Part shown: in pieces, positions 1 to 64,000 of the stretch
Numbering within the stretch: position 1 is the stretch's first letter
How the letters are laid out: each line of letters begins with the position of its first letter
NCBI GenBank assembly: GCA_964365185.1
Contig: CAYIOP010000003.1
Coordinates: 40,828-104,827, forward strand
Direction: 5' to 3'
Source: an uncultured Candidatus Saccharibacteria bacterium
GTDB taxonomy: Bacteria > Patescibacteriota > Minisyncoccia > UBA6257 > 2-01-FULL-56-20
DNA length: 64,000 bases
Notes under the pieces: generated by a model
Seen by the model: the letters and a program-made list of their open reading frames with translations, nothing else
What the model was told of the DNA's origin: nothing
Database searches by the model: none
Position numbers and translations under genes: made by a program

Positions 1-126
1 GCTGATTTTTAAAGTCGGCGCGATAATCATAATTACCCCGCCAATCAAAATCATTCCCACCACCACCGCCACCAAAACCTCGATTAAAGATTGCCCTTTT
101 TTATAAAAATTACTTTTAAAACTCAT
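1..126 (-). CDS. prepilin-type N-terminal domain protein (pilin/pseudopilin), C-terminus beyond window
   Basis: Reverse-strand ATG at 126 gives MSFKSNFYKKGQSLIEVLVAVVVGMILIGG, which carries the class III signal peptide 'G-x-x-L-I-E' prepilin motif and continues past coordinate 1. Confidence 0.5.
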   Translation of the reverse strand, partial: MSFKSNFYKKGQSLIEVLVAVVVGMILIGGVIMIIAPTLKIS

Positions 127-154
127 CTTAAATAAATCTTAATCATTTAAATAT

Positions 155-718
155 CTAGGGTGTTGTATAAGTTATTACCCCAAAAGACGAAACTGAAATT
201 GTTGACGAAACCGACTGGTTGTTTACTAAATAAATCGCTACGCTACTTGTCTCAATGGCGTTAGATACATTTCTAAGTTCTCCTACAACTTCTGAAAAAG
301 AAATCGCCCGGAAACATTTTTCAGGCCCCGGCGGATCAGTCCAACCAGCCCAAGTTGTCGATTCATTATAATCAATCGCAGCCGGCAAAGTATTCCTATA
401 AGCAATTTTTCCCGGGTAATAGTAACCGTCATTAGTAAAATAAATTCCGTAATTAGACCATCTGCTTGATCCGCCGCACATTTTCCTCTCAAAAAATACC
501 CCCCAAGTAGTTTCTTTCTCCCAAGCCACTGCCCTATCTCGCGCGTTATTCAAAGAAAAAACAATGTTTTCCACCGAAGTATCAAATTTTTTCCGAACAT
601 TCTGGCTAAAAAAATTAACCATAATTACCGCCGTGATGACCGCGATAAGCGACACCACCACTAAAAACTCAATCAAAGTAAAACCCTCTCTCCGAGAATT
701 CCTCATCTCACTAATCAT
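155..718 (-). CDS. prepilin-type N-terminal cleavage/methylation domain protein (minor pilin/pseudopilin)
   Basis: N-terminus contains GFTLIEFLVVVSLIAV, a type IV prepilin motif followed by a hydrophobic helix; it lies in the pilus locus. Confidence 0.6.
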   Translation of the reverse strand: MISEMRNSRREGFTLIEFLVVVSLIAVITAVIMVNFFSQNVRKKFDTSVENIVFSLNNARDRAVAWEKETTWGVFFERKMCGGSSRWSNYGIYFTNDGYYYPGKIAYRNTLPAAIDYNESTTWAGWTDPPGPEKCFRAISFSEVVGELRNVSNAIETSSVAIYLVNNQSVSSTISVSSFGVITYTTP

Positions 719-764
719 AACACATTTACCCCAAACTATTCTGAAAAACTGAAATAAAATTCGC

Positions 765-1973
765 TTAAAACTGAGAAGTTAATTGATAAATCGGCAAAAT
801 AATCGAAACTGCCACAAAACCCACAAAAATACCCATAGTGAGCAGTAACGCCGGCTCCACAAAAGCCACTAAGGACTTAACACTAGTTTCTATTCGAGAA
901 GCGTAAAAATTAGCCAGTGTTTCTAATACATCCTCCAAATGGCCAGCTTTTTCTGATATTCCAATTAAATTAGTCACCAACTTCGGAAAAACCACTTCTC
1001 TCTTAAAGGCCTCGCCCACAGTAAGCCCTTTGGCTAAACCCTCTTCGCTAATTCTTCTTAAACTAAACTTAAATTCATCCACATTAACTGTGTCCGCCGC
1101 AATATTGATTGTCTGCATAATTGGCAGGCCCGCCTTCATAAGCGAGCTAGTGGTTGAAGCAAATCTCTGCACCGCCAGTTCCCGATATACTTTTTTTACC
1201 AGCGGCAACCGGCTAAAAACCTTCTGAATCAAATGATGACCAATTCGATTTTTCCAGAAAAAATAAGTTCCAAAAGTAATCAAAACCAAAAAAACCGATC
1301 CAAAAATTAAAGCGTTCGCGTTTATAAAAAGACCGACCGAAAAAACTACTCGCGAAAAAAAAGGTGGGTTGATACCACTCTCATCAAAAATTTTAGCGAT
1401 TTTAGGCAACGCAAAAGTCACCAAAAAAACGAAAATCATCACCGAGGTCACTAACAAAATCAACGGGTAAATCATCGCTGACTTAATGCTGTTTCTAAGT
1501 TTTGCCTCTTGCTCCAAAGAAACACTTACTTCTTCAAAGGTCTTCTGTAGATTTCCAGAAACCTCCGCGGCTTTAATTAAATTTATAAAAACCGGAGAAA
1601 ATATTCGAGGGTATCGGGCAAAGGTTTGATAAAACGGTTGACCTCTCCCTAAATTATCCCTTACTTCCAGTAAAAAATTCCGCATCGCGGGCTTTTCAAA
1701 ATCAGCAATTAAAATATCGATAGCGGAAAGCAAATCCGTACCTACTTTAAGCATTAAAGCCAGATACCGAGTCAAAAATATTTTGTCAGTTAAATTTATT
1801 CCTCCAAAAATCCGCCGCGCCGCCCGGCTGCCTCCAGCTTGAATCGGCCTCACTGATATCGGTTTAAGTTCCTTACCCACCAAAAACTGCAAGGCCTGCT
1901 GGAAAGTATCTGTTTCCAAATCCCCCTCGCTCATCTTGCCATTTTTATCTGAAGCTAAATAATGAAAAAGCAT
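765..1973 (-). CDS. pilC: type IV pilus assembly protein PilC / GspF-family inner-membrane platform
   Basis: 402 aa with a duplicated T2SS-F-like architecture and several transmembrane segments, immediately downstream of the PilB-like ATPase. Confidence 0.75.
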   Translation of the reverse strand: MLFHYLASDKNGKMSEGDLETDTFQQALQFLVGKELKPISVRPIQAGGSRAARRIFGGINLTDKIFLTRYLALMLKVGTDLLSAIDILIADFEKPAMRNFLLEVRDNLGRGQPFYQTFARYPRIFSPVFINLIKAAEVSGNLQKTFEEVSVSLEQEAKLRNSIKSAMIYPLILLVTSVMIFVFLVTFALPKIAKIFDESGINPPFFSRVVFSVGLFINANALIFGSVFLVLITFGTYFFWKNRIGHHLIQKVFSRLPLVKKVYRELAVQRFASTTSSLMKAGLPIMQTINIAADTVNVDEFKFSLRRISEEGLAKGLTVGEAFKREVVFPKLVTNLIGISEKAGHLEDVLETLANFYASRIETSVKSLVAFVEPALLLTMGIFVGFVAVSIILPIYQLTSQF

Positions 1974-2159
1974 TTCCTATATATTATAACCTATCTCACC
2001 TTTACTACCCTAATAAGTTTGTCAACTATTTTTAAAAAGACCTCTAGTTCAAAATAAACGGTATTTTTTATTGGATTTTTTACGTTAGGCCTTTTGGCTA
2101 CGGAAAAAATTCAAGAAAAAATATGCCCGCTTAAACCAACCCTAAAAAATAAAACCAAC

Positions 2160-3875
2160 TTACTCCCTAATCACCCTCAAGACCTCGTCAATCGTCGTCA
2201 TGGCAAGCTCCACTTTCATTAACCCGTCCTCAAACATCGTTCTCATCCCGTTTTCTCGCGCCGTCATCATCAATTTCTCCAAAGTAAAATCCTTGCTAAT
2301 AATTACTTTTTTAATTTTCTCATTCACATCTAAGTATTCAAAAATTCCCAACCGGCCTCGATAACCAGTTGTCCCGCAATTCGAACAACCCTTACCTCTG
2401 TAAAAATTTTTAGGCAATTTAACTTGGTTAGGATCCAAAGCCAATTCCGTAAGCTGATTCCGAATCACATCTTTTACTTCCGGCTCAATTTCATAAGAAG
2501 AAATACAGGTCTGGCAAATTCTCCTCACTAATCTCTGAGCAATAATCAAATTCAAAACCGAAACCACTAAAAAAGGCGGCACTTTTAAATCAAAAAGTCG
2601 GGGTATCACTGTCGGCGAATCATTAGTATGCACCGAAGACAAAAGCAAATGCCCGGTTAAAGCCGCCTGAACCGAAATTCCGGCTGTCTCCGCGTCTCGA
2701 ATCTCACCCACCATAATAATATTCGGGTCTTGCCTTAAAATCGCTCTAAGTCCCGAAGAAAAAGTAATACCAGCTTGAGTGTTAATCTGAGTTTGGTTAA
2801 CGTAGCGCATATTATATTCCACCGGATCCTCAACTGTAACAATATTGACTTGTGGCCGGTTTAAAATATCCATCAAAGCGTAAAGCGTCGTTGTTTTACC
2901 TGATCCAGTTGGTCCACAAATCAAGACCATGCCGTAGGCCGTCTTAAGATTTTCCCTCATCAACTTCACATCGTCCGCTAACACCCCTAATTCTTCCAAA
3001 GAAAGCGGCTTTTGAGCCGCCTCAAGTAACCGCATCACCACCTTCTCGCCGTAAAAAGTCGGTAAAATCGAAACCCTAACATCAATCACTTGATTAACAA
3101 TCTGATAATGAAAACGTCCGTCTTGAGGCTTAAAATGCTCGTCGATTTTAAGACCAGAGAGAATCTTAATTCTAGCCACGAGCGCCGAATGAATCGCTTT
3201 GGGCATCCTCATAATTTCAAAAAGAATGCCGTCAACTCGATAACGAACCAAAGTCACATCTTCTAAAACTTCAAGATGAATATCCGACGCTCTTGAAGAC
3301 ATGGCGTATGACAAAAGATTCTCCACAATTGAGACAATCGGCAAAAGCGAAGCTGCCTCCTCAATTGTTTTGGCTTCCCCTCGAAGCGACTCCTGAATAT
3401 TTTTTTCAATCAGCTGCTTAAAATCTTGAGATGATTGCAACCCATAAATGGCAAAGCCCCGATTCAAATCGCTATCCGTGGCCAAAAAAACATTAATCCT
3501 GGATTTAAGATGTTGCGATAAAAATTTAACCGTCTCCAAGTTACTCGGGTCAGTCATCGCCACATTAAAGCTTCCGTCTTTTTCTTTATTAAAAACGATC
3601 ACCTCTCTCCTCCTCGCAATGTCTTCAGGCAAAATCTTAACCACTTCCGGATCAACGTTTTTAGTGTCAAGCTTAGCCAATCCCACTCCCAAAATCGAAG
3701 CTAAAAGATTGCCCAAATAAGTCGCCTCAACTACACCCTGAGAAATTAATAAATCTAAAATGCCTTGATTTTTACGCTTAGCATCATCAACGATAGTTTG
3801 AAACCGTTCTGCAGTCACTAGTCCCTCTTGAACCAATTTATTTTTAAGTTGTTCCTCTGGAATCGGTAAATGCAT
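2160..3875 (-). CDS. pilB: type IV pilus assembly ATPase PilB (GspE family)
   Basis: Walker A motif GPTGSGKTTT, GspE signature regions, and a C-terminal Cys cluster (CQTC...CSNCGTTGYRGR). I moved the start to the ATG at 3875 (MHLPIPEEQ) to avoid the upstream overlap. Confidence 0.85.
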   Translation of the reverse strand: MHLPIPEEQLKNKLVQEGLVTAERFQTIVDDAKRKNQGILDLLISQGVVEATYLGNLLASILGVGLAKLDTKNVDPEVVKILPEDIARRREVIVFNKEKDGSFNVAMTDPSNLETVKFLSQHLKSRINVFLATDSDLNRGFAIYGLQSSQDFKQLIEKNIQESLRGEAKTIEEAASLLPIVSIVENLLSYAMSSRASDIHLEVLEDVTLVRYRVDGILFEIMRMPKAIHSALVARIKILSGLKIDEHFKPQDGRFHYQIVNQVIDVRVSILPTFYGEKVVMRLLEAAQKPLSLEELGVLADDVKLMRENLKTAYGMVLICGPTGSGKTTTLYALMDILNRPQVNIVTVEDPVEYNMRYVNQTQINTQAGITFSSGLRAILRQDPNIIMVGEIRDAETAGISVQAALTGHLLLSSVHTNDSPTVIPRLFDLKVPPFLVVSVLNLIIAQRLVRRICQTCISSYEIEPEVKDVIRNQLTELALDPNQVKLPKNFYRGKGCSNCGTTGYRGRLGIFEYLDVNEKIKKVIISKDFTLEKLMMTARENGMRTMFEDGLMKVELAMTTIDEVLRVIRE

Positions 3876-3925
3876 AAAAAAAATAATATTATTAGTCCCT
3901 CGCTCTTTAATAAAAGGGTGAGAAA

Positions 3926-4588
<663 letters not shown>

Positions 4589-4602
4589 CTAAACGATTAT
4601 GT

Positions 4603-5211
4603 TTAGAGATTTAATCCTGGCTGAGTTCCAACTTCATAGAGCCCACTAGAAGTTCCTCCGTCATTCTCAGAACTACTAGCAAACTTAGTACTTTCTAATC
4701 GAGTATTAACTTCAAAACCGCCAGATCCATCAGTCGCGTAAGCATAATAAGAACTGGAACTATTCGGCGAAACCGGATCAACTGGATAGGCAGAAACTGG
4801 AGCTCCGGAACTAATCGTATTTAAATTAACCGGTATCCAACCAACTCCACCCACATTTCTCTTATTTGACTCTGTTGTACTCGCAACTATAGTAATAGCC
4901 GCCGCAAAACGCCCGCCGCAATTAGCTATAGGTGGACGAGGAACAGAAGCTGCCGCATCGCTCGAAATAGAAATATAACACACACTTAAAGCCGTGCTAC
5001 TCCCGTAATTAGGCGCACTCACATCCGCTCCATATAAAGACAAAGCGCTTTTCAAAGTGGCGAAATCCGAAGTCCTGGTGGAGTCCCGAGCTTGTCTTAA
5101 TAATTCGGCCGGATTTAAAGTTAAGATCACGACCGTCGCCAGAATCGCGATAATACCAATTACAATCAGAAGCTCAATCAAAGTAAAACCCTTCACCTGT
5201 TTTCTAGGCAT
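4603..5211 (-). CDS. type IV pilin (major pilin, PilA-like)
   Basis: N-terminus MPRKQVKGFTLIELLIVIGIIAILA is a canonical prepilin leader with GFTLIE; 202 aa. Confidence 0.75.
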   Translation of the reverse strand: MPRKQVKGFTLIELLIVIGIIAILATVVILTLNPAELLRQARDSTRTSDFATLKSALSLYGADVSAPNYGSSTALSVCYISISSDAAASVPRPPIANCGGRFAAAITIVASTTESNKRNVGGVGWIPVNLNTISSGAPVSAYPVDPVSPNSSSSYYAYATDGSGGFEVNTRLESTKFASSSENDGGTSSGLYEVGTQPGLNL

Positions 5212-5349
5212 TTATATTTATTTATTTTCTTTAAGACCTTTTTCCTTTAAATTCGACCTTTGCAAAACCTGAAAGTATTATAGCATAGATTGATTTTCGC
5301 CTTAAAAATCAAGTGTGGATAACTCCCAATTTTGCGTGAGAGTAAACGA

Positions 5350-5383
5350 ACCAACAAAATTGAGTACCCCGCCTTTGGCGGGG
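5350..5383 (-). terminator. putative intrinsic terminator downstream of the RluA gene
   Basis: Hairpin CCCCGCC-ttt-GGCGGGG at 5367-5383, followed on the minus strand by the U-rich tract UACUCAAUUUUGUU. Confidence 0.4.
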
Positions 5384-5471
5384 TTGCCTATCAAGTATTT
5401 CTGCCTATTCCCGCTTCTAAAATTTCCATATCTGCGTCCCTCGCTCCTTTTCAAGAGTGAGGGATACGCTT

Positions 5472-6245
5472 CTATATCATAGCTAAACTTTTAATTACTC
5501 GCTTAAAATCCTCTGGCTCTTCGGCTTCAACCTTAATCCGCTCGCCATTAATTTTCGTAAATTCCAAGGACTCCGCGTGCAACATCAATCTACCTGGATT
5601 AAATATCCCAATTTTTGTTTTTGCATAAATCTTATCTCCCACTACCGGATGCCCAATTAAAGCCAGATGCACGCGAATCTGATGAGTTCGACCTGTCTTT
5701 GGAAAAACATTGAGCGACGAAAAATCTTGAAAAGATTTCTTGTTGCTAAAACCTTTAACCTGCAACCTATAACCTGCCATCATTTTATATTCAGTTATCG
5801 CCTTCTTTTCCATTTTAGAAGAAAAAGTTGTTCGTTTTATGGTCCCAGATTTTATCCCAATCGGCTGGTCAATTATTCCCTCCCTCTTTTCGATTAACCC
5901 ATAAACCAAAGCTATGTATTTTTTTATGATCTTCCTTTCTTGAAACAACGACTTTAAATATTCAAAAGTCGCCTGATTTTTCGCCACCACCATCACTCCG
6001 GAAGTATCTCTGTCCAACCGATGCACAATTCCCGGCCTCAAATCTACTTGCCCTGAGTTTGTCGAAGGGTCCCCCACTCCCTTTACCTCTGGGTAATTTT
6101 CCAAAAGCCAATTCACTAAAGTTTCCTCCTTTTGGAAATTTGAAAATTGATCATTGAAAATTCTCGTCCGATGGACGAGGAGTCCCGCCGGCTTATTTAT
6201 AACCAATAAATCCCCATCTTCATAAACTACTTTTGGTAAATCCAT
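5472..6245 (-). CDS. RluA-family pseudouridine synthase
   Basis: HRLDRDTSGVMVVAKN catalytic-Asp motif, as in RluA/RluD-type synthases. Confidence 0.8.
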   Translation of the reverse strand: MDLPKVVYEDGDLLVINKPAGLLVHRTRIFNDQFSNFQKEETLVNWLLENYPEVKGVGDPSTNSGQVDLRPGIVHRLDRDTSGVMVVAKNQATFEYLKSLFQERKIIKKYIALVYGLIEKREGIIDQPIGIKSGTIKRTTFSSKMEKKAITEYKMMAGYRLQVKGFSNKKSFQDFSSLNVFPKTGRTHQIRVHLALIGHPVVGDKIYAKTKIGIFNPGRLMLHAESLEFTKINGERIKVEAEEPEDFKRVIKSLAMI

Positions 6246-6251
6246 TGGCGT

Positions 6252-6679
6252 TTAAATTAAATTCAGCTTAACCACCTCCGGCACCGTAAAAAATTCAAGC
6301 GCCCCGCCTAATTTAATGCCTTTAATCTTATATTCCCTATCCAACCATAAAAATTCTTTAATTTCGGAATTAATTTGAATTTCGCCTCGATAATCAACAA
6401 AATATAAATCCATAATTAAAGGCACTTTTTCAAAATGCGCCTCACCTTCATATCTTTTAAAAAATGAAAATGCGTTAAATTAACCTGTAATTCTTCATGC
6501 AGTTCCCGCCTTAAACATTCTTCAAAACTCTCGTCTCGCTCATGCTTGCCTCCAGGAATAATAAATTCCTCCTTGCCTCTTTTTCGAACCACCAAAAGCT
6601 TGCGATCTTTAATCGCTATGGCTCCAATTTTATGAATTCCTTCTTGAGGAATATCTCCGCAAAAACAGGTCTTAAACAT
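6252..6679 (-). pseudogene. Nudix hydrolase, apparently frameshifted
   Basis: The N-terminal frame (start ATG 6679) holds the Nudix box GGKHERDESFEECLRRELHEELQV and then hits a stop at 6416. A second frame (6252-6470) continues with Nudix-like C-terminal sequence (...HFEKVPLIMDLYFVDYRGEIQINSEIKEFLWLDRE...). The junction is in a homopolymer run (ttttaaaaaatgaaaatg, ~6460-6480). Confidence 0.45.
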
Positions 6680-6753
6680 AGGTGAGTGTGGATGGAATGG
6701 AAACCAAGACCTTTGTCTTACTGTGCCCCGTAACAAACTTTCCATCTCCTCTG

Positions 6754-6825
6754 TGGGCACACTTGGAATTGAACCAAGGGCCTCTGTCTTATCAGGACAG
6801 CGTTCTACCACTGAACTATGTGCCC
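6754..6825 (-). tRNA. tRNA-Ile (anticodon GAT)
   Basis: The reverse complement folds as a cloverleaf: acceptor GGGCACA/TGTGCCC, D-arm GTTC-AGTGGTA-GAAC, anticodon arm CTGTC-CTGATAA-GACAG, T-arm CTTGG-TTCAATT-CCAAG. Confidence 0.8.
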
Positions 6826-7225
6826 ATCAATGGAAAGTTTGGTATCGGGGTTAGGACCGTGTTTTATTTCACCCGCCTAAATTTTACGCAGTAAAACTTG
6901 GGCGGGCAAGCTAAACTACACGCCCTTTAAAAATTTTGACTACTTAAAACTACCTCAACGTAAGCCTTAATAGCCATCATAATTTTTCTTTTGATTATAG
7001 TATTAGAAAGTGTTACTGAGCAAGTTCTGTGTCTAAATGACTCTTCGTACAAAAAACTTGCTTTCTTGTTTTTAGTTATATATGGCTTATAAAATTGATA
7101 TTTCTTAAAACCCAACTCGTTCTTCCAAAATTGACTTGATTTTAATTTTACAGAAGTTAAAGTAGAAGAATCGTAAATGGGTTTTTATAAGCATCCATAA
7201 TTTAGCTTACTCCCCAGTTTTGTTT

Positions 7226-7297
7226 GCGCGGTTAGCTCAGTGGTAGAGCGTTTCGTTGACATCGAAAAGGCCAGAAGTTCGATCCTTCTACCGCGCA
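7226..7297 (+). tRNA. tRNA-Val (anticodon GAC)
   Basis: Acceptor GCGCGGT/ACCGCGC, D-arm GCTC-AGTGGTA-GAGC, anticodon loop TTGACAT, T-arm AGAAG-TTCGATC-CTTCT; CCA is not encoded. Confidence 0.85.
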
Positions 7298-7334
7298 CCC
7301 TTAAAAAATTTCTTTCCCGTATTTAATCCCCCAC

Positions 7335-7538
7335 CTACAAACCTAAATTCAGTTGAGACGCTTTTTCAATATTGAAATGAGCGGCTTCGCCATCAAAAGA
7401 TTTTAATTCCGTTGACTCATTAAAGCTTAAAACCAAAAACCTCGCTCCCCAAATATAAAACATCAAAATAACAGTCAGAAAAATGCCCGCGAAAATAATT
7501 AAAATCTTATCAAAATGTTCTCGAAAAAAAATTTTCAT
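7335..7538 (-). CDS. small membrane protein (hypothetical)
   Basis: 67-aa ORF with a single transmembrane helix, immediately downstream of the 7545..8078 gene. Confidence 0.3.
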   Translation of the reverse strand: MKIFFREHFDKILIIFAGIFLTVILMFYIWGARFLVLSFNESTELKSFDGEAAHFNIEKASQLNLGL

Positions 7539-7544
7539 TTCTTA

Positions 7545-8078
7545 TTATTTAAAAAATACTTTTCCTACTACCGTCACGTAATAACCCTCGGCTCCCCTGT
7601 TAATATCAAAATTATCAAAATTCAACAGGAACTGATTCGATTCCCTTTCTAATCTCCTCATTAACGCCACAATATTGCTTAAATCTCCGCTTAATCGAAT
7701 TGAAAACTGAGCTTGTCCAAAACCCTCCTCATTTGGTAAAACCTCATTGCCTTGAAAACTAAAAGTAATGCCAACTTGGTAATTCGAGGCCTCCCTATCC
7801 AACCATCCTGAAAAATTAACCACTAATTCATCTCTTGTGGCGATTAAACGCTCAAGAGCTTGGCTAAATCGAACAGCTTCTGTTTTTTCTTTTTTAAGAC
7901 TCGCCAAAGTCCCCGTTAAATTAGAACCCTGTCTAATCAAGCTCTTTTTTTCTACAATCTCTTGAATATTTTTGTTAATTTGAGCTCGAGACCAATAAAA
8001 AGCCGGAATAAAAATCATCGCTCCGCCTAAAATTATCCCAAGCGTAATCCAAATTTGGCGCCGATAATCAGATGACAT
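7545..8078 (-). CDS. membrane-anchored protein, possibly a PilN/PilO-like pilus assembly component
   Basis: N-terminal transmembrane helix, a coiled-coil segment and a C-terminal globular part. The assignment by similarity is weak. A TATAAT box precedes the gene on the minus strand (revcomp of 8081-8111) and an SD-like AAAAAGG sits immediately upstream of the ATG at 8078. Confidence 0.4.
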   Translation of the reverse strand: MSSDYRRQIWITLGIILGGAMIFIPAFYWSRAQINKNIQEIVEKKSLIRQGSNLTGTLASLKKEKTEAVRFSQALERLIATRDELVVNFSGWLDREASNYQVGITFSFQGNEVLPNEEGFGQAQFSIRLSGDLSNIVALMRRLERESNQFLLNFDNFDINRGAEGYYVTVVGKVFFK

Positions 8079-8080
8079 CC

Positions 8081-8111
8081 TTTTTATTATAACATATACC
8101 CCGTAGGAAAT
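8081..8111 (-). promoter_or_regulatory. conserved promoter motif ATTTCCTACGGGG-TATAnn (copy 1)
   Basis: Reverse complement reads ATTTCCTACGGGGTATATGTTATAATAAAAAGG-ATG. The same 13-nt block next to a -10-like hexamer recurs at 32855-32880 and 32981-33007. Confidence 0.45.
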
Positions 8112-8162
8112 TAGATATTTTTTGCTTTATTTCAAAAACCAAAGTTATAATAACTAACATCT

Positions 8163-9194
8163 ATGGAACCAATCTTCTACAACTCTTTAAATTTAGCGCT
8201 CGAAAGCAATTACTCAAAATTGACTCGACTAAAAAACCATTACCAGACTTGGCAAAGAGCCTGGGAAAATATTCAAAATTCAGAAAAGCAAAGTTATAAT
8301 CCCGAAAAAGAATGGCAAAAATTAGAAAATCTAAATATCAAGCTGTGTCTCTTAGGCGACCTCTCATTTCCTCCTTTACTTCAAGAAATTCCTCACCCGC
8401 CTTTTGGTCTCTATCTTTTAGGCAACGACAAAATTATTTCTCAAGAATCAATCGCGATTGTTGGCACTCGTAAAGCCAGCCAAACCGGTAAAGAATTGGC
8501 TAAACATTTTTCCACCTCTTTAGCCCAAGCGGATTTAAATATTATAAGCGGCTTAGCTCTAGGCATTGACACCAAAAGCCACGAAGGCGCCCTGGAAGCT
8601 AAAAAAAACACGGTGGCAGTTTTTGGCAACGGCTTAGATTATATTTATCCCAGAATAAATGAAAAGTTAGCAAAAAAAATATTGGATCAAAGTGGCTTGC
8701 TGGTTTCAGAATACCCACCGGGCACACCCTCTCTTCCTTACCGCTTTCTTGAAAGAAATAGAATTATAAGCGGCCTCTCTCGAGGCATTCTAATTATTGA
8801 AGCCCCTGAAAATTCAGGATCGCTGGCCACTGCCCGTTTTGCCCTTGATCAAAATCGGGAAATTTTTGTTGTCCCCGGCTTTATTAATCATCCTAATTTC
8901 AAGGGCTCAAATGAATTAATCCGCCAAGGAGCCACTCTCGTCACAAAACCGGAACATATTTTAGAAGTGCTGAAACCAGAATTTTTAACCACGCCTAAAA
9001 ATCCTCCAACAATTTTTAACATTACCCAGGAAGAATCTAAAATTCTAAATACCTTTTCCTCTACTCATCAAACCTTAAATATTGACAAAATTATTGAACT
9101 CACTAAACTTGACGCCCAGACAGTCAACCAAACTTTATCTTTCCTTGTTATTAAAAATTTAATCAAAGAAACTGAAAACGGCTATACCCTCTAA
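8163..9194 (+). CDS. dprA: DNA processing protein DprA (Smf)
   Basis: Rossmann-like DprA core (IAIVGTRKAS...GLALGIDTKSHEGAL...) plus a C-terminal wHTH-like tail. Confidence 0.85.
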   Translation: MEPIFYNSLNLALESNYSKLTRLKNHYQTWQRAWENIQNSEKQSYNPEKEWQKLENLNIKLCLLGDLSFPPLLQEIPHPPFGLYLLGNDKIISQESIAIVGTRKASQTGKELAKHFSTSLAQADLNIISGLALGIDTKSHEGALEAKKNTVAVFGNGLDYIYPRINEKLAKKILDQSGLLVSEYPPGTPSLPYRFLERNRIISGLSRGILIIEAPENSGSLATARFALDQNREIFVVPGFINHPNFKGSNELIRQGATLVTKPEHILEVLKPEFLTTPKNPPTIFNITQEESKILNTFSSTHQTLNIDKIIELTKLDAQTVNQTLSFLVIKNLIKETENGYTL

Positions 9195-9258
9195 AATGCA
9201 AAATTTAAAAATTAAAATTCAAAATAGCAAATCAAAATTATAAAATTAATTTTAACTT

Positions 9259-9399
9259 ATGAGTAAAAATTTCGATTTACGAAACCCCGCAGCCGGCAAG
9301 CTCGGTGTCCCGCCTCGGTGGGACTTGCCGAGCGAGGACAAGGAAGATTGGCCGCTGGAGCCAATCATCCGGGTTGAGTGAATTAAAATTTTTACTCAT
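9259..9399. repeat. MITE-like element: 14-bp perfect terminal inverted repeats around a GC-rich structured core
   Basis: ATGAGTAAAAATTT (9259-9272) and AAATTTTTACTCAT (9386-9399) bracket a ~115-nt GC-rich segment containing nested hairpins (GTCCC-GCCTCGGT-GGGAC; CGGCAAG...CTTGCCG) in an otherwise AT-rich intergenic region upstream of topA. Confidence 0.5.
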
Positions 9400-9441
9400 A
9401 TAAAATTACTCCGGTTGATTTTTTAACTTTAAATTTTATTC

Positions 9442-11478
9442 ATGAATTTAGTCATTGTTGAGTCCCCCACTAAAGCCAAAACCATCGGTCAGTTTTTAGG
9501 CAAAAATTACAAAATTGAATCTTCTTACGGACATGTTCGCGATCTTCCTAAAAGTAAACTCGGCATTGATATTGAAAATAACTTCGAACCTCAATATATC
9601 ATCCCTAAAAAAGCCCAGAAAAACGTTACCGCCTTAAGGAAACTCTCGGAAAAAGCCGATTCTGTAATTCTAGCTACTGATGAAGACAGAGAAGGCGAAG
9701 CTATTGCCTGGCACCTCATACAAGCTCTAAAACTTGATGGATCAAAAATCCGCCGCATTGTCTTTCATGAAATCACGAAAAGCGCCATCAAAAACGCCCT
9801 AGAAAATCCCAGAAATATTCTTGAGGATCTAGTTAATGCCCAACAAGGCCGCCGGATTTTAGATCGCTTAGTTGGCTATAAACTTTCTCCTTTTTTATGG
9901 AAAAAAGTTGTCCGTGGACTTTCGGCCGGTCGTGTCCAATCTGTGGCTCTTCGCTTAATTGTTGACCGAGAAGAAGAGATTAAAAATTTTAAAGCCGAAG
10001 AATACTGGACAATTATCGTTGACTTGGAAAAAGGCCACGAAAATTTTGAAGCCGCTCTCTCTAAAATTAATGGCGAATCAATACCTAAACTCGGCCTCAA
10101 AGCCGAACCGGAAGCTAAAAAAATCGCCGGCGATTTAGAAAAATCTGAATATCAAGTTCTATCCTCGGAAAAAGCCAGGAATCAAAAAAATCCTCTGCCC
10201 CCATTTATCACCAGCACTCTTCAACAAACCTCTTCTCGTTATTTGGGCTACTCAGCCAAAAAAACCATGTTTCTCTCTCAATCGCTTTATGAACAGGGTT
10301 TTATAACTTATATGCGCACCGACTCGGTTAATCTCTCAAAAGAAGCTCTGGATTTATCTCAGGACTGGATAAAAAATAATTTGGATTCTAAATATCACCG
10401 CGAACCAAGAATTTTTAAAAGCCAATCCAAGCTCGCCCAAGAAGCCCATGAAGCCATTCGTCCTACCTCGCCCGATTTTTCTCCCCAAAATTTTGGCGGC
10501 GAAGCTCATAAAAAACTCACTAAAGACGAATATAAAATTTATGATTTAATTTGGCGCCGATTTATGGCCTCCCAATTGCCAGAAGCTGTCTTTGACGCCA
10601 CTCGAGTCGAAATCGAAGCTAAAAATTCCGAAAATTCTATCGCCTATATTCTAAATTCTAATGGCAACATCCTTCATTTCGATGGCTTTCTAAAAATCTG
10701 GCCGGCTAAATTCGAGGACAAAGAAATTCCTAATCTTCAAAGAAATGATCAACTAAAACTAGTTGCCGTCAAACCCTCTCAACACTTCACTGAACCGCCT
10801 CCCCGGTACAACGAGGCCTCCTTGATTAAAACTCTTGAAAAATACGGCATTGGCCGTCCCTCAACTTATGCGCCCACCATCTCGGTTATCCAAGAAAGAA
10901 ACTATGTTGAAAAAATCGAAAGACGTTTTCATCCCACCCAAATCGGCGCTATGGTTAATAAAGTTTTAACCGAACACTTCCCTAAAATTGTCGACATCGA
11001 ATTTACTGCCAAAATGGAAGAAGAACTGGATCGAGTCGCCGAAGGCAAAAAAAAGTGGCAGGAAACTATCCAAGAATTCTATGAACCCTTCGCCAAAAAC
11101 TTGGAACAAAAATATGAAGAAGTGGAAAAACAAAGTCCGGCCAATGAAACCACTGATGAAAAATGTGAAAAGTGTGGCAAACCGATGTTAATTAAATTCG
11201 GTCGTTTTGGAAAATTTATGGCCTGTTCCGGTTTTCCGGAATGCAAAAGCACAAAAACTTTAGGAGAGGGACCTAAAAAAATTGGCTTAAAATGCCCAAA
11301 ATGTAAAGAAGGAGAAATTATCGAAAAAAGAGTTAACAAGGGTCGCGCCCGAGGAAAGATTTTTTGGGGCTGCAACCAATATCCGACTTGCGATTATGCC
11401 TCCTGGACTGATCCTCGTCTGGAAGAAAAAACTGATGCTAAAAACGAACCCTCCTCTGAAGAAAAACCTAACCCCTAA
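9442..11478 (+). CDS. topA: DNA topoisomerase I
   Basis: Toprim N-terminus MNLVIVESPTKAKTI, the Top1A catalytic region, and C-terminal zinc-ribbon repeats (CEKCGKPM..., CPKCKEG..., GCNQYPTC). Confidence 0.9.
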   Translation: MNLVIVESPTKAKTIGQFLGKNYKIESSYGHVRDLPKSKLGIDIENNFEPQYIIPKKAQKNVTALRKLSEKADSVILATDEDREGEAIAWHLIQALKLDGSKIRRIVFHEITKSAIKNALENPRNILEDLVNAQQGRRILDRLVGYKLSPFLWKKVVRGLSAGRVQSVALRLIVDREEEIKNFKAEEYWTIIVDLEKGHENFEAALSKINGESIPKLGLKAEPEAKKIAGDLEKSEYQVLSSEKARNQKNPLPPFITSTLQQTSSRYLGYSAKKTMFLSQSLYEQGFITYMRTDSVNLSKEALDLSQDWIKNNLDSKYHREPRIFKSQSKLAQEAHEAIRPTSPDFSPQNFGGEAHKKLTKDEYKIYDLIWRRFMASQLPEAVFDATRVEIEAKNSENSIAYILNSNGNILHFDGFLKIWPAKFEDKEIPNLQRNDQLKLVAVKPSQHFTEPPPRYNEASLIKTLEKYGIGRPSTYAPTISVIQERNYVEKIERRFHPTQIGAMVNKVLTEHFPKIVDIEFTAKMEEELDRVAEGKKKWQETIQEFYEPFAKNLEQKYEEVEKQSPANETTDEKCEKCGKPMLIKFGRFGKFMACSGFPECKSTKTLGEGPKKIGLKCPKCKEGEIIEKRVNKGRARGKIFWGCNQYPTCDYASWTDPRLEEKTDAKNEPSSEEKPNP

Positions 11479-11547
11479 CAACCTTCTATCTTGATTTTGA
11501 TTTTGATACTTGACACTTGATACTTGAAACCCGAAACTATTTGAGTA

Positions 11548-12996
11548 ATGACCGTAGAAGAAATCGCTACCAAAAACCCTAAGGGCCTGATTGGACAAGC
11601 CTTTGAATTTGCCCTAAAAACCCTTAAAGAACAGAAACGCGAAAACGGCGAACCTTATTTCGAACACTGTCGCCTGACAGCTGAATTTTTAAATGAGTGG
11701 CACCTCGACGAAGCCACTGTTGCTGCCGGTCTTCTTCATGACATCTGCGCCCGAACCAACACTACTCTTAAAGAAATTGAATCGCGATTCGGAAAAGAAG
11801 TGGCTTTTTTAGTTGAGGGTATGACTAAATTATCCTTAGTTAAGTACAAAAATACCGCCACCAAAATTGAAAATCTGCAAAAAATGATCTTGGCTTTAAG
11901 CGGCGACATCAGAATCATCCTCATTAAATTAGCCAATCGGTTGCATAATCTAAAAACTATCGAAGGCGTTCCCGAAAGTAGGAAAGAAAAATTAGCGCAG
12001 GAATCAAACGACATCTACGCTCCTCTCGCCAATTTAATCGGCATGCAAAACTTAGCTAGCGAGATGCACGAACTTTGTTTCCCTATTCTCTATCCTAAGG
12101 AATATGAATGGCTTATTAAAAACGTAAAAGACGAGTATTCCGATCGGAATGAATACCTAGTTCATTTCAAACCCTTACTAGAAAAAAACCTGGGAGAACA
12201 TAATCTAAAACCGGTCTTTATAGATTTCCGCGCTAAACGCTATTCCAGTTTATATTTTAAGCTCTTAAAATATGACATGGATCTCTCAAAAATCTACGAC
12301 TTAGTTACCACTTGGGTAGTTATGAAGGACGTTAAAGAGTGTTACGAGGCCTTAGGTATTATCCATCAAATCTGGCCGCCTTTGCCTGGTCGCATCAAAG
12401 ATTATATCGCCTCTCCTAAACTAAACGGCTATCGCTCACTTCACACCACCATCATCGGTCCGGAAAATAAATACATCGAAATCCAAATCCATACTCCCCG
12501 GATGCACGAAGAAAATAAAAATGGGCTTGCTGCTCACTGGCTCTATAAACAAAACTTAGAAAAAAAAGAAGTGCCAAAATCCTTAAGATCCCGGTTCAAA
12601 GAAGTACCCTTAATTCGCCACCTCAGACGCTGGCAAAACAAAACCGTCAATTTGGCTTCGAGCTATCAAGAATTTGCCGAAATGACTAAGATTGATTTTT
12701 TTGAAGATAAAATTTTCGTCATTACTCCCAAAGGCGACGTCATTGATCTTCCCAAAGATTCAACCGCTATTGATTTCGCTTATAAAATTCACTCCGATAT
12801 TGGCCAGAGCGCTGTAAGAGCCGAAATCAATAACTCCCTTAAACCTTTAAAAACCAAACTTACATCCGGCGATGTCATTAAAATCATCACCCAAAAAAAC
12901 AAAAAAGCCGATCCCGAATGGCTCAAATTCGCTAAAACCATTCATGCTCGAAATCACATTCGCGAAACCCTCAAATCTAAAATTCTTCCGTTTTAA
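11548..12996 (+). CDS. RelA/SpoT-family (p)ppGpp synthetase/hydrolase homolog, short form
   Basis: HD region (LLHDICART...), RelA_SpoT synthetase motif (YRSLHTTIIGPENKYIEIQIHTPRMHEENKNGLAAHWLYK) and a TGS domain. There is no ACT domain, and the HD motif lacks the usual VVEDT. Confidence 0.7.
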   Translation: MTVEEIATKNPKGLIGQAFEFALKTLKEQKRENGEPYFEHCRLTAEFLNEWHLDEATVAAGLLHDICARTNTTLKEIESRFGKEVAFLVEGMTKLSLVKYKNTATKIENLQKMILALSGDIRIILIKLANRLHNLKTIEGVPESRKEKLAQESNDIYAPLANLIGMQNLASEMHELCFPILYPKEYEWLIKNVKDEYSDRNEYLVHFKPLLEKNLGEHNLKPVFIDFRAKRYSSLYFKLLKYDMDLSKIYDLVTTWVVMKDVKECYEALGIIHQIWPPLPGRIKDYIASPKLNGYRSLHTTIIGPENKYIEIQIHTPRMHEENKNGLAAHWLYKQNLEKKEVPKSLRSRFKEVPLIRHLRRWQNKTVNLASSYQEFAEMTKIDFFEDKIFVITPKGDVIDLPKDSTAIDFAYKIHSDIGQSAVRAEINNSLKPLKTKLTSGDVIKIITQKNKKADPEWLKFAKTIHARNHIRETLKSKILPF

Positions 12997-13059
12997 TCAA
13001 ACCTTAATAAAACTACTCGAAAATCCATTAATCTTATATTTATAATTTTAACATTTTCC

Positions 13060-14082
13060 TTAACTGCCAATCTTATCAAGAATACTTTTCAACTCTTCAT
13101 CGGAAAAAAAACTAATGGTAATTTTCCCTTTGACGCCACGCTGTTCAATTTTAACCGGCGCTCCCAGCTTGGACGTCAAACCGGCTTCAGCCATTTTTAT
13201 CTCTGCCGCTAAATGACTCCCTCCGGCTGAATCTCGCCGGCCGAATTCAACTTTGGCCTTAAGCTCTCGAGTCGTCATTTTACTGTCTAAGATATCATCA
13301 AATAACCTTTTCTGGGCCGCCGGATCAATCATTGAAAGCAATAATCGTCCGTGGGTCTCGGAAATTTGATTCTTGGAAAGCGCCTCCTGAATATAAACCG
13401 GCAAATCTAAAAGGCGAACCGTATTGGCTATCGCTTCTCTACTTTTTCCGAGCCGAGTGGCTATTTCCCTCTGAGTTAAATTAAATTCATCTTGCAACCG
13501 AGAAAAAGCCCGAGCAGTTTCAATTGGATTTAAATTCTCTCGCTGCAAGTTCTCAATAATCGCCATCTCTAGCCGCTCACGCTCAAAATCCAACCGCTTC
13601 ACAATCACCGGCACCCTTTCAAGTCCTAATAATTTTGCCGCGAGTAGTCGCCGCTCTCCAGCCACCAAAATATATTCCACCTCTGTTCCGACTGACGTCT
13701 CCTTCTCTACTTTGGTTACAACGAGCGGCTGTAAAATTCCCACTTCCCTAATCGAAGATGCTAAATCTCTAAGCGATTCCTCATCAAAATCTTTCCTTGG
13801 TTGATGAGGATTAGGTTTAATTTTATCAACTTCAATCTGAAAAATTGCTTGCCCGCCTAAATTTTTATCTATAAAATTTGGACTGGCCTGCCCCGAGCTT
13901 ATCGAATGATTCTCCTTATCTCCCAAAGATAAATCACTCTCTTGGCTTAAAATCGAAGCTGTATAATTTGAATTTGCCGCGGATTCTGCTTTATCCTCAT
14001 CTTGATTTGCTACCGTGTTATTATCTCCATCCTTTTTTTTTATCGGCGGTATTAATGATTCCAATCCCTTACCTAAAGTCAT
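13060..14082 (-). CDS. parB: chromosome partitioning protein ParB/Spo0J
   Basis: ParB box (GILQPLVV...LVAGERRLLAAKLLG), an HTH region, and a long low-complexity N-terminal extension. Confidence 0.85.
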   Translation of the reverse strand: MTLGKGLESLIPPIKKKDGDNNTVANQDEDKAESAANSNYTASILSQESDLSLGDKENHSISSGQASPNFIDKNLGGQAIFQIEVDKIKPNPHQPRKDFDEESLRDLASSIREVGILQPLVVTKVEKETSVGTEVEYILVAGERRLLAAKLLGLERVPVIVKRLDFERERLEMAIIENLQRENLNPIETARAFSRLQDEFNLTQREIATRLGKSREAIANTVRLLDLPVYIQEALSKNQISETHGRLLLSMIDPAAQKRLFDDILDSKMTTRELKAKVEFGRRDSAGGSHLAAEIKMAEAGLTSKLGAPVKIEQRGVKGKITISFFSDEELKSILDKIGS

Positions 14083-14127
14083 AACAATAGTTTAAAATTT
14101 ATTTTCTACATTTTTATTCGCAGCATT

Positions 14128-14157
14128 TCCTCCAAAGGAGGATCCTCCTTTGGAGGA
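14128..14157. repeat. perfect 30-bp palindrome TCCTCCAAAGGAGGA|TCCTCCTTTGGAGGA between parA and parB
   Basis: Exact inverted symmetry centred on GGATCC, and each half can itself form a hairpin. It belongs to the same GGAGG/CCTCC-rich family as the elements at 51711-51772 and 55500-55561. Confidence 0.7.
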
Positions 14158-14183
14158 CGCACTAATTTGTAGATTGGAATTAT

Positions 14184-15005
14184 TTATGTAACATTGAAAT
14201 TCCCAAAATCAGGGCTGGAACCAACTTGAACCCCGGTTAATGTTTTTTCTTGAGCAGTAATCTCCTCGGCCAAATTTTTATAAGCTAAAGCACCGATCGA
14301 ATCAGGCCGATAAAGCATGACTGGTTTTGAAAAACTAGGGGCCTCTGCCAAAGCCACGCTCCTTGGAATCTCGGTCTTAAAAACTAAATAAGGAAAATTG
14401 GTTCTTAGGTCCCTTGCCACTTCACGACTCAAACGTTCATTGCGATTATACATAGTAATTAAAGCTCCTGTAATTTTAATTTTATGATCCAAATTACCTT
14501 TAATTAAATCAATAGTTTGAAGAAGCTGCCCTAAGCCCTCTAAACTGTAATATTCAGCCTGAACCGGAATCAAAACCTCGCTCGAGGCCATCAAGCCATT
14601 CACCGTAAGCAAACTAAGCGACGGCGGCAAATCAATCAAAATATAATCGTAGCTATGCCGAACTCGATTTATAAATTTTCTCAAAAAATATTCTCGCTCC
14701 GGCAAATTTACCAATTCAATGAGCGCTCCGGCTAAATGCGGCGCGGCTGGCACTAAATGAAAATTAAAAAGCGCTGTCGGACGCAAAATATAATCATGCG
14801 GCGCGGCATTAATAATGCCGTGATAAACACTAAGTTCAGTTTTTAAAGGATCGTATCCCAAAGCCGAACTGGCATTAGCTTGAGGGTCAAAATCAACCAA
14901 AAGCACTCTTCTATTTAATGCGGCTAAATAACTTCCTAAATTTACGGCTGTGGTAGTTTTTCCAACCCCGCCTTTTTGATTACAAATTGAAATCACCCTG
15001 GCCAT
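14184..15005 (-). CDS. parA: chromosome partitioning ATPase ParA/Soj
   Basis: Deviant Walker A motif KGGVGKTTTAVNLG at the N-terminus. Confidence 0.9.
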   Translation of the reverse strand: MARVISICNQKGGVGKTTTAVNLGSYLAALNRRVLLVDFDPQANASSALGYDPLKTELSVYHGIINAAPHDYILRPTALFNFHLVPAAPHLAGALIELVNLPEREYFLRKFINRVRHSYDYILIDLPPSLSLLTVNGLMASSEVLIPVQAEYYSLEGLGQLLQTIDLIKGNLDHKIKITGALITMYNRNERLSREVARDLRTNFPYLVFKTEIPRSVALAEAPSFSKPVMLYRPDSIGALAYKNLAEEITAQEKTLTGVQVGSSPDFGNFNVT

Positions 15006-15106
15006 TTCGCTTTACTCTACCTTATTTTTGAATTATTATCAATCATAAATTAGGGGCGAGTGGCGGCCCGTCAACCAACGGGAGCAGATTTACCCGTACT
15101 AATTTT

Positions 15107-15188
15107 GCCGCTGTGGCGGAACTGGTAGACGCGCACGACTCAAAATCGTGTGAGGAAACTCGTGTCGGTTCGACTCCGACCAGCGGCA
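15107..15188 (+). tRNA. tRNA-Leu (anticodon CAA)
   Basis: Class II tRNA: acceptor GCCGCTG/CAGCGGC, anticodon arm CACGA-CTCAAAA-TCGTG, long variable arm, T-arm GTCGG-TTCGACT-CCGAC. Confidence 0.8.
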
Positions 15189-15289
15189 CTCTTTAAATGG
15201 AGACTCCCTGCCCCGTTAAATTACGAAGTAATTTTTTCGGGGTCTCCTCGCCCACAAACAAAATTAGCCCGACTAAAAATCGAGCTAAT

Positions 15290-15430
15290 TTTGTTTTATG
15301 ATGCTAAAGAATCGAACTGGAGTGGGGTCGGGAGAACATCTGGTCTCCCGTGTTGGAATGAGCGGAGTGGATTCAAAACCGAGGGTTTTGAACGAATCCC
15401 GCAATGCGAGGCGACGTGAGATTCCCGCCC
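15290..15430 (+). ncRNA. candidate structured small RNA ('element A') co-transcribed with tRNA-Leu; family unknown
   Basis: GC-rich and hairpin-dense in an AT-rich genome: a terminal helix GGGGTCGGG/CCCGCCCC, internal hairpins CGGGAGA..TCTCCCG and GGATTCAAAACC..GGTTTTGAACGAATCC, and a 3' block GACGTGAGATTC. It is homologous to the element at 57163-57268 and is followed by a hairpin/T-run at 15451-15486. Confidence 0.3.
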
Positions 15431-15450
15431 CGGCCAACCATATATATATT

Positions 15451-15486
15451 AAAAAACTCGCTATTTTCTAAACAACGAGTTTTTAA
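15451..15486. terminator. hairpin with flanking A/T runs (bidirectional terminator-like)
   Basis: AAAAACTCG-ctattttctaaacaa-CGAGTTTTT lies at the end of the tRNA-Leu/element A unit and abuts the stop of the minus-strand ORF at 15483. Confidence 0.35.
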
Positions 15487-15731
15487 TTTCCTCTCTTGGT
15501 TTCAAAAAAATCTTCCATCTCTTCTGTAAAAGAAGAATCGCTGATTTTCTCTTTCTGAGGGCTAAACTCTGCTTCAAAACTGAAAATTCCAAAAAAACAA
15601 CTTACTGAAACTTTGTCTATCTCAGAAGCCGAAATATCACGCAGCACTCTCTCTACTAAACCGATAAAATGCCGGTTAACCACAAAAACCGCCATCCCTA
15701 AAACCAAGAAAAAAGCTATTATATAAAGCAC
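15483..15731 (-). CDS. hypothetical small membrane protein
   Basis: 82-aa ORF with an N-terminal transmembrane helix and an acidic tail. Confidence 0.35.
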   Translation of the reverse strand: MLYIIAFFLVLGMAVFVVNRHFIGLVERVLRDISASEIDKVSVSCFFGIFSFEAEFSPQKEKISDSSFTEEMEDFFETKRGN

Positions 15732-15822
15732 TATTCACCTCACTAATTACTATCAAAAGACCAAACTAAAAATACTCTAAATCACCGCTAAGTCAACCCC
15801 TGAACTAATAATTAGTAAGGGG

Positions 15823-16374
15823 TCAACCTAAGTTTTTTTGGTCACCAACTTTTAAATCAAAATACGGCTTAATAATTTCTCGAACAGCTAAAGCGCTTAA
15901 AATTCCTAAAATCGCGCCGAAAACAATATCTATCGGCCAGTGGACGCCCACAAAAATACGAGCTAATCCATTCACCAAAGCCAATCCCAAATACCAAACA
16001 AAATATTTCTTGTTTAAATAAAAAATCACCATCGCTAAAGAAAACAAAATCACGGCGTGGCTCGAAGGAAAAGAAAATCCCGAGACCCGAATTAACGATT
16101 CTACGCCTAAAATTTGAAACGGCCGCTCTTGGGGGAATAAAAAATTTATAAATCCCACAATTATTCCACGGCCTAAAATCCAAGCCAAAAAAATATAAAC
16201 AAGAAAAAAAATCCGTTTTTTCCAGACCGGTTGTGAAAAAATCAAAAACAAAGTTGATATAAAAATAAAATAAGGCAAATATTCAGCTAAAAAAATTCCG
16301 AGGCGATCAAGCCAAATATTCCTATGCGCCAACCAAAAAATCAAATTAAAAACCTCTGTATTTAAATTTTGCAT
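15823..16374 (-). CDS. PAP2-family phosphatase (phosphatidic-acid/undecaprenyl-diphosphate phosphatase-like)
   Basis: PAP2 motifs: ...ERPF..., FPSSHA, and ARIFVGVHWPIDIV (SR..HxxxD); polytopic membrane protein. Confidence 0.7.
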   Translation of the reverse strand: MQNLNTEVFNLIFWLAHRNIWLDRLGIFLAEYLPYFIFISTLFLIFSQPVWKKRIFFLVYIFLAWILGRGIIVGFINFLFPQERPFQILGVESLIRVSGFSFPSSHAVILFSLAMVIFYLNKKYFVWYLGLALVNGLARIFVGVHWPIDIVFGAILGILSALAVREIIKPYFDLKVGDQKNLG

Positions 16375-16404
16375 CTAATCTCTAAACCCCGATTAACCAA
16401 CTCC

Positions 16405-16605
16405 CTACCTATTCACGAACGGCAAAAGCCCCATATAACGAGCTCGCTTAATAGCTTGAGCTAATTTTCTTTCGTGCTTGGCGCAAACATTAGTATGTTT
16501 AGGATCGATAATCTTGGCCTGACCTGAAACAAAACGCCGAAGTAAATCCACTTCTTTATAATCAATCTGTCTTAAATTTTGAGAACAAAAAAAACATTGT
16601 TGCAT
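16405..16605 (-). CDS. rpsR: 30S ribosomal protein S18
   Basis: IDYKEVDLLRRFVSGQAKIIDPKHTNVCAKHERKLAQAIKRARYMGLLPF matches the S18 signature (IDYKD...KQQRxLAxAIKRARxLxLLPY). Confidence 0.8.
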   Translation of the reverse strand: MQQCFFCSQNLRQIDYKEVDLLRRFVSGQAKIIDPKHTNVCAKHERKLAQAIKRARYMGLLPFVNR

Positions 16606-16705
16606 GTTAAATAGGTTATAAGTGTTAAGTGTTAGAAATATATGTTAAAAGTAAATTAAAATCAAATCCCTAAAACCTATCACCTAAAAATCAAAACCTT
16701 ATTTT

Positions 16706-17275
16706 TTAAACTTTCTTAACCTGCAGCGAATCAAGTTCAACCGCGGTATCTCGACCAAAAATAGGAACCATCACTTTTACATGTCCCCGCTCTTCATCAA
16801 CTTCAGCTATCTTACCGTCATAATCCTTAAAAGGTCCGTCAATAATTTTAACCAAATCGCCGACTATCAAATCAACCTTAAACTTACTGATGTCACTGCC
16901 CATCCTGGATAAAAGCAATTCCACTTCTTCCCCTGAAAGAGGAGTTGGTTTAGTGTTATCCGCCCCCACAAACCCCGTCACTCTTGGCGTATTTCTAACC
17001 ACATACCACGAATCCCCGGTTAAAATCATCTCGATTAATACGTAGCCAGGATAAATTTTCTCTTCAATAGTTTGTCTTTTGCCGCTTTTAACTTTAACTT
17101 TTTTTTCTTTCGGCACAATCACTTTAAAAATCTTATCCTCCATTCCCAACATTTCAATTCGCTGTTTTAAATACCGGGCAACCGCTTCTTCATAACCAGA
17201 ATAAGTATGCACGGCATACCACTGCCTTGTCTCAATTTTATCTTTTAATACTATTGTTTTATCTATTTGATTCAT
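16706..17275 (-). CDS. nusG: transcription termination/antitermination factor NusG
   Basis: NGN domain (WYAVHTYSGYEEAV) plus a C-terminal KOW domain; lies in the conserved secE-nusG arrangement. Confidence 0.85.
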   Translation of the reverse strand: MNQIDKTIVLKDKIETRQWYAVHTYSGYEEAVARYLKQRIEMLGMEDKIFKVIVPKEKKVKVKSGKRQTIEEKIYPGYVLIEMILTGDSWYVVRNTPRVTGFVGADNTKPTPLSGEEVELLLSRMGSDISKFKVDLIVGDLVKIIDGPFKDYDGKIAEVDEERGHVKVMVPIFGRDTAVELDSLQVKKV

Positions 17276-17288
17276 AAAAATTTTAATT

Positions 17289-17477
17289 CTAGTTAATAAT
17301 AAAACTCTCCAAAATTAATCTAAAAATACTGTCAAAAATACCTAAAAATATCATTATCCCAAAAGAAATACCGATCACTATCAAGGTTAGTCGAAAGGCC
17401 TCCTTTCTAGTCGGCCAATTAACATGTTTGAATTCTTGACGAGCTTCTTCAAAAAATATTTTAATTCTATTAAACAT
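17289..17477 (-). CDS. secE: preprotein translocase subunit SecE
   Basis: 62 aa with a single C-terminal transmembrane helix, directly upstream of nusG. Confidence 0.7.
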   Translation of the reverse strand: MFNRIKIFFEEARQEFKHVNWPTRKEAFRLTLIVIGISFGIMIFLGIFDSIFRLILESFIIN

Positions 17478-17614
17478 TAATCGATTGCTTTTTAATTTTT
17501 TACTCTTGTTATAAACCCGCCCAATTTGAAGTTTAATCTACATCAAAGTCGAGCAAGATTGATTTTAATTTATATAAAAACTCTCGATGAAATCGGAGTA
17601 TATTAGTATTCCGC

Positions 17615-19678
17615 TTAGATGTCAAGGTTTTTTACCGTCAAAGCATGAAGTTCGATAAATTTCTTGCGCGGCGCCACCTCGTCTCCCATTAAAATATCAA
17701 ATAACCTGTCCGCCGCTTCCGCGTCCTCAACCCTCACTTGCATTAAAAATCTATGCGCCGGATCCATAGTTGTCTCCCATAACTGATCCGGATTCATCTC
17801 TCCTAAACCTTTATAACGCTGAATATTCACTCCCTTAATTTCTTCCTGAACTATATCTTCCTCTCCTTCTTTTGGCGCGTCATCTTTAATTTCTAAACTC
17901 TTATCTAAATTTTTCGCTTTTCGTTTCTCACTTCTCGCTTGTTGTACTTCTTTAATCGTCTTTTCTTTTTCGCCTTCAGTATAGGCGTAGCGAATTTCTT
18001 TTCCGGCAGAAATTCGATAAAGCGGCGGTTGAGCAATATATAAATATCCCGCCTCAATAATTTCTTTAAAATATCGGTAAAACAAAGTTAAAAGCAGTGT
18101 TCGAATATGCGCCCCGTCCACATCCGCATCCGTCATAATAATCACTTTGTGATATCTAATTTTTTCTAAATCAAACTCCTCCGCAATCGCTGTTCCAATC
18201 GCTGTGATGAGCGCCCGAATTTCTTGATTAGTAAGCATCTTATCTAATCTGGCTTTCTCAACATTTAAAATCTTGCCTTTAAGCGGCAGGATTGCTTGTG
18301 TTCGTCTGTCCCGGCCAGATTTCGCTGAGCCGCCGGCACTATCGCCCTCAACAATAAATAATTCCGACTCTACTGCTTCCTTCGAACTGCAATCAGCCAG
18401 CTTTCCCGGTAAAGTTAAACCTTCTAAAATCCCTTTTCTTAAAACCGTATCCCGAGCCGCCTTGGCCGCTTTTCTAGCTTTAGCTGCCAAAAGTACTTTC
18501 TCAATAATCCGCCTGGCTTCACCCGGATGCTTTTCAAAAAAATCTTTGAGGGTTTCGCCCACCACACTCTCCACCGCGGTTCTCGCCTCTGGATTGCCCA
18601 AACGAGCTTTGGTCTGCCCCTCAAACTGCGGCTCTCGAAGCTTTACCGACAATACCGCGGTTAAACCCTCTCGAGTGTCTTCGCTGGTTAAATTTTCATC
18701 CTTTTCTTTTAAATAGCCCTCGCTCCGGGAATAATTATTTAAAGTTCTGGTCAAGGCGGACCGAAACCCGGTCAAATGCATGCCGCCGTCCGGCGTATAA
18801 ATATTGTTGGCAAATGAATATTCTTTTGTCTCTAGGGCATCGGCAAAGATAAAAGCCGCCTCCACCTCAATATTTTCATGCTCCTTATTGGCGTAAAAAA
18901 TTTCTCCTTGCAATGATTTTTCTTTACGGCTTAAATATTTTACAAACGACAAAAGGCCGCCGTCAAAATAAAAACTATGGGCAAGCGGCAATTTTCCACG
19001 CCGATCAAAAAAACTGATTCTTACACCTTTAGTCAGATACGCCTGCTGTCGCAAATGTTCTATAATCCTCTTTGAATTAAACTCGATTTCTTTAAAAATC
19101 TGGCTGTCTGGCAAAAAAACCACTTTCGTTCCGGTTAAAGAAGAATTACCGATCTTTTTTACCTTGGCTTTTGGCTCTCCTCTTTGGTACTCCTGCATAT
19201 ACAAACCACCCTCCCTCTCCACTTCAACTTTAAGCCACTCGGATAAAGCATTGACCACTGATACTCCCACGCCGTGCAAGCCGCCCGCCACCTTATACGA
19301 TTCGCCTCCAAATTTTCCGCCGGCGTGAAGCGTGGTTAAAACCGTCTCAAGCGCCGATTTCTTGGTCTGCTTATGAACTTCAACCGGTATCCCCCGGCCA
19401 TCGTCCATTACGCTCACTTGATTATTGGCCAAAAGTTCCACGCTAATATTCTTAGCATGCCCGGCCATGGCTTCGTCGATCGAATTATCAACCACTTCCC
19501 AAATTAAATGGTGGAGTCCGTCAGTCCCGGTTGAACCAATATACATCCCCGGCCGCTTCCGAACCGGCTCTAAACCCTCCAAAACATAAATATCATCCGC
19601 GCCATAGGAGGGTTTTTTGTCTTTAACTGCCAACTCCGACGCCTTCACTTTTTGGTCTTTTTTAGCTTCTTTTGCCAT
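17615..19678 (-). CDS. gyrB: DNA gyrase subunit B
   Basis: GHKL ATPase motifs (GLHHLIWEVVDNSIDE; GLHGVGVSVVNALS), a Toprim domain (EGDSAGGS) and the GyrB C-terminal tail. Confidence 0.9.
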   Translation of the reverse strand: MAKEAKKDQKVKASELAVKDKKPSYGADDIYVLEGLEPVRKRPGMYIGSTGTDGLHHLIWEVVDNSIDEAMAGHAKNISVELLANNQVSVMDDGRGIPVEVHKQTKKSALETVLTTLHAGGKFGGESYKVAGGLHGVGVSVVNALSEWLKVEVEREGGLYMQEYQRGEPKAKVKKIGNSSLTGTKVVFLPDSQIFKEIEFNSKRIIEHLRQQAYLTKGVRISFFDRRGKLPLAHSFYFDGGLLSFVKYLSRKEKSLQGEIFYANKEHENIEVEAAFIFADALETKEYSFANNIYTPDGGMHLTGFRSALTRTLNNYSRSEGYLKEKDENLTSEDTREGLTAVLSVKLREPQFEGQTKARLGNPEARTAVESVVGETLKDFFEKHPGEARRIIEKVLLAAKARKAAKAARDTVLRKGILEGLTLPGKLADCSSKEAVESELFIVEGDSAGGSAKSGRDRRTQAILPLKGKILNVEKARLDKMLTNQEIRALITAIGTAIAEEFDLEKIRYHKVIIMTDADVDGAHIRTLLLTLFYRYFKEIIEAGYLYIAQPPLYRISAGKEIRYAYTEGEKEKTIKEVQQARSEKRKAKNLDKSLEIKDDAPKEGEEDIVQEEIKGVNIQRYKGLGEMNPDQLWETTMDPAHRFLMQVRVEDAEAADRLFDILMGDEVAPRKKFIELHALTVKNLDI

Positions 19679-19834
19679 TTAAGATAATTTAAAATAAGGC
19701 CTGCTTGGCCAATATTATTATTTACATTATAGCAAAAAAATCACCCCTAAACAACAGCAAAATTTTGTAGGTAATTTTCTAAATTTAGACCTTTCCTCTA
19801 AGAAAAAAATCGTTTATTTCAATCAATCAAGGTT

Positions 19835-19892
19835 TTATAAATAATTTTCTGACTTAGACCTTTTGGCTAGGAAGAAAATTTTTAATCTAAAC
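19835..19892. repeat. REP-like intergenic repeat (AATTTTCTGACTTAG(A/G)CCTTTTGGCTAGGAAGAAAATT family), copy with a degenerate partner at 19771-19810
   Basis: Near-identical copies occur at 27110-27170 and 41476-41536, and a diverged copy at 2083-2113. All sit between the stop of one minus-strand gene and the start of the next. Confidence 0.6.
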
Positions 19893-19906
19893 TTTTAAAT
19901 AATTTG

Positions 19907-19955
19907 TCCTTAGTCCTTAGTCATCAGCCATCAGTCATTAGTTATTAGTTATTTG
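19907..19955. repeat. tandem heptamer array (TCCTTAG/TCATCAG/TCATTAG/TTATTAG), about 7 copies
   Basis: Seven consecutive 7-nt units with the consensus TYMTYAG, abutting the stop of the 19956..22262 CDS. Confidence 0.7.
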
Positions 19956-22262
19956 TCATTGTGCTAACCCCAAATCCCTCAAAATCGGCAGAATCACTTC
20001 ATAACCAATAATATTTTTTATGTCTACAACTTCCATTAATTTTAAAAACTCATTCCGAGCTAAATCACTTTCTCCTCGATAAAAATACGCCACAGCCAAT
20101 TTCGCCAATGACTCCGAATCTACATCACGGCCGCTCATAGCTACCGCCGTCTTATAAAATTCTATCGCCTCATCTAAATATCCTGCGTCAGCAAAAAAAT
20201 TTGCCACAATTCTCGGCTCGTTAAAATTTCTCCATCTCCGGCCTAATTCAATAGCTTTCTTTATCTCGTCATAACCAGTTTTAGTATCGCCCGCATCAAA
20301 AGACAAAAGACCGTAATAAAAATGAGCATCCGGAACTTTAGGATTAAGTTCCAAACCATATCTCACTAACTCTAACGCCTCTTCTCTTTCTCCTTTTATC
20401 AACTTGGTCTTAGCAAGAGAAAAATAAACCTGCTGCCTGTCTGGACTAAGTTCTAAAGCGATCTTCGCTTCTTGTTCCGCCTTAGACGTAAGCAGTGCCA
20501 AATCTAAATCCGAAACCTGATTATATAAATCAATCAACATATAATGATTAAAGGCGTCTTTTGGATGTTCATCTTTTGTCTCCTCCATTGCTTTTATCGC
20601 CAACCAAACCTCCTCTTTAGCTGAATCACCTAAAACTCCAAGATGGCCATAAAAATAATTCTCGGCCACTGTCGCCGCGTAATCACGCTTAAAATCCCAA
20701 GCATAAGGAGTCCAAACTTCAATACCTTTTTTAAAACTCGCAATAGCTAATTTCGAATTGCTTTTCACAAAACTGGTAAATCCAAGATACTGATAATAGC
20801 CCGCCCTCATCACATTAATATTTAAAACGTAAACCAAAATCAAACTTACTAGTATCGCCGATGAAACCATTATGACCCCCTTATCGTTATTATGGCTCTT
20901 CTCAAGTTTTTGATGATTAACATTTACCTCTTGAATCTCAACCTTTTTTAGATTTCCACCAACAAAACCAATCAGTAAATAAAAAATTAAAAGCGGTCCC
21001 AAGGTATCAAAAACAAAAAAACTTCTTATGAGATATGTCGTAAGCGTCACCGCGATAATCTGCCCTAAAAATTTATCCTTCAACTTAAACGCGCCGTAAA
21101 AAAGAACGCCCACTAAAAAAATAAAAGCTAAAAATAAAACCGCGCCCCCGGTAACCAAATACTCCAAAAAAAGATTATGCGGTTTATCAAAACGGGTTTC
21201 CTGATAACCCATTTCAAGCGTTTTAGGGTCATAGTGCTTGTTAAAAGGCAAATTAAAATTTTCATAGCCCCAACCCAAGATCGGCTTTTCTTTAAATCCT
21301 TCCCAAGCCGAACTCATTGCCGATAACCTCGGCATCAATTCCTGACTGGAAAAAGAAACATTCTGAAAACGATTAATACCCGGCACCTTACTCCAAAAAG
21401 AATTGGACTTAGTTGCTAAAAAAACAAAACCTAAAAAAACTACTAATAAAAATACGGACAAATAAACATAACGGCTTTTAAAAAAATTAACCTTAAACCT
21501 CGGTGGTCGAAACGCAAAAAATCCTAAAATCATCAGCAAGCCAACCATCAAACCCAAAATATCACCCCTGGTCTCTGTTCTAAAAATACCAGCGACATTT
21601 AAAACCAAAGTTAAACTAACTAAAATAACTCCATAACTTTTTTTATTAATCGCCCCGAAAAAATCATTATCTTCTCTAAAAAAATTAAAAAGAAAATAAA
21701 GCGCCAAAAAAACGTGGGGTAAAAGATAGCCAGCCAGAAATGTCGGATTGCCAAAAGTCGCCCCCGGCCTTGTTCCGATCGGCTCATTTAAAAGCAAATC
21801 CGGTTTAAAAATCTGCCAAAAAGCCAAAATAGAAATTATTGAGGAAGTAATCAATGACGCGTAAAAAACCTTTTTCCAATTAATCTCGCGAGCTAAAGAA
21901 GAAAGCACGGCCGCTAAAGCCGCGAAATGAAAAATTGTGATTACTCCGAGCGCCCGGCTCTGTGTTGACCAAAAACTCCTAAAAATATCTTCTCCTAAAA
22001 ACGCCGTGACCGCTAAAACAAAAATAAAAACTAGAAGTCCGATTAAAACTATATTTTTTTTTAATCGATAACGCTTATCAATCAAAATTAAGGCCAGCCA
22101 CAAAAAAAACAAAATCTCCACCACTCCTTGAAAAAAAGCGGTTTTGGGCAAAGTGTAAGGCAAAACACTCTGTTTAATATAAAAAAGCGGAACACCAATA
22201 ACCGTTACTAAAACCAAAAACTTAATTGTTTTAATTAAAAAATCTCGAAGTTTATTACTCAT
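19956..22262 (-). CDS. O-antigen ligase-like polytopic membrane protein with C-terminal TPR repeats
   Basis: The first ~440 aa are multi-transmembrane with a Wzy/O-antigen-ligase-like hydrophobic profile; the C-terminal ~300 aa carries TPR-like helical repeats (e.g. AIEFYKTAVAMSGRD...). Confidence 0.55.
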   Translation of the reverse strand: MSNKLRDFLIKTIKFLVLVTVIGVPLFYIKQSVLPYTLPKTAFFQGVVEILFFLWLALILIDKRYRLKKNIVLIGLLVFIFVLAVTAFLGEDIFRSFWSTQSRALGVITIFHFAALAAVLSSLAREINWKKVFYASLITSSIISILAFWQIFKPDLLLNEPIGTRPGATFGNPTFLAGYLLPHVFLALYFLFNFFREDNDFFGAINKKSYGVILVSLTLVLNVAGIFRTETRGDILGLMVGLLMILGFFAFRPPRFKVNFFKSRYVYLSVFLLVVFLGFVFLATKSNSFWSKVPGINRFQNVSFSSQELMPRLSAMSSAWEGFKEKPILGWGYENFNLPFNKHYDPKTLEMGYQETRFDKPHNLFLEYLVTGGAVLFLAFIFLVGVLFYGAFKLKDKFLGQIIAVTLTTYLIRSFFVFDTLGPLLIFYLLIGFVGGNLKKVEIQEVNVNHQKLEKSHNNDKGVIMVSSAILVSLILVYVLNINVMRAGYYQYLGFTSFVKSNSKLAIASFKKGIEVWTPYAWDFKRDYAATVAENYFYGHLGVLGDSAKEEVWLAIKAMEETKDEHPKDAFNHYMLIDLYNQVSDLDLALLTSKAEQEAKIALELSPDRQQVYFSLAKTKLIKGEREEALELVRYGLELNPKVPDAHFYYGLLSFDAGDTKTGYDEIKKAIELGRRWRNFNEPRIVANFFADAGYLDEAIEFYKTAVAMSGRDVDSESLAKLAVAYFYRGESDLARNEFLKLMEVVDIKNIIGYEVILPILRDLGLAQ

Positions 22263-22408
22263 CTCAAATCTAATTTTACCAGTTTTATCAGCCCTAAGCT
22301 ATATTCCTTAGAAATCGTAAAAACAAACCAGCCCCGCTAAAAGCGGGGCTGGTTCTGCTTTAGATCTCAGGCACAAGGAAACTGAAATCCTAAGCCAAAA
22401 CTCTTAAA

Positions 22409-25400
22409 CTACAAGCCAGACGTAAAGTTCACAGTGCTTATAGGAATTGCTACCAAAGTCTTGGTCGGCAAGGTAAGCTCTGAAACTCCAGCTCCATCCG
22501 TAGCATCTGTCCACTTAATATGAGCTAGAGCATTAATCTCCGCTGTTAATGTCTGAATAACATTCGCCGCCCCAGCCAAAGTCTTAGTCAAATCAAGTCG
22601 TAAAGTCCACGTCCTAGAGGTGCCTTTGCCGACTATCTGACCAGCTGTGGTAGCGCCTAAGATAAAGCTCTTGGAGCAAGTAGTAGTACCACCTGCGCAA
22701 GCCGTAGATGTCACATTACCGCTTCCTAAAGCAGTATTATTCTCATCCAGCAAAGTTACTCCATCCAAGAAAGTGCTAATCGAAGGAGCACTACCCGAGA
22801 AAGTTACAGTCACGCTATTGACCACTAAGTCACCCGCATTATCAGCGCTAAAGGTAAGTTGGGCAAAATTATCCGAAGCACTCTTGCCTCTTCCAGTTGT
22901 CGCTCCAAGCGGCGTAGCAGTAAAGCCAAGCTTAGTTCGAAGCATAGTCATCGTATTCATTGTCGTTCCCGGCAATGAAACCGATGAAGTCGCGGACGAG
23001 GTCTTGCCATAAGCCACCACAACTTCTCCGGCGGTATCTATCGCGGTATCAGCTGTTGTAGTTGAAACTCTAAAGATGTGAGTGGTGTTATCAACTACTC
23101 CCGAATTACTGTAGCTTCCAACATCACCTTTCAAAGTCAAGAGAACTGAATTAGATCTCGGGACAATAAGCGGATCCGTGAATGTGAATTTGTGGTAATA
23201 ACCAGGACCTGGGCCAGATGTTGAAGCATAGGTCGTCTGGATTCCTACGGTCGCTATCAACGTACCTCCATTATAAAGATTCAAATTCCCAAAACCTTTC
23301 TTTGTAGTAGTGGTTGACGCTACTTGCTGGAAGACATAAAGATCAGTCACCTTTATATCATCAATGTTCGAGGTCTCAGCTAATCGGAAATAACCCAAAT
23401 CAACACCATTGGTCCCCATCACGATCTGATCTGATGGAGCTTTTGAGGTGTCGTGAGTTACGGTAAGCGTTGCCTGACCAGCCACCTTAACGTCTTGGCC
23501 AGCAGTCGAAGTGCAGCTAATTGAAGTATTAGTAGCTGCTCCTGATCCACTGCAAGCGCTAAGTGTTGTTACTGTCGCGTAAGTATTGGCCGCTGCTCCA
23601 GTTAAGATATCAGCTATCACGTCCACTGTCTTTGACTGACCAGCTGGAAGATTCAAACTACCAGTAAAGGTATAAGTAGCTGAAGCTGTTAGTGTCGGCT
23701 GGGTAGTGCCAAATTGCTGACTACCACTCATCAACTTCAAATTTTGGAAGTTGGTTGAGCTAGCGCTGGTTAAAATGCTAATCGTTGAAAGATTAACGCC
23801 TTCTGCCGAAGAAGCAGTTAACCTATAAGAACCAATTACCACCCCTTGGGCGCCAGCTGAATAAGTTACAGTGCCATAAGCCGGGTTTTGAGCCAGAGTT
23901 AAGGCATTCGCCGCTAAGGTGAGCACACTGCCGGTCACTGACGCGCTTGAAGCTGTGTTCGAAGAAGTCACGCCAGTTAAGTTGCTACTACCAGCATTAA
24001 GCCCAGCTCTTAGCGTAGAAAAGTCAGCTGTTGATTGAATATCACCTTTTAAGGTAAGGATTACGGCAGTATTGGCCGGAACCACATAGTTAATCGGTGA
24101 AGTCGAGTTACCAAAACAATTTACAGGCGTGCTGGTTGCTTGAGAATCACCGCTATCCGTACAAGTTGTATCCGTCATCAAAGATGAAACCGTTGAACCA
24201 ACCTGGTTCCCTCTATCATCCGTCAGAGAGATGTTTTTAATGGTGTTATCAAGATTAACCGTGCCGCCAGTAAACGTCAAATTAAAAGTCAAATGCTTCA
24301 CTCTTAACGCTTCACCAGCCGCGTAGATTTTAACTTTAAGTAAAGGTGTGTTGCTGCCACCCTTAGCCACATTGCCAGTCGGGGTATCCGTTGACAAGGT
24401 AACCGTGAGCGCTCCGGCGTTAATTGTGACGGTCGCGCTGGTAGTATCAGTTAAGGTAACTTTAATTGGAGTATTATACTGGGTGTCAATCGCGCTCACG
24501 TTGAAAGAATCATAGAATCCAAAATTAAAACTTCGATTCGGACTTCCCATTACATCAGCGTAAACTTGAATTGTATTATTCCCAGTTGTGAGCTTCACCA
24601 CGCTCGCGGAAAGGTCAAAATTGACATCGCCGCCAGCCGCGGAAGCTATCGTCGAACCAACATCAGCTCCATTAATCTTAAGTTTAAGGTTTTTCAGATC
24701 AGCTTTTTCGGCTGAACCAACCGCTTTTAAGGTTAAGCTCTTAATATTCACTGGGCTGTTTCCGACATTAAAATTCCAAGCCGAAACAATCACCCCTTGG
24801 GTACCAGCGTCAACGCTGGTTCCAATTGACGAAGAAGTAACCACTAAGGTAGCGATGCTCGGATTAGAAACCGTAGTCACTGTAAAGGTGGCTCCGTTTA
24901 ATGGGAAAGTGCCAGCTGGCGTGATGCTCGTACTATTGGCATCAGTCGCCATGACATCTGTCGCAGCCAGCAAACTAAAGGAGATAGTATTTCCGGCTGT
25001 AAGTCCTGAGGCTGGATCGATCGCCAACCAAACCTTCTTGGTCTGACCAGCATTGATATCAATGTCCAACCCAGTAAAGGTAATAACACCGCTTGAAAGC
25101 GAACTATATTGGGCAATAACTTTATTAGTGCCACCATCAACAATGTACGCTCCAGAGATGCCATTATCAGCCACTACTCCTCCTTTCTTAAACTTAAGTT
25201 CTGTCACGCTAACTCCACCCGAAGTTCCAGCCGTGAGATTAACTCCCAAAACTGGGGTTCGGCCAGCGCCAGCGATCAAAGAACCAGTTGTTGGATTATC
25301 AGAAGCATAACCAACCGCTAATCCACTTGAAGGAGCTGGTGGTTGACCAGGTCCAGGAGGAACATATCCGCCACCGCCTGCAAGCGCTGTGTATTTGGCT

Positions 25401-25831
25401 TTTGATTTAGCGCCAAAATAACCCGCTGTTGGCGTAACGCCGTTGGCTGCCTGCCAAGCTGAAACCGCTGCTTTGGTCTTAGCGCCAAAGTAATTTGATT
25501 CAGCCCCAGGCGCGCCCGGACCAGCTGTTGACACTGTAAATCCAGCGCCGTTTAGGTACTTCTGTAAACACATAACGTCGTCGCCAGTCACACCCATGGT
25601 GAGGTCACGAGTGAAACCACAAGCGCCGCCGGTTGGAGGAGTACCGCCTTGGCCTTGAATTTGCGCAGTGAGCGCTGCAATTTGAGCCATTAACGAATTA
25701 ATCATCGCTTGAAGCTCTGAAACAGTTTGTCCATGAGCCACTGGAATAGTGGGGACAAACATCATCACTCCCGAGAATCCCACAAAAGTGGCCATCGCGA
25801 GTGATAAAGAAACAATTTTCTTAGTACTCAT
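22409..25831 (-). CDS. large secreted/cell-surface protein with an N-terminal peptidoglycan-binding-like domain and a long Thr/Ser/Gly/Ala-rich repetitive region
   Basis: Signal peptide; a PG_binding_1-like segment (CLQKYLNGAGF...GAKTKAAVSAWQAANG...); then ~900 aa of low-complexity beta-rich repeats. GC content is clearly higher than in flanking genes. Confidence 0.6.
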   Translation of the reverse strand: MSTKKIVSLSLAMATFVGFSGVMMFVPTIPVAHGQTVSELQAMINSLMAQIAALTAQIQGQGGTPPTGGACGFTRDLTMGVTGDDVMCLQKYLNGAGFTVSTAGPGAPGAESNYFGAKTKAAVSAWQAANGVTPTAGYFGAKSKAKYTALAGGGGYVPPGPGQPPAPSSGLAVGYASDNPTTGSLIAGAGRTPVLGVNLTAGTSGGVSVTELKFKKGGVVADNGISGAYIVDGGTNKVIAQYSSLSSGVITFTGLDIDINAGQTKKVWLAIDPASGLTAGNTISFSLLAATDVMATDANSTSITPAGTFPLNGATFTVTTVSNPSIATLVVTSSSIGTSVDAGTQGVIVSAWNFNVGNSPVNIKSLTLKAVGSAEKADLKNLKLKINGADVGSTIASAAGGDVNFDLSASVVKLTTGNNTIQVYADVMGSPNRSFNFGFYDSFNVSAIDTQYNTPIKVTLTDTTSATVTINAGALTVTLSTDTPTGNVAKGGSNTPLLKVKIYAAGEALRVKHLTFNLTFTGGTVNLDNTIKNISLTDDRGNQVGSTVSSLMTDTTCTDSGDSQATSTPVNCFGNSTSPINYVVPANTAVILTLKGDIQSTADFSTLRAGLNAGSSNLTGVTSSNTASSASVTGSVLTLAANALTLAQNPAYGTVTYSAGAQGVVIGSYRLTASSAEGVNLSTISILTSASSTNFQNLKLMSGSQQFGTTQPTLTASATYTFTGSLNLPAGQSKTVDVIADILTGAAANTYATVTTLSACSGSGAATNTSISCTSTAGQDVKVAGQATLTVTHDTSKAPSDQIVMGTNGVDLGYFRLAETSNIDDIKVTDLYVFQQVASTTTTKKGFGNLNLYNGGTLIATVGIQTTYASTSGPGPGYYHKFTFTDPLIVPRSNSVLLTLKGDVGSYSNSGVVDNTTHIFRVSTTTADTAIDTAGEVVVAYGKTSSATSSVSLPGTTMNTMTMLRTKLGFTATPLGATTGRGKSASDNFAQLTFSADNAGDLVVNSVTVTFSGSAPSISTFLDGVTLLDENNTALGSGNVTSTACAGGTTTCSKSFILGATTAGQIVGKGTSRTWTLRLDLTKTLAGAANVIQTLTAEINALAHIKWTDATDGAGVSELTLPTKTLVAIPISTVNFTSGL

Positions 25832-26315
25832 TATTTAATTTATTTTTAATCGACTTAATTATTTTTTACTTATCAATCTCGACCTTTACCCGCCTAAATT
25901 TTAGGAGGGGTTTATATACTTACGTTCGTTCGGTAATGACCAATTTTTTATTTTCGACCGACCGCCAATCTAAGTGAGGATTAGAGGCAGAAGAAATAAA
26001 AAATATAAGTCAGTTAATATCAATAATAAAAAAATCGCTCTGTCTAGAGCGAAGCTGAAAAAAATAAGTTTAGTTTATAGAAATATTAAGGTTTTAGCGC
26101 AAGCGCCAAAGCCCCCTATCACCTATAACCTAACACCTAATTTATAGTCCAGCCTCACTCTGAACTTTTTACCTACTTATTATATTGCCAAGTTAAGTAT
26201 TAACTCTGTGGAAAACTATTAGTCCGCTTAACCGGCACATATAGAATAAAACGAACTATCTCCCAAAAAGTTACCCACGCACCAGTCCCACTAAACGGGA
26301 TGGTACGGACTTCGC

Positions 26316-27029
26316 TTATCTTTTTAGTCGATAATAAGTGGAAGGACCTCCATTTCCAAAACGCTCTATCGAACCAGAATTTACCAATTTTTCAAGATCA
26401 TATCTAATAGTTCTTTCGCTAATATCCGGAAAAACATTCTGTAAATCTCTAAGTCGGCAATATCCGCTTTCTCTAACCTTATTTAAAATAACACCATGGC
26501 GTTCATCACTCGGTAAAGAAGAAATCTTTGCCGCATTGCCTGATATTGCCGGTTTCAAACCTTCATTATAGATGGTGTTGGATTGACTATAATTATTTAA
26601 GATCAAACTATCAACGCTGCTACGAACCTCTTTTTTATTACTAAAAACAACATCCAATCCACTCAAAGTTTCTTTATTCCCAATATTAGAATCAGAAAAA
26701 ATATCAGCTAGTTCAACATCACTAATCTTTGCCGCATTGCCGTATTCTTCAATTGCCGAATTAAGTTTATCTAATTCACTAACAATAACCTGAACAGTAT
26801 TGTAGCCCAACAAACCAACTCCACTCCCAAGTTTAAGCAAATTATCTAAAATCCGAATCTCTTTTAAAGCTCCATCAAACTTAGCCTCTCCAATCGCCTC
26901 TATAATCTTCAAAACTCTTTCTTCTAAAGATCGCCCCAAACTATGCTCTTTGACTTGTTGACTAACTACCCGTAAAACCGCGTAGGCGATTTCAAAAGAT
27001 TTTTGAGATAAAAAACTAGAGTTATCCAC
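26316..27029 (-). CDS. hypothetical protein with a C-terminal winged-HTH (DeoR-like)
   Basis: The C-terminus GYCRLRDLQNVFPDISERTIRYDLEKLVNSG resembles a DeoR/GntR-type HTH. Confidence 0.4.
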   Translation of the reverse strand: MDNSSFLSQKSFEIAYAVLRVVSQQVKEHSLGRSLEERVLKIIEAIGEAKFDGALKEIRILDNLLKLGSGVGLLGYNTVQVIVSELDKLNSAIEEYGNAAKISDVELADIFSDSNIGNKETLSGLDVVFSNKKEVRSSVDSLILNNYSQSNTIYNEGLKPAISGNAAKISSLPSDERHGVILNKVRESGYCRLRDLQNVFPDISERTIRYDLEKLVNSGSIERFGNGGPSTYYRLKR

Positions 27030-27109
27030 AGCCCCCAGTATATTCCGATCTCCAAAACGAAGTCAACCCAACGCGACATTATTCGAAAATCTTGATTCTC
27101 TCTCAAAGT

Positions 27110-27170
27110 TTTATGAATGATTTTCTGACTTAGGCCTTTTGGCTTGGAAGAAAATTATTTACAAAACTTT
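27110..27170. repeat. REP-like intergenic repeat (same family as 19835-19892 and 41476-41536)
   Basis: TTTTCTGACTTAGGCCTTTTGGCTTGGAAGAAAATTATTTACAAAA, about 90% identical to the copy at 41489-41534. Confidence 0.6.
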
Positions 27171-27177
27171 GATCTTC

Positions 27178-27981
27178 CTACTTAACTCCAAAATTACGGT
27201 GATTAGCTAAAAACCGGCTGGCCTTATCTAAGCTTTCAATAGTTCCACAATCAAGATATTCTCCGCTAAACTCAAGACCAAAAATTTTGCCGCGAGATTT
27301 AATTTCTCTCTCAAATCCGTCAGTAATCGGCAAACAATCATTGGTCAAAAAACCGCCCTTGGCCCGCTTTAAAAATTTCATTTGCTTCAAAATTGAGGGT
27401 AGCAATATGTAAGCTCCCATAATCACCAGATTCGAAGGCGCGTCTTTTTGCTTGGGCTTCTCGATAATTTTCGAAATCCGGTAAATCTGGGGGTTTGATT
27501 TTAATTTTTCAGCCGCCACCACTCCAAATCTTGAAACTTTATTTTTGGGTATCCTTCTCAAAATTAAAATCGATGAGTTAAGTTTGGAAAATGAGTTAAG
27601 CAACGATTTGGTAACCGACTCATCAACATAAAAAATATCATCGCAAAATCTAAGTCCAAAGGGCTCTTTTTTAATTAAATCTTCCGCTGGCAATATCGCA
27701 TCCCCAGTTCCCAAAGGCGCATCTTGCGTCCTAAGAAAAAACTGCAGATGTTTAAATTTTTTTTGAAATTGAGCCAAATGTTTTCTAAAAAAATCCTTTT
27801 GGATTGGGTTAATCACCAAAACCGCCCGCTTAATACTGGTCCCTCTGGTCTCTTCTAAAACATATTCAATTAAAGTTTTTCCGTTCGCCTTAATTAAGGC
27901 CTTGGGAGTTTTTAAGGTTAAAGGATAAAGACGCTTTCCTAGCCCGGCTACCGGCAATATTAAACTCCTAACTTGATTCAT
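27178..27981 (-). CDS. sugar-phosphate nucleotidyltransferase (G1P thymidylyl/uridylyltransferase-like)
   Basis: N-terminal LILPVAGLGKRLYPLT, a GxGxRL nucleotidyltransferase motif. Confidence 0.65.
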   Translation of the reverse strand: MNQVRSLILPVAGLGKRLYPLTLKTPKALIKANGKTLIEYVLEETRGTSIKRAVLVINPIQKDFFRKHLAQFQKKFKHLQFFLRTQDAPLGTGDAILPAEDLIKKEPFGLRFCDDIFYVDESVTKSLLNSFSKLNSSILILRRIPKNKVSRFGVVAAEKLKSNPQIYRISKIIEKPKQKDAPSNLVIMGAYILLPSILKQMKFLKRAKGGFLTNDCLPITDGFEREIKSRGKIFGLEFSGEYLDCGTIESLDKASRFLANHRNFGVK

Positions 27982-28002
27982 ATTTTAACATTTAGAAAAA
28001 AA

Positions 28003-28746
28003 TCAAAGCCCAAAATCCGTGCTCGCTAAAATAAAAACCGTAAAACAAAATAAAACCGTGAAATTTATTAAAATCTTACGCCGATTTAATTCACCTCTTA
28101 AATAAGAGAGCATCGCCTCCATTAAAAACCACGCTACTATAAAAAGCATTACTGACCTATAAAAAGGACTAAACGGCAAAAAAACCATCACCCAAATTAG
28201 CTGCCAAATCCAAAATGACAAAAATCCGGCAATCAAAGATTTTCTAAAACCATCCACTCTTACCTCTTTTGTCTTAAAAAACTCATCGTATTGAGTCACA
28301 TTCAAAAATAAAAAGAAGAGAATGATCGCTACTCCAAACGATCCCAAAATCATTCCAACTCCCAACCAATCTTGAACTTGACTAAAAAATACCCAAAAAA
28401 GAATAAGCGCAATGCCAAAAATCGCCGCTTCATAACTCGATCTCCTCTTAATAAAAAGTAAATCCTTAACCCCAAAAATCATATAAAAAATAAAAGCTAT
28501 AAGGAACGCCAACCAAAAACTTTTATCCGCCAACCCTGGCGAAATTAAAACCAAAAACAACAAAAACGGAAAAAGAAATTTAAACGACTTAAAAAACGGG
28601 AAAAAATAAAAAAACAAAGCCAGACTCAAAAAAATCAAGAAAGGAAAGTAGGCCCAGGCCAAACCTAAGAACCCGGCCTTAGCTACTAAAGACCAATGAA
28701 TTTGCTTTAAAGTTAACTTTAACTCGGTCGCCATCTTTAAGTTCAC
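28003..28746 (-). CDS. polytopic membrane protein (hypothetical)
   Basis: 247 aa, Phe/Leu-rich with multiple transmembrane helices. Its 5' end overlaps the clpB 3' end by ~68 nt, so the true start is uncertain. Confidence 0.4.
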   Translation of the reverse strand: MNLKMATELKLTLKQIHWSLVAKAGFLGLAWAYFPFLIFLSLALFFYFFPFFKSFKFLFPFLLFLVLISPGLADKSFWLAFLIAFIFYMIFGVKDLLFIKRRSSYEAAIFGIALILFWVFFSQVQDWLGVGMILGSFGVAIILFFLFLNVTQYDEFFKTKEVRVDGFRKSLIAGFLSFWIWQLIWVMVFLPFSPFYRSVMLFIVAWFLMEAMLSYLRGELNRRKILINFTVLFCFTVFILASTDFGL

Positions 28747-31348
28747 CTTTAATAATTTGATCCGCTAGTTTATCTAAGATTACTTTCTGAATCAAGCGCT
28801 TAAGCGGTCTGGCGCCAAACTCTGGACTAAATCCTTCTTTTGCTAAATACACCCTGGCTGATTCGTCAACCGAAATTTTAATTTTGTGTTTCACTAATCG
28901 CTTTTCAATCAAATCCAGCTGAATATCCACAATTTTCTCTATATCTCCCATTTTAAGCGCCTCAAAAATGATAATCTCGTCAATTCGATTCAAAAATTCC
29001 GGCTTAAAATCATCTCTAAGCGCCGCCATCACCTTATCTTTATAATTAGTCACCTCCGCCTCATCTTTACTAACTTTATCACCCCCTAAGTCAAAACCCA
29101 AACCCTCCATCGCTTTAAAATAGCGGCTCCCGACATTTGAAGTCATAATAATAATCGAATTTCTGAAATTCACATACTTGCCCTTGCTATCCGTAAGTCG
29201 TCCATCATCCAAAAGTTGAAGCAACAAATTAAAAATTTCCGGATGGGCTTTCTCAATCTCATCAAAAAGAATTAAACTATATGGCCGGTGACGAATAGCT
29301 TCGGTTAACTGTCCACCTTCCTCATGCCCAACATAGCCCGGCGGAGAACCAATAAGTCGCGCTGTGGCGTGCCTTTCCATATATTCCGACATGTCAAACC
29401 TAAGCATCGCCTTTTCATCATTAAACATAAACTCCGCGAGCGCCCTAGCTAGTTCGGTCTTACCCACTCCAGTCGGACCTAAAAACATAAATGATCCGAG
29501 TGGCCGATTCTCATCCGAGAGTCCTGCCCGCGCCCTCCGTAAAGCGCTGGCCACCGCATGAATCGATACTTCTTGCCCCACCACTCGAGCCCCCAAAACT
29601 TCTTCAATCTTCATTAATTTCTCGCCTTCGGACTCCAAAATTCGCTTGAGTGGTATGCCCGTCCAATTAGAGACAATATTCGCCACATCTTCTTTATCCA
29701 CCGAGTCCTTTAAAAATCTATCCGGCTCCGCGGTTTGTTTAACATCCGTCTTCTTCTTTTTAACTTCTCCTGGTTTTGAAAAATGTTTTTTTTCAAAGGC
29801 CTCTTCATCTTTCTGCGCTTGAGGCAACTCTCCATAAATTATTTGCGCCACTCGCTCAAGATTACCCGCCCTCTCCGCCATTTCCGCTTCTCTTTTTAAG
29901 CCATCAATTCGCCGCCTTAAGTCGTGAAAATTTTCAAAAACCACTTTTTCTTGTTCCCATCGTTCAGAAAGCTGACTATTAAATTGCTTTAATTTCTTTA
30001 ACTCCTTCTCGATTTCTTTTAATCTCTCGCTACTTTTAATTGTCTCGCTTAAGAGCGCTTGTTTCTCTATTTCTAATTTCATAATCTCGTGACGAACTCG
30101 GTCTATTTCTTTAGGCAAACTTTCTGTTTCCAGCCGCCTCGCCGCTGCCGCTTCATCAATCAAGTCCACTGCCTTATCCGGCAAAAATCTATCCGTAATA
30201 TAACGAGCTGACAAATTTACCGCCTCCACGATCGCTTCGTCCGTAATTCTAAGTCCGTGATGAATTTCATATTTTTCCTTAAGACCTCGTAAAATTGCGA
30301 TACTATCATCAATAGTCGGCTCATCCACCATAATCGGCTGGAATCGCCTCTCTAAAGCCGGGTCTTTTTCGATATAGCGTTGGTATTCCCTAATCGTGGT
30401 TGCTCCAATCGCATGCAGCTCCCCTCTCGCGAGTGATGGTTTCAGCAAATTCGATGCGTCCACCGCTCCTTCAGCCGCTCCCGCGCCCACAATCGTGTGA
30501 ATTTCATCAATAAAAAGAATTATTCGCCCGCTTTCGTTTTTTATTTCTTTTATAAAGGCCTTTAAACGATCCTCAAATTCTCCTCTAAATTTTGTTCCGG
30601 CTATAAGCGCCCCTAAATCCAACATAATAATCTGCTTATTTTTTAAAGGCTCTGGCACATTCCCTGATATAATTTTCTGGGCTAAACCCTCGACAATGGC
30701 GGTCTTGCCCACTCCTGGTTCACCGATTAAAACCGGATTATTTTTTGTCCTTCGGGATAACACCTGAATCACCCGCCGCAGTTCATCCTCTCGCCCAATT
30801 ACCGGATCAAGCTCTCCGGCTTTGGCTTTATTAGTTATATTAATCGCGTATTTCTCAAGCACTTGAAATTTTGACTCGGGTGTTTCATCAGTAATTCTTA
30901 CCGATCCTCTAAGTTGGCCAAAAACCCTAAGCGCCATTTCTTTTCTTAAACCAAACTGCTGCAAAATCGATTGCGCGAGTGACGTCACATCTAAAATCGC
31001 CAGCAGTAAATGTTCGCAGGAAATAAACTCGTCTTTCTGCGAAGTGGCGACCTTCGCCGCCTGTTCCAAAACCTGCATAAGTTCCTGCGAAAGATAAAGC
31101 TGACTAATATTGGTTCCGCTTACCAGCTTCGGCAATTTATCAAGCTCCGCTTCAACTTGGCTATGAAGTTTTTCCAAATTCACTCCCGAACGCGCCAAAA
31201 TCGGCTGGACCAGTGATTGCTGGTCATATAACAAACTTGCCAAAAGATGGATGGCTTTAAGCTCTCCGTTGCTTTTTTTAGCCGCTAACTCTTGAGCGTT
31301 TTGAAGCGCTTCTTGAGCTTTAATTGTAAAACGATGAAAGTTAGGCAT
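28679..31348 (-). CDS. clpB: ATP-dependent chaperone ClpB
   Basis: Clp N-domain, two AAA+ modules ([15 protein letters not shown]; [15 protein letters not shown]), and the coiled-coil M-domain between them. Confidence 0.9.
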
Positions 31349-31487
31349 ATAAAATTAGGTTGGAGGTGTTAGTCGATAGGTTTTAAATACCCCAAACCTA
31401 TCCACAAAACCTAAGCTGAGTTTAACACATAAATATAAAAATTTAAAGATTTCTGCAACCTATAACCTGTAACCCATCACCCATCAC

Positions 31488-32792
31488 CTATTGCATTGGT
31501 CTTTTGCCAAGTTTTACGGTTATATTTAAAATTTTTCCCTTGCGATTAATTTTAAAGCTCGCTGACTGCCCAACTTGAAGTTCAGAAATAATTTCTCCCA
31601 AACCATTGTCGTCGCCAATTTTCTTTCCATTCACTTCCAAAATAATATCTTCTGCTAAAATTCCGGCCTTATCAGCCGGCGAACCCGACTCCACTCCTGG
31701 CCCTTCTTCGTTGCCGCGAATAAGCGCTCCGTAATCAGCCAACAACCTTTCCTTCTTAGCCAATTCCTCCGTCACCAACATATACCGCACACCCAAATAA
31801 GGCGTCTGAATTTCTCCAGTTGTTTTAACCGAACTAATATCTCGTTTGGCTTTATTAATTGGAATAGCAAAACCAATATTCTGAGCGCCCGAGACAATCG
31901 CCGTGTTAATACCAATTACCTCTCCTCTCAAATTAAGTAGCGGCCCGCCGGAATTACCCGGATTAATCGCCGCGTCAGTCTGAATCACGCCGGATATTGT
32001 TTCAGCCCTCCGGCCATCTGAAGCTGTAATTTCACGCGACAAGCCGGAAATCACGCCCACTGAAACCGTATTTCTAAATTCACCCAAAGCATTTCCAATC
32101 GCAATCACCGACTGCCCCAATTCTATTGAACTTGAATCCCCTAATGTGAGCACCTTAAGTCCCCGAGCATCAATTTCAAGCACTGCTAAATCTTGCGCTG
32201 AATCTCTGGCTAACACCTTGGCTGAATATTTCTTGCCATCATTCGTAAAAACCGTATACGAAGCGGCGGTATCAGAAACCACATGTCGATTAGTCACAAT
32301 CAAACCGTCTTCCGCCACTATAAATCCACTTCCGCCGCCTATTTCCCTTAATTCCGTTCCTTTTTCACATGGTTGGCTAAATCCAAAAAAATCATCGCCA
32401 AAAAACTGCTGAAATTCTCTTGGCAAATCCGGGAAGGGATTAAAAGGGCAATTCTCGATAATCGCTACGTTTTTAGACACGGTAATCGAAACCACTGCCG
32501 GCGACGCCTTTTTAACTGCCGCAATCACTGCCTGCTCATAATCAAGCGCTGGTTTATAAAGCGACGTTTCTTTATTTGATTCATTATTAGATTTAACTAC
32601 TTCGCCATTTGCGCTTGGCAATTCGCTATTATCATCTCCGCTATTGCTAAAAGGTTTAGTAATGCTCCCCCATAAATCTTTGAAAAAATCCGCCCGTGCC
32701 GATGGCGCCTTAAACGCTGAACCCAAAAAAATAATTACTGCCAAAGCCACTGTAATAGAAACCAGAGCTTTTTTATTTTTAATTAAATTCAT
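31488..32792 (-). CDS. HtrA/DegP-family serine protease with a PDZ domain
   Basis: Signal/transmembrane N-terminus, trypsin-like catalytic motif GNSGGPLLNLRGEVIGINTAI, and a C-terminal PDZ. Confidence 0.85.
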   Translation of the reverse strand: MNLIKNKKALVSITVALAVIIFLGSAFKAPSARADFFKDLWGSITKPFSNSGDDNSELPSANGEVVKSNNESNKETSLYKPALDYEQAVIAAVKKASPAVVSITVSKNVAIIENCPFNPFPDLPREFQQFFGDDFFGFSQPCEKGTELREIGGGSGFIVAEDGLIVTNRHVVSDTAASYTVFTNDGKKYSAKVLARDSAQDLAVLEIDARGLKVLTLGDSSSIELGQSVIAIGNALGEFRNTVSVGVISGLSREITASDGRRAETISGVIQTDAAINPGNSGGPLLNLRGEVIGINTAIVSGAQNIGFAIPINKAKRDISSVKTTGEIQTPYLGVRYMLVTEELAKKERLLADYGALIRGNEEGPGVESGSPADKAGILAEDIILEVNGKKIGDDNGLGEIISELQVGQSASFKINRKGKILNITVKLGKRPMQ

Positions 32793-32854
32793 ATTTTATT
32801 TGATTATTTTATTTTATATACGACCAAAATTTTGATAATTGTTAACTGAATAGT

Positions 32855-32880
32855 TCTATTATATATACCCCGTAGGAAAT
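32855..32880 (-). promoter_or_regulatory. conserved promoter motif ATTTCCTACGGGG-TATATA (copy 2, upstream of htrA)
   Basis: Reverse complement reads ATTTCCTACGGGGTATATATAATAG, about 60-75 nt upstream of the htrA ATG (32792). Confidence 0.45.
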
Positions 32881-32980
32881 AGCGAAAAAATACTAAATAT
32901 TTTTAAGCTACTATAATCCATATAAACATTAGATAAATATTAGATAATCAAAAAAAGTCGTTAATAAACTAACAAAAAAA

Positions 32981-33007
32981 TATTTATTTCCTACGGGGTA
33001 TAATACG
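32981..33007 (+). promoter_or_regulatory. conserved promoter motif (copy 3, plus-strand orientation), an inverted partner of copy 2
   Basis: TATTTCCTACGGGGTATAATACG. No plus-strand CDS follows it; it points antisense into the 33057..33635 gene. Together with copy 2 it forms a ~17-bp inverted repeat around a ~95-bp AT-rich spacer. Confidence 0.4.
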
Positions 33008-33056
33008 AAAAAATCTCAAAAATGTTTCAAAAAATTATTCACGTCATACGTATCGG

Positions 33057-33635
33057 TTAAAATAAAATGGCTTGCTCCGGCTTCCGAAGCTGTACTTTTT
33101 TAATCTCTCCCGTTTCTTTGTTAGGAATCAAAAAATATCCGTCCTTTAAATATAAATCATAAAGTTCTTTGGTGATTCGCACATCTTCCAAACAATATTT
33201 TTTAAGCTCCTCAATTTTTCCGGCTTTATAAAGCTCAATTGCCTCTGCTCCTGATTGCGACTTCGGCACGCCCAAATTCGCTTCAGAGAGTCGGCTCAAA
33301 CTAATCCTCCGCCCAACTGCCATCTCAATCTCTTGAAGCAAATCCACTCTCTCCTTCTGCCAAAGATCAACTTCCCTGGTCTCGGACATCCTTAAAAAAT
33401 GCGCTTGAAGCACTGGAATGTCATACCGGTTAATACTAAAACCCACCAATCTTTCAGCTCCCTTAAAAATCTCCGCCGCCTTCACTAATTCATCTTCTTC
33501 AAAACAAAAATATTTATTTTTCAAATACGAATAAACTCCGACCGCCGAAATTTGAAGCGCCTCAAAATTATCCCGCCCTACTCCTGGGTCAGTAAAAAAA
33601 TTTTTGGTTTCAATGTCGAATACAATAGTGTCCAT
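33057..33635 (-). CDS. DEDD-type 3'-5' exonuclease-like protein (RNase H-like fold)
   Basis: FDIETKNFF (Exo I DxE motif) and later acidic motifs. I placed the start at the ATG at 33635 (MDTIVFDIE) to avoid overlap with the upstream gene; ATGs at 33659 and 33734 are also possible. Confidence 0.5.
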   Translation of the reverse strand: MDTIVFDIETKNFFTDPGVGRDNFEALQISAVGVYSYLKNKYFCFEEDELVKAAEIFKGAERLVGFSINRYDIPVLQAHFLRMSETREVDLWQKERVDLLQEIEMAVGRRISLSRLSEANLGVPKSQSGAEAIELYKAGKIEELKKYCLEDVRITKELYDLYLKDGYFLIPNKETGEIKKVQLRKPEQAILF

Positions 33636-33672
33636 AGTTTGCAACTTGCCATTTGCCATTTGCGCTTTGCCA

Positions 33673-34161
33673 CTACACATGCCTATCCGCCACATGACTC
33701 GCCGCATAACTTTCCGGCTTGGTTCTTGCCTCAAAGTTATAGGCCCGTATCATCCCTACCACTTCATTTATCATCGCTTTAGTCGGTCCATGTTCACCAA
33801 TATCCGCGTGAATCTCAAAATCAAAATCCACTTTTTTAAAATTCTGAAACTCATCCAAAATTTTCTGCGCCACCTCAAGTGAAAGCAAAACCTCTTTTAT
33901 AATTCTATCTCGAAGCGTATGAAATTTACCGAGCTCCAGTCGCCGCCAAAAATATCGGCCGCCATTCCCAACCCGATGCACCACCACCGCTGTCACGAAA
34001 TCCGCTCTCCCATCAACTAACCGAAGCGAATCCGTGCCAATCGTAATCTTATAACGCCGCTTCAAATCACCTTCCATGAATCGGATGACTTCAGAGACAA
34101 CCTGATTAACCGAAAATTTCAATCCCAAAGAACTGTTAAATAACAATTTTTCCATCCTCAC
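33673..34161 (-). CDS. DUF458/YkuK-like RNase H-fold protein (tentative)
   Basis: 162 aa; the ITIGTDS motif and size resemble the YkuK family. Assigned from memory of that family and not verified. Confidence 0.35.
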   Translation of the reverse strand: MRMEKLLFNSSLGLKFSVNQVVSEVIRFMEGDLKRRYKITIGTDSLRLVDGRADFVTAVVVHRVGNGGRYFWRRLELGKFHTLRDRIIKEVLLSLEVAQKILDEFQNFKKVDFDFEIHADIGEHGPTKAMINEVVGMIRAYNFEARTKPESYAASHVADRHV

Positions 34162-34255
34162 ACTATACTCTCAAAAACGATATTTAATCAATGTTTGTGA
34201 AAACAAAAAGGAGCTAAAAGCGAATTCATTTCACCTTAGCTCCTAACCGTGCCAC

Positions 34256-34690
34256 TCACACTTCTGCATTACCATTCCCTTTCGCCTCAGTTAAAATTCC
34301 TTTTTCTTCATTCGAATTCCATCGAGGAACAACCCTTGCTCCTAAAAGCTTTGATTCCAATTCATCTTGTATTTCTTGGAAAGTTATTTGCTTTCTATAA
34401 AGACCGACAATCCAAGGAATCAATGAATCGGGTTTAATTGATCCATTCCAAATCAAAAGCAGAATAGTATCGTCCTTCGACTCACTACCATTCGTATTCG
34501 AATCGTCTCCGACACTATCACCAGGTATTAAACCCACTATTCCTTCTCGGGCGTCCCGAAAATTTAATTTCCTTCTCCCAAGATTATCTAGAATTGAAAT
34601 CAACTCATCCGGCTTCACCCTTTGACCCTGAATGTGTTTAAAAAGAATTCTAAGCGGCGACCGAACAAATTTTTCTGGCACTTTTCTCAC
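34256..34690 (-). CDS. hypothetical protein
   Basis: 144-aa ORF in coding-dense context with no recognisable motif. Confidence 0.35.
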   Translation of the reverse strand: MRKVPEKFVRSPLRILFKHIQGQRVKPDELISILDNLGRRKLNFRDAREGIVGLIPGDSVGDDSNTNGSESKDDTILLLIWNGSIKPDSLIPWIVGLYRKQITFQEIQDELESKLLGARVVPRWNSNEEKGILTEAKGNGNAEV

Positions 34691-34769
34691 CTCCTTTCAA
34701 AGTTAAGGTTCTATCTTTAATCTACGAATTTCAAAGTATTTTGTCAAGTCAACCCTGTGTTTAAACTGT

Positions 34770-36107
34770 TTATATCCTAGAGGAAATAAAGTCCAAAACC
34801 TCTTTCTTTTTATCCTCAAAAACTTCTTTAGTCATCGCTTCAATTGTTACTCGCAGCAACGGCTCCGTATTTGAAGACCTCACATTCACCCACCAATCTG
34901 GATATTCCACTGTTAACCCATCCAGCTCATCTTGCTTGGCATCTTTATATTTTTCTTTAAATTTAGAAATTACTTCTGCCGCCGAAAGTTCGTTTAACGG
35001 AAAATTAATCTCGTCGCTTTTGTAGTATTTACTAAATGGTTTCACAATTTCTGAAAACGGCTGGTCGGATTCGGAAATCAATTGAAGTAAAATTAAAAAT
35101 GCGATAAATCCCGAATCCGCGTAACCATTATCTCTAAAAGCGTAGTGGGACGAAAGCTCGCCGCTTACAATCGCATTATTTTTCCTCATCGCCGCCGTCA
35201 CATTGGCGTAACCCACCGCCGACCGAACTGGCTTACCTCCCCACTCTAAAATAAACTCTCTCACTACTCTTGAACAAATGGCGTTATAAACAATTGCCGC
35301 GCCTGGTTCTCTCTCTAACATCAACTTAGCCAAAAGCAATAAGGTAATATCCGCTCGAATAAAATTTCCTTTTTCATCCACAAAAAAAAGCCGGTCGGTG
35401 TCTCCGTCAAAAATCACGCCAAAGTCAGCTTTCTCCTCAAGCACTTTTTCCCGAATCGCCACTTGGCTTTTTGGATCCAACGGATTTGAAGGATGGTTCG
35501 GAAAAGATCCGTCCAATTCAAAAAATAAAGGAATTACTTTAATCGACAGACCTGCCCCTAACATTGGTATTACTTTTCCCGCCATGCCATTACCCGCGTC
35601 CACCACTACCTTAAATTTTTTGATTTTTGAAAGATCAATAAAAGAAAAAAGATGTTCCAAAAAAGCCGGCCAAATATCAAAACTTTTAATTTGACCTTTT
35701 TTATTTGTTTCTTTAAACGGCTTTTGAAGTAACTCCAATACTTGCCGACCCCAAACCCACTCCATTCCTCGCTTGGCAATTTTCATTCCATTATATTCCC
35801 GAGGATTATGCGACGCGGTAATCATCACCGCTCCAGCATAATTCAATTTGTGAACCGCAAAATAAACAGCGTCAATCGAAACTTGCCCCAAATCATCGAC
35901 ACTGCACCCAACTTCCATCATCCCCTTGGTGAGATGGCTAAAAAGAGAATCGCTGCCAATTCTCATATCTCTCCCCACCGCCACTGGTCCTTCGCCAAAA
36001 TATGTGCCAAGGGCCTTTCCGATCAGTAAAGCCGCTGCCTCGTTTAATTCTGTGGGATAAATACCGCGGACGTCGTAGGTTTTAAAAATATTTTTGTTAA
36101 TCTCCAT
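34770..36107 (-). CDS. phosphoglucomutase/phosphomannomutase-family phosphohexomutase
   Basis: Active-site loop ITASHNPREYNGMKI (TASHNP phosphoserine motif) and the four-domain PGM/PMM architecture. Confidence 0.8.
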   Translation of the reverse strand: MEINKNIFKTYDVRGIYPTELNEAAALLIGKALGTYFGEGPVAVGRDMRIGSDSLFSHLTKGMMEVGCSVDDLGQVSIDAVYFAVHKLNYAGAVMITASHNPREYNGMKIAKRGMEWVWGRQVLELLQKPFKETNKKGQIKSFDIWPAFLEHLFSFIDLSKIKKFKVVVDAGNGMAGKVIPMLGAGLSIKVIPLFFELDGSFPNHPSNPLDPKSQVAIREKVLEEKADFGVIFDGDTDRLFFVDEKGNFIRADITLLLLAKLMLEREPGAAIVYNAICSRVVREFILEWGGKPVRSAVGYANVTAAMRKNNAIVSGELSSHYAFRDNGYADSGFIAFLILLQLISESDQPFSEIVKPFSKYYKSDEINFPLNELSAAEVISKFKEKYKDAKQDELDGLTVEYPDWWVNVRSSNTEPLLRVTIEAMTKEVFEDKKKEVLDFISSRI

Positions 36108-36199
36108 TTGATTAATCTTAAAATACCTTGACTATTATCACAATTCGCTAAAAACCTAAGTTGCCTTTAAAGTCTAAATATAAGAAAATTAACCTGTAA

Positions 36200-38293
36200 A
36201 TGGCTAAAAAGAAAAGAAAAAGAGACGAAGAAGAAAACGAAGATGAGAATGGCGACGGCTGGCTCAAACCCGAAACCAAGCGCAGTATCTATGGCGTAGC
36301 CGCGGTTGGTTTAGCGGTTATTTTAATCCTCGCCCGCATCCACCAAGCCGGACCAGTCGGCAATTTCATCTTTAATTTCCTCACCACCCTCCTTGGCTGG
36401 GGCTACCTTATCCTGCCCGTGGCTTTAATTCTCTCTGGTGGCACTCTTATCCTTACCAACCGAAAAAGGCCGTCATTAGTAGTATTTTTAGGCGCCACTC
36501 TACTTATCCTGTCTTTTTTAGGCATTGTTCATATCTTTGCGCCAAGTCAAGGCGGCTGGGTTGGATTTATTTTAGGCAGTTTAAATTCAGCTTTCGGCCG
36601 GATTGCCGCCACTGTTATCAATTGCTCTCTTTTAATTATTGCCACTTTAATTACGCTCAATATCCCGATTCGCCTAAAACTGCCCCAGCATAAAAAATCC
36701 GCTGTCATCACCGGCAACGCCAATGAAACTAGTGAAGAAAACGAAAAAGAATCCCCTGAAGAAGAAAATGAAAAGGAAGAACCAGATGATGAGCCCGAAA
36801 AAGAGGAAGAAAAAGAACCGCTGGTTAAAACCTTTGGCCTCTTTTCTCCAAAACCCAAAAAAGCCGTGGCCAAAATAAAAAATTATGTCCCTCCGCCGCT
36901 TGATCTTTTAAAATCCTCCACCGAAAAACCGACCACCGGCGACCTTCGCGCCAATGCCAACATCATCAAACGCACGCTCGAGTCCTTTGGCATGCCGGTT
37001 GATATGGGCGAAATCAATATTGGCCCCAAAGTCACTCGCTATACCCTCAAACCCGCCGAAGGCATTAAACTCTCCCGTATCACAGCGCTCAGCCAAGACC
37101 TGGCGCTGGCTCTCGCCACTCATCCCATCCGGATTGAAGCGCCAATCCCAGGAAAATCTCTGATTGGCATCGAAGTTCCAAACAAAGCTGCGGCCTTGGT
37201 CCGCTTAGGCAGCTTAATGCTCTATCCCGAATTTCAATCCTCTGGACCACTAGGATTTTGTTTGGGCCGTAATGTAAGCGGCGAACCCGTCTTTGCCAAC
37301 ATCGCAAAAATGCCTCACCTAATGGTTGCCGGTGCCACTGGCTCTGGCAAATCCATCACCATCCACTCCATTCTTATCTCCCTGCTTTATAAAAATTCTC
37401 CTCAAACCTTAAAACTTATTTTGATTGACCCAAAAAGAGTCGAGCTCTCAATTTACGGCATGCTCCCTCATTTGGCCACACCAGTCATCACTGAAAATAA
37501 AAAAGCTATTAATGTTTTGCGCTGGGCGATAACCGAAATGGATCGAAGATACGACATTCTACTTAAAGCCGGCCGCAGAGATATTGGCACTTACAACGAG
37601 TCCAATCCAGAAGAAGCAATTCCTTATCTTTTAATTGTGGTCGACGAACTGGCTGATTTAATGAGCTCCTACGGGCGAGATGTCGAAAGTTCGATTGTCC
37701 GATTAGCTCAAATGGCTAGGGCCACTGGCATCCACTTAATTCTTTCCACTCAACGACCATCTGTTGAAATTATCACCGGCCTTATCAAAGCCAATATTAC
37801 GAGTCGCATTGCGCTCCAAGTAGCCAGTCAAATTGACTCCCGCACTATTTTAGATACCTCGGGCGCTGAAAAACTTTTAGGCGGCGGCGACCTGCTTTTC
37901 ATCTCTTCGGAACTTTCCAAACCCAAACGCATCCAAAGCGCTTATCTCACTGAAGAAGAAGTAAACAAAGTCACCAAATTCATCATTGAAAACAACGACC
38001 TTGAAGAAGCGGAAAGTGAAGAAATTAATTTAAACAACAACCAGCAGCCAGCCGATGTTCTAGATGGTTTTGAAGGAGAATCGGCGGATGATGACAAACT
38101 TTACGAAGAAGCCGTAGTAACTATTCGAGATGCGGGCAAGGCCTCAGCTTCTTTTCTTCAGCGTCGCCTTAAAGTTGGCTATGCCCGTGCCGCCCGGCTT
38201 TTGGATATGATGGAAGAAAATGGTTTAATCGGCCCAGGTGAAGGCGCCAAAGCCAGAGAGGTCTTCACTGAAAATTTCCCTCCTGCTGACTAA
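36200..38293 (+). CDS. ftsK: DNA translocase FtsK/SpoIIIE
   Basis: N-terminal transmembrane segments, an acidic linker, the motor domain (Walker A GATGSGKS; LLIVVDELADL), and a C-terminal gamma wHTH domain. Confidence 0.85.
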   Translation: MAKKKRKRDEEENEDENGDGWLKPETKRSIYGVAAVGLAVILILARIHQAGPVGNFIFNFLTTLLGWGYLILPVALILSGGTLILTNRKRPSLVVFLGATLLILSFLGIVHIFAPSQGGWVGFILGSLNSAFGRIAATVINCSLLIIATLITLNIPIRLKLPQHKKSAVITGNANETSEENEKESPEEENEKEEPDDEPEKEEEKEPLVKTFGLFSPKPKKAVAKIKNYVPPPLDLLKSSTEKPTTGDLRANANIIKRTLESFGMPVDMGEINIGPKVTRYTLKPAEGIKLSRITALSQDLALALATHPIRIEAPIPGKSLIGIEVPNKAAALVRLGSLMLYPEFQSSGPLGFCLGRNVSGEPVFANIAKMPHLMVAGATGSGKSITIHSILISLLYKNSPQTLKLILIDPKRVELSIYGMLPHLATPVITENKKAINVLRWAITEMDRRYDILLKAGRRDIGTYNESNPEEAIPYLLIVVDELADLMSSYGRDVESSIVRLAQMARATGIHLILSTQRPSVEIITGLIKANITSRIALQVASQIDSRTILDTSGAEKLLGGGDLLFISSELSKPKRIQSAYLTEEEVNKVTKFIIENNDLEEAESEEINLNNNQQPADVLDGFEGESADDDKLYEEAVVTIRDAGKASASFLQRRLKVGYARAARLLDMMEENGLIGPGEGAKAREVFTENFPPAD

Positions 38294-38357
38294 ATTTTCT
38301 CCCTAAATCCCATATCCTTTCCTAAATTCTAAATCCTATATTCTATATTCTAATCCT

Positions 38358-39029
38358 ATGGATTTCCCTCAATTTCTAAACGAAAAACTTAAAGAAAAAG
38401 GATTAACTTTAAAAAAGTTATCCGACCTAAGCGGTATTGCTCTAAAGCATCTTGAAAATTTGATGACCGGAAATTTAAACGACCTTCCCGCCGCTCCTTA
38501 TGTCCGCGGCTATCTTGCCAAACTCGGCGAAGTTCTCGACTTTGACAGCGATACTTGGTGGCAACGGCTTGCCGCCCAAAAAGAAATTTCCTCCTCTGGC
38601 TCCGCTGATCGGCTTCCAGATAATCGCTTTCTTAAAAAATCATCGTCTAAAAAAATCTGGCTCATAGTTATTATAATCATCGCTCTTTTTTATTTTGGCA
38701 TCCGCCTGCCAGAAATCATTGGCCGCCCCACCCTAACCATCACCTTTCCTCCTGAAAACCTAGCTACTTTAAATTCTAAAGAGCTAATGATCACCGGCCA
38801 CATTAAAAACGGCAACAAGGTTTTAGTGAATGGTGAAGAAATATTAATTAACGCCGAAGGTGATTGGCAAAAAATTATCCCGCTTGACCCGGGCTTAAAT
38901 AATATCGAAATTACCGGTAAAAAATTCCTGGGCCGCGAAGTCAAAATTATCCGCGAGATTATCTACGAAGAACCAAAAGAAAATCTGGAAGAATCTAACG
39001 CCACCTCAACTAAACAATCAGTAGAATAA
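38358..39029 (+). CDS. RodZ-like HTH (XRE-type) membrane protein
   Basis: N-terminal HTH with ...PYVRGYLAKLGEVLDFD, a single transmembrane helix and an extracytoplasmic C-terminal domain, which is the typical RodZ layout. Confidence 0.55.
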   Translation: MDFPQFLNEKLKEKGLTLKKLSDLSGIALKHLENLMTGNLNDLPAAPYVRGYLAKLGEVLDFDSDTWWQRLAAQKEISSSGSADRLPDNRFLKKSSSKKIWLIVIIIIALFYFGIRLPEIIGRPTLTITFPPENLATLNSKELMITGHIKNGNKVLVNGEEILINAEGDWQKIIPLDPGLNNIEITGKKFLGREVKIIREIIYEEPKENLEESNATSTKQSVE

Positions 39030-39912
39030 ACTACGCGTCGAAAAGTGGTATGATACTCCACTGCCACTAGTAGCTAAAAATAAAAGCTGGAGACAATTTC
39101 TTGCCTCCAGCACTTGATCCTCTAGGATCAAGAAAACCCACATGTTCCAGGAATGTAACGTATTCCTAAAAAAGTACACCTGCCCCCTAAATTGCCGCGA
39201 AATGAGCTAACGAGAACAGAAGCTCTAGTCCCCAGTAGCCGGATACGCATTGCCGATACAGACATCTCGATTTCCTTGGTCCATACTATTCCCCGTCCTC
39301 TGGACCGCATGGTCGAAATGGTTCTTCCGGATCCCAACAACGTTTCATTCTAACCCCCATCTCCTTCTTTGTAGTCAAGACGTTTTCTCATCTTAACCTT
39401 CTTTCTCTAGCCCCACTTCTACGTGACCAGTGTTCGTTCCGAGTTCAATTCACATCCTCCAGACACCGCGGTTGTGCCGAATTAGTGAATAAAAGTGCGT
39501 CAGACAAGATCACCTCCTTCTCTATTCACCCTTTGTCGGATCAAAAAAAGAAGTAATTTCTTTCATTCTTTCACCTCCTCTCTTCCTTAAAATTTTTCTT
39601 AGGCCACCGACTCAGATCAACTCCCCGAAAACCGTGACGAACACAAAGCTCGTGAAGTCTACACAGAACTGTAAAAATTGAATTATTAGATCCCCCCCTT
39701 CGTCGCCCAATCCTACTTTCTTGTTTCATAAAATCTCCCTGTTAATATACTAAGATCATCATACAACATTTACACAGTCAAAACAAACTCACCTTATTCG
39801 CATTATTTGAATAAATTAGCATTATTAGCGATTACTCCTTTTTATTCGTATCATTCGTCCGCCAGCTGGCGGAACATTTGTAGATTGGCATTATGTAATA
39901 TAAAATATCCCT

Positions 39913-40953
39913 ATGCTCAAAAAAACCAAGGAGGAAAAAGGTGATAAAACCGAAAATAAAGACCTCGACCACGTCCTCTCTACTCTTCGGGACAAATACG
40001 GCGAAGGCGCGATTATGATGCTTGGCGAAGCCAGAAGAGTGGACGTTGAAGTTATTCCCACTGGTTCTTTTTCTTTAGACATCGCTTTAGGCGTCGGCGG
40101 GCTACCCCGCGGCCGGATTGTTGAAATTTTCGGGCCCGAATCGAGCGGTAAAACCACGCTCTCTTTAAATGTTGTGGCTCAAGCCCAAAAACAAGGCGGC
40201 CGAGCCGCTTACATTGATGCCGAGCACGCGCTAGACCCTGAATACGCCAAACGCCTAGGCGTTAAAATCAACGACCTTCTAATTTCCCAGCCCGACAACG
40301 GCGAAGAGGCCTTAAATATCTTGGAGTCCTTGGTTCGCTCCGAGGCCATCTCAGTAATTGTTGTGGATTCAGTGGCCGCTCTAACTCCCAGAGCTGAAAT
40401 CGAAGGCGAAATGGGCGCTCAATTTATCGGCCTCCAAGCGAGAATGATGTCTCAAGCGCTTCGAAAACTCACGGCCATTGCCGCCAAATCCAGAACTTTA
40501 ATTATTTTCATCAATCAAATCCGCATGCAAATCGGCATGATGTTCGGCAATCCCGAGACCACTCCCGGCGGCCGCGCTCTTAAATTCTACGCCTCGGTCC
40601 GCATCGACGTTCGTAGAGTAGCCCAAGTCAAAAAAGGTGAAAATGTGGTGGGCTCTCGCGTTAAAGCCAAAGTAGTCAAAAACAAAGTCGCCGCGCCTTT
40701 TAAGGTCTCGGAATTCGACATTATGTACGGCGAAGGCATCTCTTATGAAGCGGATGTGCTAAATGCCGGGCTAAAACACGGCGTCATCAAAAAATCCGGC
40801 GCCAGCTATAGTTTTGAAAACGAAAAACTCGGCGTTGGCTTTGACGCTATCCGCGAAAAATTAAAAATCGACAAAAAACTCTTAAAGGAAATCGAAAAAA
40901 AAGTTGAAGCCGAACTCCGCTCTCCAACCACCGTTTCTGCCTCCGAGGAATAA
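39913..40953 (+). CDS. recA: recombinase RecA
   Basis: Walker [13 protein letters not shown], loop L1/L2 regions and overall RecA collinearity. Confidence 0.9.
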
Positions 40954-40971
40954 AAAAACGTACTTCTTATT

Positions 40972-41418
40972 TTAAAAAGACGGTTCAAAATCGTTGTTTG
41001 GAGTCGAGGTTGAAGTTGAATTCGGAGTCAAACCCGGAGTTAAATCAGTTGGCACGACAGGCAATCTTAACTCGGGAACTTCTTCGAAATTATTGTTTTG
41101 ATTATCAGATTGAGGCGTTGTTCTCAAAAAAGGATAAATAAAATAAATAAAAGATCCTATTATTATAATTGCCAAAACTAAAACCCAAATCACCGCCTTT
41201 GATTTTGGATTATTTAAACCGGCCAGCATTCCGGGTTTATTTTGAGAAACCGAAGACGCCAGTATGATTTTTTCTGATTTAGGAAAATTCCCACCCGACA
41301 AAATCATCGATTTTATATCTGACTCCAAAGTTCGAATCGTAATTTCAGTTGGCGGCGGCGGCACATAAGCGGTCTTATCCGACTCACTCTGCTCATAACC
41401 ATTAGAAAATTCAGCCAT
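40972..41418 (-). CDS. hypothetical membrane protein (Pro/Thr-rich)
   Basis: 148 aa with one transmembrane helix and low-complexity flanks. Confidence 0.35.
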   Translation of the reverse strand: MAEFSNGYEQSESDKTAYVPPPPTEITIRTLESDIKSMILSGGNFPKSEKIILASSVSQNKPGMLAGLNNPKSKAVIWVLVLAIIIIGSFIYFIYPFLRTTPQSDNQNNNFEEVPELRLPVVPTDLTPGLTPNSTSTSTPNNDFEPSF

Positions 41419-41475
41419 AAACTAATTATAGCAGGTCTTTCTTTCTCTTTCCTAATCTATATGATTTATTTAAAG

Positions 41476-41536
41476 ATTTTGTAAGTAATTTTCTGACTTA
41501 GGCCTTTTGGCTAGGAAGAAAATTATTTACAAAATC
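41476..41536. repeat. REP-like intergenic repeat (same family as 27110-27170)
   Basis: GTAAGTAATTTTCTGACTTAGGCCTTTTGGCTAGGAAGAAAATTATTTACAAAATC, immediately downstream of the pnp stop. Confidence 0.6.
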
Positions 41537-41576
41537 TTGATATTTTTATTTCCGAACAATGATTATCAGTATTACA

Positions 41577-43673
41577 TTACTGAGCTTGTTTTAGAGACAA
41601 AGCCACCCTGCCATCTTCCACCCGAATGACTTTGACTCTCACAAAGTCACCCTCCTTAACCACCTCTTTTACTTCTTTAACGAAACCGTTTTTAAGTTCT
41701 GAAATATGAATCATTCCATCCTGCCCTCCACCTAAATCCACAATCGCTCCAAATTCCAAAATCTTTATAATTTTACCCTCAACCATTTCCCCTATTTTAT
41801 ATTCCTTAGTAAGCGCTTGAATATCAGCCACTGCTTGATTCACGTTATTTTTATCCGTACCCGAGACAAAAATCCAACCGTCCTCATCAATATCAATTCC
41901 ACCCAGCGCGTATTTCTCAATCATTCCATTAATGACTTTGCCGCCCGGCCCGATCACCATTCCAATTTTAGATGAATCAATTTTAAGTCGTGAAATTATC
42001 GGCGCGTATTTTGAAAACTCTGGTTTTGGTTTGTCTAAAACTCCTTTCATAAAATTAAGAATTTTGACTCTCGCCTGTTTCGCCTGTTCGAGTGTCTTCT
42101 CTATCATCTCCATATTTAAACCATTAAATTTCACATCCATCTGGATAGCGGTCACCCCTTCCTCGGTTCCAGCTATTTTAAAATCCATGTCCCCATAATG
42201 GTCTTCCGGTCCTTGAATATCGGTTAAAATTTTATAATTGCCCTGCTCGTCGGACATCATCCCCATCGCAATTCCCGCCGCGGGTTTTCGAATCGGCACC
42301 CCCGCGTCCATGAGCGATAATGATCCCGCGCAAACCGAAGCCATCGAAGAAGAACCGTTCGAAGAAACAATCTCTGAAACTAAACGGATAGTATAAGGGA
42401 AATCTTCTTTTGAAGGAATCAATCGCTTTAAGGCCTTCTCGGCAAGCGCTCCGTGACCAATCTCCCGACGCCCCGGCGACCTAAATGATCCAATCTCCCC
42501 CACTGAATAAGGCGGAAAATTATAATGGAGCATAAATCTACGCTTCCCTGATGATTCCATTGTCTCAACTAATTGCTCTGCTCCCGGCGGCCCTAAAGTG
42601 GTGATAGCGAGCGCATGGGTATTACCTCTTTGAAAAACCGCTGACCCGTGCGTCCTCTCAAAAAGTCCCACTTCCGCATTAAGTTCTCGAACCTCATCCA
42701 TCGCCCTGCCATCCGGTCGCATCTCTTTTTGAAGCACGTTTTTATGAACCAACACATCCACGGCTTCATCAAAAATAAAATCAACTACTTTGAAATCCAT
42801 GGCTCCGGAATCCCCTTGATCTTCTTTTAAAAAATTAAAGAGCTGCTGTTTCAAATCAGCCATTCTTTCATAATATTGTGATCGATCCTTAATATAAACC
42901 ACCTCTTCCAATTTTCCCGATAAAAATTTATCTATTTTTGTTTTAAGTTCGACATCTGTGGTCGCTAAAACTATCTCCGATTTTTTACGGCCAACCTCTT
43001 TGACAATTTTTTTCTGAAAATCAATTAATTTATTAATCTCTTTTTGGCCGGCGGCAAACGCCTCTAAAATTTCCGATTCCTTCGCCTCATCTCCTTGAAG
43101 CTCCACCATATTAATTTTATCTTCCGGACCAGAAAGGAATGTCTCAAAAGAAAGATCCCCGGATTGCATCTCAGAATTAGTGGGATTAAAAATCATCTTG
43201 GCTCCGATCTTAGCCACTCTTACTCCCCCGATTGGTCCGCCCCACGGCACATCCGATATCGCAAGCGCTGCCGATGCTCCCATTAATCCCACAAAATCCG
43301 GATCGTTTTCTTCGTCAAAAGCTAAAACTGTCACCACTACCTGAATCTCTCTTCTAATTCGACTATCAAAAAGCGGCCGGAGTGTCCTATCTACTAATCG
43401 TCCCGAAAGCACTGCCTCATCCGACGGCCTGCCTTCTCTTCGAATAAACCTACTCCCAATAATTTTTCCCGCCGCATAAAATTTTTCTTCATAGTCCACC
43501 TTAAGCGGCAAATAATCCACGCTCGCCTCTTTTTTAGACATAACGACCGTCACCAACACCACTGTTTCACCATAGCGCGCCAAAATCGACGCATTGGTCT
43601 GCGGCGCCAAATTTGAAAGCTCTAACCTAAGCATCCTGCCACCCACTTCAATTTCAAATTGTTTTTTATTCAT
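41577..43673 (-). CDS. pnp: polyribonucleotide nucleotidyltransferase (PNPase)
   Basis: Two RNase PH domains, then KH and S1 domains at the C-terminus (...GKIIKILEFGAIVDL...). Confidence 0.9.
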   Translation of the reverse strand: MNKKQFEIEVGGRMLRLELSNLAPQTNASILARYGETVVLVTVVMSKKEASVDYLPLKVDYEEKFYAAGKIIGSRFIRREGRPSDEAVLSGRLVDRTLRPLFDSRIRREIQVVVTVLAFDEENDPDFVGLMGASAALAISDVPWGGPIGGVRVAKIGAKMIFNPTNSEMQSGDLSFETFLSGPEDKINMVELQGDEAKESEILEAFAAGQKEINKLIDFQKKIVKEVGRKKSEIVLATTDVELKTKIDKFLSGKLEEVVYIKDRSQYYERMADLKQQLFNFLKEDQGDSGAMDFKVVDFIFDEAVDVLVHKNVLQKEMRPDGRAMDEVRELNAEVGLFERTHGSAVFQRGNTHALAITTLGPPGAEQLVETMESSGKRRFMLHYNFPPYSVGEIGSFRSPGRREIGHGALAEKALKRLIPSKEDFPYTIRLVSEIVSSNGSSSMASVCAGSLSLMDAGVPIRKPAAGIAMGMMSDEQGNYKILTDIQGPEDHYGDMDFKIAGTEEGVTAIQMDVKFNGLNMEMIEKTLEQAKQARVKILNFMKGVLDKPKPEFSKYAPIISRLKIDSSKIGMVIGPGGKVINGMIEKYALGGIDIDEDGWIFVSGTDKNNVNQAVADIQALTKEYKIGEMVEGKIIKILEFGAIVDLGGGQDGMIHISELKNGFVKEVKEVVKEGDFVRVKVIRVEDGRVALSLKQAQ

Positions 43674-43823
43674 AATTTTACTTGCCCTCCTAAGTTTTCT
43701 TTTACCCTCCTAAATTTCATCAAAATTTTGGCGGGCTGAAAATTCTGAAGGGTTGCTCTCTTTTTTTCTTTAACTTTAATTTTTATTTATTAGCGGCGTT
43801 CGCCTACGTTCGAATCGTTAGTA

Positions 43824-44381
43824 TTATTTGCGCAAAATAACCCTCGGCACCTCTTCTAAATTAGTAAATCTATCCGCCGCTTCCTGAACTTTAGCCGAAG
43901 CCGTCCGCTTAAAAGCCGCCACTTCCACCAATCTCCCAACTCCCCACTTTAAGTAGTCGATGAGTGGCAAAAAATCTCCGTCGCCCGTTACCAACACCAC
44001 CACATCGAGAAATGGAGACATCCGAATCGCATCCACCGCCATTCCCACATCCCAATCCGCTTTTTTAAGTCCGTCCGGATAAATTTGCAAATCTTTAATC
44101 CTTAGTTCCAAACCGGATTTTTCAAGTGCCTCAAAAAAAGCCGACTCGCCTAAAGCCGTGTCGCTTTTAACCACGTAAGCCATCGCTCGAATAAGTTGCC
44201 GACCAGCCACCAAGTTTTTAATGAGCTCCGGATAATTTACGCGCGCGTGATAAAGATTTCTAGCTGAATGATAAAGATTCTGAACATCCACAAAAATCCC
44301 GATGCGCTGATTAACATACCCTAAATTTCCTTTCATAATCAATGTATTCTCCCTATTATTTTTTTCGTATCCAAAAGACAT
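43824..44381 (-). CDS. NYN-domain (LabA-like) protein
   Basis: IGIFVDVQNLYHSAR ... VVLVTGDGDFLPLIDYL matches PIN-like NYN nuclease motifs. Confidence 0.6.
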   Translation of the reverse strand: MSFGYEKNNRENTLIMKGNLGYVNQRIGIFVDVQNLYHSARNLYHARVNYPELIKNLVAGRQLIRAMAYVVKSDTALGESAFFEALEKSGLELRIKDLQIYPDGLKKADWDVGMAVDAIRMSPFLDVVVLVTGDGDFLPLIDYLKWGVGRLVEVAAFKRTASAKVQEAADRFTNLEEVPRVILRK

Positions 44382-44435
44382 AACGAAAAAAATAATAGGG
44401 AGAATACGATATTTTAAATAATTATCGCCCAGGCA

Positions 44436-44702
44436 TTATTTCTTCAGCCCCAATTTTTTCACTACTTTTAAATATTCGGCCGGTTCTTTCTTTTTTAAAT
44501 AATCCAAAAGTTTCCTCCGCTTTGAAACCATCTTTAGTAATCCCCTTCGCGAGTGGTTATCTTTCGGATTTTTCTTTAAATGTTTAGCCAATTCCTCAAT
44601 TTGGCGAGTCAAATTAGCCGTTTGCACCTGCGCCGAACCAGTGTCTTTATCGTGTTTTTGACTCTCCCCAATAATCTTGGCCTTCACTCGCTTAGTAAGC
44701 AT
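44436..44702 (-). CDS. rpsO: 30S ribosomal protein S15
   Basis: 88 aa with an S15-like helical hairpin (TGSAQVQTANLTRQIEELAKHLKKNPKDNHSRRGLLKMVSKRRKLLDYL). Confidence 0.85.
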   Translation of the reverse strand: MLTKRVKAKIIGESQKHDKDTGSAQVQTANLTRQIEELAKHLKKNPKDNHSRRGLLKMVSKRRKLLDYLKKKEPAEYLKVVKKLGLKK

Positions 44703-44902
44703 TTTGTCATTCTAAATTAAAAATTGTTAAAAATCAAGAGTCCCTCATTTTTTAACTAAAGAGTGAGGGATAAAAAAACCTGTCGCAAAATATCACAAAT
44801 AATATTATAATTTTGAAGTGTAAAATTTGTATTACTAGTATCGCTCTTTTTCTTACCAACTTGTTTCTAAAACCTAAAAACTATCACCTATCACCTAAAA
44901 TT

Positions 44903-45793
44903 ATGACTATTGAATCCGCCCTTAAAAATTACTTGGATTATCTCGAAATCGAAAAAAATCGCTCCCCCAAAACCCGCGAAAATTATGAACACTACCTGCG
45001 TCAATTTATAGATTCCTCTAAAATCAAAACCCCTGAAGCCATTAACGAAAATATTGTCCGAGAATTTAGGGTCTCGCTTTCAAGAAAAAACCTCAAAAAA
45101 ATCACCCAAAATTATTATGTCATCGCCATCCGGAATTTCCTGAAATATCTAACCAAACACGACCTCAAGGTTCTCTCGCCTGACAAAATCGAACTCCCAA
45201 GGGTAAGTCGCCGCCAAATAGAAATTTTGGAATATAAAGACCTTGAACGTTTAATTGCCGCCCCAGCCGGTTCTGATCTCCGCTCCCTCCGTGATAAAGC
45301 CATTCTTGAAACCTTTTTTTCAACCGGCCTCCGTCTCTCCGAACTCTGCTCGCTCGACCGATTTTTGGACTTTAATCGCGCGGAAATATCTATTCGAGGC
45401 AAAGGCGAAAAAATCCGCGTTGTCTTTCTATCTCCTTCAGCTCTCTCTTCAATCAAAAAATATCTTGAAAAAAGATCGGATGCCGAGTCCGCACTATTCA
45501 TCAGTTTAACCAAAGCCAAAAATCCAAAAGTTCTCGGCCGCATCACTCCCCGCGCCGTGGAACGCCTAGTCGCTCTCTACGGTAAAATAGCTGGCATCCC
45601 GGCCTCTAAAATCAGCCCGCACAAAATCCGCCACCAATTCGCCACCGACCTCCTGATGAATGGAGCCGACCTGCGCGCGGTCCAAGAAATGCTTGGCCAC
45701 TCCTCTATCTCCACCACTCAAATCTACACCCACATTACCAACAAACAATTAAAAGAAATCCATCAAGCCTTTCATGGAAAAAGAAGAGAGTAA
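44903..45793 (+). CDS. tyrosine-type site-specific recombinase (XerC/XerD family)
   Basis: N-terminal SAM-like core-binding domain; C-terminal catalytic residues R...HxxR...Y (HKIRHQFATDLL...GHSSISTTQIYTHI). I set the start to the ATG at 44903, in frame with the track ORF. Confidence 0.8.
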   Translation: MTIESALKNYLDYLEIEKNRSPKTRENYEHYLRQFIDSSKIKTPEAINENIVREFRVSLSRKNLKKITQNYYVIAIRNFLKYLTKHDLKVLSPDKIELPRVSRRQIEILEYKDLERLIAAPAGSDLRSLRDKAILETFFSTGLRLSELCSLDRFLDFNRAEISIRGKGEKIRVVFLSPSALSSIKKYLEKRSDAESALFISLTKAKNPKVLGRITPRAVERLVALYGKIAGIPASKISPHKIRHQFATDLLMNGADLRAVQEMLGHSSISTTQIYTHITNKQLKEIHQAFHGKRRE

Positions 45794-45828
45794 CTTTCTG
45801 ATTTAAAGCTGTAGACGAAAATAATCTG

Positions 45829-45911
45829 TGCCGAAGGAGAGATTTGAACTCTCACGGGATTACTCCCACATGGTCCTAAACCATGCGCGTCTGCCATTTC
45901 GCCACTTCGGC
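45829..45911 (-). tRNA. tRNA-Leu (anticodon TAG)
   Basis: Reverse complement is a class II tRNA: acceptor GCCGAAG/CTTCGGC, anticodon arm CATGG-TTTAGGA-CCATG, long variable arm, T-arm GAGAG-TTCAAAT-CTCTC. Confidence 0.8.
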
Positions 45912-46150
45912 AAAAACCTCACAAAACACCAAAAAAATCATCCGTATATACCTATTTGTTAAGGCATTCATATACTACATTACAACATCGTATTTTATTT
46001 GACAAATAAAAAAATATATGATAAGATACTAGACGCAGAAATTCCGCTCTTCTTTAAAAAGAATATCGAAATTTTCTGTAGAAACGGCGATTCAAAAACT
46101 CGCCACCCGCAACTTGAAAATTGAAAATAACCAGATACAAGGAGAATTCA

Positions 46151-47242
46151 ATGAACAGTCTGTTTGTAGGAGCAGGAATCGGGCTAGTTATTGTTACTAT
46201 CGCCCTCCTCCTTTCCCTTTTCTATCTTACTCTTCTTCTCCTCGCGAAAAACAACTTGTTTTTCACGTATGTTGAAGAGGGTAGAGCTAAAGCCGTCATG
46301 GAATACGGCGAATTTCACAAGATGGTAATGGTTTATAAAGACCATTATTTTGACCAACTAGGTTTCGTTCGCCACGTAAGTGAAGAAGGAAAAATCGCCA
46401 AAATCGCGAATGGAAGAGTGGATGAAAAATCAATTCTCGACGACAAACATTACAAAATTGAACTCGAGAAACCGAAATCATTCTTGCCAAAAGGCATAAA
46501 ATGGATCGGTAACCCCTTCGTTTACTCTGTACATAGCTACACCTTTCGCTGGGATTCTTTAAGGCAAGAAGTCCTAGAAAGCGGAGCTATCATTCAAAAA
46601 ACCATCCATCACGACGAAAAAATAGATTACATCATTGTTCAAGATGATGTCTATGTAACTGTCGTGAAAGAAGCCGAGACTAAACAGATGGTTCCTTTAG
46701 ACATTCTAGCAGTTCTTACTATTCGCGTTGTAAACCCTTATAAAGCTTTATTCCGCACCCAAGAGTGGCTGGAACAAACCACCAACTTGATTACACCCGC
46801 CATTCGAAGTTTTGTAGGCAACAAAGAATATGAAGACCTAACTACCGAAATGAAAGAAGGGGGACAAACCCAGAAAGCAGCTGAACAAGGATTTCTCACT
46901 GAATCACGAATGGACGAAGAAATCCAAGAAGATTACGGAGTTCGCATCAAGAAAGTCGGTTTTATTAGAATCGACCCTTCCGGCGCAAGAGCTTTAAAAT
47001 ACGTTGCTGCTGCTTCCAAAAAATACGAAGCTCAGAAAAAAGCAGAATCAATTGAAGTTTTGGCTGATGCCGAGGAAGGTCGGATTCGGAAAGTTTACCA
47101 AGCCGTTCAAGATTTCGGTCCTACTGGCACCTCGATTCGAGGAGCAGAAGCGATTGAAAAATCGTCTCAAACAGGAAAATCGACCATCATTCCATTCCCA
47201 GTTGAAATTCTAAATTTCGTCAAACAGGTGATTGGTAGATAA
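46151..47242 (+). CDS. SPFH/Band-7 (stomatin/prohibitin-like) domain membrane protein
   Basis: N-terminal transmembrane helix, SPFH core (...GVRIKKVGFIRIDPS...) and a coiled-coil tail (AEEGRIRKV). I set the start at ATG 46151, preceded by AAGGAG; the track ORF begins at an upstream TTG. Confidence 0.6.
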   Translation: MNSLFVGAGIGLVIVTIALLLSLFYLTLLLLAKNNLFFTYVEEGRAKAVMEYGEFHKMVMVYKDHYFDQLGFVRHVSEEGKIAKIANGRVDEKSILDDKHYKIELEKPKSFLPKGIKWIGNPFVYSVHSYTFRWDSLRQEVLESGAIIQKTIHHDEKIDYIIVQDDVYVTVVKEAETKQMVPLDILAVLTIRVVNPYKALFRTQEWLEQTTNLITPAIRSFVGNKEYEDLTTEMKEGGQTQKAAEQGFLTESRMDEEIQEDYGVRIKKVGFIRIDPSGARALKYVAAASKKYEAQKKAESIEVLADAEEGRIRKVYQAVQDFGPTGTSIRGAEAIEKSSQTGKSTIIPFPVEILNFVKQVIGR

Positions 47243-47285
47243 CCATCATCTGAAACACCAAGATAGAAAGGAAGGTATTAACCCC

Positions 47286-48419
47286 GTGAAGAAGTTCGTA
47301 AAATACGGCTTAATAGCTCTTGGCTCTTTGGCCCTAATAACAGTGGTTGGATTGATTACCAATATCAATTCTAAAACACTTTGGAACGGTCTCCTCTTTT
47401 TTATTGGACTCTTTGTAATTCTGACTATCGGTATATTCGCTATCGCGATGATAGCTAAAATTACAAGATCATCCGGTCAACGCCCAACTCCAACCGGAAC
47501 AACTCCTCAAAAATCCTTTTGGGAGAAATTCCTCGAGAGTCCGATTGGAAAATCCACAGCCACCGCCACTTTTCTGATTTTCCTCTACGGCCTCATCCTC
47601 TGGCTTCTCTACGGACCAATTTCTCAAATGATCCGATCTAAATGGGCAATGCCTGAATTTTCAGCGTGGATGCTTGTAACTATCCTCGGCTTAGCATTAA
47701 TCACGCCTGCGCTTTGGAAACTCTTCGCTGTCGCTGGAATCCCTGGTGACTACAAAAATGTCAAAAGTGGACTCCGTGCCGTCTCCTTAGCTATAGCTAT
47801 CTTCCTCGCTTACGCCCATTATGGAGGAAAACAACTATTCGACGAAAAGAGTGGACAAGCCAATTTCATGGTTGATGAAAAAAACGGGCAGATGCACTTT
47901 ATCAAGCCAGCAAGTGGCGAAGATAGCGACACCGCTCGTTTTTCACCTGAAACCGGAGAGAAGCTCCGGCCCGGCAAAAAGGAAGATGCAAAAAAAATTG
48001 GGCCTCCATCTCAAAACATCCTCCAAAGAGCCGTAGAGGTAGTCAAAAGGGAAAATCAAACCCCTTGCGACACAGTGGTTCTCGCTCCCAACACCACTAC
48101 CTATTCACCCACCCAAAACCAAAGCCAGTGGGTACTCTACGTCATACCAGCTGGGAACGGCTGGTCGGGAGTAATATCCGAAAGCGACAAAATGGCTGGA
48201 GGCTACTGGTTTCAAACAGAAGTAAAAACTTTGGTTCAAGCCAGAAAAAAAGACGTATGGAGTATTAGTCAAGAAACGTACGTCGAGGGAAAATGGCTGC
48301 CCCCGATTCCAAACGGGAAAGGGATAAAAGTGCCAAAAGAATATTTCTTCAACACTTCCAACCTTAAGTGGCGCCAGGACCCTGAGCAAGAAATTCAAGT
48401 TCTTGCTCGGTGGAACTAA
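47286..48419 (+). CDS. membrane protein with four transmembrane helices and a C-terminal extracytoplasmic domain (hypothetical), likely co-operonic with the SPFH gene
   Basis: GTG start at 47286 preceded by AAGGAAGG; four hydrophobic helices and a ~200-aa soluble tail with no recognised motif. Confidence 0.45.
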   Translation: MKKFVKYGLIALGSLALITVVGLITNINSKTLWNGLLFFIGLFVILTIGIFAIAMIAKITRSSGQRPTPTGTTPQKSFWEKFLESPIGKSTATATFLIFLYGLILWLLYGPISQMIRSKWAMPEFSAWMLVTILGLALITPALWKLFAVAGIPGDYKNVKSGLRAVSLAIAIFLAYAHYGGKQLFDEKSGQANFMVDEKNGQMHFIKPASGEDSDTARFSPETGEKLRPGKKEDAKKIGPPSQNILQRAVEVVKRENQTPCDTVVLAPNTTTYSPTQNQSQWVLYVIPAGNGWSGVISESDKMAGGYWFQTEVKTLVQARKKDVWSISQETYVEGKWLPPIPNGKGIKVPKEYFFNTSNLKWRQDPEQEIQVLARWN

Positions 48420-48461
48420 AAAATTTCCTGAGTGAAAATAAAATTTACTTAGGACCAAAAC

Positions 48462-48494
48462 AAAGCTCTGCGCTCAACCGCGCAGAGCTTTTTT
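48462..48494 (+). terminator. rho-independent terminator
   Basis: GCTCTGCGC-tcaacc-GCGCAGAGC followed by TTTTTT, directly after the 47286..48419 CDS. Confidence 0.7.
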
Positions 48495-48508
48495 AATTCT
48501 CCGAACAC

Positions 48509-48546
48509 AAAAACCCCCGCGACAAATATTCGTCTCGGGGGTTTTC
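48509..48546. terminator. bidirectional terminator-like hairpin
   Basis: AAAAA-CCCCCGCGAC-aaatattc-GTCTCGGGGG-TTTT; this is the convergent terminator for the minus-strand gene ending at 48574. Confidence 0.6.
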
Positions 48547-48573
48547 AAAATCCAAAAAGCTAAAACTGGCTAT

Positions 48574-48942
48574 TTATAAGGGAACGTCTACATCTGCACA
48601 TGTTCCGGCATCGCCTCCCAAAATCGATCCCACCACTCTTGGTACCGCTGTAGCCAAAAGTCCCACTGCCACCGCAATTGCCGCATAAAGAATCTGTTTA
48701 TTCGCTGCTGCCACCTTCTCTGAATCCCCGCCCGCAGTCAAATACTTGAAAGCCGCCATAATAATAAAGATCACCGCCAGCACAATTAATACCACAAGCA
48801 AAATTCTAGTTATCCTCTCAATCACTTTTATCACATCGCAAAAATCCCTTACCGCGGGATCCTGTTGAGCTAAAGCCAATACCGGCACTATCACCTGCAA
48901 GGCCAAAACCGACCACAAAGTTATCTTTTTAAACTTTTCCAT
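48574..48942 (-). CDS. small secreted two-helix membrane protein, VirB2/TrbC-pilin-like (paralog 1)
   Basis: Signal peptide (…VLALAQQ), then two hydrophobic helices, with the motif LTAGGDSEK…NKQILYAAIAVAVG shared with the ORFs at 49041 and 49454. Confidence 0.4.
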   Translation of the reverse strand: MEKFKKITLWSVLALQVIVPVLALAQQDPAVRDFCDVIKVIERITRILLVVLIVLAVIFIIMAAFKYLTAGGDSEKVAAANKQILYAAIAVAVGLLATAVPRVVGSILGGDAGTCADVDVPL

Positions 48943-49040
48943 AATCTCTAAAATCTATTAATTATTTAGTCGCATAGAAACTTGCCTCGACCTTTCAATA
49001 TATTTATTATATATCGATCTTAAAAAAATTGCCACCCAAC

Positions 49041-49403
49041 TTAGCTACCCACGCCTAAAACATCTTTAATAATAAAAACTACTCCTTTCGCCAAAAGAAT
49101 TATACCAAAACCCACAGCCGCGTATAAAATTGTTTTCCTACCCTTGCTAAATTTCTCCGGGTCTCCAGCCGCAGTCAAAATCTGAAAAGCCCCTACAATC
49201 ACCATCACCGTTGCAATCGGTGCTGAAAGCAAAATTAAACCGTTAATAATACTATTTACGCATTCCTCTAAAGTCACGCACTTTAAAGGATTGGGAATGG
49301 TGAATCCTTGCCCACCCGGCTCTCCATCTTGAGCCAACGCCACGCCAAAAAACAAAAAATTCCCTGCCAAAAATATAAAAATTCCAATCTTTAATCCCTT
49401 CAT
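49041..49403 (-). CDS. small secreted two-helix membrane protein, VirB2/TrbC-pilin-like (paralog 2)
   Basis: Signal peptide (…GVALAQ), two hydrophobic helices, and the motif LTAAGDPEKFSKGRKTILYAAVGFG. Confidence 0.4.
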   Translation of the reverse strand: MKGLKIGIFIFLAGNFLFFGVALAQDGEPGGQGFTIPNPLKCVTLEECVNSIINGLILLSAPIATVMVIVGAFQILTAAGDPEKFSKGRKTILYAAVGFGIILLAKGVVFIIKDVLGVGS

Positions 49404-49453
49404 TTTTTAAATTTTAGCATAAAGCAAAATAAATTACACTCTAAAAATTTATC

Positions 49454-50353
49454 TTACGGACATGCCTGAGACGTAAGCTCAAGATGAAGATGACCAGCAG
49501 TAGCATAGGCAGTCGGATTCCCGCCACAATTAGCATACTCATTAATCACTCTTAACCCACACGCCCGAGCATCATCAAGAATTCCACCGATCACTTCGCA
49601 ATTATTACGATCCATTTCTCTCGAAGGAGTCACGTCTATAGCGCAACCATTATAATGTTGTGGACTTTGATGCCGAGAAATAGGTGGAAAGGCCTCGGTT
49701 ACCCGAATATCCCCATAATAATTTCTTGAAAGACAATCCAAAAGAGGAATGAGGTTTGGATTAGCTTTTTTATTAGCTGTTGGTTTAAAAGTAAAGTTTT
49801 CAAAATCGATATTCACGCAATCAGGACAGTTCGCCGCCATACCACCCCCTCCACCTCCTCCGCCGCCTCCGCCGCCCGTGGTACTTGTTGTCACTGGTTG
49901 AGGTAAATATTCAAAATCTGGCACACTGCAACTAATGTTCGGCCAAGCTATCCGCGTCTCACCCTCTCCTCGATTTCCAATCAGCCATAAAAATGTGGCC
50001 ACAATCACAAACGAGAGAAGCACAATTCCGACTCCCACCGCGGTTGAGGTCAAAATTTTCTTGCCGGAATTTAACCGCTCTTCCGACCCACTAGACATCA
50101 AAATCATCCCACCACCTATAATCAGCATTATTGGCGTAATAATAACCACGAGCAAGGTTAACCCAAAACTAATCAAATTTTGAACCAACTCCACTACATC
50201 ACAAAGGTCATCACAAACCCCGCCTTGACACGCTATAAGCGGCCCCCAAAAAGGAAATTCAAATTCCGCTGCCGAGCCCACTTTTGGTTGAACCATAAAA
50301 AATAATCCCAAAACCGCTATTCCTAAAATAATAAAGATATATTTTTTGTTCAT
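49454..50353 (-). CDS. fusion protein: N-terminal pilin-like two-helix module (paralog 3), poly-Gly linker, then a Cys-rich M15-type zinc peptidase-like domain
   Basis: N-terminal part carries …GGGMILMSSGSEERLNSGKKILTSTAVGVG…; a Gly run GGGGGGGGGGGG; the C-terminus has HYNGCAIDV (HxxGxAxD) and GHLHLE (HxH), reminiscent of zinc D-Ala-D-Ala carboxypeptidase/M15 ligands, plus about 10 Cys. Confidence 0.45.
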   Translation of the reverse strand: MNKKYIFIILGIAVLGLFFMVQPKVGSAAEFEFPFWGPLIACQGGVCDDLCDVVELVQNLISFGLTLLVVIITPIMLIIGGGMILMSSGSEERLNSGKKILTSTAVGVGIVLLSFVIVATFLWLIGNRGEGETRIAWPNISCSVPDFEYLPQPVTTSTTGGGGGGGGGGGGMAANCPDCVNIDFENFTFKPTANKKANPNLIPLLDCLSRNYYGDIRVTEAFPPISRHQSPQHYNGCAIDVTPSREMDRNNCEVIGGILDDARACGLRVINEYANCGGNPTAYATAGHLHLELTSQACP

Positions 50354-50354
50354 T

Positions 50355-51653
50355 CTACTTGGCTGCTCTTAAAATCTCCGAAACCCGCGCCTCGGCTTGA
50401 ATCAAAATTTTATCCGCCGCCCGTAAGTCCAAATTTGCGTCTCTTATGGCCTCGGAGAAAATCTGATCCACTTTCTCGCCATCCACTTGCACCCATGATC
50501 TAGCAATCAGCGCCTGTCTCGCAAAAATTTCTTGCTCCGGGTCGCCAATGGCCTCGGCAATTAACGATTTCAAAGCCGCTGGCCTCTTTCCTTCTTGAAT
50601 CGAATATTGCCTCTGCAATTCTTTATTAGTTGAAACGAAAATCACAAAATCCCACGCCTGGGTTTGATAACGACTCCTTTTGGACACTCCAAAACCCAAA
50701 TACCGAGCATAACTAATAGCTTTTTCCTCATCCACTTGCGGCACTTTGGTTACGCCGATATTTAAAAAAGGATTTTTCTTTTTGATATTCTCCAAATCAC
50801 TTTTGTAACCGAAAATCATAGCGGTTTTCCCTTGACTAAAACTCACTCCCTCATCTCCTAAATTATCATTCCAAGTGAAATAAGACGAAAGTGGATTGGC
50901 AAACTGAAGATAAAAATTAAAGGCCTGAAAACCAATTCCTCGCTTGCCGTCTTTGGCAAAAGTGGCACGAGATAAATCTGGAGCAACCATCTGCGTTCCA
51001 TTTTGAAGCATTAACAACCCCAAAATATCCGCCGCTCTTTTAATCGCTCCCCCAGAGCCACCGATAGCCGCTCCCGCTCTGTCTATATTTTTCTCAAAAC
51101 CTGATTTTTTAAGCAAAGGAATAACCTGCTGAAATTCCGGCCAAGTTTTTGGCGGATAAATAATTCCCGCCTGGTCGAAAAAATCTTTGTTGTAATACAA
51201 AACTAGAGTATCTAAATAAAGCGGCAAAGCATAAATTTTCCCGGCGCTTACAAAATCCTGCTCAATCACTTGAGGAAAAAGTTCCCGTAGTTTAATCAGT
51301 CCAAAGTCCTCTCGGTTAAGCGCGGCGAGTTTAGCTTTATTTTTTAATAAAGAATGATTGTCAACTAAAAAAACATCCGGCCCCTCGCCCAAAGCCAAGG
51401 CCTCAAGCAAACGCTCGTCATAACTGGCCTCATCAATTTGTTCGTACTGTATCTCTATATTAGGTCTGGCTATCCTAAAATTATCCAAGAGTAATTTAGA
51501 AGAACGCGCCGTCTCTATACCCCAAACCTTAAGTTTAGCCGGCTGATTACCTTGCTCGTTGCCGGCAATATTCATCACAATCAAAACCACAATCAAAATC
51601 GCCAAGCTCACCCCGATCACCATCATCACTATTTGTCTTTTTGAAAAATTCAT
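50355..51653 (-). CDS. extracellular solute-binding protein (ABC transporter, SBP family 1-like)
   Basis: N-terminal transmembrane anchor and a ~400-aa periplasmic binding-protein fold (…KIYALPLYLDTLVLYYNKDFF…); no cognate permease or ATPase lies adjacent. Confidence 0.65.
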   Translation of the reverse strand: MNFSKRQIVMMVIGVSLAILIVVLIVMNIAGNEQGNQPAKLKVWGIETARSSKLLLDNFRIARPNIEIQYEQIDEASYDERLLEALALGEGPDVFLVDNHSLLKNKAKLAALNREDFGLIKLRELFPQVIEQDFVSAGKIYALPLYLDTLVLYYNKDFFDQAGIIYPPKTWPEFQQVIPLLKKSGFEKNIDRAGAAIGGSGGAIKRAADILGLLMLQNGTQMVAPDLSRATFAKDGKRGIGFQAFNFYLQFANPLSSYFTWNDNLGDEGVSFSQGKTAMIFGYKSDLENIKKKNPFLNIGVTKVPQVDEEKAISYARYLGFGVSKRSRYQTQAWDFVIFVSTNKELQRQYSIQEGKRPAALKSLIAEAIGDPEQEIFARQALIARSWVQVDGEKVDQIFSEAIRDANLDLRAADKILIQAEARVSEILRAAK

Positions 51654-51710
51654 CCCTTCTTATTTCCTTTATAATTTTTTTCTAATTTTATTGATTGAAA
51701 ATTGTTAATT

Positions 51711-51772
51711 GTCCTCCAAAAGAGGATCTCCTCCGAGGGAGGATCGGCCTTCGGGGGACGCCTCCGGCGGAG
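51711..51772. repeat. GC-rich hairpin-cluster repeat (copy 1)
   Basis: GTCCTCCAAAAGAGGATCTCCTCCGAGGGAGGATCGGCCTTCGGGGGACGCCTCCGGCGGAG, about 97% identical to 55500-55561, with diverged similarity extending for ~200 nt. Confidence 0.7.
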
Positions 51773-51899
51773 TAATTAATAATTTCTATTATATCTCTAC
51801 CGTATCTCTAATATGTCTCTTCTTGCATTCATACTTTTAGTTTTTCACTTTTCACTTTACGCCTCCTATTCCCTATCACCCATAACCTATCACCTAATT

Positions 51900-54362
51900 T
51901 TAGATGACCACCACTCCCATCAATTTATCTTCTTTACTTAAATTCATAATTCTCACTCCCTGCGCCGCCCTACCCGTCACTCTCACTCCTTTAAGCTTGG
52001 TCTTAATAATCTGCCCCTTAGCCGAGAGAGCCATAATTTCTTCTTCCTCGCTTAAAATCCTAGCCGCCACAATCTCTCCGGTTTTAGCTGTCACTTTTGC
52101 GGTCGCGATGCCGCTCCCACCCCGACTCTGAAGCCGGTATTGGCCCAAAGCTGTTTGCTTAGCAAAGCCATTCCCCATCACCACCAAAAATTTCAAACTT
52201 TTCGCTTCTTTAATCTGATTCTCATTTATTATATCAAATCCAGCCACTTCGTCGCCTTTTTTAAGGTTAATGGCTTTCACTCCCGCCGCCCCTCTGCCGA
52301 GCGGCCTAATTTCTGACTCTTTAAACCTAATTGAGCGTCCTCCACGAGTCGCTAAAATTACCTGATCCTTCCCGCCCGAAAGTTTAACCCACTGCAAACT
52401 ATCATCTTTCTTTAAAGCAATCGCGATAATTCCATTTCTCCGAATATTAGTAAAATCACCCAGCTGGGTCTTTTTAATGAGTCCGTTTTTAGTGACCATC
52501 ATCAAATACCTTAAATCGCTTTTTTCTATTTTTTTTCCGTCGATATCGGCATAACCAATAATGGCCGTAATACTCTCCTCCGCCGGCAACTCCAAAAAAT
52601 TATGAATTGCTCGGCCCTTGGATATCCGCCCCGCTTCAGGAATTTCATAAACTTTGGTTTGAAAAACTCTTCCCTTATTCGTGAAAAAAAGCAGGTTATC
52701 GTGAGTGTTCGCGTTTAAAAAATGAGTTAAGAAATCCTCCTCTGCCACTTCCGACCCGATAAGTCCTTTACCACCCCGATTTTGACTTTTAAAAACATTC
52801 GGCGACAATCTTTTAATGTAGCCGCTACCCGAAAGAGTAATCACCACCTCTTCTTGATGCACTAAATCCTCTTCTTTAAATTCTGTAATGCCTGTTGAAA
52901 CCAACTTGGTTCGCCTTTCATCTCCGTATTTTTCTTTAAGCTCCAAAACCTCGCTTTTAATAATTTTCAAAATCCTATCCGGATTTTTTAAAATCAAACC
53001 TAATTCTTTAATGATAGCTAATTTTTCTTTAAGTTCTGATTCTATCTTTTCTCGCTCTAAAGCCGCCAGCGTTTGCAGTCGCATCTCTAAAATCGCCACG
53101 GTCTGAAGCTCGCTGAATTTAAAAATTTTAATTAGATTACTCTTTGCCTCTTCCCGATCTTTTGATTTTTTAATCGTGGCGATAATTTTATCAATCACAT
53201 CAAGTGCCTTGGCCAAGCCCGTTAAAATATGCGCCCGCTCCTCGGCTTTTCTTAAATCAAACTCAGTTCTTTTTTTAACCACAATTTTCCGATAATCAAG
53301 ATAATGTCCAATGATATCTCCCACCGAAAGCAACCTCGGCTGAATGCCATCAACGAGCGCCACCATATTCAAATTAAAATTCTTTTGAAGATCGGTGTGT
53401 TTATAAAACTGATTTAAAACTTTCTGGGGCGAAGCGTCGTTTTTAAGCTCAATCACGATTCTTAACCCTTCGCGTCCGGACTCATCCCGAATGTCCCGAA
53501 TGCCTTCAATTTTTTTATCCTGCACCAAAGCCGCCATCTGTTTAATTAACTCTGACTTATTAACTTGATAAGGAATCTCAGTAATTAAAATATCGAAATT
53601 GCGGCTTTTTCGCTCTTGAATATCCGCCTTAGCCCTAGTGGTAATTGCTCCTCGGCCAGTCAAATATGCTTCCTTAATCGCTTTACTGTCGAAAATAATG
53701 CCACCCGTCGGGAAATCTGGCCCTTGGATAAATTTCAAAAAATCCTTGGATGATGCCTCCGGATTATCCGCCGCGTATAAAATTGCGTCCGCCACCTCAC
53801 TCAAGTTATGAGGTGGAATATTAGTTGCCATTCCAACCGCAATTCCAAGTCCTCCGTTTAGGAGTAAATTCGGCAGTCGCGCCGGCAAAACCCTTGGCTC
53901 TTCTCGCGTGCCATCATAATTATCCTGCCAAGCCACAGTTTCTTTTTCGATATCTAAGAGCATCTCATCGCTAATTTTCGCCAAACGGCTCTCGGTGTAA
54001 CGCATGGCCGCTGCTGAATCACCATCAATCGAACCAAAATTACCTTGGCCCTGAATTAGGGGGTATCTCATTGAAAAATCCTGGGCCATCCTAACAAGCG
54101 CGTCATAAACCGCCGTATCGCCATGAGGATGGTAGCGACCCAAAGTTTCTCCCACGATATTGGCTGATTTTCTAAGTCTCGCTTGATGAGTCACTCCCGC
54201 ATCCCACATATCCCACAAAATTCGGCGATGCACTGGTTTTAAGCCGTCCCGAACATCCGGCAGAGCCCGCCCCACAATCACCGACATCGCATAATCCAAA
54301 TAGGACTCTTGAAGTTCGGTAGTAATTTCTCTTTTTTCAATTTTTTTCTCTCCTTCACTCAT
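51900..54362 (-). CDS. gyrA: DNA gyrase subunit A
   Basis: Active-site region (…AAAMRYTE…), the GyrA box, and C-terminal beta-pinwheel repeats. Confidence 0.9.
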   Translation of the reverse strand: MSEGEKKIEKREITTELQESYLDYAMSVIVGRALPDVRDGLKPVHRRILWDMWDAGVTHQARLRKSANIVGETLGRYHPHGDTAVYDALVRMAQDFSMRYPLIQGQGNFGSIDGDSAAAMRYTESRLAKISDEMLLDIEKETVAWQDNYDGTREEPRVLPARLPNLLLNGGLGIAVGMATNIPPHNLSEVADAILYAADNPEASSKDFLKFIQGPDFPTGGIIFDSKAIKEAYLTGRGAITTRAKADIQERKSRNFDILITEIPYQVNKSELIKQMAALVQDKKIEGIRDIRDESGREGLRIVIELKNDASPQKVLNQFYKHTDLQKNFNLNMVALVDGIQPRLLSVGDIIGHYLDYRKIVVKKRTEFDLRKAEERAHILTGLAKALDVIDKIIATIKKSKDREEAKSNLIKIFKFSELQTVAILEMRLQTLAALEREKIESELKEKLAIIKELGLILKNPDRILKIIKSEVLELKEKYGDERRTKLVSTGITEFKEEDLVHQEEVVITLSGSGYIKRLSPNVFKSQNRGGKGLIGSEVAEEDFLTHFLNANTHDNLLFFTNKGRVFQTKVYEIPEAGRISKGRAIHNFLELPAEESITAIIGYADIDGKKIEKSDLRYLMMVTKNGLIKKTQLGDFTNIRRNGIIAIALKKDDSLQWVKLSGGKDQVILATRGGRSIRFKESEIRPLGRGAAGVKAINLKKGDEVAGFDIINENQIKEAKSLKFLVVMGNGFAKQTALGQYRLQSRGGSGIATAKVTAKTGEIVAARILSEEEEIMALSAKGQIIKTKLKGVRVTGRAAQGVRIMNLSKEDKLMGVVVI

Positions 54363-54381
54363 AAATTTATTTTTTACAAAA

Positions 54382-54696
54382 TTAAGGTTTAATAATATAT
54401 TCCTTAGGAGCGCTCAAAAAACCAAACCAATCCGCCGCTTTTTCTTTGAAAAATTCATAAACCGTGGCTGCTCCCGTCTTCATAGTACCCAAAAAAGAAA
54501 AATCTTTTTTAAGTTCTTGCTCAGGCGCTGGATTAATCGCAGTTTTACTTGAACTCACCACCAAAGCATTGAAATATCCGAACCAAAGAAACACTACCAC
54601 CACCATTGCTGCTAAAGAAAAAACTACTAACCAAATCCGCCTTTGATGCTCCGGCGCTGATTGTAATTTTTCTAAAATTTCTCTAAACATCGACAT
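54382..54696 (-). CDS. hypothetical small membrane protein
   Basis: 104 aa with one transmembrane helix, directly downstream of gyrA. Confidence 0.35.
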   Translation of the reverse strand: MSMFREILEKLQSAPEHQRRIWLVVFSLAAMVVVVFLWFGYFNALVVSSSKTAINPAPEQELKKDFSFLGTMKTGAATVYEFFKEKAADWFGFLSAPKEYIIKP

Positions 54697-54722
54697 AATA
54701 AGTTATCTTATCTCAAAGTATC

Positions 54723-55286
54723 TTAAGAAACCTTAAGCAAAACCACTTCATTTTTTTTATTTTCAAAATCTTTAGATTTAAAAACTAGCTTCTCTTGAAA
54801 TTTGGGCTCTTGACCCAGCAATTTCAAAAAATCCTTTGGGTCTTGATAGAAACTCGGCACCACCACATCCGGTTCAAGCTGCTTAACAACCTCTGCCGCC
54901 TCTTTAGCTGAAATTAATTCTCCTCCGCTAATCGGTAAAAAAACCATCATTCTAGAACCGTCTAAATTCTCCATCACCTCTATCGGAGGAACTTTCGTTA
55001 TCTTACCTAAAAAAACAAAATTCATCTCATCCCACTTCACTAGATAAACCGTTTTAACCAATTTTTCTGTCGTCTCCGAAAGAATTTGCCAGCCCGTAAT
55101 TTCAATTTTTTTAAACTCATATTCTCCTGGAAATCCTATCTCATCTCGAGACGGAACAAAATCGGAAGAAACGGACGTTCTTAAAACCACATCCCCTTTT
55201 AACCGATTATTCGGGGGATCAATTAACAAAGAAAGGTCGCCTGATTGCAACCTAAAACCTCCTTCGCCGTAATAATTAAGCACCAT
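54723..55286 (-). CDS. MBL-fold-like protein with degenerate metal-binding motifs (hypothetical)
   Basis: NYYGEGGFRLQSGDLSLLIDP resembles the N-terminus of UPF0173/MBL hydrolases (…LGHAGFLIE…ILIDP), but the HxHxDH site is replaced by SVSSDF. Confidence 0.3.
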   Translation of the reverse strand: MVLNYYGEGGFRLQSGDLSLLIDPPNNRLKGDVVLRTSVSSDFVPSRDEIGFPGEYEFKKIEITGWQILSETTEKLVKTVYLVKWDEMNFVFLGKITKVPPIEVMENLDGSRMMVFLPISGGELISAKEAAEVVKQLEPDVVVPSFYQDPKDFLKLLGQEPKFQEKLVFKSKDFENKKNEVVLLKVS

Positions 55287-55499
55287 GAATCAATATTTCA
55301 ATCTATTTTAGCACAAAAAAGCCGCCCTGAAAAGACCAAATTAAAATAATTAACCTAATCTCAATAGTATTCCAATCGTATCTCAATTATTTTTCTCTTA
55401 TATCTCTACTGTATTTAAATCGTATTTTTTGATAATTAGTAATTAATTATTAATTGAAAATTGCTTGCCCGCCGTAATCTTGATGAAGGCGGAGCAATT

Positions 55500-55561
55500 G
55501 TCCTCCGAAAGAGGATCTCCTCCGAGGGAGGATCGGCCTTCGGGGGACGCCTCCGGCGGAA
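55500..55561. repeat. GC-rich hairpin-cluster repeat (copy 2)
   Basis: Near-identical to 51711-51772 and preceded by an extra hairpin GCCCGCCG…CGGCGGAGC. Confidence 0.7.
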
Positions 55562-55819
55562 TAATTGATAATTTCCATTGTATTTCCACTGTATCTCTAT
55601 TGCATTTCAATTTCTTAATATTCTTGATAATTTCTAGCTTTTATTTTATTGATAATTGGTCATTGAAAATTGATAATTTCTATCGTATTTCTTCTTAATC
55701 TAAACTTTTAGCTTTTCGCTTTGCGCCTTACATTCTCTATCATCTATCACCTAAAACCTAACGCCCGTCTCTTTTATTTGACGAAAATCTTGCCCTCCCC
55801 TATAATCATTGAACTAAAT

Positions 55820-56911
55820 ATGCCCATTGCCAGCAAAAAAATAAAGCCTATTTTAAACCAGTTAACCAAAGCTGGAGTAACTAATTTTAATGGTCCCCGC
55901 GAAGGCGATATTATAGAGGGCGAACTAATCAAAAAAACTTCTCGTGAGGCCTATTTTGATTTGAACAGTTTTGGCACCGGCATTATCTACGGCGTTGAAT
56001 TTTTAAACGCCAAAAATATCCTGAAAAATTTAAAGCTGGGCGACAAACTGTCAGCTAAAATCGCCAACCTCGACAACGGCCAAGGCTATCTTGAGCTTTC
56101 TATCTCTGAAGCTGAAAAACAACAAGTTTGGCAACAAGTTAAAGAACTGCAAGAAAACGGCGAAATTATAAAAATCAAAGTTATCGGCGTAAATAGCGGC
56201 GGCTTAACCTTAAATCTTTTAAGTTTGAAGGCCTTTTTGCCTGTTTCTCAACTTTCAAACGAACACCAACCTCAAGTCATAAACGGAGAAAAAGAAAAAA
56301 TTATTGAAGAACTTAAAAAATTCATCGGCCAAGAACTAAGCGTCAAAGTTATCAACCTTAACCCCAGAAGTAATAAACTTATTGTCTCCGAAAGAGAAAC
56401 CGCCTCGAGCAATATAAAAGAACTCTTAAGCCAATATCAAATCGGCCAAGAAATCGACGGGTTAATCTCCGGCATTGCCGACTTCGGGGTCTTTGTTCGT
56501 TTCATAGACAACCCAGCCATTGAAGGCATGATTCATATCTCTGAACTCGATCACCGTTTAATCGACAACCCAAAAGAAATTGTGAAAATCAACGACACTG
56601 TTCGGGTAAAAATAATCGACCTTAAAGACAACCGGGTTTTTCTATCTCTAAAAGCTCTAAAAATCGATCCTTGGAACAAAGTTAATGAACACTATCAAAT
56701 AGGACAAATAGTTACCGGCAAAATTTATAAGCTTAATCCTTTCGGAGCTATTGTTGACTTAAACCACGAACTCCAAGGCATGATTCACGTCTCTAAATTC
56801 GGCGACATCGAAACCATGAAAAAAACCCTCGAATTAGGCAAAGAATATCAATTTAAAATCGAATCCATCTCTCCAGAAGAAAAAAGAATTATTCTTGATT
56901 TGAATCAGTAA
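55820..56911 (+). CDS. S1 RNA-binding domain protein (ribosomal protein S1-like, four S1 repeats)
   Basis: Repeated S1 motifs (GDIIEGELIK…, GQEIDGLISGIADFGVFVRF…, GQIVTGKIYKLNPFGAIVDL…). A TATAAT box at 55801-55806 lies immediately upstream of the ATG at 55820. Confidence 0.7.
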   Translation: MPIASKKIKPILNQLTKAGVTNFNGPREGDIIEGELIKKTSREAYFDLNSFGTGIIYGVEFLNAKNILKNLKLGDKLSAKIANLDNGQGYLELSISEAEKQQVWQQVKELQENGEIIKIKVIGVNSGGLTLNLLSLKAFLPVSQLSNEHQPQVINGEKEKIIEELKKFIGQELSVKVINLNPRSNKLIVSERETASSNIKELLSQYQIGQEIDGLISGIADFGVFVRFIDNPAIEGMIHISELDHRLIDNPKEIVKINDTVRVKIIDLKDNRVFLSLKALKIDPWNKVNEHYQIGQIVTGKIYKLNPFGAIVDLNHELQGMIHVSKFGDIETMKKTLELGKEYQFKIESISPEEKRIILDLNQ

Positions 56912-56969
56912 AAAATTTCAGAGGTGCTCTCTTGATTATTTAACTCGTGCCTCCTAAAATAACTGCATC

Positions 56970-57041
56970 GCCTGGGTAGCTCAGTGGAAGAGCTTTCGCC
57001 TGAAGAGCGAAGAGTCCGGTGTTCGATTCACCGCCCAGGCA
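56970..57041 (+). tRNA. tRNA-Phe (anticodon GAA)
   Basis: Acceptor GCCTGGG/CCCAGGC, D-arm GCTC-AGTGGAA-GAGC, anticodon arm TTCGC-CTGAAGA-GCGAA, T-arm CGGTG-TTCGATT-CACCG. Confidence 0.85.
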
Positions 57042-57051
57042 CATATTATTA

Positions 57052-57122
57052 CGGGCCGGAGTATGGGGGTAGTACGCCTGTTTTGGGAACAGGTAGACCG
57101 AGTTCGACTCTCGGCGGCCCGA
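57052..57122 (+). tRNA. tRNA-Pro (anticodon TGG)
   Basis: Acceptor CGGGCCG/CGGCCCG, anticodon arm CCTGT-TTTGGGA-ACAGG, T-arm CCGAG-TTCGACT-CTCGG, discriminator A. Confidence 0.65.
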
Positions 57123-57162
57123 CAACAATTTAACTTTTTATTCGCCGAGAGTCGGACTCGGA

Positions 57163-57268
57163 AAGGGGTCGGGGAAACGGAAGTTTCCCCGAGGCGAAGC
57201 TCACGAACCGCTGGGTTCGTGGGAGTCCCGCTTTGATGGGACGACGTGAGATTCTCGGCGGCCCGACA
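57163..57268 (+). ncRNA. candidate structured small RNA ('element B'), homologous to element A at 15290-15430 and embedded between tRNA-Pro and a duplicate of its 3' end
   Basis: GGGGTCGGGG + hairpin CGGGGAAAC-ggaa-GTTTCCCCG, a 10-bp hairpin CTCACGAACC/GGTTCGTGGGAG, GTCCC-gctttgat-GGGAC, then GACGTGAGATTC and CTCGGCGGCCCGACAA, which is identical to the last 16 nt of tRNA-Pro plus AA. A terminator follows at 57277-57307. Confidence 0.35.
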
Positions 57269-57276
57269 AAAATAAT

Positions 57277-57307
57277 AGCAGACGAAACTGGGAATTTCGT
57301 CTGCTTT
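57277..57307 (+). terminator. rho-independent terminator after the tRNA-Phe/tRNA-Pro/element B unit
   Basis: 11-bp stem AGCAGACGAAA / TTTCGTCTGCT with loop CTGGGAA, followed by TTGAAAT. Confidence 0.5.
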
Positions 57308-57490
57308 GAAATGAACACAAGATCTAACAAATTGGTTGTTAGGAGTTGTGTTCGCGCCCGGTCTTAAGGGCGCGGTAATTCAGTAAAAGGTGGGTAGAAA
57401 AAGTTCAAATACCCCGCTAATTTAATCATAAATCTAACCCAAAAATTGCCAAATCCAAGTTATCCACCTAATATATAAAAAAGTAAAAGC

Positions 57491-57562
57491 GGGCACTTAG
57501 CTCAGTGGTAGAGCGACTGTTTTACACACAGTAGGTCGGGGGTTCAATCCCTCCAGTGCCCA
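57491..57562 (+). tRNA. tRNA-Val (anticodon TAC)
   Basis: Acceptor GGGCACT/AGTGCCC, D-arm GCTC-AGTGGTA-GAGC, anticodon arm ACTGT-TTTACAC-ACAGT, T-arm GGGGG-TTCAATC-CCTCC. Confidence 0.8.
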
Positions 57563-57573
57563 CAATTCACCCC

Positions 57574-58701
57574 TTAATTAAGTCGTTCAAATTTTAACTT
57601 CAATATCCTACGCAAAGATTCGTCGATTCTTTTTTCGTTAATTTTATTTTCTAAAACCGCCTGGCGCACTGCCTCCACTATCCCTTTATGCTTCGAGATA
57701 GTAAGCGTACTGATAATCATATCAGCCCCGGCATTAATAGCTTGAATGACTAATTGGCCAATCGGCAAATCGCCAGTTGATGCCATCTCTAAATCATCAG
57801 TGATAATCACGCCTTCATATTTTAATTGACCCCTTAATATCTCAATAAGAAAAACTGGTGAAAGCGTTGCTGGGACGTCATCGATTTCCTTAACCACAAC
57901 GTGCGCCGTCATCAGAACTTCCGGATGGGCCTGCCCAATAACATACTGAAAAGGAACAAGCCACTTTTCAAATTCATCGCCACCAGAAGAAACCGCAAAA
58001 TTCGTATGTGGATCTAATGTTCCGTTGCCATACCCCGGAAAATGTTTAGGCACCGCAATAATATCCGCCTCTCGGTAACCTTCAATCATGGCTTGGCCTA
58101 ACTTGCCAATAAGCTCGGGGGTTGCCTCAAAAACACGTTTGGATTTGAATAAATAGGCCTGAGGATTATTAACATAATCAATCACGGGCGAAAAATTCAT
58201 GTTAATGCCGAGCTCACGGAGTTCCTCGCCTCGCCTTTTAGCAATTCGCCGGGCTTCCTCAATGCTTTTTATCTCCATCTGAGGCGTCAGCTCACTTAGA
58301 AATTTAAACCGAACATAATCACCTCCTTCTTGATCGGTCGCAATAAATAAGGGAATTTCTGAATGTAATTTTAAATCACTAATCATTTTTATCACTCCTT
58401 CTCTATCGTTAACATTCCGAGCCAAAAGATTTACGCCTCCAACCCCGTAAACATCGATCATCTCTTTTATATGGTCATCAAAGTAAGGGTTTTTAAAACC
58501 AACAACCATCATCTGGCCGATTTTTTTCTCAAGCGGCAGAGTTTTAATGATTAACTCGATTTTATCCGTGTAATCTTGTTGAGATGATACTTTTTCAGGT
58601 GACGCAAAATAAATTTCTGCCTGTTGCGTACTACCTAAAGCAAAAATTAGGGCAATTATCGATGCCCCTAACACAGCTAAAAACGCAACCTTGCTTTTCA
58701 T
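57574..58701 (-). CDS. nagZ: beta-N-acetylhexosaminidase (GH3, NagZ-like)
   Basis: GH3 N-terminal-domain motifs KHFPGYGNGTLDPH and …ITDDLEM…. I placed the start at Met8 (ATG 58701), which overlaps the folD stop in an ATGA junction; the track ORF extends to 58722. Confidence 0.7.
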   Translation of the reverse strand: MKSKVAFLAVLGASIIALIFALGSTQQAEIYFASPEKVSSQQDYTDKIELIIKTLPLEKKIGQMMVVGFKNPYFDDHIKEMIDVYGVGGVNLLARNVNDREGVIKMISDLKLHSEIPLFIATDQEGGDYVRFKFLSELTPQMEIKSIEEARRIAKRRGEELRELGINMNFSPVIDYVNNPQAYLFKSKRVFEATPELIGKLGQAMIEGYREADIIAVPKHFPGYGNGTLDPHTNFAVSSGGDEFEKWLVPFQYVIGQAHPEVLMTAHVVVKEIDDVPATLSPVFLIEILRGQLKYEGVIITDDLEMASTGDLPIGQLVIQAINAGADMIISTLTISKHKGIVEAVRQAVLENKINEKRIDESLRRILKLKFERLN

Positions 58702-59528
58702 AAATCCGAATTCAACTTCCAAAAATTTTCGTAGAGCTTAGCCACTAGTATCGGCCCGGTGCCGCCCGGCGTTGGCGTGTAACTAATATTTCTATCCTCC
58801 TCGCCATCGGGATCAAAATCCCCATAAATTTTATTGCCTTCCCGGCTATAACCAAAATCCACCACCAGCGCTCCTTCCTTAATGTCCTTAGCCGAAAAAA
58901 TTCCAGCCACCCCCGTTCCGCTCACCACCACATCCGCATCCTTAAGTCGCGCCGGAATACCTTTCACCGTACTGTCAAAAACAGTTAATTCTCCCACCCG
59001 GTTCTGCAACCAAAACCCCAGCGGTTTGCCAATTAAAAATCCCGCTCCAATCAAAACCACTTTCAAATCCCTTAGCGATTTGCGATTTGCGATTTGCAAA
59101 TTAAGTATTTCCTCGAGCGCCTCCACGGCCGGCGGCGCCACCTCGCCTCGTCCGGTATAAAACGCGCCCAGCGCTTTTTCGCTCAAACAATCCACGTCTT
59201 TTTCTTTTGGAATCGCGTTTAAAACATAATGTTTATTGATTGATTCCGGCAAAGGTAGTTGCACCAAAAACCCGCCGCAATTTTTCGGCCGTGTGAGCAT
59301 CCCAATCTCCGCCCGCAAATCATCCGTGGTCACTCCCTCCGGCGCCCGGTGCAGCCGAAAACTAATTCCCAATTCCTCCGCCACTCGCTTTTTTTGGTTC
59401 AAAAAATTCTCCGATGCCAAATCATCTCCCACCAGCATCGCTCCCATAAACTTCCCCTGCCATTCCTCTTGGTGTTCCTTAAGTTTTTCAATTATCCCCA
59501 CCGCAATTTTTTTCCCGTCAATAATCAT
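58698..59528 (-). CDS. folD: bifunctional methylenetetrahydrofolate dehydrogenase/cyclohydrolase FolD
   Basis: Collinear with FolD (…VVLIGAGFLIGKPLG…). Contains an in-frame (GATTTGC)x3 insert at 59077-59097 encoding …QIANRKS…. Confidence 0.85.
   Translation of the reverse strand: MIIDGKKIAVGIIEKLKEHQEEWQGKFMGAMLVGDDLASENFLNQKKRVAEELGISFRLHRAPEGVTTDDLRAEIGMLTRPKNCGGFLVQLPLPESINKHYVLNAIPKEKDVDCLSEKALGAFYTGRGEVAPPAVEALEEILNLQIANRKSLRDLKVVLIGAGFLIGKPLGFWLQNRVGELTVFDSTVKGIPARLKDADVVVSGTGVAGIFSAKDIKEGALVVDFGYSREGNKIYGDFDPDGEEDRNISYTPTPGGTGPILVAKLYENFWKLNSDL
59077..59097. repeat. tandem heptamer (GATTTGC)x3 inside folD
   Basis: Three perfect 7-nt units; the same unit is present four times inside glyA at 61045-61072. 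Confidence 0.8.
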
Positions 59529-59534
59529 AAAGTC

Positions 59535-59684
59535 CTATTTTAGAGGTCGAACAATTATTGATCTTTTATCTTTAGAAACATAAACTTTCACTTTATCTCC
59601 TATTTTAATTTCTAATTCATCGAGAAATTCTTGGGGAATTATCAATCCTGCCAAAGAACCAATTTTTATAATCTCCTGAATCAT
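59535..59684 (-). CDS. small AbrB/MazE-like (SpoVT/AbrB swapped-hairpin) DNA-binding protein
   Basis: 49-aa ORF below the track cutoff: MIQEIIKIGSLAGLIIPQEFLDELEIKIGDKVKVYVSKDKRSIIVRPLK. It ends 6 nt upstream of folD. Confidence 0.4.
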   Translation of the reverse strand: MIQEIIKIGSLAGLIIPQEFLDELEIKIGDKVKVYVSKDKRSIIVRPLK

Positions 59685-59694
59685 TACAATAAAT

Positions 59695-60006
59695 CTAAAG
59701 CTTATAACGCTTAATGTAAACCCAATCCCAAAATAATTGGGATATCAATCCTATCCCTAAAAATAAAACCGGCCGGAAAAATAACATCACTCCCGCCACC
59801 ACTAAAACTATCTTCCAGTTCCTGTGGATCGGATGAACCTTAAAAGGATTCCGCCTCGGGTGATAAATCGGCCGAGTTGCCAAATGATCTAAATCCATCA
59901 GTCCAGCCGACAAAATCAAAACCAAATCTGCCGGTGTTGTTTCAATCAAATTCCCGCTCAAAAAATAAATCGCCGTATCCGACAAAACATGAATCGGAAT
60001 AATCAT
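59695..60006 (-). CDS. hypothetical membrane protein
   Basis: 103 aa with two or three hydrophobic segments. Confidence 0.35.
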   Translation of the reverse strand: MIIPIHVLSDTAIYFLSGNLIETTPADLVLILSAGLMDLDHLATRPIYHPRRNPFKVHPIHRNWKIVLVVAGVMLFFRPVLFLGIGLISQLFWDWVYIKRYKL

Positions 60007-60011
60007 CTCTT

Positions 60012-60434
60012 TTAAGGATGTTTTTTAGGTAACAAAAATACACCACAACCCGTCCATACTTCACCCCAACCATAACCCACTACTGAAGTTGCCCACGACC
60101 CAAATTCTTCACATTCTTTACGCGACTTAATATCTTGATAAAACAAATAATAGCCACCATTATCAGGACAAACATCTCCAAAACAAAAATAATTTTCAAC
60201 TACGGCCTTTCCCTGAAAAATACCTGCTGATTTAGGATACTCTCCGATCTTACTAAAATCTCTTTTTTGATTTAAATTCTGAAGTTCTTCCAAAATATCT
60301 TGAACATCATCACGACTCAAATCTTTTAATTCTCCATCTTCTTTATTATTTTTATTAATAAAAAATAAAGAAAACAAAACTACCAATAAAATAGAAATAG
60401 AAATAGAAAACAAAATTAATTTATTAATATTCAT
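60012..60434 (-). CDS. hypothetical secreted protein (Cys-containing)
   Basis: Signal peptide/transmembrane N-terminus; the C-terminal region has CFGDVCP…C…C. Confidence 0.35.
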   Translation of the reverse strand: MNINKLILFSISISILLVVLFSLFFINKNNKEDGELKDLSRDDVQDILEELQNLNQKRDFSKIGEYPKSAGIFQGKAVVENYFCFGDVCPDNGGYYLFYQDIKSRKECEEFGSWATSVVGYGWGEVWTGCGVFLLPKKHP

Positions 60435-60535
60435 AAATTATCAATACTCAAGCGGAAATTTCTCGCAAAGTTTTTTTATCCTCCTAAGTTTCGTAAGACG
60501 AAATTTTGGAGGGTAAACCTCTCGCGTACAAAAAG

Positions 60536-61801
60536 CTAATAATTTAGTGGGAATTTTAGGCATAATTCTTTTGCTTTTTGTAAAACCTCTTTCCCATCCA
60601 CCAATACTTCTTTTATCATTCGCGCCACCTCTTTCATCTCTGCCTCTTTCATTCCTCGCGTAGTTAAAGCCGGCGTACCCATTCGAATTCCCGACGGGTC
60701 CATCGGACTTCGCGAATCATAAGGAATCGTATTTTTATTCACAATGATTCCGTTTTTCTCCAATTTATCGCTCGCTTCTTTCCCACCGATTCCATGATTA
60801 GTTAAATCCACCAAAAGCAAATGCGTGTCTGTCCCGCCCGCCACAATTCTAAAACCATAATTTTTAAGTTCCTCCGCCAATGTTTGGGCATTCAAAACAA
60901 TCTGGCTTGCGTATTCCTTAAAATCCAGCTGCACCGCTTCTTCCATCGCCACCGCAATTGCCGCAATCTGATTCGCATGCGGCCCACCCTGCAACCCCGG
61001 AAATATCGCTTTATCAATCGCCTTAACAATATCCACGCCCGCGCGATTTGCGATTTGCGATTTGCGATTTGCGAAAATCACCCCCGCCCTCGGTCCCCTA
61101 AGTGTCTTATGAGCTGTTGCCATCACTACATCCGCATATTTAAACGGAGTCGGATAAACTCCTCCTGCAATGAGTCCCGCAAAATGCGACATATCTACCA
61201 TTAAATATGCGCCCACCTCATCACAAATCTCCCGAAACTTTTTAAAATCCACGATTCGCGGGTAGGCCGTGTATCCGGCCACAATAATTTTCGGTTTATG
61301 TTCTTTGACCAACTCACGAATCGCATCATAATCCAAAAGTTCTGTTTCTTTGTTTAAAGTGTATGACACCGACTTCCACGCCTTAGAAGTAAAACTCACC
61401 TTGTGTCCGTGCGTTAAATGCCCGCCCATATCAAGCTGTAGTCCCATAATCGTCTCGCCCAAAGACACGAGCGCCACGTAAATCGCCAAGTTCGCCGGTG
61501 ACCCCGAGTATGGCTGGACATTCACTCCCCATTCATCAGAAGATAAACCAAATGCCTTAAGCGACCGCTCTTTTGCTAAATTTTCAAGCTGGTCCACAAA
61601 TTCATTCCCGCCATAATATCTCATCGCCGAATACCCTTCGGCATATTTATTGGTAAAAACCGACCCCAAGGCCTCTAAAACATCCCGCGAAACAAAATTC
61701 TCTGACGGTATAAGATTGATCGTCTCATTCTGCCGCCTCGTTTCCTTTTTAATTAATTCCTCAACAATTTTGTCGTTCATTAAAACATTTCCAACATTCA
61801 A
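60536..61801 (-). CDS. glyA: serine hydroxymethyltransferase
   Basis: PLP-lysine region TAHKTLRGPRAG and overall SHMT collinearity. An in-frame (GATTTGC)x4 insert at 61045-61072 encodes …ANRKSQIANR…. Confidence 0.9.
   Translation of the reverse strand: MNVGNVLMNDKIVEELIKKETRRQNETINLIPSENFVSRDVLEALGSVFTNKYAEGYSAMRYYGGNEFVDQLENLAKERSLKAFGLSSDEWGVNVQPYSGSPANLAIYVALVSLGETIMGLQLDMGGHLTHGHKVSFTSKAWKSVSYTLNKETELLDYDAIRELVKEHKPKIIVAGYTAYPRIVDFKKFREICDEVGAYLMVDMSHFAGLIAGGVYPTPFKYADVVMATAHKTLRGPRAGVIFANRKSQIANRAGVDIVKAIDKAIFPGLQGGPHANQIAAIAVAMEEAVQLDFKEYASQIVLNAQTLAEELKNYGFRIVAGGTDTHLLLVDLTNHGIGGKEASDKLEKNGIIVNKNTIPYDSRSPMDPSGIRMGTPALTTRGMKEAEMKEVARMIKEVLVDGKEVLQKAKELCLKFPLNY
61045..61072. repeat. tandem heptamer (GATTTGC)x4 inside glyA
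   Basis: Four perfect units; the same motif occurs in folD (59077-59097). Confidence 0.8.
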
Positions 61802-61846
61802 TCACTCCGACCATTAACTTATTTTATCTCACATTCCATCGAAAAT

Positions 61847-62194
61847 TTATTTCTCATTTAACTTATCAAAAATACCCTGAATTAAAGGTTTCAAGGGTGG
61901 AATTTCCTCAGAAGCCACCTTCCAGACGATTTCCTCATCAACGCCAAAGTATTCGTGAACTAGCTTATTTCTCATGCCAGCAATATTCCTCCAAGGAATG
62001 TTGCTGTAGCTATTTTTGATATCGTCGGGAATTTTTGTAGCCGCCTCGCCGATAATTTCCAAACTTCTCACAACGGCATTGATAGTTTTCTTGTCTTTTT
62101 CAAAATTCTTAAAGTTTATTCCTTCAATAAAATCAGCTATGTCGCGAATGGAATCCAAAATGTCCTGAATATAATCGAGGTAATCTCTTTTCAT
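61847..62194 (-). CDS. hepT: HepT-family (DUF86) toxin, nucleotidyltransferase-substrate-binding/HEPN-like
   Basis: C-terminal Rx4HxY motif (RNKLVHEY), ~115 aa, start overlapping the upstream MNT gene by 4 nt. Confidence 0.7.
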   Translation of the reverse strand: MKRDYLDYIQDILDSIRDIADFIEGINFKNFEKDKKTINAVVRSLEIIGEAATKIPDDIKNSYSNIPWRNIAGMRNKLVHEYFGVDEEIVWKVASEEIPPLKPLIQGIFDKLNEK

Positions 62195-62526
62195 ACCTTA
62201 ACCAAATCCTGAAGTATCCGTTTCCCGATTCTGGGCTTAAGAGCTCTTCTAGTAACTAAATCAACTTTTGTTCCCAGCAAATCAGATAAATATCTCTCAA
62301 GTTCAATAAATTTTAACAAGCCGATCGATTCTTTAAAATCCACTAGAATATCAACGTCGCTTTTCCGACTTTGCTTATTCCTCGCATAAGAACCAAAAAC
62401 CGCTAACTCTCCGATTACCACACCAAATCTTCTTTCTACCTCCTTTTTATTTTGAGATAAAATATTTTTAATTTCTTCTAAATTTTTCATCACTTTTATA
62501 TTAATATCAACTGACTCAAAAATCAA
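62191..62526 (-). CDS. mntA: MNT-family nucleotidyltransferase antitoxin
   Basis: FGSYARNKQSRKSDVDILVDF is a minimal nucleotidyltransferase GS…DxD motif; classic HepT/MNT pairing. Confidence 0.7.
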   Translation of the reverse strand: MIFESVDINIKVMKNLEEIKNILSQNKKEVERRFGVVIGELAVFGSYARNKQSRKSDVDILVDFKESIGLLKFIELERYLSDLLGTKVDLVTRRALKPRIGKRILQDLVKV

Positions 62527-62912
62527 TCACCGTCTCATTCTGCCGCCTCGTCTCCGCCTTAATTAAATTTTCTACTTCTTTGTCTCTTATTAAAATATAA
62601 TACCCACAAAAAAGATATTCGCCAAGTAATCCCAATGCCTAGATAAAGCTTGCAAAAAATATAACACTTAAAATTCCCAAAAGTTTACAACAATCAAAAC
62701 TCGCCCTATACTTAACCTCGATGATTCTCTCCGATAAAGACATTAAAAAAGCGATTAAGGATGGTTTAATCGTCATTGACCCCCTCTTCCCGAAAGCCAT
62801 AGCCACCGTGTATCGCATGATTTCGAAATTATTATAACAAATAAAATTTATAAAAAAGGACCCTTGGTTTGCTTATGCAAACCAAGGGTCAAAGTGTCCA
62901 AGGGACTCAGAG

Positions 62913-63617
62913 TCAGACTTGCGCCGGAGCCGGAGTTTCCGAGGATTCGAGAACAGAATTGCGAGAGAACACCCGGCCACCACCGCTCCACCAGCCCGGA
63001 CCCTCGACAGAACTAGCATCAACGAGCCAGCCGTCACCGCCCCAGGACACGCCGACCGCACGAAGCGCACCGTTTTGGTCCTTGATGTAGAAGATGTTGG
63101 CGTAGCCGTTGGTCAAAAGAACGCCAGCTTCACCGTTAGCTTGCTTTTCCATCAAGGAAAACATTTCGGTGAGGATAGTTTCAGATTTTTCTTCTCCGCC
63201 CAGCTCGGCGATAATCGGACCATCGATCGAGGCCTGCTTCAGTGTGTGATAACGCAGAACCTGTTCGGCAATCCGGTCTTCGATTTTTCCGTCTCCCTTC
63301 AGGAACCAGTCAGTGAAGTTGTCGCCAAGATAGCTGATCTTAACCTTGGCTTTTCGACCAGTGTCACGAACAAACTTCTCTTTGGCGACAAATTTCGAAA
63401 TCGTGGGCGGTACGACGATAGTCGAGACGAGCTCGAGAATAGAGAGCTTTAGTTCCGTAACTTCTGCCCCACGATTTTGAACCGCAGTCACAAAAAGATT
63501 AATCGCTGCCACTGTGTTTTGGATAACCCATTGGGCGTCATCCGTAGGAAGTGGTCCAAACGCCGCCTGATGCTCAACTAGAGCTCCGGCAAGTTTCGGG
63601 ATCTGTTGTTCGGTCAT
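62913..63617 (-). CDS. hypothetical protein encoded in a GC-rich (~55%) segment, likely horizontally acquired
   Basis: 234-aa ORF in a region whose base composition differs sharply from the rest of the window (~35% GC); there are Gly/Trp-rich motifs near the C-terminus. I regard the overlapping antisense ORFs as composition artefacts. Confidence 0.45.
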   Translation of the reverse strand: MTEQQIPKLAGALVEHQAAFGPLPTDDAQWVIQNTVAAINLFVTAVQNRGAEVTELKLSILELVSTIVVPPTISKFVAKEKFVRDTGRKAKVKISYLGDNFTDWFLKGDGKIEDRIAEQVLRYHTLKQASIDGPIIAELGGEEKSETILTEMFSLMEKQANGEAGVLLTNGYANIFYIKDQNGALRAVGVSWGGDGWLVDASSVEGPGWWSGGGRVFSRNSVLESSETPAPAQV

Positions 63618-64000
63618 AATTTTCTCCTTCTTTTGACCGTTTTTACAAAAACACTGTTGGACTTAGCCGTATTGGTTTCGCCACAGCCCGGAACGGCTTT
63701 TACTAAAAGCAATTCTGGGCTATAGCGAAATCTCGCAATTATCAATTTTCTATTTTAATTATACCACACAAAATCCAATTTCGTCAATACCTCAAAAATC
63801 CTTATTTTACCGCCTTCGTCGCCCCCCCACCTTCCAAGGGGAAACTGATTTTTCTGAAACCAGAAGCGAAAGGTAAACTAAAACCTAACCCATTTTCATT
63901 AAATCGTTCGAACAAGTCCCGCCTTATCGGGACGATCCGACATTCATGCATTTCTCGCGATATCCTATTGGCTAAACCCTAGTGGCTAATTAACTAATCC

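Follow-up and report, generated by a model that had tools for sequence, protein, structure and literature searches.

The two hairpin-rich segments A and B of the 64-kb window (the whole stretch of 64,000 nucleotides analysed) are, judged by sequence and predicted fold, two members of a large, uncatalogued family of folded "tRNA-tail" elements of ~130 nt. Most units join a conserved three- or four-way-junction fold to two arms that are inverted and direct copies of the T-loop-to-3'-end segment of the neighbouring tRNA, and this defining feature was missed when the DNA was first interpreted from its letters. The explanation we favour, at a rough probability of 0.45, is that the element would be an RNA that arises when transcription reads on from the tRNA promoter, and would spread as a cassette.

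An exact-pattern scan run in one pass over 185,579 genomes yielded 64 loci, ~46 of them true copies with the whole architecture, all from CPR/Patescibacteria. A covariance model (R1) brought the total to 60 copies, with none in 18 non-CPR loci. Within the genomes scanned, the family occurs only in candidate-phyla-radiation (CPR) bacteria, and viral contigs scanned with the family pattern gave 0 matches. In the window, the covariance model recovers A at 15287-15446 (98.9 bits) and B at 57127-57276 (111.7 bits) and no third copy; elsewhere, the density reaches three copies in 8 kb. Units measure ~130-250 bp, with a conserved fold of ~100 nt, and core identity between Saccharibacteria and Parcubacteria-type copies is up to 83%. 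Searching the window and 18 related loci against Rfam 15 (4227 models) at gathering thresholds returned tRNAs only, plus one unrelated LOOT RNA, and at E<=10 nothing in 15000-15600 overlapped the core save a 13.9-bit chance match to SNORD75. The searchable literature, queried also with the literal conserved sequences, holds no description of the family or of its arm arrangement. These results bear out the sequence-only reading in its suggestion that the family may be undescribed, with no Rfam family assigned at gathering or at E<=10, and in its claim that the module in A is homologous to B. Blocks GGGGTCGGG and CGACGTGAGATTC are identical in both, the hairpins differ by compensatory changes, and the covariance-model search that it proposed finds homologues with compensatory stem changes in many CPR genomes. 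The module it delineated in A is real, with sub-coordinates 5-13 nt off, and its finding of no tmRNA match agrees with a negative ARAGORN tmRNA search of the window and the lack of a match to the Rfam tmRNA clan.

The core consists, in order, of GGAAAG-GGGUC, hairpin 1 (hp1), GUGNNGGAA, hp2, GGAG, an optional hp3 and CGAC-GUGAGAU. The loops of hp1 are mostly GNRA, and hp3 ranges in relatives from absent to ~25 nt, frequently as a GCGAAGC mini-hairpin. Across the alignment, 86% of cells are paired versus 78% in shuffles and 31-57% in slid controls, and 16 pairs change on both sides. In hp1, 97.6% of cells are paired and eight of nine pairs covary, while the outer pairs 5-9 of hp2 covary with 2-5 pair types each. 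The wobbles in hp1 (18 G:U versus ~1 A:C) fit the tRNA strand alone, ruling out a minus-strand gene, as the wobble pairs are compatible with the plus strand only. The folds exceed chance, with z-scores of -2.1 (A alone), -5.2 (B) and -4.7 (the tRNA plus A). The GUGAGAU block is T-loop-like (GUGAGAUUC) with positions 55-56 changed, and three loci (L027, L035, L065) have the 3' block swapped for GTTCGATTC or GTTCGCTTC. Two occurrences of a circularly permuted variant are known; a scan of metagenomes for the permuted form gave 21 matches, one genuine (L071) and 20 arising by chance in G+C-rich coding DNA. In one further locus (L033), the same kind of arms holds a different cargo.

At the family level, the closing helix pairs the 5' arm (GAAUCGAAC and upstream bases) with GUGAGAUUC and the tail, giving a stem of 9-13 bp of tRNA sequence that joins the ends of the unit. 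The terminal helix GGGGTCGGG/CCCGCCCC that had been proposed can form in A, and the blocks are present there, at 15324-15332 and 15424-15431 rather than at 15319-15327 and 15411-15418; the family gives it no support. As a family feature, GGGGUCGGG/CCCGCCCC was rejected, as GGGGUC is invariant and its partner is the variable tRNA-derived tail, and the RNAalifold helix GGGGUC/GAUUCC involves invariant bases only.

In most copies, a tRNA or tmRNA gene on the same strand is the close upstream neighbour, 15-260 nt away, in keeping with the linkage to tRNA genes suggested earlier. The upstream tRNAs carry 25 different anticodons (18 amino-acid identities), and the additional covariance-model matches are likewise found directly 3' of a same-strand tRNA gene. 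The tail, X, comprises the 14 nt after GUGAGAU and is a sense copy of the T-stem, acceptor 3' strand and discriminator (positions ~60-73/74). The 5' arm, X', is an antisense copy of the T-loop and T-stem of the neighbour, positions ~53-66. In 26 of 37 loci, tail and tRNA are identical at 11/12 positions or more; the match is ~100% across 14 nt, beyond which it falls to 0.5 and 0.3, and the trailer/terminator is duplicated too in a few loci only (L005, L029, L002, L037, L055). X' was seen after 31 cargo-bearing tRNAs and after none of 36 without cargo, and it follows N59 of its own tRNA in 14 of 18 informative loci. An acceptor/T minihelix mimic for RNase P or RNase Z is weakened by the finding that X' seldom pairs beyond ~66.

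The arms also track changes in the tRNA. In an orthologous locus from an 82%-related genome (L065), the acceptor of tRNA-Pro has changed from CGGCCCG to CACTCCG, and the tail has changed with it. In two paralogues (L012, L026), the module and ~50 nt beyond the tail are common, and each tail is that of its own upstream gene; the shared sequence past the tail weakens a simple target-site duplication at the edge of the element. The tail has CCA in 4 of 27 loci with a gene lacking CCA and is without it in 2/2 loci with a gene having CCA; after N73, gene and tail both usually read C-A. This test gives no support to reverse transcription of the tail from mature tRNA.

Table 1. Features of elements A and B and their surroundings, in positions of the window.
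Feature	Position	Strand	Basis or remark
tRNA-Leu(CAA)	15107..15189	+	ARAGORN; Rfam tRNA 58.6 bits; upstream of A, non-cognate
Hairpin GGAGAC(TCCCTG)CCCCG...CGGGGTCTCC, then TCGCCCACA	15199..15247	+	Sequence reading; fold
Terminator-like "T1" hairpin CAAAATTAGC...GCTAATTTTG + TTTTAT	15259..15299 (stem 15259-15293)	+	Sequence; fold
A 5' arm X', GAAUCGAAC, antisense T-loop	15309..15317	+	Alignment; T-loop part alone survives
A joiner UGGAGUG + invariant GGGUC	15318..15329	+	Alignments
A hp1 CGGGAGA / UCUCCCG, 8-nt loop	15329..15350	+	Predicted fold
A joiner UGUUGGAA (family consensus GUGNNGGAA) + 10-nt insert	15351..15368	+	Alignments
A hp2 GGAUUCAAAACC-GAG-GGUUUUGAACGAAUCC (arms GGATTCAAAACC/GGTTTTGAACGAATCC)	15369..15399	+	Predicted fold
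A hp3 CGCAAUGCG(AGG), short, variable	15400..15411	+	Alignment
A 3' block CGAC-GUGAGAU	15412..15422	+	Alignment; CGACGTGAGATTC spans 15412-15424
A tail X UCCCGCCCCGGCCA	15423..15436	+	Form: T-stem 3' strand, acceptor 3' strand, discriminator
A/T-rich hairpin after A	15451..15485	+	Sequence; 9-10 bp stem, 16-nt loop
tRNA-Pro(UGG), cognate tRNA of B	57052..57123	+	ARAGORN/Rfam
B 5' arm X' CGCCGAGAGUCGGAC	57143..57157	+	Inverted tRNA-Pro T-loop, T-stem 3' strand, 3 nt acceptor
B core	57158..57252	+	Predicted fold, covariance model
B core start UCGGAAAG-GGGUC; joiner AGGCGAAG between hp1 and hp2			
B hp1 (loop GGAA)	57170-57191		
B hp2	57200-57225		
B hp3	57226-57241		
B CGAC-GUGAGAU	57242-57252	+	
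B tail X UCUCGGCGGCCCGACA	57253..57268	+	Exact direct copy of tRNA-Pro 3' end
Terminator-like hairpin after B	57277..57305	+	Terminator formally called on minus strand

By sequence comparison, B is a canonical copy coupled to tRNA-Pro(UGG) (Table 1). A 24-nt direct repeat (D1, 57106-57129 versus 57250-57273, 92%) and a 19-nt inverted repeat (I1, 95% complementary) link it to the tRNA gene, and a further inverted repeat, I5, also supports X'. Upstream of B, only one promoter-like site is found, at 56932-56960 ahead of tRNA-Phe, and none lies between tRNA-Pro and B.

Element A, in turn, is on the same kind of comparison an orphan copy within a ~630-bp insertion behind tRNA-Leu(CAA), a region that varies among relatives. 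A related locus (L090) provides the empty site, with an identical tRNA-Leu(CAA), the same synteny and the whole of 15190-15822 absent. A is not coupled to this tRNA as the family is to its tRNAs: the 3' end of tRNA-Leu(CAA), CGACCAGCGGCA, does not match the tail of A. The source of the tail is a tRNA other than tRNA-Leu(CAA), probably a tRNA-Met ending ...CCCGCCCCGGCCA, as the tail resembles the tRNA-Met tail of another locus (L037). In A, GAAUCGAAC and GUGAGAUUC (15416-15424) can form a helix that contains two tandem G.A mismatches. The T1 hairpin sits between tRNA-Leu and A, and co-transcription would thus need read-through; most family members have a hairpin in this place, similar ones were seen in ~30 loci, and several loci are without one. 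The hairpin at 15199-15247 may be the decayed arm and tail remnant of an older unit. The A/T-rich hairpin after A, common to A and a convergent ORF, could be a weak bidirectional terminator; a consensus terminator scan does not call it, contrary to the closing terminator that had been assigned to A. The hairpins GGAGAC...GTCTCC, CAAAATTAGC...GCTAATTTTG, CGGGAGA/TCTCCCG and GGATTCAAAACC/GGTTTTGAACGAATCC are confirmed as first described. ORF 15150-15419 was correctly dismissed as spurious: it overlaps the tRNA, and its homologues differ by indels of many lengths, including non-multiples of three, and by paired stem changes, which rejects a protein-coding gene. The gene called at this position in one relative (L089) has no Pfam match.

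The elements appear to be gained and lost as units. Two relatives (L066, L067) have tRNA-Pro and no element, 36 of the 84 tRNAs in the sampled loci are without one, tandem copies occur in three loci (L005, L045, L050), and four units, A among them, are orphans without an adjacent tRNA (the others being L047, L051 and L024). The 3' neighbours of elements are hairpins, convergent genes or further tRNAs. No integrase adjoins an element in the loci inspected, and the nine largest ORFs of the window are housekeeping genes without reverse transcriptase, integrase or transposase domains.

In the favoured reading, the transcript of the unit would come from the tRNA strand, in most cases through polymerase reading on from the tRNA promoter. 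X' and X, which pair in the sequences, would zip into the closing stem, keeping the anti-tRNA arm sequestered and presenting the folded core, and the core may be a ribozyme, offer a platform for protein binding or be a structure recognised in mobility. The unit's presence and absence and its arrays suggest a gain-and-loss cassette multiplying beside tRNA genes. Its arms, seen to track the local tRNA, would be kept matched by templated conversion or selection. Several observations qualify this picture. The intrinsic-terminator-like hairpin between tRNA and element in many loci would limit read-through, and we know of no insertion mechanism whose product includes a direct as well as an inverted copy of the target. 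The core identity of up to 83% across Saccharibacteria and Parcubacteria-type copies would suit a host function no less than a selfish element. Predicted folds of the whole co-transcript favour pairing of X' with the tRNA's own 3' half, which would be harmful to the tRNA if neither kinetics nor processing averted it. Finally, folded DNA too can contain G.T wobbles, loops of the GNRA type and the GCGAAGC mini-hairpin, which is very stable, and sequence alone is compatible with a fold acting as RNA or as single-stranded DNA. A bolder proposal, possible yet on balance doubtful, is that these are programmable cassettes, with a folded RNA or single-stranded DNA core inserted behind any tRNA or tmRNA gene and kept sequence-matched to it, the T-loop, which is universally conserved, being the entry point and the 3' end of the target being copied in both orientations. 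If true, this would represent a site-specific mobility or tRNA-coupling mechanism of CPR bacteria with no described enzyme or precedent, and the core would possibly be a catalyst or guide.

An alternative that we consider unlikely is a single-stranded DNA recombination cassette. Here, the X-hairpin-X' palindrome and the X'-core-X fold would mimic the duplex T-arm/3' end of a tRNA gene, a host tyrosine or serine recombinase targeting tRNA genes would insert and excise the unit, and the core would be folded DNA rather than RNA. X-T1-X' indeed forms a long quasi-palindrome, well paired in the trailer and the T-loop/T-stem and with frequent mismatches in its acceptor portion, recalling the unpaired central regions of folded att sites. 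X is the repeat common to tandem arrays, the strand-specific wobbles would suit one folded DNA strand, as would the GCGAAGC mini-hairpin frequent in hp3, and in one relative (L092) a large serine recombinase gene abuts tRNA-Leu(CAA). The T-loop GTTCGAT and ATCGAAC, its complement, differ by a single base from the integron core sites GTTRRRY and RYYYAAC, yet the boxes sit at the wrong hairpin ends for attC geometry. Moreover, an integrase is not consistently found beside the elements, a T-loop crossover would require the correct 3' end for each of >20 different tRNAs, and conserved joiners rich in purines, like GNRA loops, are seen more typically in RNA tertiary folds. Debris of decayed att sites, left by integrases inserting into tRNA genes, is barely credible, as is a spacer or terminator region that is rich in hairpins by chance. 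Islands integrating at tRNA genes classically leave direct repeats of the tRNA 3' ends, and such repeats are present, as is a variable region behind tRNA-Leu(CAA). However, 60 copies with a conserved core and compensatory stem changes across CPR classes contradict debris or chance, the units are ~130-250 bp and without an integrase, and the inverted copy accompanies cargo (31 tRNAs) and is absent without it (0/36).

Two further readings retain the RNA and assign it other roles. A host-beneficial, cis-acting accessory RNA of the tRNA appears improbable. Within the co-transcript, X' and X would compete with the tRNA 3' half, controlling or reporting folding, 3'-end maturation or read-through, or would yield a tRNA isoform with the core at its elbow. 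In 14 of 18 loci, the complement of X' is the tRNA itself and not the tail, the tail equals the tRNA through the discriminator even without X' pairing and even with both flanks conserved between paralogues, and it co-evolves with the acceptor stem of tRNA-Pro. Global minimum-energy folds pair the 5' acceptor strand of the tRNA with the tail and X1 with X', and the core is strongly conserved across CPR classes. Yet the orphan units have no adjacent tRNA (A, L047, L051, L024), 36/84 sampled tRNAs and relatives at the same tRNA lack the element, upstream terminator hairpins are common, and tandem arrays and unrelated cargo in the same arms look more cassette-like. The gene of a trans-acting small RNA or ribozyme, with the tRNA-like clamp as a processing signal by which RNase P, RNase Z or RNase III frees the core, is more improbable still, and may be likened to tRNA-linked snoRNAs, mascRNA and rRNA processing stalks. 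It would account for the 9-13 bp stem of tRNA sequence that unites the ends, for different cargos in the same arms and for circular permutation, which is typical of compact ribozyme folds. However, X' rarely pairs with acceptor positions 67-72, leaving no true acceptor/T minihelix, no known Rfam ribozyme is matched, and the need for arms matching the neighbouring tRNA is unexplained.

CPR bacteria have tiny genomes of ~1 Mb, and many copies are kept despite this; a core up to 83% identical between Saccharibacteria and Parcubacteria-type copies suggests strong selection or active spread. The arms offer a rare testable handle, as the element matches its neighbouring tRNA in both orientations and follows its changes. 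An explanation could bring to light a new way of inserting site-specifically at tRNA genes, a new layer of RNA biology tied to tRNAs in organisms not yet genetically tractable, or a new ribozyme or protein-binding fold with a core tolerating circular permutation. For annotation, gene callers place spurious ORFs on the element, such as 15150-15419.

Most of the known classes compared can be set aside. A tRNA or pseudo-tRNA is rejected, as ARAGORN and RF00005 find the upstream tRNAs only, and the element has only ~60-73 in sense with the T-stem 5' strand replaced by CGACG. A tmRNA, including the two-piece form, is rejected by negative ARAGORN and Rfam clan searches and by the presence of many copies in a genome, with a different tRNA mimicked by each. 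The core consists of 3-4 helices and conserved joiners and is flanked by separate terminator-like hairpins, excluding an intrinsic terminator only, and the elements lie 3' of tRNAs rather than 5' of a regulated coding gene, excluding a T-box or riboswitch leader. The hammerhead catalytic core reads CUGANGA...GAAA...NUH; by manual comparison, the joiner UGNNGGAA is without the invariant A6/G8 spacing, and hairpin and HDV-like cores were likewise rejected by hand. Among mobile elements, two classes give a mixed picture. The direct repeat that an integrase att remnant would leave is present, but the DNA it bounds, which in such remnants would not be conserved between sites, folds into a conserved structure of 100 nt in 60 copies. 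Like MITEs, the element is short, occurs in many copies and varies in presence; however, the local tRNA is the source of its inverted repeats, and structural selection acts on its interior. Casposon- or transposon-type insertion is rejected: an identity block of ~14 nt is present, but inspection found no element-borne terminal repeats, L012 and L026 share sequence beyond the repeat, and there was no sign of an autonomous relative, with 0 matches on viral contigs. Integron attC sites are rejected, as the T-loop boxes, one mismatch off consensus, adjoin the cargo (X'-core-X) or are reversed (X-T1-X'), with no intI context.

Known systems nevertheless share parts of this arrangement. In family-2 casposons, the duplicated target measures 14 bp and lies 3'-distally in tRNA genes (PMC4779613). 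Like tyrosine-integrase islands (attL/attR) and casposons, the element has a ~14-nt direct repeat of the tRNA 3' part with an intact tRNA kept, forms tandem arrays at one tRNA and varies in presence between relatives. Unlike them, it is only ~130-250 bp, is without an integrase, Cas1 or terminal inverted repeats of its own, has an extra inverted target copy and a conserved structured nucleic acid as cargo, and its repeat can be internal, between conserved element sequences. With integron attC and CTX-phage attP(+), it shares conservation of structure over sequence, one-strand wobbles, a cassette-like character and a hairpin that could mimic a duplex target; in contrast, its core-site-like boxes are misplaced and its arms copied from the local tRNA, and no association with IntI or Xer was seen. 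GOLLD and ROOL are structured RNAs often found next to tRNAs (PMC5737381), and the element resembles these and LOOT as an orphan structured element, with GOLLD and ROOL also being tRNA-adjacent and possibly co-transcribed. However, these RNAs are much larger, have no tRNA-derived arms, differ in taxonomic range and give no sequence or model match. The tRNA-like domain of tmRNA, Y RNAs (YrlA) and viral tRNA-like structures similarly reuse T-loop and acceptor sequence, but the element is without a complete acceptor stem/T-arm and without CCA or tag logic, has positions 55-56 changed, and each copy mimics a different tRNA, namely its neighbour. Hammerhead types I-III and twister offer a compact multi-helix junction, conserved joiners, GNRA loops, natural circular permutation and repeated, possibly mobile units, whereas Rfam and manual comparison give no fit of the core to hammerhead, twister, hatchet, pistol, HDV or hairpin ribozymes. 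Finally, R2 (with an HDV-like ribozyme, in 28S rRNA genes), Dada (in tRNA/snRNA genes) and SINEs likewise have a safe haven at a highly expressed RNA gene, expression by co-transcription and a structured RNA needed by the element; yet those are all eukaryotic, whereas the element here has no known reverse transcriptase or transposase partner and takes its arms, inverted plus direct, from the target itself.

Elements A and B, the folded modules lying 3' of tRNA-Leu(CAA) and tRNA-Pro(UGG), respectively, share a common plan in which the blocks GGGGTCGGG and CGACGTGAGATTC are identical and the hairpins differ by paired changes, bearing out the homology proposed in the sequence-only reading. The hairpins and 3' block it described for element A are present, while the coordinates it gave them were 5-13 nt out. 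In element B, a 24-nt direct repeat (57250-57273) reproduces the 3' end of tRNA-Pro(UGG) (57106-57129), and 19 nt at 57143-57161 form an inverted repeat with the T-arm of this tRNA (57098-57116). The genes in the window are those of an ordinary chromosome of the candidate phyla radiation (CPR), i.e., gyrA/B, topA, ftsK, clpB, PNPase, S1, and parAB. An imperfect 18-nt inverted repeat, GAACACAAGATCTAACAA / TTGTTAGGAGTTGTGTTC, was also observed between the element B hairpin and tRNA-Val(UAC) (57313-57353).

Features of elements A and B and their surroundings, in window positions.
Feature	Position	Strand	Remark
tRNA-Leu(CAA)	15107-15189	+	precedes element A
Hairpin	15199-15247	+	3' of tRNA-Leu(CAA)
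Hairpin, then TTTTAT	15259-15293	+	between tRNA-Leu(CAA) and element A module
Element A, GAAUCGAAC	15309-15317	+	
Element A, UGGAGUG-GGGUC	15318-15329	+	
Element A, hp1	15329-15350	+	
Element A, UGUUGGAA + 10-nt insert	15351-15368	+	
Element A, hp2	15369-15399	+	
Element A, short hp3	15400-15411	+	
Element A, CGAC-GUGAGAU	15412-15422	+	
Element A, UCCCGCCCCGGCCA	15423-15436	+	
A/T-rich hairpin	15451-15485	+	3' of element A module
82-aa ORF	15483-15731	-	
Element B	57143-57268		layout as in element A

A pattern scan with GGGTCGGG-N55-85-GACGTGAGATTC over 185,579 species-representative genomes yielded 64 loci, around 46 of which belong to CPR/Patescibacteria (Saccharibacteria, Parcubacteria/Paceibacterota, Liptonbacteria, Colwellbacteria, Moraniibacteria, and Minisyncoccia) and have the complete architecture in common, and the remaining 18, from unrelated phyla, show no similarity beyond the two anchors. 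A covariance model trained on 48 copies and searched against the window and the collected loci gave 60 matches, in the window A and B only, and none in the 18 non-CPR loci. The family is confined to CPR genomes within this sample, which is skewed to element-bearing sites; MAG labels such as 'Oligoflexia' and 'Bdellovibrionales' may stem from binning errors. Part of the invariance of GGGUCGGG and GACGUGAGAUUC is imposed by the initial collection, which required two exact anchors; copies found by the covariance model reveal that the anchors can vary. Core similarity tracks neither genome nor tRNA; in the core, element B shares 83% identity with a Saccharibacteria copy, and element A 77-78% with copies 3' of tRNA-Ala and tRNA-Met elsewhere. 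Neither A nor B was assigned to any Rfam family, and with many CPR copies and paired changes in the stems, the earlier suggestion of an undescribed family holds. One Patescibacteria contig carries a LOOT RNA (RF03000, 66.8 bits; L047:1622-1761) unrelated to the element.

The core, comprising hairpins hp1 to hp3, has a conserved, strand-specific fold. In the model-based alignment, standard pairs occupy 86% of cells compared with 78% for column shuffles, and 16 pairs changed on both sides; slid-partner controls were 31-57% paired. Hairpin hp1 is 97.6% paired, with covariation in eight of nine pairs and GNRA in most loops (GGGA, GGAA, GUGA, GAUA). Counting from the loop of hp2 outward, the inner four pairs are invariant, and pairs 5-9 each display two to five canonical types. 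The size of hp3 ranges from absent (GGAG-CGAAG-CGAC) to ~25 nt, and some copies contain additional hairpins between GGAA and hp2. Since the hp1 wobbles are G:U when read on the tRNA strand (18 versus ~1 A:C), the plus strand is the folded strand. A nine-position pairing of GAAUCGAAC with GUGAGAUUC, including two tandem G.A mismatches, is possible, and many predicted minimum-energy folds close the junction by pairing GUC of GGGUC with GAC of CGAC, bases whose invariance places this pairing beyond the reach of covariation.

The element is positioned behind tRNA and tmRNA genes. Of the CPR copies found by the pattern, 36 have a tRNA on the same strand 15-260 nt upstream, and these tRNAs together represent 25 anticodons (18 amino-acid identities); the extra copies from the covariance model likewise lie directly 3' of a same-strand tRNA gene. 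In L012 (7727-8000, minus strand), the element follows an apparent tmRNA 3' end (…GACGAGGGTTCGATTCCCTCCGTCTCCACAA) that its tail matches with one mismatch, and tmRNA genes are thus used in the same way as tRNAs. The tail, located after GUGAGAU, repeats the tRNA sequence beginning near position 60 and ending at N73/74, and 26 of 37 loci reach at least 11/12 identity. Over 14 nt the match is ~100%, after which identity drops to ~0.5 and, a few bases on, to background. The 5' arm repeats in inverted orientation the T-loop, the 3' strand of the T-stem, and between one and four bases of the acceptor, and was present after 31 tRNAs with cargo (whatever lies between arm and tail) and after none of the 36 without. 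Among 18 cases with a tRNA base 59 other than U, the arm agrees with the tRNA in 14 and pairs with the constant U59 of the tail in only two, which argues that the arm is antisense to the tRNA itself. Usually, an intrinsic-terminator-like hairpin lies between tRNA and arm and is lengthened by the arm into a long quasi-palindrome; B, L041, L020, and L014 are among the loci that have no such hairpin. Partial second tRNA 3' copies (anticodon stem or T-arm to 3' end) were observed between the complete tRNA and the element in L027 (5214-5300), L003, L010, and L016, and in L010 and L016 the tail is matched by the partial copy, not by the complete upstream tRNA. The CPR tRNA genes in these loci and the window seldom encode CCA (2/29), and N73-C-A is very common at their ends (e.g., 15188-15191, 57123-57126), as in element tails.

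The arms are copied from the local tRNA and track its changes. Locus L065, with an S1 protein 82% identical, has the same order of S1, tRNA-Phe, tRNA-Pro, and element (63 bits) and shares the unusual A after hp1 of element B; the acceptor 3' strand of its tRNA-Pro differs (CACTCCG versus CGGCCCG), and the tail is altered in step. In one MAG, copies behind tRNA-Arg(UCU), tRNA-Leu(UAA), and tmRNA are nearly identical over the 3' two-thirds of the core; two of the three also share ~50 nt past the tail, with compensatory changes in the downstream hairpin. The 13-nt tail of each copy nonetheless matches the gene upstream of that copy. As these tails differ although the flanks are common, the tail is a locally matched internal segment and not just an edge duplication. 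A true T-loop sequence replaces GUGAGAUUC in L027 (GTTCGATTC) and in L035 and L065 (GTTCGCTTC), and tails of this kind would be expected if conversion tracts from the tRNA were sometimes longer.

Presence of the element varies among relatives. Those with 72% S1 identity have tRNA-Pro(UGG) without the element. The 85% ParA relative (L090) and the 82% S1 relative are found on one 267-kb contig, and in L090 the end of the PAP2 gene lies only 17 nt from an identical tRNA-Leu(CAA). The stretch at 15190-15822 of the window, with its two hairpins, its 82-aa ORF, and element A, is therefore extra DNA. In other relatives (L091, L092), the place after this tRNA is taken by unrelated ORFs or by the gene of a large serine recombinase, the latter suggesting an integration hotspot in the lineage. 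In L092 this gene (827-2338) encodes 503 aa with Resolvase, Recombinase, and Zn-ribbon domains, and it overlaps tRNA-Leu(CAA) on the 3' side. Element A itself is an orphan, like L047, L051, L024, L006, L023, and L034: its tail fails to match tRNA-Leu(CAA), and the T-loop part alone is retained in its 5' arm. The sequence at 15199-15258 (GGAGACTCCCTGCCCCG, a small hairpin, CGGGGTCTCC, then TCGCCCACA) resembles a decayed T-loop-type arm pair with a tRNA-Leu-like tail remnant and may be an older, eroded unit.

Besides orphans, there are tandem arrays (L005, L045, L050), a permuted form, and alternative cargo. The circularly permuted core occurs behind tRNA-Pro(CGG) (L005:4661-4803, minus strand) and tRNA-Ser(UGA) (L071:~205-350, plus strand), with the arms joined where hp1 would be and the P1 position capped by a hairpin, in the order CCCCCG-UGUUGGAA-AAUA-GGAG-(hp3)-CGACGU-hairpin-AAGY-GGGGGUC-GGGGG-...-GUGAGAUUC-tail. 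Behind tRNA-Gly(GCC) in L033 (880-1044), a terminator hairpin, an inverted T-loop arm (GTAGGAGAATCGAA), and a direct copy (GGATTCTCCCTGCCCGCACA) follow the same plan around an unrelated, G+C-rich cargo of ~95 nt, and the arms are thus not bound to a single core. Arm-like sequences 40-70 nt 3' of the tails in L055, L014, L002, and L038 (GGAATTGAATCGGAAG, GAGGAATCGAAG, CTTGAATCGGAAGG, GAGTCGAAGGAGAATCC) hint at further tandem, degenerate, or different-cargo units.

The reading ranked first, held tentatively at a probability of about 0.45, is that the unit would be co-transcribed with its tRNA, that the arms would act as a clamp on the core and would neutralise the anti-tRNA arm, and that the unit would spread as a cassette whose arms may be matched by templated conversion or selection. 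Both direct-repeat conversion and quasi-palindrome correction are established routes of mutation. No promoter-like site was found between tRNA-Pro and B; however, the terminator-like hairpins often intervening between tRNA and element count against co-transcription. It is unlikely that the element is instead a recombination site acting as ssDNA, and a cis-acting accessory of the tRNA is similarly doubtful, while a processed trans-acting RNA or ribozyme appears improbable. Mere att debris or chance is essentially excluded.

Compared with known systems, the closest analogy at the DNA level is with integrating elements, whose insertion duplicates tRNA 3' ends, as in the 14-bp duplications generated by casposons in tRNA genes (PMC4779613). 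At the RNA level, the closest analogies are tRNA mimics and orphan structured RNAs adjoining tRNAs, such as GOLLD and ROOL (PMC5737381). The comparison with an att-site remnant and with a MITE was mixed, and for the other known families tested, the element showed no defining feature. Unlike all the compared systems, it carries a conserved fold between two copies, one inverted and one direct, of the 3' end of the neighbouring gene.

Follow-up and report, generated by a model that had tools for sequence, protein, structure and literature searches.

Candidate Phyla Radiation genomes are tiny and dense, and an 883-bp stretch that looks empty therefore needs explaining. Such a stretch occupies positions 39030–39912 of the window, the whole 64,000-nt piece of DNA that was analyzed from a groundwater Parcubacteria genome, and lies between the stop codon of an HTH_25/Glucodextran_B gene (38358–39029, plus strand) and the ATG of recA at 39913. 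What, if anything, does this gap encode? The first-pass annotation had rightly described it as the largest non-coding stretch of the window: it holds no ORF of at least 100 amino acids, and the next largest such stretch measures 817 nt. Its longest ORF has 70 amino acids, which agrees with the earlier statement that none exceeds 90. The answer that we favor, with some reserve, is that the gap carries a lineage-restricted array of micropeptide genes on the minus strand, predicted here from the DNA sequence and missed by annotation. It is probably not a large RNA gene.

Composition of the gap and the search for a large RNA

The gap had been set apart by its C+T-rich top strand. We found that this skew extends over the whole window independently of gene orientation: the frequencies of C and G on the plus strand are 0.248 and 0.159 in the window and 0.273 and 0.148 in the gap, the same skew as in ordinary minus-strand genes. 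The accompanying claim of a GC content above background does not hold against the window average (42.1% versus 40.7%) but holds against the other intergenic gaps (31–40%). Thus, the composition of the gap (42% GC) is coding-like and, in contrast to other intergenic gaps, its minus strand combines a gene-like GC content with a gene-like excess of G over C.

A 12-mer, CCTTCGTCGCCC, had been reported to link the gap with the region at 63621–64000. It does occur twice, at 39697–39708 and 63813–63824 rather than at 39694–39705 and 63815–63826; this is the level of chance, as we estimate that an 883-nt query should find about 6–7 exact 12-mer recurrences in 128 kb. With blastn, about 10 other exact 12–14-mers of the gap were found again in the rest of the window, of which none was significant, and the best tblastx match between the two regions had an E value of 0.31. 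The link was thus dropped. Apart from the terminator described below, we found no direct, inverted, or tandem repeats inside the gap.

The main proposal of the first-pass annotation was a large structured non-coding RNA. Such an RNA would come from the minus strand and would be a novel OLE-, GOLLD-, or ROOL-like molecule or a divergent form of RNase P RNA, of tmRNA, or of an intron. The gap is indeed long, with a gene-like GC content, and its minus strand is G-rich, ends in a terminator, and contains a few local hairpins; the size is comparable to that of the OLE, GOLLD, ROOL, and HEARO RNAs (600–800 nt), and so is the location in an unannotated gap. However, a search with Rfam 15 at gathering score detected only seven tRNAs in the whole window and no RNA family in the gap. 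A relaxed search (E up to 10, positions 38900–40000) produced noise, consisting of matches to lncRNA and snoRNA models from eukaryotes and to one sRNA model that resembles a terminator, and its best match (E = 0.028) was to a human lncRNA model without structure. ARAGORN detected neither tmRNA nor tRNA in the gap, and Rfam covariance models for RNase P RNA, tmRNA, 6S RNA, introns, and riboswitches gave no match there at or near the gathering score. The minimum free energy of folding was no better than that of dinucleotide shuffles, with z scores of −0.85 for the minus and −0.36 for the plus strand (20 shuffles each).

Nucleotide conservation also speaks against a structured RNA. In blastn and nhmmer comparisons with the syntenic gaps of related genomes, the window gap shared only a 37-nt patch around a Shine-Dalgarno (SD) sequence and start codon, and only close pairs of relatives aligned. 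Among close relatives, conservation is limited to about 150 nt adjoining recA; the gaps of L085 and L095, whose RecA proteins are 99% identical, have diverged along most of their length at no less than the synonymous rate, and the conservation that exists is codon-periodic. In contrast to OLE, GOLLD, ROOL, and HEARO, the gap thus has no covariance-model match, no excess folding, and no nucleotide conservation in syntenic relatives, and we consider a large structured RNA very improbable.

A chain of mini-ORFs on the minus strand

SD+ATG mini-ORFs are present on the minus strand, as the first-pass annotation had described. Seven closely spaced, SD-led mini-ORFs of 9–52 codons tile this strand from 39729 to 39225. 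The first cistron (39571–39729) has 52 codons (MKQESRIGRRRGG...KEERR) and the SD GGGAG 5 nt before its ATG, and its TGA stop falls within the SD of the ORF that comes next. This first cistron is among the genes called in locus L082; as a conserved gene it was ruled out, since a search of 1.84e9 representatives returned only the self-match. ORF A (39522–39566) follows, with 14 codons (MKEITSFFDPTKGE) and the SD GAGGAGGTGA. A perfect extended SD of 12 nt, AAGGAGGTGATC (39508–39519), stands directly before a 20-codon ORF with a TTG start (39445–39507; MSDALLFTNSAQPRCLEDVN), for which no homologue was found. The 9-codon ORF MNSERTLVT (39419–39448) has GGAGG 7 nt upstream and starts at a TTG that overlaps the preceding stop (ATTGA). 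In the 13-codon ORF MRKRLDYKEGDGG (39350–39391), the last Gly codons form the GGGGG SD of ORF B (..GGGGGTTAGAATG..), and the same Gly-codon/SD junction is found in L108. ORF B itself (39286–39348) has 20 codons (MKRCWDPEEPFRPCGPEDGE) and belongs to a DP-x-EP-x-R peptide family. The last cistron, a 19-codon ORF (MDQGNRDVCIGNAYPATGD; 39225–39284), has its ATG 1 nt after the stop of ORF B. Homologues were detected for none of four of the seven cistrons, the 52-codon one included, and across these loci, called genes go down to 30 amino acids and no further, so that most ORFs of the array are below gene-caller size.

Downstream of the last mini-ORF, the minus strand carries two hairpins and a terminator, followed by the convergent HTH_25 gene. 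An 8-bp hairpin (CTTGATCC/GGATCAAG; 39113–39132) lies just upstream of the intrinsic terminator on the minus-strand RNA, and the terminator (39076–39111, minus strand) consists of an 11-bp stem followed by TTTTATTTTT, with the T-run on the minus strand only. Equivalent distal minus-strand terminators are present in L085, L095, and L101. No consensus sigma-70 promoter for the minus-strand unit was found in the window. At the other end of the gap, a promoter-like site on the plus strand (39878–39906; TTGTAG, 17 nt, TAAAAT) ends 6 nt before the recA ATG, and relatives retain TAAAAT 7–10 nt before the recA ATG. The recA transcript is thus predicted to be leaderless or to have a very short leader, so that the remaining gap would not be a recA 5′ UTR. 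Between this promoter and the minus-strand unit lies a perfect 16-nt palindrome, TCCGCCAGCTGGCGGA (39858–39873), which is not conserved in relatives and might serve as an operator or an insulating hairpin.

The extended SD accounts for another observation of the first-pass annotation, a match to the 3′ end of 16S rRNA. The match of GATCACCTCCTT exists, at 39508–39519 rather than at 39499–39510, and is not a fragment of an rRNA: on the plus strand, GATCACCTCCTT is the reverse complement of AAGGAGGTGATC, and no SSU rRNA model was matched by Rfam in the window or by the relaxed search of 38900–40000. Such an SD predicts a canonical 16S 3′ tail, ..GAUCACCUCCUUA, for the host genome. GGAGGTG accompanies real gene starts elsewhere in the window (e.g., 34690 and 58322), and two of its seven minus-strand copies in the window lie inside the gap. 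Most genes of the host genome have no SD, so the strong reliance on SDs in the array is unusual, a point against the array reading; many genes also look leaderless. SD use is atypical in the group: Tsurumaki et al. 2022 (PMC9297842) found the anti-SD motif in no more than 48% of the 16S genes of Parcubacteria.

The SD-led chain spans 536 nt and seven ORFs, compared with 117 ± 62 nt and 1.3 ORFs in dinucleotide shuffles, and was reached by 0 of 300 of them; this comparison is optimistic, since the DP motif and the list of extended SDs were set after viewing the data. When no SD was required, the tiling by ORFs of at least eight codons was the same as in shuffles. The codon usage of the chain was intermediate, with 0.05 bits per codon versus 0.32 ± 0.07 for genes. 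ORFs A and B are the only carriers of the DP motif among the 177 minus-strand SD-led ORFs in the 64 kb. Searches of the DP peptides and the 52-residue product against Pfam-A, NCBIfam, PADLOC, and PDB gave no match.

The recA-adjacent slot in related genomes

Related Paceibacteria share the gene order ftsK / HTH_25 / gap / recA / hypothetical / pnp / NYN / S15. The length of the gap varies from 70 to 905 bp in these syntenic relatives, and the large gaps hold similar minus-strand arrays, which have in common the motif [hydrophobic]-D-P-x-E/K-P/G ... G-G/E-stop. Examples of the predicted peptides are CWDPEEPFRPCGPEDGE, EITSFFDPTK, and, in L108, ILDPTEPR. Members of the ORF B family occupy the same slot in L085, L095, L108, and L109. 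The SD/start region of ORF A resembles that of the L099 ORF MKEFGDPRK... (MKE..DP start in common), and its C-terminal DPTKGE-stop is identical in ORF A of L095 despite four synonymous changes and a TAG/TAA exchange. Two wider scans added little: among the matches listed, a RecA scan of a genome collection found mostly distant bacteria and none with gap-like sequence, and a metagenome scan with an alignment of the HTH_25 protein yielded one useful locus, identical to L085.

Across 11 syntenic gaps, GGAGG occurs 29 times on the minus and 0 times on the plus strand, versus 12.8 ± 3.3 in shuffles. The same gaps contain 43 SD-led short ORFs (22 ± 5 in shuffles) and 11 motif-bearing ORF entries (0.09 in shuffles), which correspond to 10 distinct ORFs because ORF B of L085 was counted from two starts; these counts, too, are optimistic for the reason given above. 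In the window gap alone, the enrichment of GGAGG is marginal (4 versus 1.4 expected, p = 0.055). The post hoc choice of motif does not affect a profile built only from the relatives' peptides, which placed ORF B of the window at the top of 3,988 six-frame segments with an E value of 3.6e-5, while the runner-up had 0.58.

Substitutions in the close pairs L108/L109 and L085/L095 are codon-periodic: codon position 3 accounts for 37 of the 61 differences (binomial p = 1.1e-5), and 25 codon changes are synonymous versus 23 that are not. MKKILDPTEPRR and KRCxEPGNGG are retained across 10 synonymous changes, and stop codons are retained through TGA/TAA changes. When all six frames were compared, the ratio of synonymous to non-synonymous changes was 24:20 in the sORF frame, 22:21 in the antisense frame that shares its wobble position, and 2–7:36–39 in the other four. 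Because the antisense frame scores nearly equally, the substitution pattern alone cannot single out the sORF frame; the latter alone has starts, SDs, and no internal stop. The gap also contains eight GATC sites, versus about two at the window rate, and we considered GATC or GGATCC as a conserved element. This was rejected, since L109 writes the same D-P as GAC CCC, which argues that constraint acts on the peptide and not on GATC.

An explanation by neutral change has to be weighed against these data. The slot might be a hypervariable site of recombination or what is left of a mobile element or a lost gene, with mini-ORFs arising from the purine-rich strand and the DP-x-EP peptides being relics of a longer gene. 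The divergence of the slot would fit: past the ~150 nt closest to recA, the gaps of L085 and L095 differ by 23–30% plus large indels, versus only about 15% at the third codon positions of the flanking recA and HTH_25 genes, and most of the L099 and L101 gaps cannot be aligned although RecA is 97% identical. This very fast turnover of the slot also counts against the array reading. The wide range of gap lengths points the same way, as do the ordinary tiling without the SD requirement, the orphan status of the 52-codon ORF, and the unrelated occupants found in some lineages, namely a 113-aa ORF in L098, a hydrophobic 37-aa ORF in L101, and a 60-aa ORF in L105, the last with a weak match to HTH_23/transposase-type HTH domains (E = 3e-4, below cutoff). 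However, relics would not preserve start, SD, length, and stop in three lineages with RecA only ~86% identical, nor would they give synonymous-biased change in close pairs. No relative has an intact longer homologue, and the other occupants are unlike the window gap: neither tblastx between gaps nor tblastn of the 113-aa, 60-aa, and L101 37/39-aa ORFs against the window showed any similarity, and the idea of a pseudogene was discarded. The 29:0 strand bias of GGAGG and the conserved minus-strand terminators are further points against neutral decay. The slot contains no integrase, transposase, flanking repeat, or tRNA, and the decayed or mobile element suggested by the first-pass annotation finds no support. 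We regard the neutral explanation as unlikely.

A second alternative accepts the mini-ORFs and places the function in the act of translation or in the RNA. The cistrons could serve in cis as nascent-chain or ribosome-occupancy sensors that decide transcript fate or read-through to HTH_25, or the SD/GGA-rich RNA could titrate 30S subunits or a GGA-binding protein. In type-B peptides, only the N-terminal ~12 residues are conserved, with tails of 0 to 24 residues, and L109, which lacks two units present in L108, truncates unit 4 directly after ..YPDEP; this is the pattern expected if just the first ~10 codons matter. Strong SDs, even one of 12 nt, cluster here in a genome of mostly SD-less genes and in a group with frequent absence of a detected anti-SD (PMC9297842). 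L099 and L101 retain the SD+ATG position of the second cistron, with unrelated ORFs behind it. Against this alternative, the C-terminal KRCxEPGNGG and DPTKGE are also kept through synonymous changes, no regulated target is obvious because no structural gene precedes the terminator, and the enrichment of GGAGG within the window is marginal. We consider a function in translation or RNA alone quite unlikely.

RNAs of the CsrB/RsmZ type are several hundred nucleotides long, carry many SD-like GGA/GGAGG motifs, and end in an intrinsic terminator. The predicted minus-strand RNA resembles them in length, in its GGA/GGAGG content, and in its terminator. It differs in that each motif is followed by a start codon and an ORF at SD distance and in that the signal is codon-periodic; no Csr/Rsm family was matched in Rfam.

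The proposed array, known systems, and significance

The micropeptide array remains our preferred reading. What we observe at the slot is an architecture of ORFs, SDs, stops, and terminator that recurs in synteny, together with peptide-level homology and codon-periodic substitution. From this we infer a transcribed and translated minus-strand unit, pointing away from recA and running head-on toward the HTH_25 gene, that would encode a polycistronic chain of micro-ORFs. Each cistron would use its own strong SD; in several cases, the closing Gly codons and the stop region of the cistron ahead of it make up that SD (..GGN GGN TAG A ATG..). With the SD overlapping the end of the preceding cistron, ribosomes would move on by termination-reinitiation, and the cistrons are accordingly predicted to be translationally coupled. 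The products of ORFs A and B, at least, would be fast-evolving, lineage-restricted, hydrophilic Pro/Gly/acidic micropeptides with the core [hydrophobic]-D-P-x-[E/K]-[P/G]. Selection would see their amino acid sequence, whether the peptide is released or acts on the ribosome as a nascent chain, and the arrays would expand and contract by tandem duplication and deletion.

A close precedent in layout is the psm-alpha operon of Staphylococcus aureus, in which tandem ORFs of ~20 codons, each with its own ribosome-binding site, share one short transcript from a region long annotated as intergenic. Its products, the phenol-soluble modulins, are amphipathic, helical, and surfactant-like, with paralogues that arose by tandem duplication. 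The predicted array resembles this operon in its tandem tiny ORFs with their own ribosome-binding sites in supposedly intergenic DNA and in the presumed origin of its related peptides by tandem duplication. In contrast, its peptides are hydrophilic and Pro/Gly/acidic, with a D-P-x-E-P core and no predicted helix; there is no sequence similarity, the phylum is another (Parcubacteria), and no known exporter or regulator lies near the array.

TisB (tisB/istR-1) and DinQ (dinQ/agrB) of E. coli act as single hydrophobic toxins in the membrane and are regulated through antisense RNAs and LexA boxes. They share with the array the very small ORFs in seemingly empty intergenic DNA, and their link to the DNA-damage regulon has a parallel in the short divergent control region that the array shares with recA. 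No LexA box or antisense partner was identified for the array, and its peptides are not hydrophobic. Type I toxin peptides (TisB, DinQ, Ibs, Ldr, and Hok) were rejected as candidates on this ground, since they need a hydrophobic transmembrane peptide, while those of the window are hydrophilic and the only hydrophobic ORF found in the slot is the unrelated one of L101.

Leader and arrest peptides (trpL, hisL, ErmBL/ErmCL, TnaC, and SecM) precede the structural gene that they regulate. The leader-peptide array raised by the first-pass annotation is partly right: the mini-ORFs are a real signal, and ORFs A and B have homologues in the same slot. Like leader and arrest peptides, they are ORFs of 10–30 codons with an amino acid sequence that is probably under selection, a short Pro/Asp core, and a variable remainder. 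However, the array ends in a terminator facing a convergent gene, and because no structural gene precedes that terminator, its ORFs are not classical leader peptides. A leader-peptide attenuator was excluded, as a downstream structural gene, alternative terminator/antiterminator hairpins, and a run of regulatory codons are all absent.

Whatever occupies the slot, its back-to-back placement relative to the recA promoter region is retained. Co-regulation with recA is thus the most natural guess, and we speculate that the array might respond with recA, for example, to stress or DNA damage. A more specific proposal, which we hold to be a long shot, is a new type of translated device, a rapidly evolving, strongly SD-driven cassette of coupled mini-cistrons in a genome that mostly initiates without an SD, whose D-P-x-E-P core acts as a nascent-chain pausing or occupancy sensor or as a free, acidic, Pro-rich micropeptide on proteins of the RecA pathway. 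If true, recombination and repair in an ultra-small symbiont would respond to translation status or to a peptide signal.

In the literature on small ORFs of the Candidate Phyla Radiation and on tandem coupled micro-ORFs, we found no description of such an array. The locus advises checking for micro-ORFs before purine-rich, ORF-free gaps are called non-coding RNA candidates. If confirmed, the array would provide a concrete case of SD-dependent coupled translation in a lineage of mostly leaderless-looking mRNAs for which loss of the anti-SD has been reported (PMC9297842), and a hypervariable slot for small genes beside recA that can be traced across Paceibacteria. It would also represent a new family of micropeptides without a database match, in a group whose small proteome is essentially uncharted.

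The gap between the HTH_25 gene and recA

The gap at 39030-39912 lies in a Parcubacteria/Paceibacteria (CPR) genome, between a RodZ-like HTH_25/Glucodextran_B gene (38358-39029, plus strand) and recA (39913-40953, plus strand). On the upstream side this interval is preceded by ftsK, and downstream it is followed by a hypothetical gene and pnp. The closest public RecA proteins, labeled Paceibacterota, Parcubacteria, or Patescibacteria, are only 86-87% identical. Three metagenome assemblies from the Hainich aquifer (ENA ERZ1292629, ERZ1292632, and ERZ1292626) and one Logan assembly of run ERR3858118 contain the gap, whole or in part, at 100% identity.

At 883 nt, the gap is indeed longer than any other ORF-free stretch in the window, and its longest ORF (70 aa) agrees with the first-pass annotation, which had reported none above 90 aa. 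The gap had also been considered compositionally distinct; however, the plus strand carries C 0.248 and G 0.159 window-wide whatever the gene orientation, which is replication skew, and the gap read on the minus strand (G 0.273, C 0.148, purine 0.566) resembles any minus-strand gene. This replication-type skew is strong over the whole window, with C exceeding G on the plus strand for genes on either strand, and the majority of window genes are on the minus strand. The GC content, described as above background, is close to that of the window (42.1% versus 40.7%) but exceeds that of other intergenic gaps (31-40%), and the gap is therefore coding-like.

The leading proposal of the first-pass annotation, a large structured RNA, did not hold. 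At gathering score, Rfam 15 detected only tRNAs in the whole window; relaxing the threshold to E up to 10 for region 38900-40000 yielded only noise, and ARAGORN found no tmRNA. The folding energy of the 701-nt minus-strand RNA (-195 kcal/mol) was similar to that of shuffles (-189 +/- 7; z -0.85), as was plus-strand folding (z -0.36), and syntenic relatives show little nucleotide conservation. Thus, the structured-RNA reading is essentially excluded. The 12-mer CCTTCGTCGCCC does recur, at 39697-39708 and 63813-63824, a slight shift from the positions first assigned, but the repeat is at chance level and was rejected as a link to the ORF-free tail at 63621-64000. Likewise, GATCACCTCCTT is present, slightly displaced, at 39508-39519. 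On the minus strand it reads AAGGAGGTGATC, a perfect 12-nt extended Shine-Dalgarno (SD) sequence immediately 5' of a TTG start, and its interpretation as an rRNA remnant was therefore rejected.

A minus-strand chain of mini-ORFs

Between 39729 and 39225, the minus strand reads as seven consecutive ORFs. The first encodes 52 aa (MKQESRIGRRRGG...KEERR; 39729-39571) and is followed by ORF A (14 aa, MKEITSFFDPTKGE; 39566-39522), ORFs of 20 aa (MSDALLFTNSAQPRCLEDVN; 39507-39445), 9 aa (MNSERTLVT; 39448-39419), and 13 aa (MRKRLDYKEGDGG; 39391-39350), ORF B (20 aa, MKRCWDPEEPFRPCGPEDGE; 39348-39286), and an ORF of 19 aa (MDQGNRDVCIGNAYPATGD; 39284-39225). All seven are preceded by a properly spaced SD-like site, stop-to-next-start distances range from -4 to +27 nt, and several SDs are formed by the Gly codons and stop of the previous ORF, as in ..GGGGGTTAGAATG.. 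The chain is closed by two hairpins plus an intrinsic terminator (39111-39086) that has a T-run solely on the minus strand; minus-strand terminators are likewise found at the gap ends of three relatives (L085, L095, and L101).

None of 300 dinucleotide shuffles reached the SD-required chain of 536 nt and seven ORFs (shuffles 117 +/- 62 nt); tiling without the SD requirement was unremarkable by the same comparison. The window's other intergenic gaps contain 0-2 SD-led short ORFs. A classical leader-peptide attenuator was rejected because the chain reaches its terminator before any downstream gene, and hydrophobic toxins because the window peptides are not hydrophobic.

A shared peptide motif in a variable slot

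ORFs A and B share a peptide motif, [hydrophobic]-D-P-x-[E/K]-[P/G] (DP motif). In relatives' loci, obtained via their RecA proteins, the synteny is kept and the gap measures 70 to 905 bp. Motif peptides are encoded in L085 (MQKLFDPAEPNRPRYPGEGG), L095 (MITRRLLDPEEPSRPRHPEVGG and MRVIVIIPLGCCRELDPTKGE), L099 (MKEFGDPRKLPRGG...), and L109 (MKKILDPTEPRRLFGKDGASPYRAKRCLEPGNGG and MEEILYPDEP), while L108 carries four units in succession (MKISDPTDGG, MNNHDPTNGG, MKKILDPTEPRRIFGDEGLGPSRSKRCFEPGNGG, and MKKILYPDEPRRLFGYGFTGP). Over 11 gaps, GGAGG occurs 29 times on the minus strand and never on the plus strand (shuffles 12.8 +/- 3.3). SD-led DP-motif entries number 11 as compared to 0.09 in shuffles, with the motif defined post hoc and the entries corresponding to 10 distinct ORFs, as L085 ORF B was counted from two starts. 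For an unbiased check, we compared a profile from the relatives' peptides only with all 3,988 stop-to-stop segments in the window's six frames. ORF B ranked top (21.9 bits, E 3.6e-5), the next segment had an E of 0.58, and ORF A was fourth. Only ORFs A and B, among 177 minus-strand SD-led ORFs of the window, carry the motif. When all fetched loci were translated in six frames (1.9 million residues) and searched with a type-B profile, no additional member turned up, and the family is therefore narrow. The peptides had no matches in Pfam, NCBIfam, PADLOC, or PDB, and the 52-codon ORF had no homologues among 1.84 billion representatives.

At the nucleotide level, the window gap aligns with those of relatives only over a 37-nt stretch surrounding a single SD and start codon. 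L085 and L095 have 99% identical RecA proteins and a 15% difference at third codon positions; between them, only ~150 nt adjoining recA are conserved (97%), the remainder being 70-77% identical with large indels; the RecA proteins of L099 and L101 are 97% identical, yet their gaps are mostly unalignable. The strongest rival explanation is a gap consisting mainly of neutral sequence that turns over fast, interspersed with a few pieces under constraint.

At the codon level, unit 3 of L108 and L109 shows 12 synonymous and 8 non-synonymous changes, with MKKILDPTEPRR and KRCxEPGNGG retained across 10 synonymous changes, and unit 4 retains ILYPDEP despite third-position changes in four of its codons. 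The ORF B stop changes from TGA to TAA between L085 and L095. Overall, 37 of 61 differences in these two pairs fall at codon position 3 (p 1.1e-5). The DPTKGE-stop ending is common to ORF A of the window and of L095, with four synonymous differences and TAG versus TAA. The Asp codon is GAT in most units, creating GATC sites (8 in the gap versus ~2 at the window rate); L109 has GAC CCC, and the constraint is therefore on the peptide, not on GATC, which was rejected as a conserved element. Window-wide, GATC is scarce (142 observed versus 222 expected from base composition), yet these eight copies cluster in the gap. Synonymous to non-synonymous changes were 24:20 in the sORF frame, 22:21 in the wobble-sharing antisense frame, and 2-7:36-39 in the other four. 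As the antisense frame scores almost equally, the minus-strand assignment is based on starts, SDs, conserved stops, and terminators, all of which are on the minus strand.

Other relatives carry a 60-aa ORF weakly matching an HTH_23/transposase-type helix-turn-helix (L105:1245-1427, minus strand), a hydrophobic 37-aa ORF (MKKFVVTAFVALIIIWAMPMLAEAG...; L101:1149-1262, minus strand), or a charged 113-aa ORF (L098:2534-2875, minus strand). These occupants are small and unrelated, and the window gap has no similarity to any of the three. The HTH_25/recA slot behaves like a hypervariable islet of small genes. In L108 (720-800, minus strand) and L109, an ~80-nt segment (GGTTATGCGAACGTTT[C/T]ATCGGAGT[T/C]GCGC...GCGCGACTCCGATTTTTT) located 3' of the DP array and flanked by two terminator-like hairpins is conserved far above its surroundings and could represent an independent small RNA or sORF.

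The putative recA promoter, translation starts, and possible meaning of the array

A promoter-like TTGTAG-17-TAAAAT (39878-39906) ends 6 nt 5' of the recA ATG, and relatives keep the TAAAAT box 7-10 nt ahead of it, which argues that recA is leaderless or nearly so; judged from sequence, recA would not need the gap. Just 5' of the -35 lies a perfect 16-nt palindrome (TCCGCCAGCTGGCGGA; 39858-39873), followed by GAACATTTGTAG, which loosely resembles a GAAC-N4-GTTC LexA/Cheo box; the palindrome is not conserved in the relatives examined. The -35/spacer region (ATTTGTAGATTGGCATTATG; 39876-39897) has a 22-nt near-repeat (20/22 identical) at 14165-14186, and a GC-rich palindrome sits immediately 5' of both copies; this may be a common operator or promoter module. 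Elsewhere, a GC-rich, hairpin-forming intergenic element of ~85 nt (AATTGTCCTCC[A/G]AAAGAGGATCTCCTCCGAGGGAGGATCGGCCTTCGGGGGACGCCTCCGGCGGA...) occurs in two nearly identical copies (51706-51790 and 55496-55580), with a similar palindrome (CCTCCAAAGGAGGATCCTCCTTTGGAGG) at 14127-14154. It has no Rfam match at gathering score and could be a REP-like repeat or belong to a family of small structured RNAs or terminators.

An SD is missing from the majority of window genes; in many, a TATAAT/TAAAAT-like box lies 6-12 nt ahead of the ATG (for example, 765-1973, 7545-8078, 8163-9194, 40972-41418, and 49041-49403), which suggests that leaderless mRNAs are widespread. Among Parcubacteria, only 48% of 16S genes had a detectable anti-SD motif (Tsurumaki et al. 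2022; PMC9297842). A minority of window genes have a strong GGAGGTG at their start (for example, 34690 and 58322), and the anti-SD is presumably present in this organism. The ORF listed at 57574-58722 (minus strand) starts at TTG (58722) and contains a very strong SD and ATG (AGAAGGAGGTGATTATG; SD 58317-58328), suggesting that its true start is ~130 codons further in.

The best-supported reading is that the gap represents a predicted minus-strand polycistronic micro-ORF operon, in which at least ORFs A and B are probably genuine, constrained peptide genes, placed in a hypervariable small-gene slot that would always be back-to-back with the recA promoter. The products would act as free peptides or as nascent chains. 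Two further readings, a D-P-x-E-P device acting on the ribosome in a genome largely devoid of SDs and a micropeptide linked to recA, are both speculative. No report of comparable micro-ORF arrays from CPR bacteria was found in the searchable literature. Unannotated small-ORF clusters are known in bacteria; what is new here is a narrowly distributed array, as predicted from sequence.

Follow-up and report, generated by a model that had tools for sequence, protein, structure and literature searches.

Gene organization of the locus

The window, a stretch of 64,000 nucleotides from an ultra-small groundwater bacterium (Patescibacteria/CPR), encodes a protein in which a pilin-like segment is joined to a peptidase-like domain, and its gene lies between those of a solute-binding protein (SBP) and two small pilin-like proteins. 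What would such a combination do for the cell? Four ORFs, all on the minus strand, were found exactly where the initial annotation had placed them. The features are given below.

50355..51653, minus strand: SBP, 432 aa, Pfam SBP_bac_1/SBP_bac_8; opens the operon
49454..50353, minus strand: pilin-peptidase fusion, 299 aa, in which a signal peptide is followed by a two-helix pilin domain of VirB2-like type, a flexible linker and a Zn-peptidase-like domain of the Hedgehog/DD-peptidase (LAS) kind
50270..50353, minus strand: signal peptide of the fusion, predicted for Sec export, ~residues 1-28 (MNKK, a hydrophobic core and VGSA/AE), read by eye from sequence and hydropathy, including the cleavage site (slash)
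49973..50206, minus strand: helical hairpin of pilin-like type in the fusion, ~residues 50-127, from AF2 helices, PF18895 and hhalign
49829..49972, minus strand: disordered linker of the fusion, residues 128-175 with a Gly12 run inside, from AF2 pLDDT
49457..49828, minus strand: Hedgehog/DD-peptidase (LAS) domain of the fusion, residues 176-299, from Foldseek, profile search and conservation
49041..49403, minus strand: pilB, VirB2-like pilin paralogue, 120 aa, PF18895 above the gathering score
48574..48942, minus strand: pilA, VirB2-like pilin paralogue, 122 aa, PF18895 above the gathering score
48462..48491, no strand assigned: hairpin with a perfect 12-bp stem, terminator-like on both strands, between the pilin operon and a convergent gene pair

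The arrangement is best explained as a single conserved chromosomal operon beside gyrA, in the order SBP, pilin-peptidase fusion, pilB and pilA. The stop codon of the SBP gene lies 1 nt from the start codon of the fusion. The hairpin at 48462..48491 is likely a bidirectional terminator that marks the 3' end of the operon, from a scan in which hairpins overall were not enriched over shuffles. The fusion protein also occurs in Hainich groundwater metagenome contigs.

Three paralogous pilin-like proteins

The initial annotation had described three VirB2/TrbC-pilin-like proteins with a shared motif, leaders and two hydrophobic helices, and similarity searches, motif and hydropathy agreed on this. 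BLASTP aligned pilA with pilB at E 5e-13 (32% identity over 113 aa) and pilB with the fusion at E 7e-10 (39% identity over 64 aa), and profile-profile comparison (hhalign) of the fusion N-termini with the small pilins gave a probability of 98.3% and E 1.9e-14. Such similarity is well beyond chance and shows the three proteins to be paralogues. Each protein has an N-terminal hydrophobic leader and two more hydrophobic segments; the motif LT(A/S)GGD(S/P)EK...K.IL was found in the paralogues, and the polar loop between the helices is conserved as (T/S)(A/S)GGD(P/S)EK.

Against PF18895 (T4SS_pilin), pilA scored 32.8 bits and pilB 40.8 bits, both passing the gathering score of 26.6, and the fusion alone scored 18.5 bits (E 2e-3), under that score. 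PF04956 (TrbC) matched pilA at 17.1 bits (E 0.0067), under its gathering threshold of 27.9, and did not match pilB or the fusion in the Pfam scan; NF045849 gave a sub-threshold match to pilA (E 1.4e-7). Because PF04956 never exceeded its threshold, we filed the proteins under PF18895 only. The pilin-like assignment therefore stood, through pilA, pilB and the homologous fusion N-terminus, but its TrbC part stayed sub-threshold.

Both small pilins belong to orthologue groups. Orthologues of pilB, present in every related locus, carry the signature FTIPNPL-C...C / QILTA(A/G)GDPEKF, and those of pilA the signature FCDVI / KYLTAGGDSEKV. The pilA protein is 62-74% identical to its orthologues in the related loci L001, L004 and L010, and two cysteines, one ahead of helix 1 and one close to the C-terminus, are kept in the orthologues.

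Hairpin and tether of the fusion protein

The AF2 model of the fusion was of moderate quality (mean pLDDT 63), with values of 62-91 by 10-residue block in the C-terminal domain, mostly >80. It placed helices at residues 50-86 and 91-127, separated by the loop SSGSEERLNSGKK, and helix 2 ends in the conserved TFLWLIGN. Foldseek matched the model weakly (probability 0.69) to 8dfu, a conjugative pilus from Aeropyrum. Conserved cysteines stand on either side of the hairpin, at 42/47/51 and at 142.

As initially proposed, this third paralogue runs into a 12-Gly linker and then a Cys-rich domain: the Gly12 run covers residues 160-171 (nt 49841-49876), and eight cysteines lie in the C-terminal domain. 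Its codons are mixed GGN, so the repeat is not slippage-prone. The pLDDT fell below 50 over residues 127-173, and the linkers of homologues are Gly/Pro/Thr-rich and vary in length. The count of 12 cysteines in the fusion versus 0 in the SBP, the conserved cysteines on both sides of the hairpin and the cysteine pair of pilA support a topology in which these parts would face outside.

Predicted catalytic residues of the C-terminal domain

The C-terminal domain carries the motifs H233-YNGCAI-D240 (H-x6-D, read initially as HxxGxAxD) and H288-L-H290 (H-x-H). Foldseek searches of the PDB matched Hedgehog N-domains (E 4e-5 to 1e-3), ChiX (5opz, E 2.5e-4), T5-type L-Ala-D-Glu peptidases (E ~3e-3) and MepA (0.05). 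A profile of 37 curated domains (A7) retrieved Sonic Hedgehog (Shh) from the PDB at E 1.1e-6, with VTE, H, HYxGxAVD and NEY aligned. H233, D240 and E272 were invariant and E220, H228 and H290 at least 90% conserved across 119-149 homologues, with H233 and D240 unchanged in the set of 149; within A7, E220, H228, H233, D240, E272 and H290 were all invariant and H288 was at least 90% conserved. E220 lies in VTE, and the profile-to-PDB alignment puts E272 (NEY) opposite YYE and H228 opposite GHH of Shh; H228 would be the counterpart of Shh H135, which we take to be the second-shell His. With residue roles in the LAS arrangement, including Shh E177 as the Glu, taken from PMC6027127, we propose H233, D240 and H290 as putative Zn ligands, E272 as the candidate general base, and H228 and H288 as possible second-shell or catalytic residues.

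Model and profile matches together confirm, at fold level, a Hedgehog/DD-peptidase (LAS) domain closest to Hedgehog N-domains and predicted to be a zinc peptidase. None of the Pfam M15 models (VanY, Peptidase_M15_2/3/4) matched the window protein at E<=1 or any of 119 homologues at E<=0.01, and HH_signal was the sole related Pfam model, matching 6/119 members (best 1.6e-4). The original label of an M15-type peptidase-like domain is therefore right for the fold and mechanism class, borne out by the conserved catalytic residues, but does not imply membership of the M15 family.

Domain distribution and exchange

The LAS domain family comprised 306 representatives. PF18895 matched 75/119 LAS-domain proteins scanned, and a hairpin lies upstream of the domain in 83/149 proteins; by these sequence counts, the pilin-LAS fusion is a general architecture and not a one-off. 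Other partners among the 119 proteins were LysM (7), PG_binding_1 (2), Glucosaminidase (2) and SLT (1), pairings that link the domain to peptidoglycan. In L005 and L006 the corresponding locus holds fusions of PF18895 with PF18896 (T4SS_pilin + SLT_3), the N-terminus is 90% identical between P0039 (LAS) and P0165 (SLT_3), and L001 has a type-2 domain of unknown kind in place of LAS. The hydrolase is a cassette that can be exchanged at this locus while the pilin anchor stays nearly identical.

Would the domain cut at all? It could instead be a zinc-dependent ligand-binding or adhesin head on a pilin stalk, recognising host-wall peptides or glycans without cutting them. Its display on a long tether would suit such a role, and the solved structures nearest to it are signalling domains of Hedgehog, for which peptidase activity is a matter of debate (PMC6027127; compare the Hedgehog 'pseudo-active site' view). 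However, the full predicted catalytic set, with E272 and both H-x-H histidines, is invariant or nearly so in >100 diverged homologues, whereas Drosophila Hh lost the catalytic residues (PMC6027127), and relatives carry the lysozyme-like SLT_3, an enzyme and not an adhesin, at the same position. We therefore regard a purely binding role as very unlikely.

The solute-binding protein

The SBP matched SBP_bac_1 (7.5e-26) and SBP_bac_8 (1.1e-22), and among solved structures it is closest to SBPs for sugar, trehalose/maltose and oligosaccharide. By hydropathy and sequence it has a single TM segment, at the N-terminus, and neither a lipobox nor any Cys, and it is predicted to be membrane-anchored and of the sugar/oligosaccharide type. 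No ABC permease or ATPase partner was found in the scanned window ORFs or in the related loci examined, in line with the earlier description of an SBP without transporter partners; such partners may be encoded in another part of the genome. In the window and in L001, L004, L005, L006, L010 and L016, the SBP gene immediately precedes that of the first pilin-like protein. A GH3 (NagZ-like) gene lies 6 kb from the locus.

An oligosaccharide-type SBP, translationally coupled to the fusion in all relatives, would suit an offensive effector or toxin, a weapon against bacteria or for lysing the host, that degrades host peptidoglycan for nutrients, perhaps after release by linker cleavage, with the SBP capturing the products for import. 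The nearby GH3 gene and the interchangeable hydrolase types, which recall polymorphic toxins, would fit as well. Yet no immunity-like gene is present, the scanned window ORFs offer the SBP no transporter partner, nothing points to release, and the fusion is present as a single copy per locus with conserved orthology, unlike fast-evolving toxin arrays. This makes a toxin highly improbable in our estimate.

Synteny and linkage to type IV secretion genes

Co-occurrence of the SBP-pilin set, which the initial annotation had suggested looking for in relatives, was observed: the gyrA-SBP-pilin locus is syntenic in relatives. Its neighbours Lactamase_B_3, gyrA, xerC, S15 and PNPase form a deeply syntenic core-genome block. 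Together with the pilin-family and peptidase-fold similarity and the metal ligands kept in >100 homologues (H233 and D240 invariant, H290 at least 90% conserved), this presence in relatives leaves none of the grounds given for rejecting the initial annotation.

No VirB4, VirB6, PrgI or VirD4 was found in the 64-kb window among all ORFs of at least 421 aa and most ORFs of 237-400 aa, the Pfam scan having omitted the 402-aa ORF at 765-1973 and ~20 ORFs of 110-260 aa. The reported absence of VirB4/VirD4 from the window thus holds for the scanned ORFs, and in a relative that shares the locus a VirB4 cluster lies at another place on the same contig. On this Liptonbacteria contig, JAHFLL010000001.1, the gyrA-SBP-pilin locus (L005) occurs together with a PrgI-TraC-VirB4-pilin cluster (L017) near dnaA, and P0170, a pilin from the T4SS cluster, has an anchor with 90% identity to that of the SLT_3 fusion at the gyrA locus. 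P0029, a pilin with a LAS domain (PF18895 31.4 bits), is encoded two genes downstream of VirB4, after PrgI and a TraC-like gene, beside dnaA. In a survey by Quinonero-Coronel et al. 2025, a pilin gene lay near virB4 in only 1,135/1,948 assemblies with both (PMC12102498), so pilin genes are often distant from virB4.

Observations that run against a T4SS reading include the sub-threshold PF18895 score of the fusion, the lack of T4SS genes in the scanned window ORFs, and the deep synteny with housekeeping neighbours, which would also fit a wall-remodelling role of the housekeeping kind. In that case the hairpin would be a two-TM anchor that never polymerises, the enzyme would trim the cell's own peptidoglycan in growth and division independently of any T4SS, and the small paralogues would be unrelated small membrane proteins. 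The LAS/M15 enzymes LdcB and MepA, seen among the fold matches, are such housekeeping wall enzymes. On the other side, the same anchor and domain architecture occurs inside a VirB4 cluster, the near-identical Liptonbacteria anchor connects that cluster type to the gyrA locus, and in the related loci two dedicated groups of pilin orthologues invariably accompany the hydrolase. PF18895 pilins are, moreover, essential T4SS-cluster genes in S. epibionticum (array SEML1_0014-0019; PMC10633639; PMC12857230). A T4SS-independent housekeeping enzyme is therefore unlikely.

Proposed mechanism

The locus is probably a chromosomal satellite of the Patescibacterial T4SS that would supply a pilin-tethered wall-opening enzyme. 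The fusion would most likely be a cell-wall-cutting helper of the T4SS that these bacteria need for life on hosts. The three PF18895-type proteins would cross the membrane through Sec and sit in it as a two-helix hairpin whose two ends lie on the outside. From the outside-facing C-terminus of the hairpin, a Gly-rich tether of ~45 residues would lead to the disulfide-rich LAS domain with its complete predicted catalytic set (H-x6-D, H-x-H and a Glu base). The hairpin may keep the enzyme at the membrane or hold it as a minor subunit of a pilin polymer, and the tether would let it reach peptidoglycan and cut stem peptides or cross-links. The wall would thereby be opened locally for the T4SS or pilus, in the bacterium itself or, where the two cells touch, in the host, and the SBP could bind released glycan or muropeptide fragments. 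We infer that the surface apparatus envisaged earlier would act on the cell wall in this way, be it the host's or the bacterium's own. The fusion would then be a functional counterpart of VirB1/PrgK/TraG and of the separate SEML1_0007 protein.

A bolder version has the PF18895 hairpin as a general plug-in subunit that directly loads exchangeable wall enzymes (LAS peptidase, SLT_3 lysozyme or the type-2 domain) into the T4SS pilus or a membrane platform. An enzymatically armed conjugative-type pilus of a monoderm would drill the host wall, and the orphan SBP, translationally coupled to the fusion, would collect the glycan or muropeptide pieces set free there so that they can be taken up. It would also imply that, by sequence, the large CPR LAS family may be one of the prokaryotic groups nearer to the Hedgehog ligand domain. 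We consider this elaboration doubtful.

Comparison with known systems

The Patescibacterial T4SS pilin arrays (PF18895) belong to the same Pfam family, are chromosomal without a relaxase, and consist of tandem divergent paralogues (24-33% identity in the window against a reported mean of 25%; PMC12102498). In contrast to these arrays, the window has one member joined covalently to a peptidase of the peptidoglycan type, an SBP is on our reading co-transcribed with the array, whose place beside gyrA is fixed, and pilA and pilB form orthologue groups that stay stable from genome to genome and are not variable copies. According to reviews, the Patescibacterial T4SS pilus is hypothesised only, none having been visualised.

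SEML1_0007 of Southlakia epibionticum (ECOD Hedgehog/DD-peptidase, residues 951-1105) and the lysozyme-like SEML1_0006 adjoin VirB4 and are essential (PMC10633639; PMC12857230). The former shares with the window protein the fold class (Sonic Hedgehog template), the association with a Patescibacterial T4SS and a presumed action on the cell wall (Wang et al. 2023, Table S2). SEML1_0007 is a multidomain protein of 1113 aa without a pilin fusion, whereas the window protein, of 299 aa, carries its domain on a tether that starts from a pilin hairpin. Earlier work on Patescibacteria has already reported arrays of pilins and, next to VirB4, a protein of the Hedgehog/DD-peptidase class. The covalent pilin-hydrolase fusion and the SBP coupling are apparently new, as we found no description of either in the literature on the Patescibacterial T4SS.

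VirB1, PrgK, TraG (pIP501) and TgaA resemble the fusion in proposed role, the local opening of the wall for a secretion channel. The peptidoglycan hydrolases of monoderm T4SSs are membrane-anchored and multi-domain (PMC12102498). These proteins use lytic transglycosylase and CHAP/NlpC domains with an ordinary TM anchor, whereas the window protein combines a LAS zinc peptidase-type domain with a pilin-family anchor and has no sequence homology to VirB1. Closer in design are the PF18895+PF18896 fusions of Patescibacteria, with hairpin, linker and wall hydrolase, the same locus in two relatives and anchors that reach 90% identity with those of LAS fusions. Their catalytic domain is of the glycosidase/lytic-transglycosylase type and has a Pfam model, unlike the LAS domain of the window.

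The M15C L-Ala-D-Glu endopeptidases (ChiX and the T5, RB49 and LysECD7 endolysins) and MepA (M74), which cut peptidoglycan peptides, share the fold and zinc site (Foldseek E 2.5e-4 to 0.05), but with no Pfam M15 match in 119 family members at E<=0.01 their bond specificity is not transferable. Hedgehog N-domains and bacterial Hh/DD-peptidases are the best fold and profile matches, with a shared H-x6-D and H-x-H zinc motif, the Glu and His corresponding to Shh E177 and H135, and the VTE strand (Roelink 2018, PMC6027127). Identity to Hedgehog is nevertheless ~18-21%, the Ca-binding residues are absent save the VTE Glu, and the window domain has an insertion between the NEY strand and H-x-H and many disulfide-type cysteines; nor is it among the 'bacHh' proteins (>50% identical).

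Organization of the pilin operon

Four ORFs were found on the minus strand within 48574-51653, at the coordinates of the initial annotation. They encode a solute-binding protein (SBP), a pilin-peptidase fusion and two small pilins:

50355-51653, minus strand: SBP, 432 aa
49454-50353, minus strand: fusion, 299 aa, starting 1 nt past the SBP stop
49041-49403, minus strand: pilB, 120 aa
48574-48942, minus strand: pilA, 122 aa
48462-48491: hairpin with a perfect 12-bp stem, between the pilin operon and a convergent gene pair

BLASTP confirmed that the three pilin-like proteins are paralogues (pilA versus pilB, E 5e-13; pilB versus fusion, E 7e-10), and the N-terminal profile of the fusion family matched a profile of 16 small pilins with 98.3% probability (E 1.9e-14). 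Hydropathy analysis showed the expected hydrophobic leader and two further hydrophobic stretches in each protein, and in the AF2 model residues 50-86 and 91-127 of the fusion form a helical hairpin. The reported 12-Gly linker occupies residues 160-171 (nt 49841-49876). It lies within residues 127-173, where pLDDT is <50, and this region is therefore read as a flexible tether. A slippage-prone or phase-variable poly-Gly tract was rejected because the GGN codons are mixed. Within the C-terminal 124 residues are 8 Cys, H233-x6-D240 and H288-x-H290, in agreement with the Cys-rich domain with HxxGxAxD and HxH patterns described initially. Neither the locus nor its leader matched an Rfam family below E 0.3, and a promoter/terminator scan showed no enrichment versus shuffles, the 12-bp hairpin being the sole notable element.

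Pilin identity and hairpin topology

The small proteins had been proposed to be VirB2/TrbC-like pilins. The results showed that pilA and pilB scored 32.8 and 40.8 bits against PF18895 (T4SS_pilin; gathering threshold 26.6), whereas PF04956 (TrbC) stayed sub-threshold, so that the VirB2-like assignment stands through PF18895 and not through TrbC. The fusion reached 18.5 bits against PF18895 (threshold 26.6), and NCBIfam NF045849 (Mbov_0395 pilin-like conjugal transfer protein) was sub-threshold. PDB sequences searched with the pilin profile gave no match, and similarity to solved conjugative pilins consisted of one weak Foldseek match, 8dfu. PF18895 is the family by which VirB2-like pilins are defined in the Patescibacterial T4SS; published work describes pilin arrays with 2-11 divergent copies in 383 assemblies, and in Southlakia epibionticum the array of six genes is essential (PMC12102498; PMC12857230; PMC10633639).

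We aligned 16 small pilins from six loci. pilA and pilB formed two separate orthologue groups, both kept in every genome, with 62-74% identity among pilA orthologues; they are thus stable orthologue groups rather than freely varying copies. The pilA orthologues retain one Cys directly before helix 1 and another near the C-terminus. In the fusion family, Cys are retained at positions 42, 47 and 51, ahead of helix 1, and at position 142, behind helix 2. From these positions we infer that both hairpin ends probably lie close together on the oxidising outside, which agrees with the known topology of VirB2-type pilins.

Fold and predicted active site of the C-terminal domain

The C-terminal domain of the fusion had no match among the Pfam and NCBIfam models. 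Its AF2 model had a pLDDT of 62-91 per 10-residue block, mostly >80. Foldseek matched this model to Hedgehog N-terminal domains (E 4e-5 to 1e-3; TM(target) 0.5-0.59), the L-Ala-D-Glu endopeptidase ChiX (E 2.5e-4), T5-type endolysins (RB49, LysECD7; E about 3e-3) and MepA (E 0.05), and the best viral match was a 'Peptidase M15'. A profile built from 37 curated domains matched Sonic Hedgehog (Shh) in the PDB at E 1.1e-6. The alignment paired VTE with its Shh counterpart, the following His with Shh H135, HYxGxAVD with H141 and D148, and NEY with YYE (E177). A homologous-protein search with the 37-sequence profile gave 3 matches only.

When the domain profile was used for an exhaustive HMM search, 306 cluster representatives were recovered with E<=1e-3. 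Alignments covering 119-149 of these showed H233, D240 and E272 to be invariant and E220, H228, G236, G266 and H290 to be at least 90% conserved; the proposed metal ligands (H233, D240, H290) are thus kept across homologues. In the curated 37-domain alignment, E220, H228, H233, G236, D240, E272 and H290 were invariant and H288 was at least 90% conserved. H-x6-D, H-x-H and Glu are defining features of the Hedgehog/DD-peptidase (LAS) class (PMC6027127), and the domain is therefore predicted to have a complete and conserved zinc-peptidase active site. As for the suggested M15-type peptidase, the Hedgehog/DD-peptidase fold and the conserved residues stand, but the Pfam M15 models matched 0 of 119 homologues, so that membership of these families was not demonstrable. 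The HH_signal model gave a weak match in 6 of the 119.

Pilin-hydrolase fusions are widespread

PF18895 was also matched by 75 of the 119 LAS-domain proteins (best 1.7e-12). This number is a lower bound: at least 75 sequence clusters combine a pilin with the LAS peptidase, and others carry PF18896 (SLT_3, lysozyme-like), proteins with both PF18895 and PF18896 being common. Further partner domains among the 119 were LysM (7), PG_binding_1 (2), Glucosaminidase (2) and SLT (1), which tie the LAS domain to peptidoglycan. In a hydropathy screen of 149 proteins, 83 had a two-segment hairpin ahead of the catalytic core; the median number of Cys following it was 10.

The NCBI name of P0029 (MFH1161698.1; L015:10001-11110; 369 aa), a pilin-LAS protein, is 'pilin' only, and the sources of the other fusion homologues looked up give them no name. 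Current annotation pipelines miss the enzyme domain and call family members just 'pilin' or 'hypothetical'.

Enzyme cassettes are exchanged on a conserved anchor

The domain attached to the pilin differs from locus to locus. The LAS domain sits on a 'TFLWLIGN'-type pilin in the window and in two relatives (L004, L010); in L001 an unrelated type-2 domain sits on the same type of pilin. In L005 and L006 the first pilin lacks an enzyme and the second, of 'INPxLT' type, carries SLT_3 (PF18895, 33.9 bits; PF18896, 31.3 bits), and in L016 the LAS domain is found on the second pilin. The anchors of P0039 (LAS) and P0165 (SLT_3; L005:10760-11626) are 90% identical, which points to recent cassette exchange, or domain shuffling, on a conserved anchor. 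Such near-identical (90%) anchors were seen with three C-termini, namely LAS (P0039), SLT_3 (P0165) and a short Cys-rich tail (P0170, L017:10001-10570).

The type-2 domain (P0005, L001:10001-10972; P0006; P0008), borne by the TFLWLIGN-type anchor at the corresponding position of the locus, is Cys-rich and 130-150 aa long, with the motifs TGGTE.GH..HG.G..VD and HWH. No relation to the LAS domain was detected: hhalign against the LAS profile aligned the terminal HxH only (probability 0.4%). A PDB profile search gave no credible match, no Pfam relation was detected, and its AF2 model (pLDDT 64) had no Foldseek match.

A conserved gyrA-SBP locus in relatives

The fusion recurs in Hainich groundwater metagenomes, and GyrA of the window shares 69% identity with its counterpart in a Candidatus Liptonbacteria MAG. 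Co-occurrence of the locus in relatives was borne out, with gene order kept in L001, L004 and L010 and partly in L005, L006 and L016. The conserved order is Lactamase_B_3, small TM protein, gyrA, SBP, pilin-X, pilB, pilA, two convergent genes, xerC, S15, NYN and PNPase. The SBP always lies directly upstream of pilin-X, often with adjacent stop and start codons. An origin as a mobile element or ICE was rejected because the xerC-like integrase belongs to deep core synteny shared by all relatives and neither a relaxase nor VirD4 was found among the ORFs scanned.

Two genes converge on the pilin operon and overlap each other:

46121-47242, plus strand: SPFH/Band_7-like protein with one TM segment
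47232-48419, plus strand: 4-TM protein with a soluble C-domain

This pair accompanies the pilin array in L001, L004, L010, L005 and L006, so it may belong functionally to the locus. An rve-family transposase (L010:10803-11687) lies between pilA and the pair, and this junction therefore tolerates insertion. Between the hydrolase-pilin and pilB, relatives encode small secreted proteins (160-180 aa; L005:11639-12136, L006:7579-8118, L016:3943-4931) that share a '(V/M)NNFYK' motif and have no Pfam match; the window locus lacks them. The array is a few genes from rpsO (S15 at 44436-44702, pilA at 48574-48942). In S. epibionticum, the non-essential PF18895 pilin SEML1_0024 directly adjoins the S15 gene SEML1_0025, and the proximity in both may be a remnant of old synteny.

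Link to type IV secretion

We scanned every ORF of at least 421 aa and most ORFs of 237-400 aa in the window against Pfam. As noted initially, neither VirB4 nor VirD4 was found among them, nor was VirB6; the window includes a type IV pilus cluster, parAB, gyrB, topA, ftsK, recA and similar genes. The VirB2-like pilins are indeed a different system from the type IV pilus cluster at 155-5211 (minus strand):

155-718 and 4603-5211, minus strand: type IV prepilin-type pilins with GFTLIE leader
765-1973, minus strand: likely PilC, 3-4 hydrophobic segments
2160-4049, minus strand: PilB/T2SSE
3926-4588, minus strand: polytopic protein

Elsewhere, P0029 (Candidatus Jorgensenbacteria) is encoded two genes after VirB4, in a cluster of PrgI, TraC-like and VirB4 genes that adjoins yidC, rnpA, dnaA and dnaN. 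A single Liptonbacteria contig of 840,672 bp carries both the gyrA-SBP-pilin locus (about 51-71 kb; L005) and, beside dnaA, a cluster of PrgI, TraC-like, VirB4, two further genes and a pilin (about 816-836 kb; L017). The anchor of this last pilin, P0170, is 90% identical to that of the SLT_3 fusion of the gyrA locus.

Proposed mechanism and role of the SBP

Sec export and signal-peptide cleavage would leave a hairpin with both ends outside, and a tether of roughly 45 residues would let a disulfide-stabilised zinc peptidase reach the wall and cleave stem peptides or cross-links. Such cutting could make room for T4SS/pilin assembly in the wall of the producer itself, or be directed at the host wall where the two cells meet. 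The anchor may be a mere membrane tether for the enzyme or may co-polymerise with pilA and pilB.

The SBP is TM-anchored and belongs to the sugar/oligosaccharide type, and no transporter partner was present in any locus examined, as the initial annotation had stated for the window. Its strict coupling to the pilin locus suggests a functional tie, for example a putative role in binding released fragments. A Glyco_hydro_3 gene (NagZ-like beta-N-acetylhexosaminidase; 57574-58722, minus strand) lies 6 kb from the locus, and its product could process peptidoglycan-derived sugars; L001 holds different genes at this position. A 1140-aa secreted protein (22409-25831, minus strand) has a signal peptide, 8 Cys and an N-terminal PG_binding_1 domain as its sole recognisable part.

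Comparison with known systems

In the searchable literature we did not find pilin-hydrolase fusions as a class, cassette exchange on them, the conserved gyrA-SBP satellite locus or a Hedgehog-like peptidase family without a Pfam model. The adjacent accessions PF18895 and PF18896 suggest that Pfam curators saw the SLT_3 fusions. Already published are pilin arrays, arrays away from virB4, and Hedgehog/DD-peptidase or lysozyme proteins beside VirB4. SEML1_0007, with an ECOD 'Hedgehog/DD-peptidase' domain (residues 951-1105), and SEML1_0006, with lysozyme-like and Cys-proteinase domains, are among the essential genes that flank VirB4 in S. epibionticum (PMC10633639). In the only Patescibacterium that is genetically tractable, epibiotic life requires the T4SS and its pilin array. 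Our analysis adds that subunits of the pilin family routinely carry a fused peptidoglycan hydrolase domain, and that fusions with swapped enzymes occur both beside VirB4 and in the satellite locus. It flags a Hedgehog-like peptidase family for which no model exists, and offers the hypotheses that wall cutting may be built into the pilin set and that the SBP may be its functional partner.
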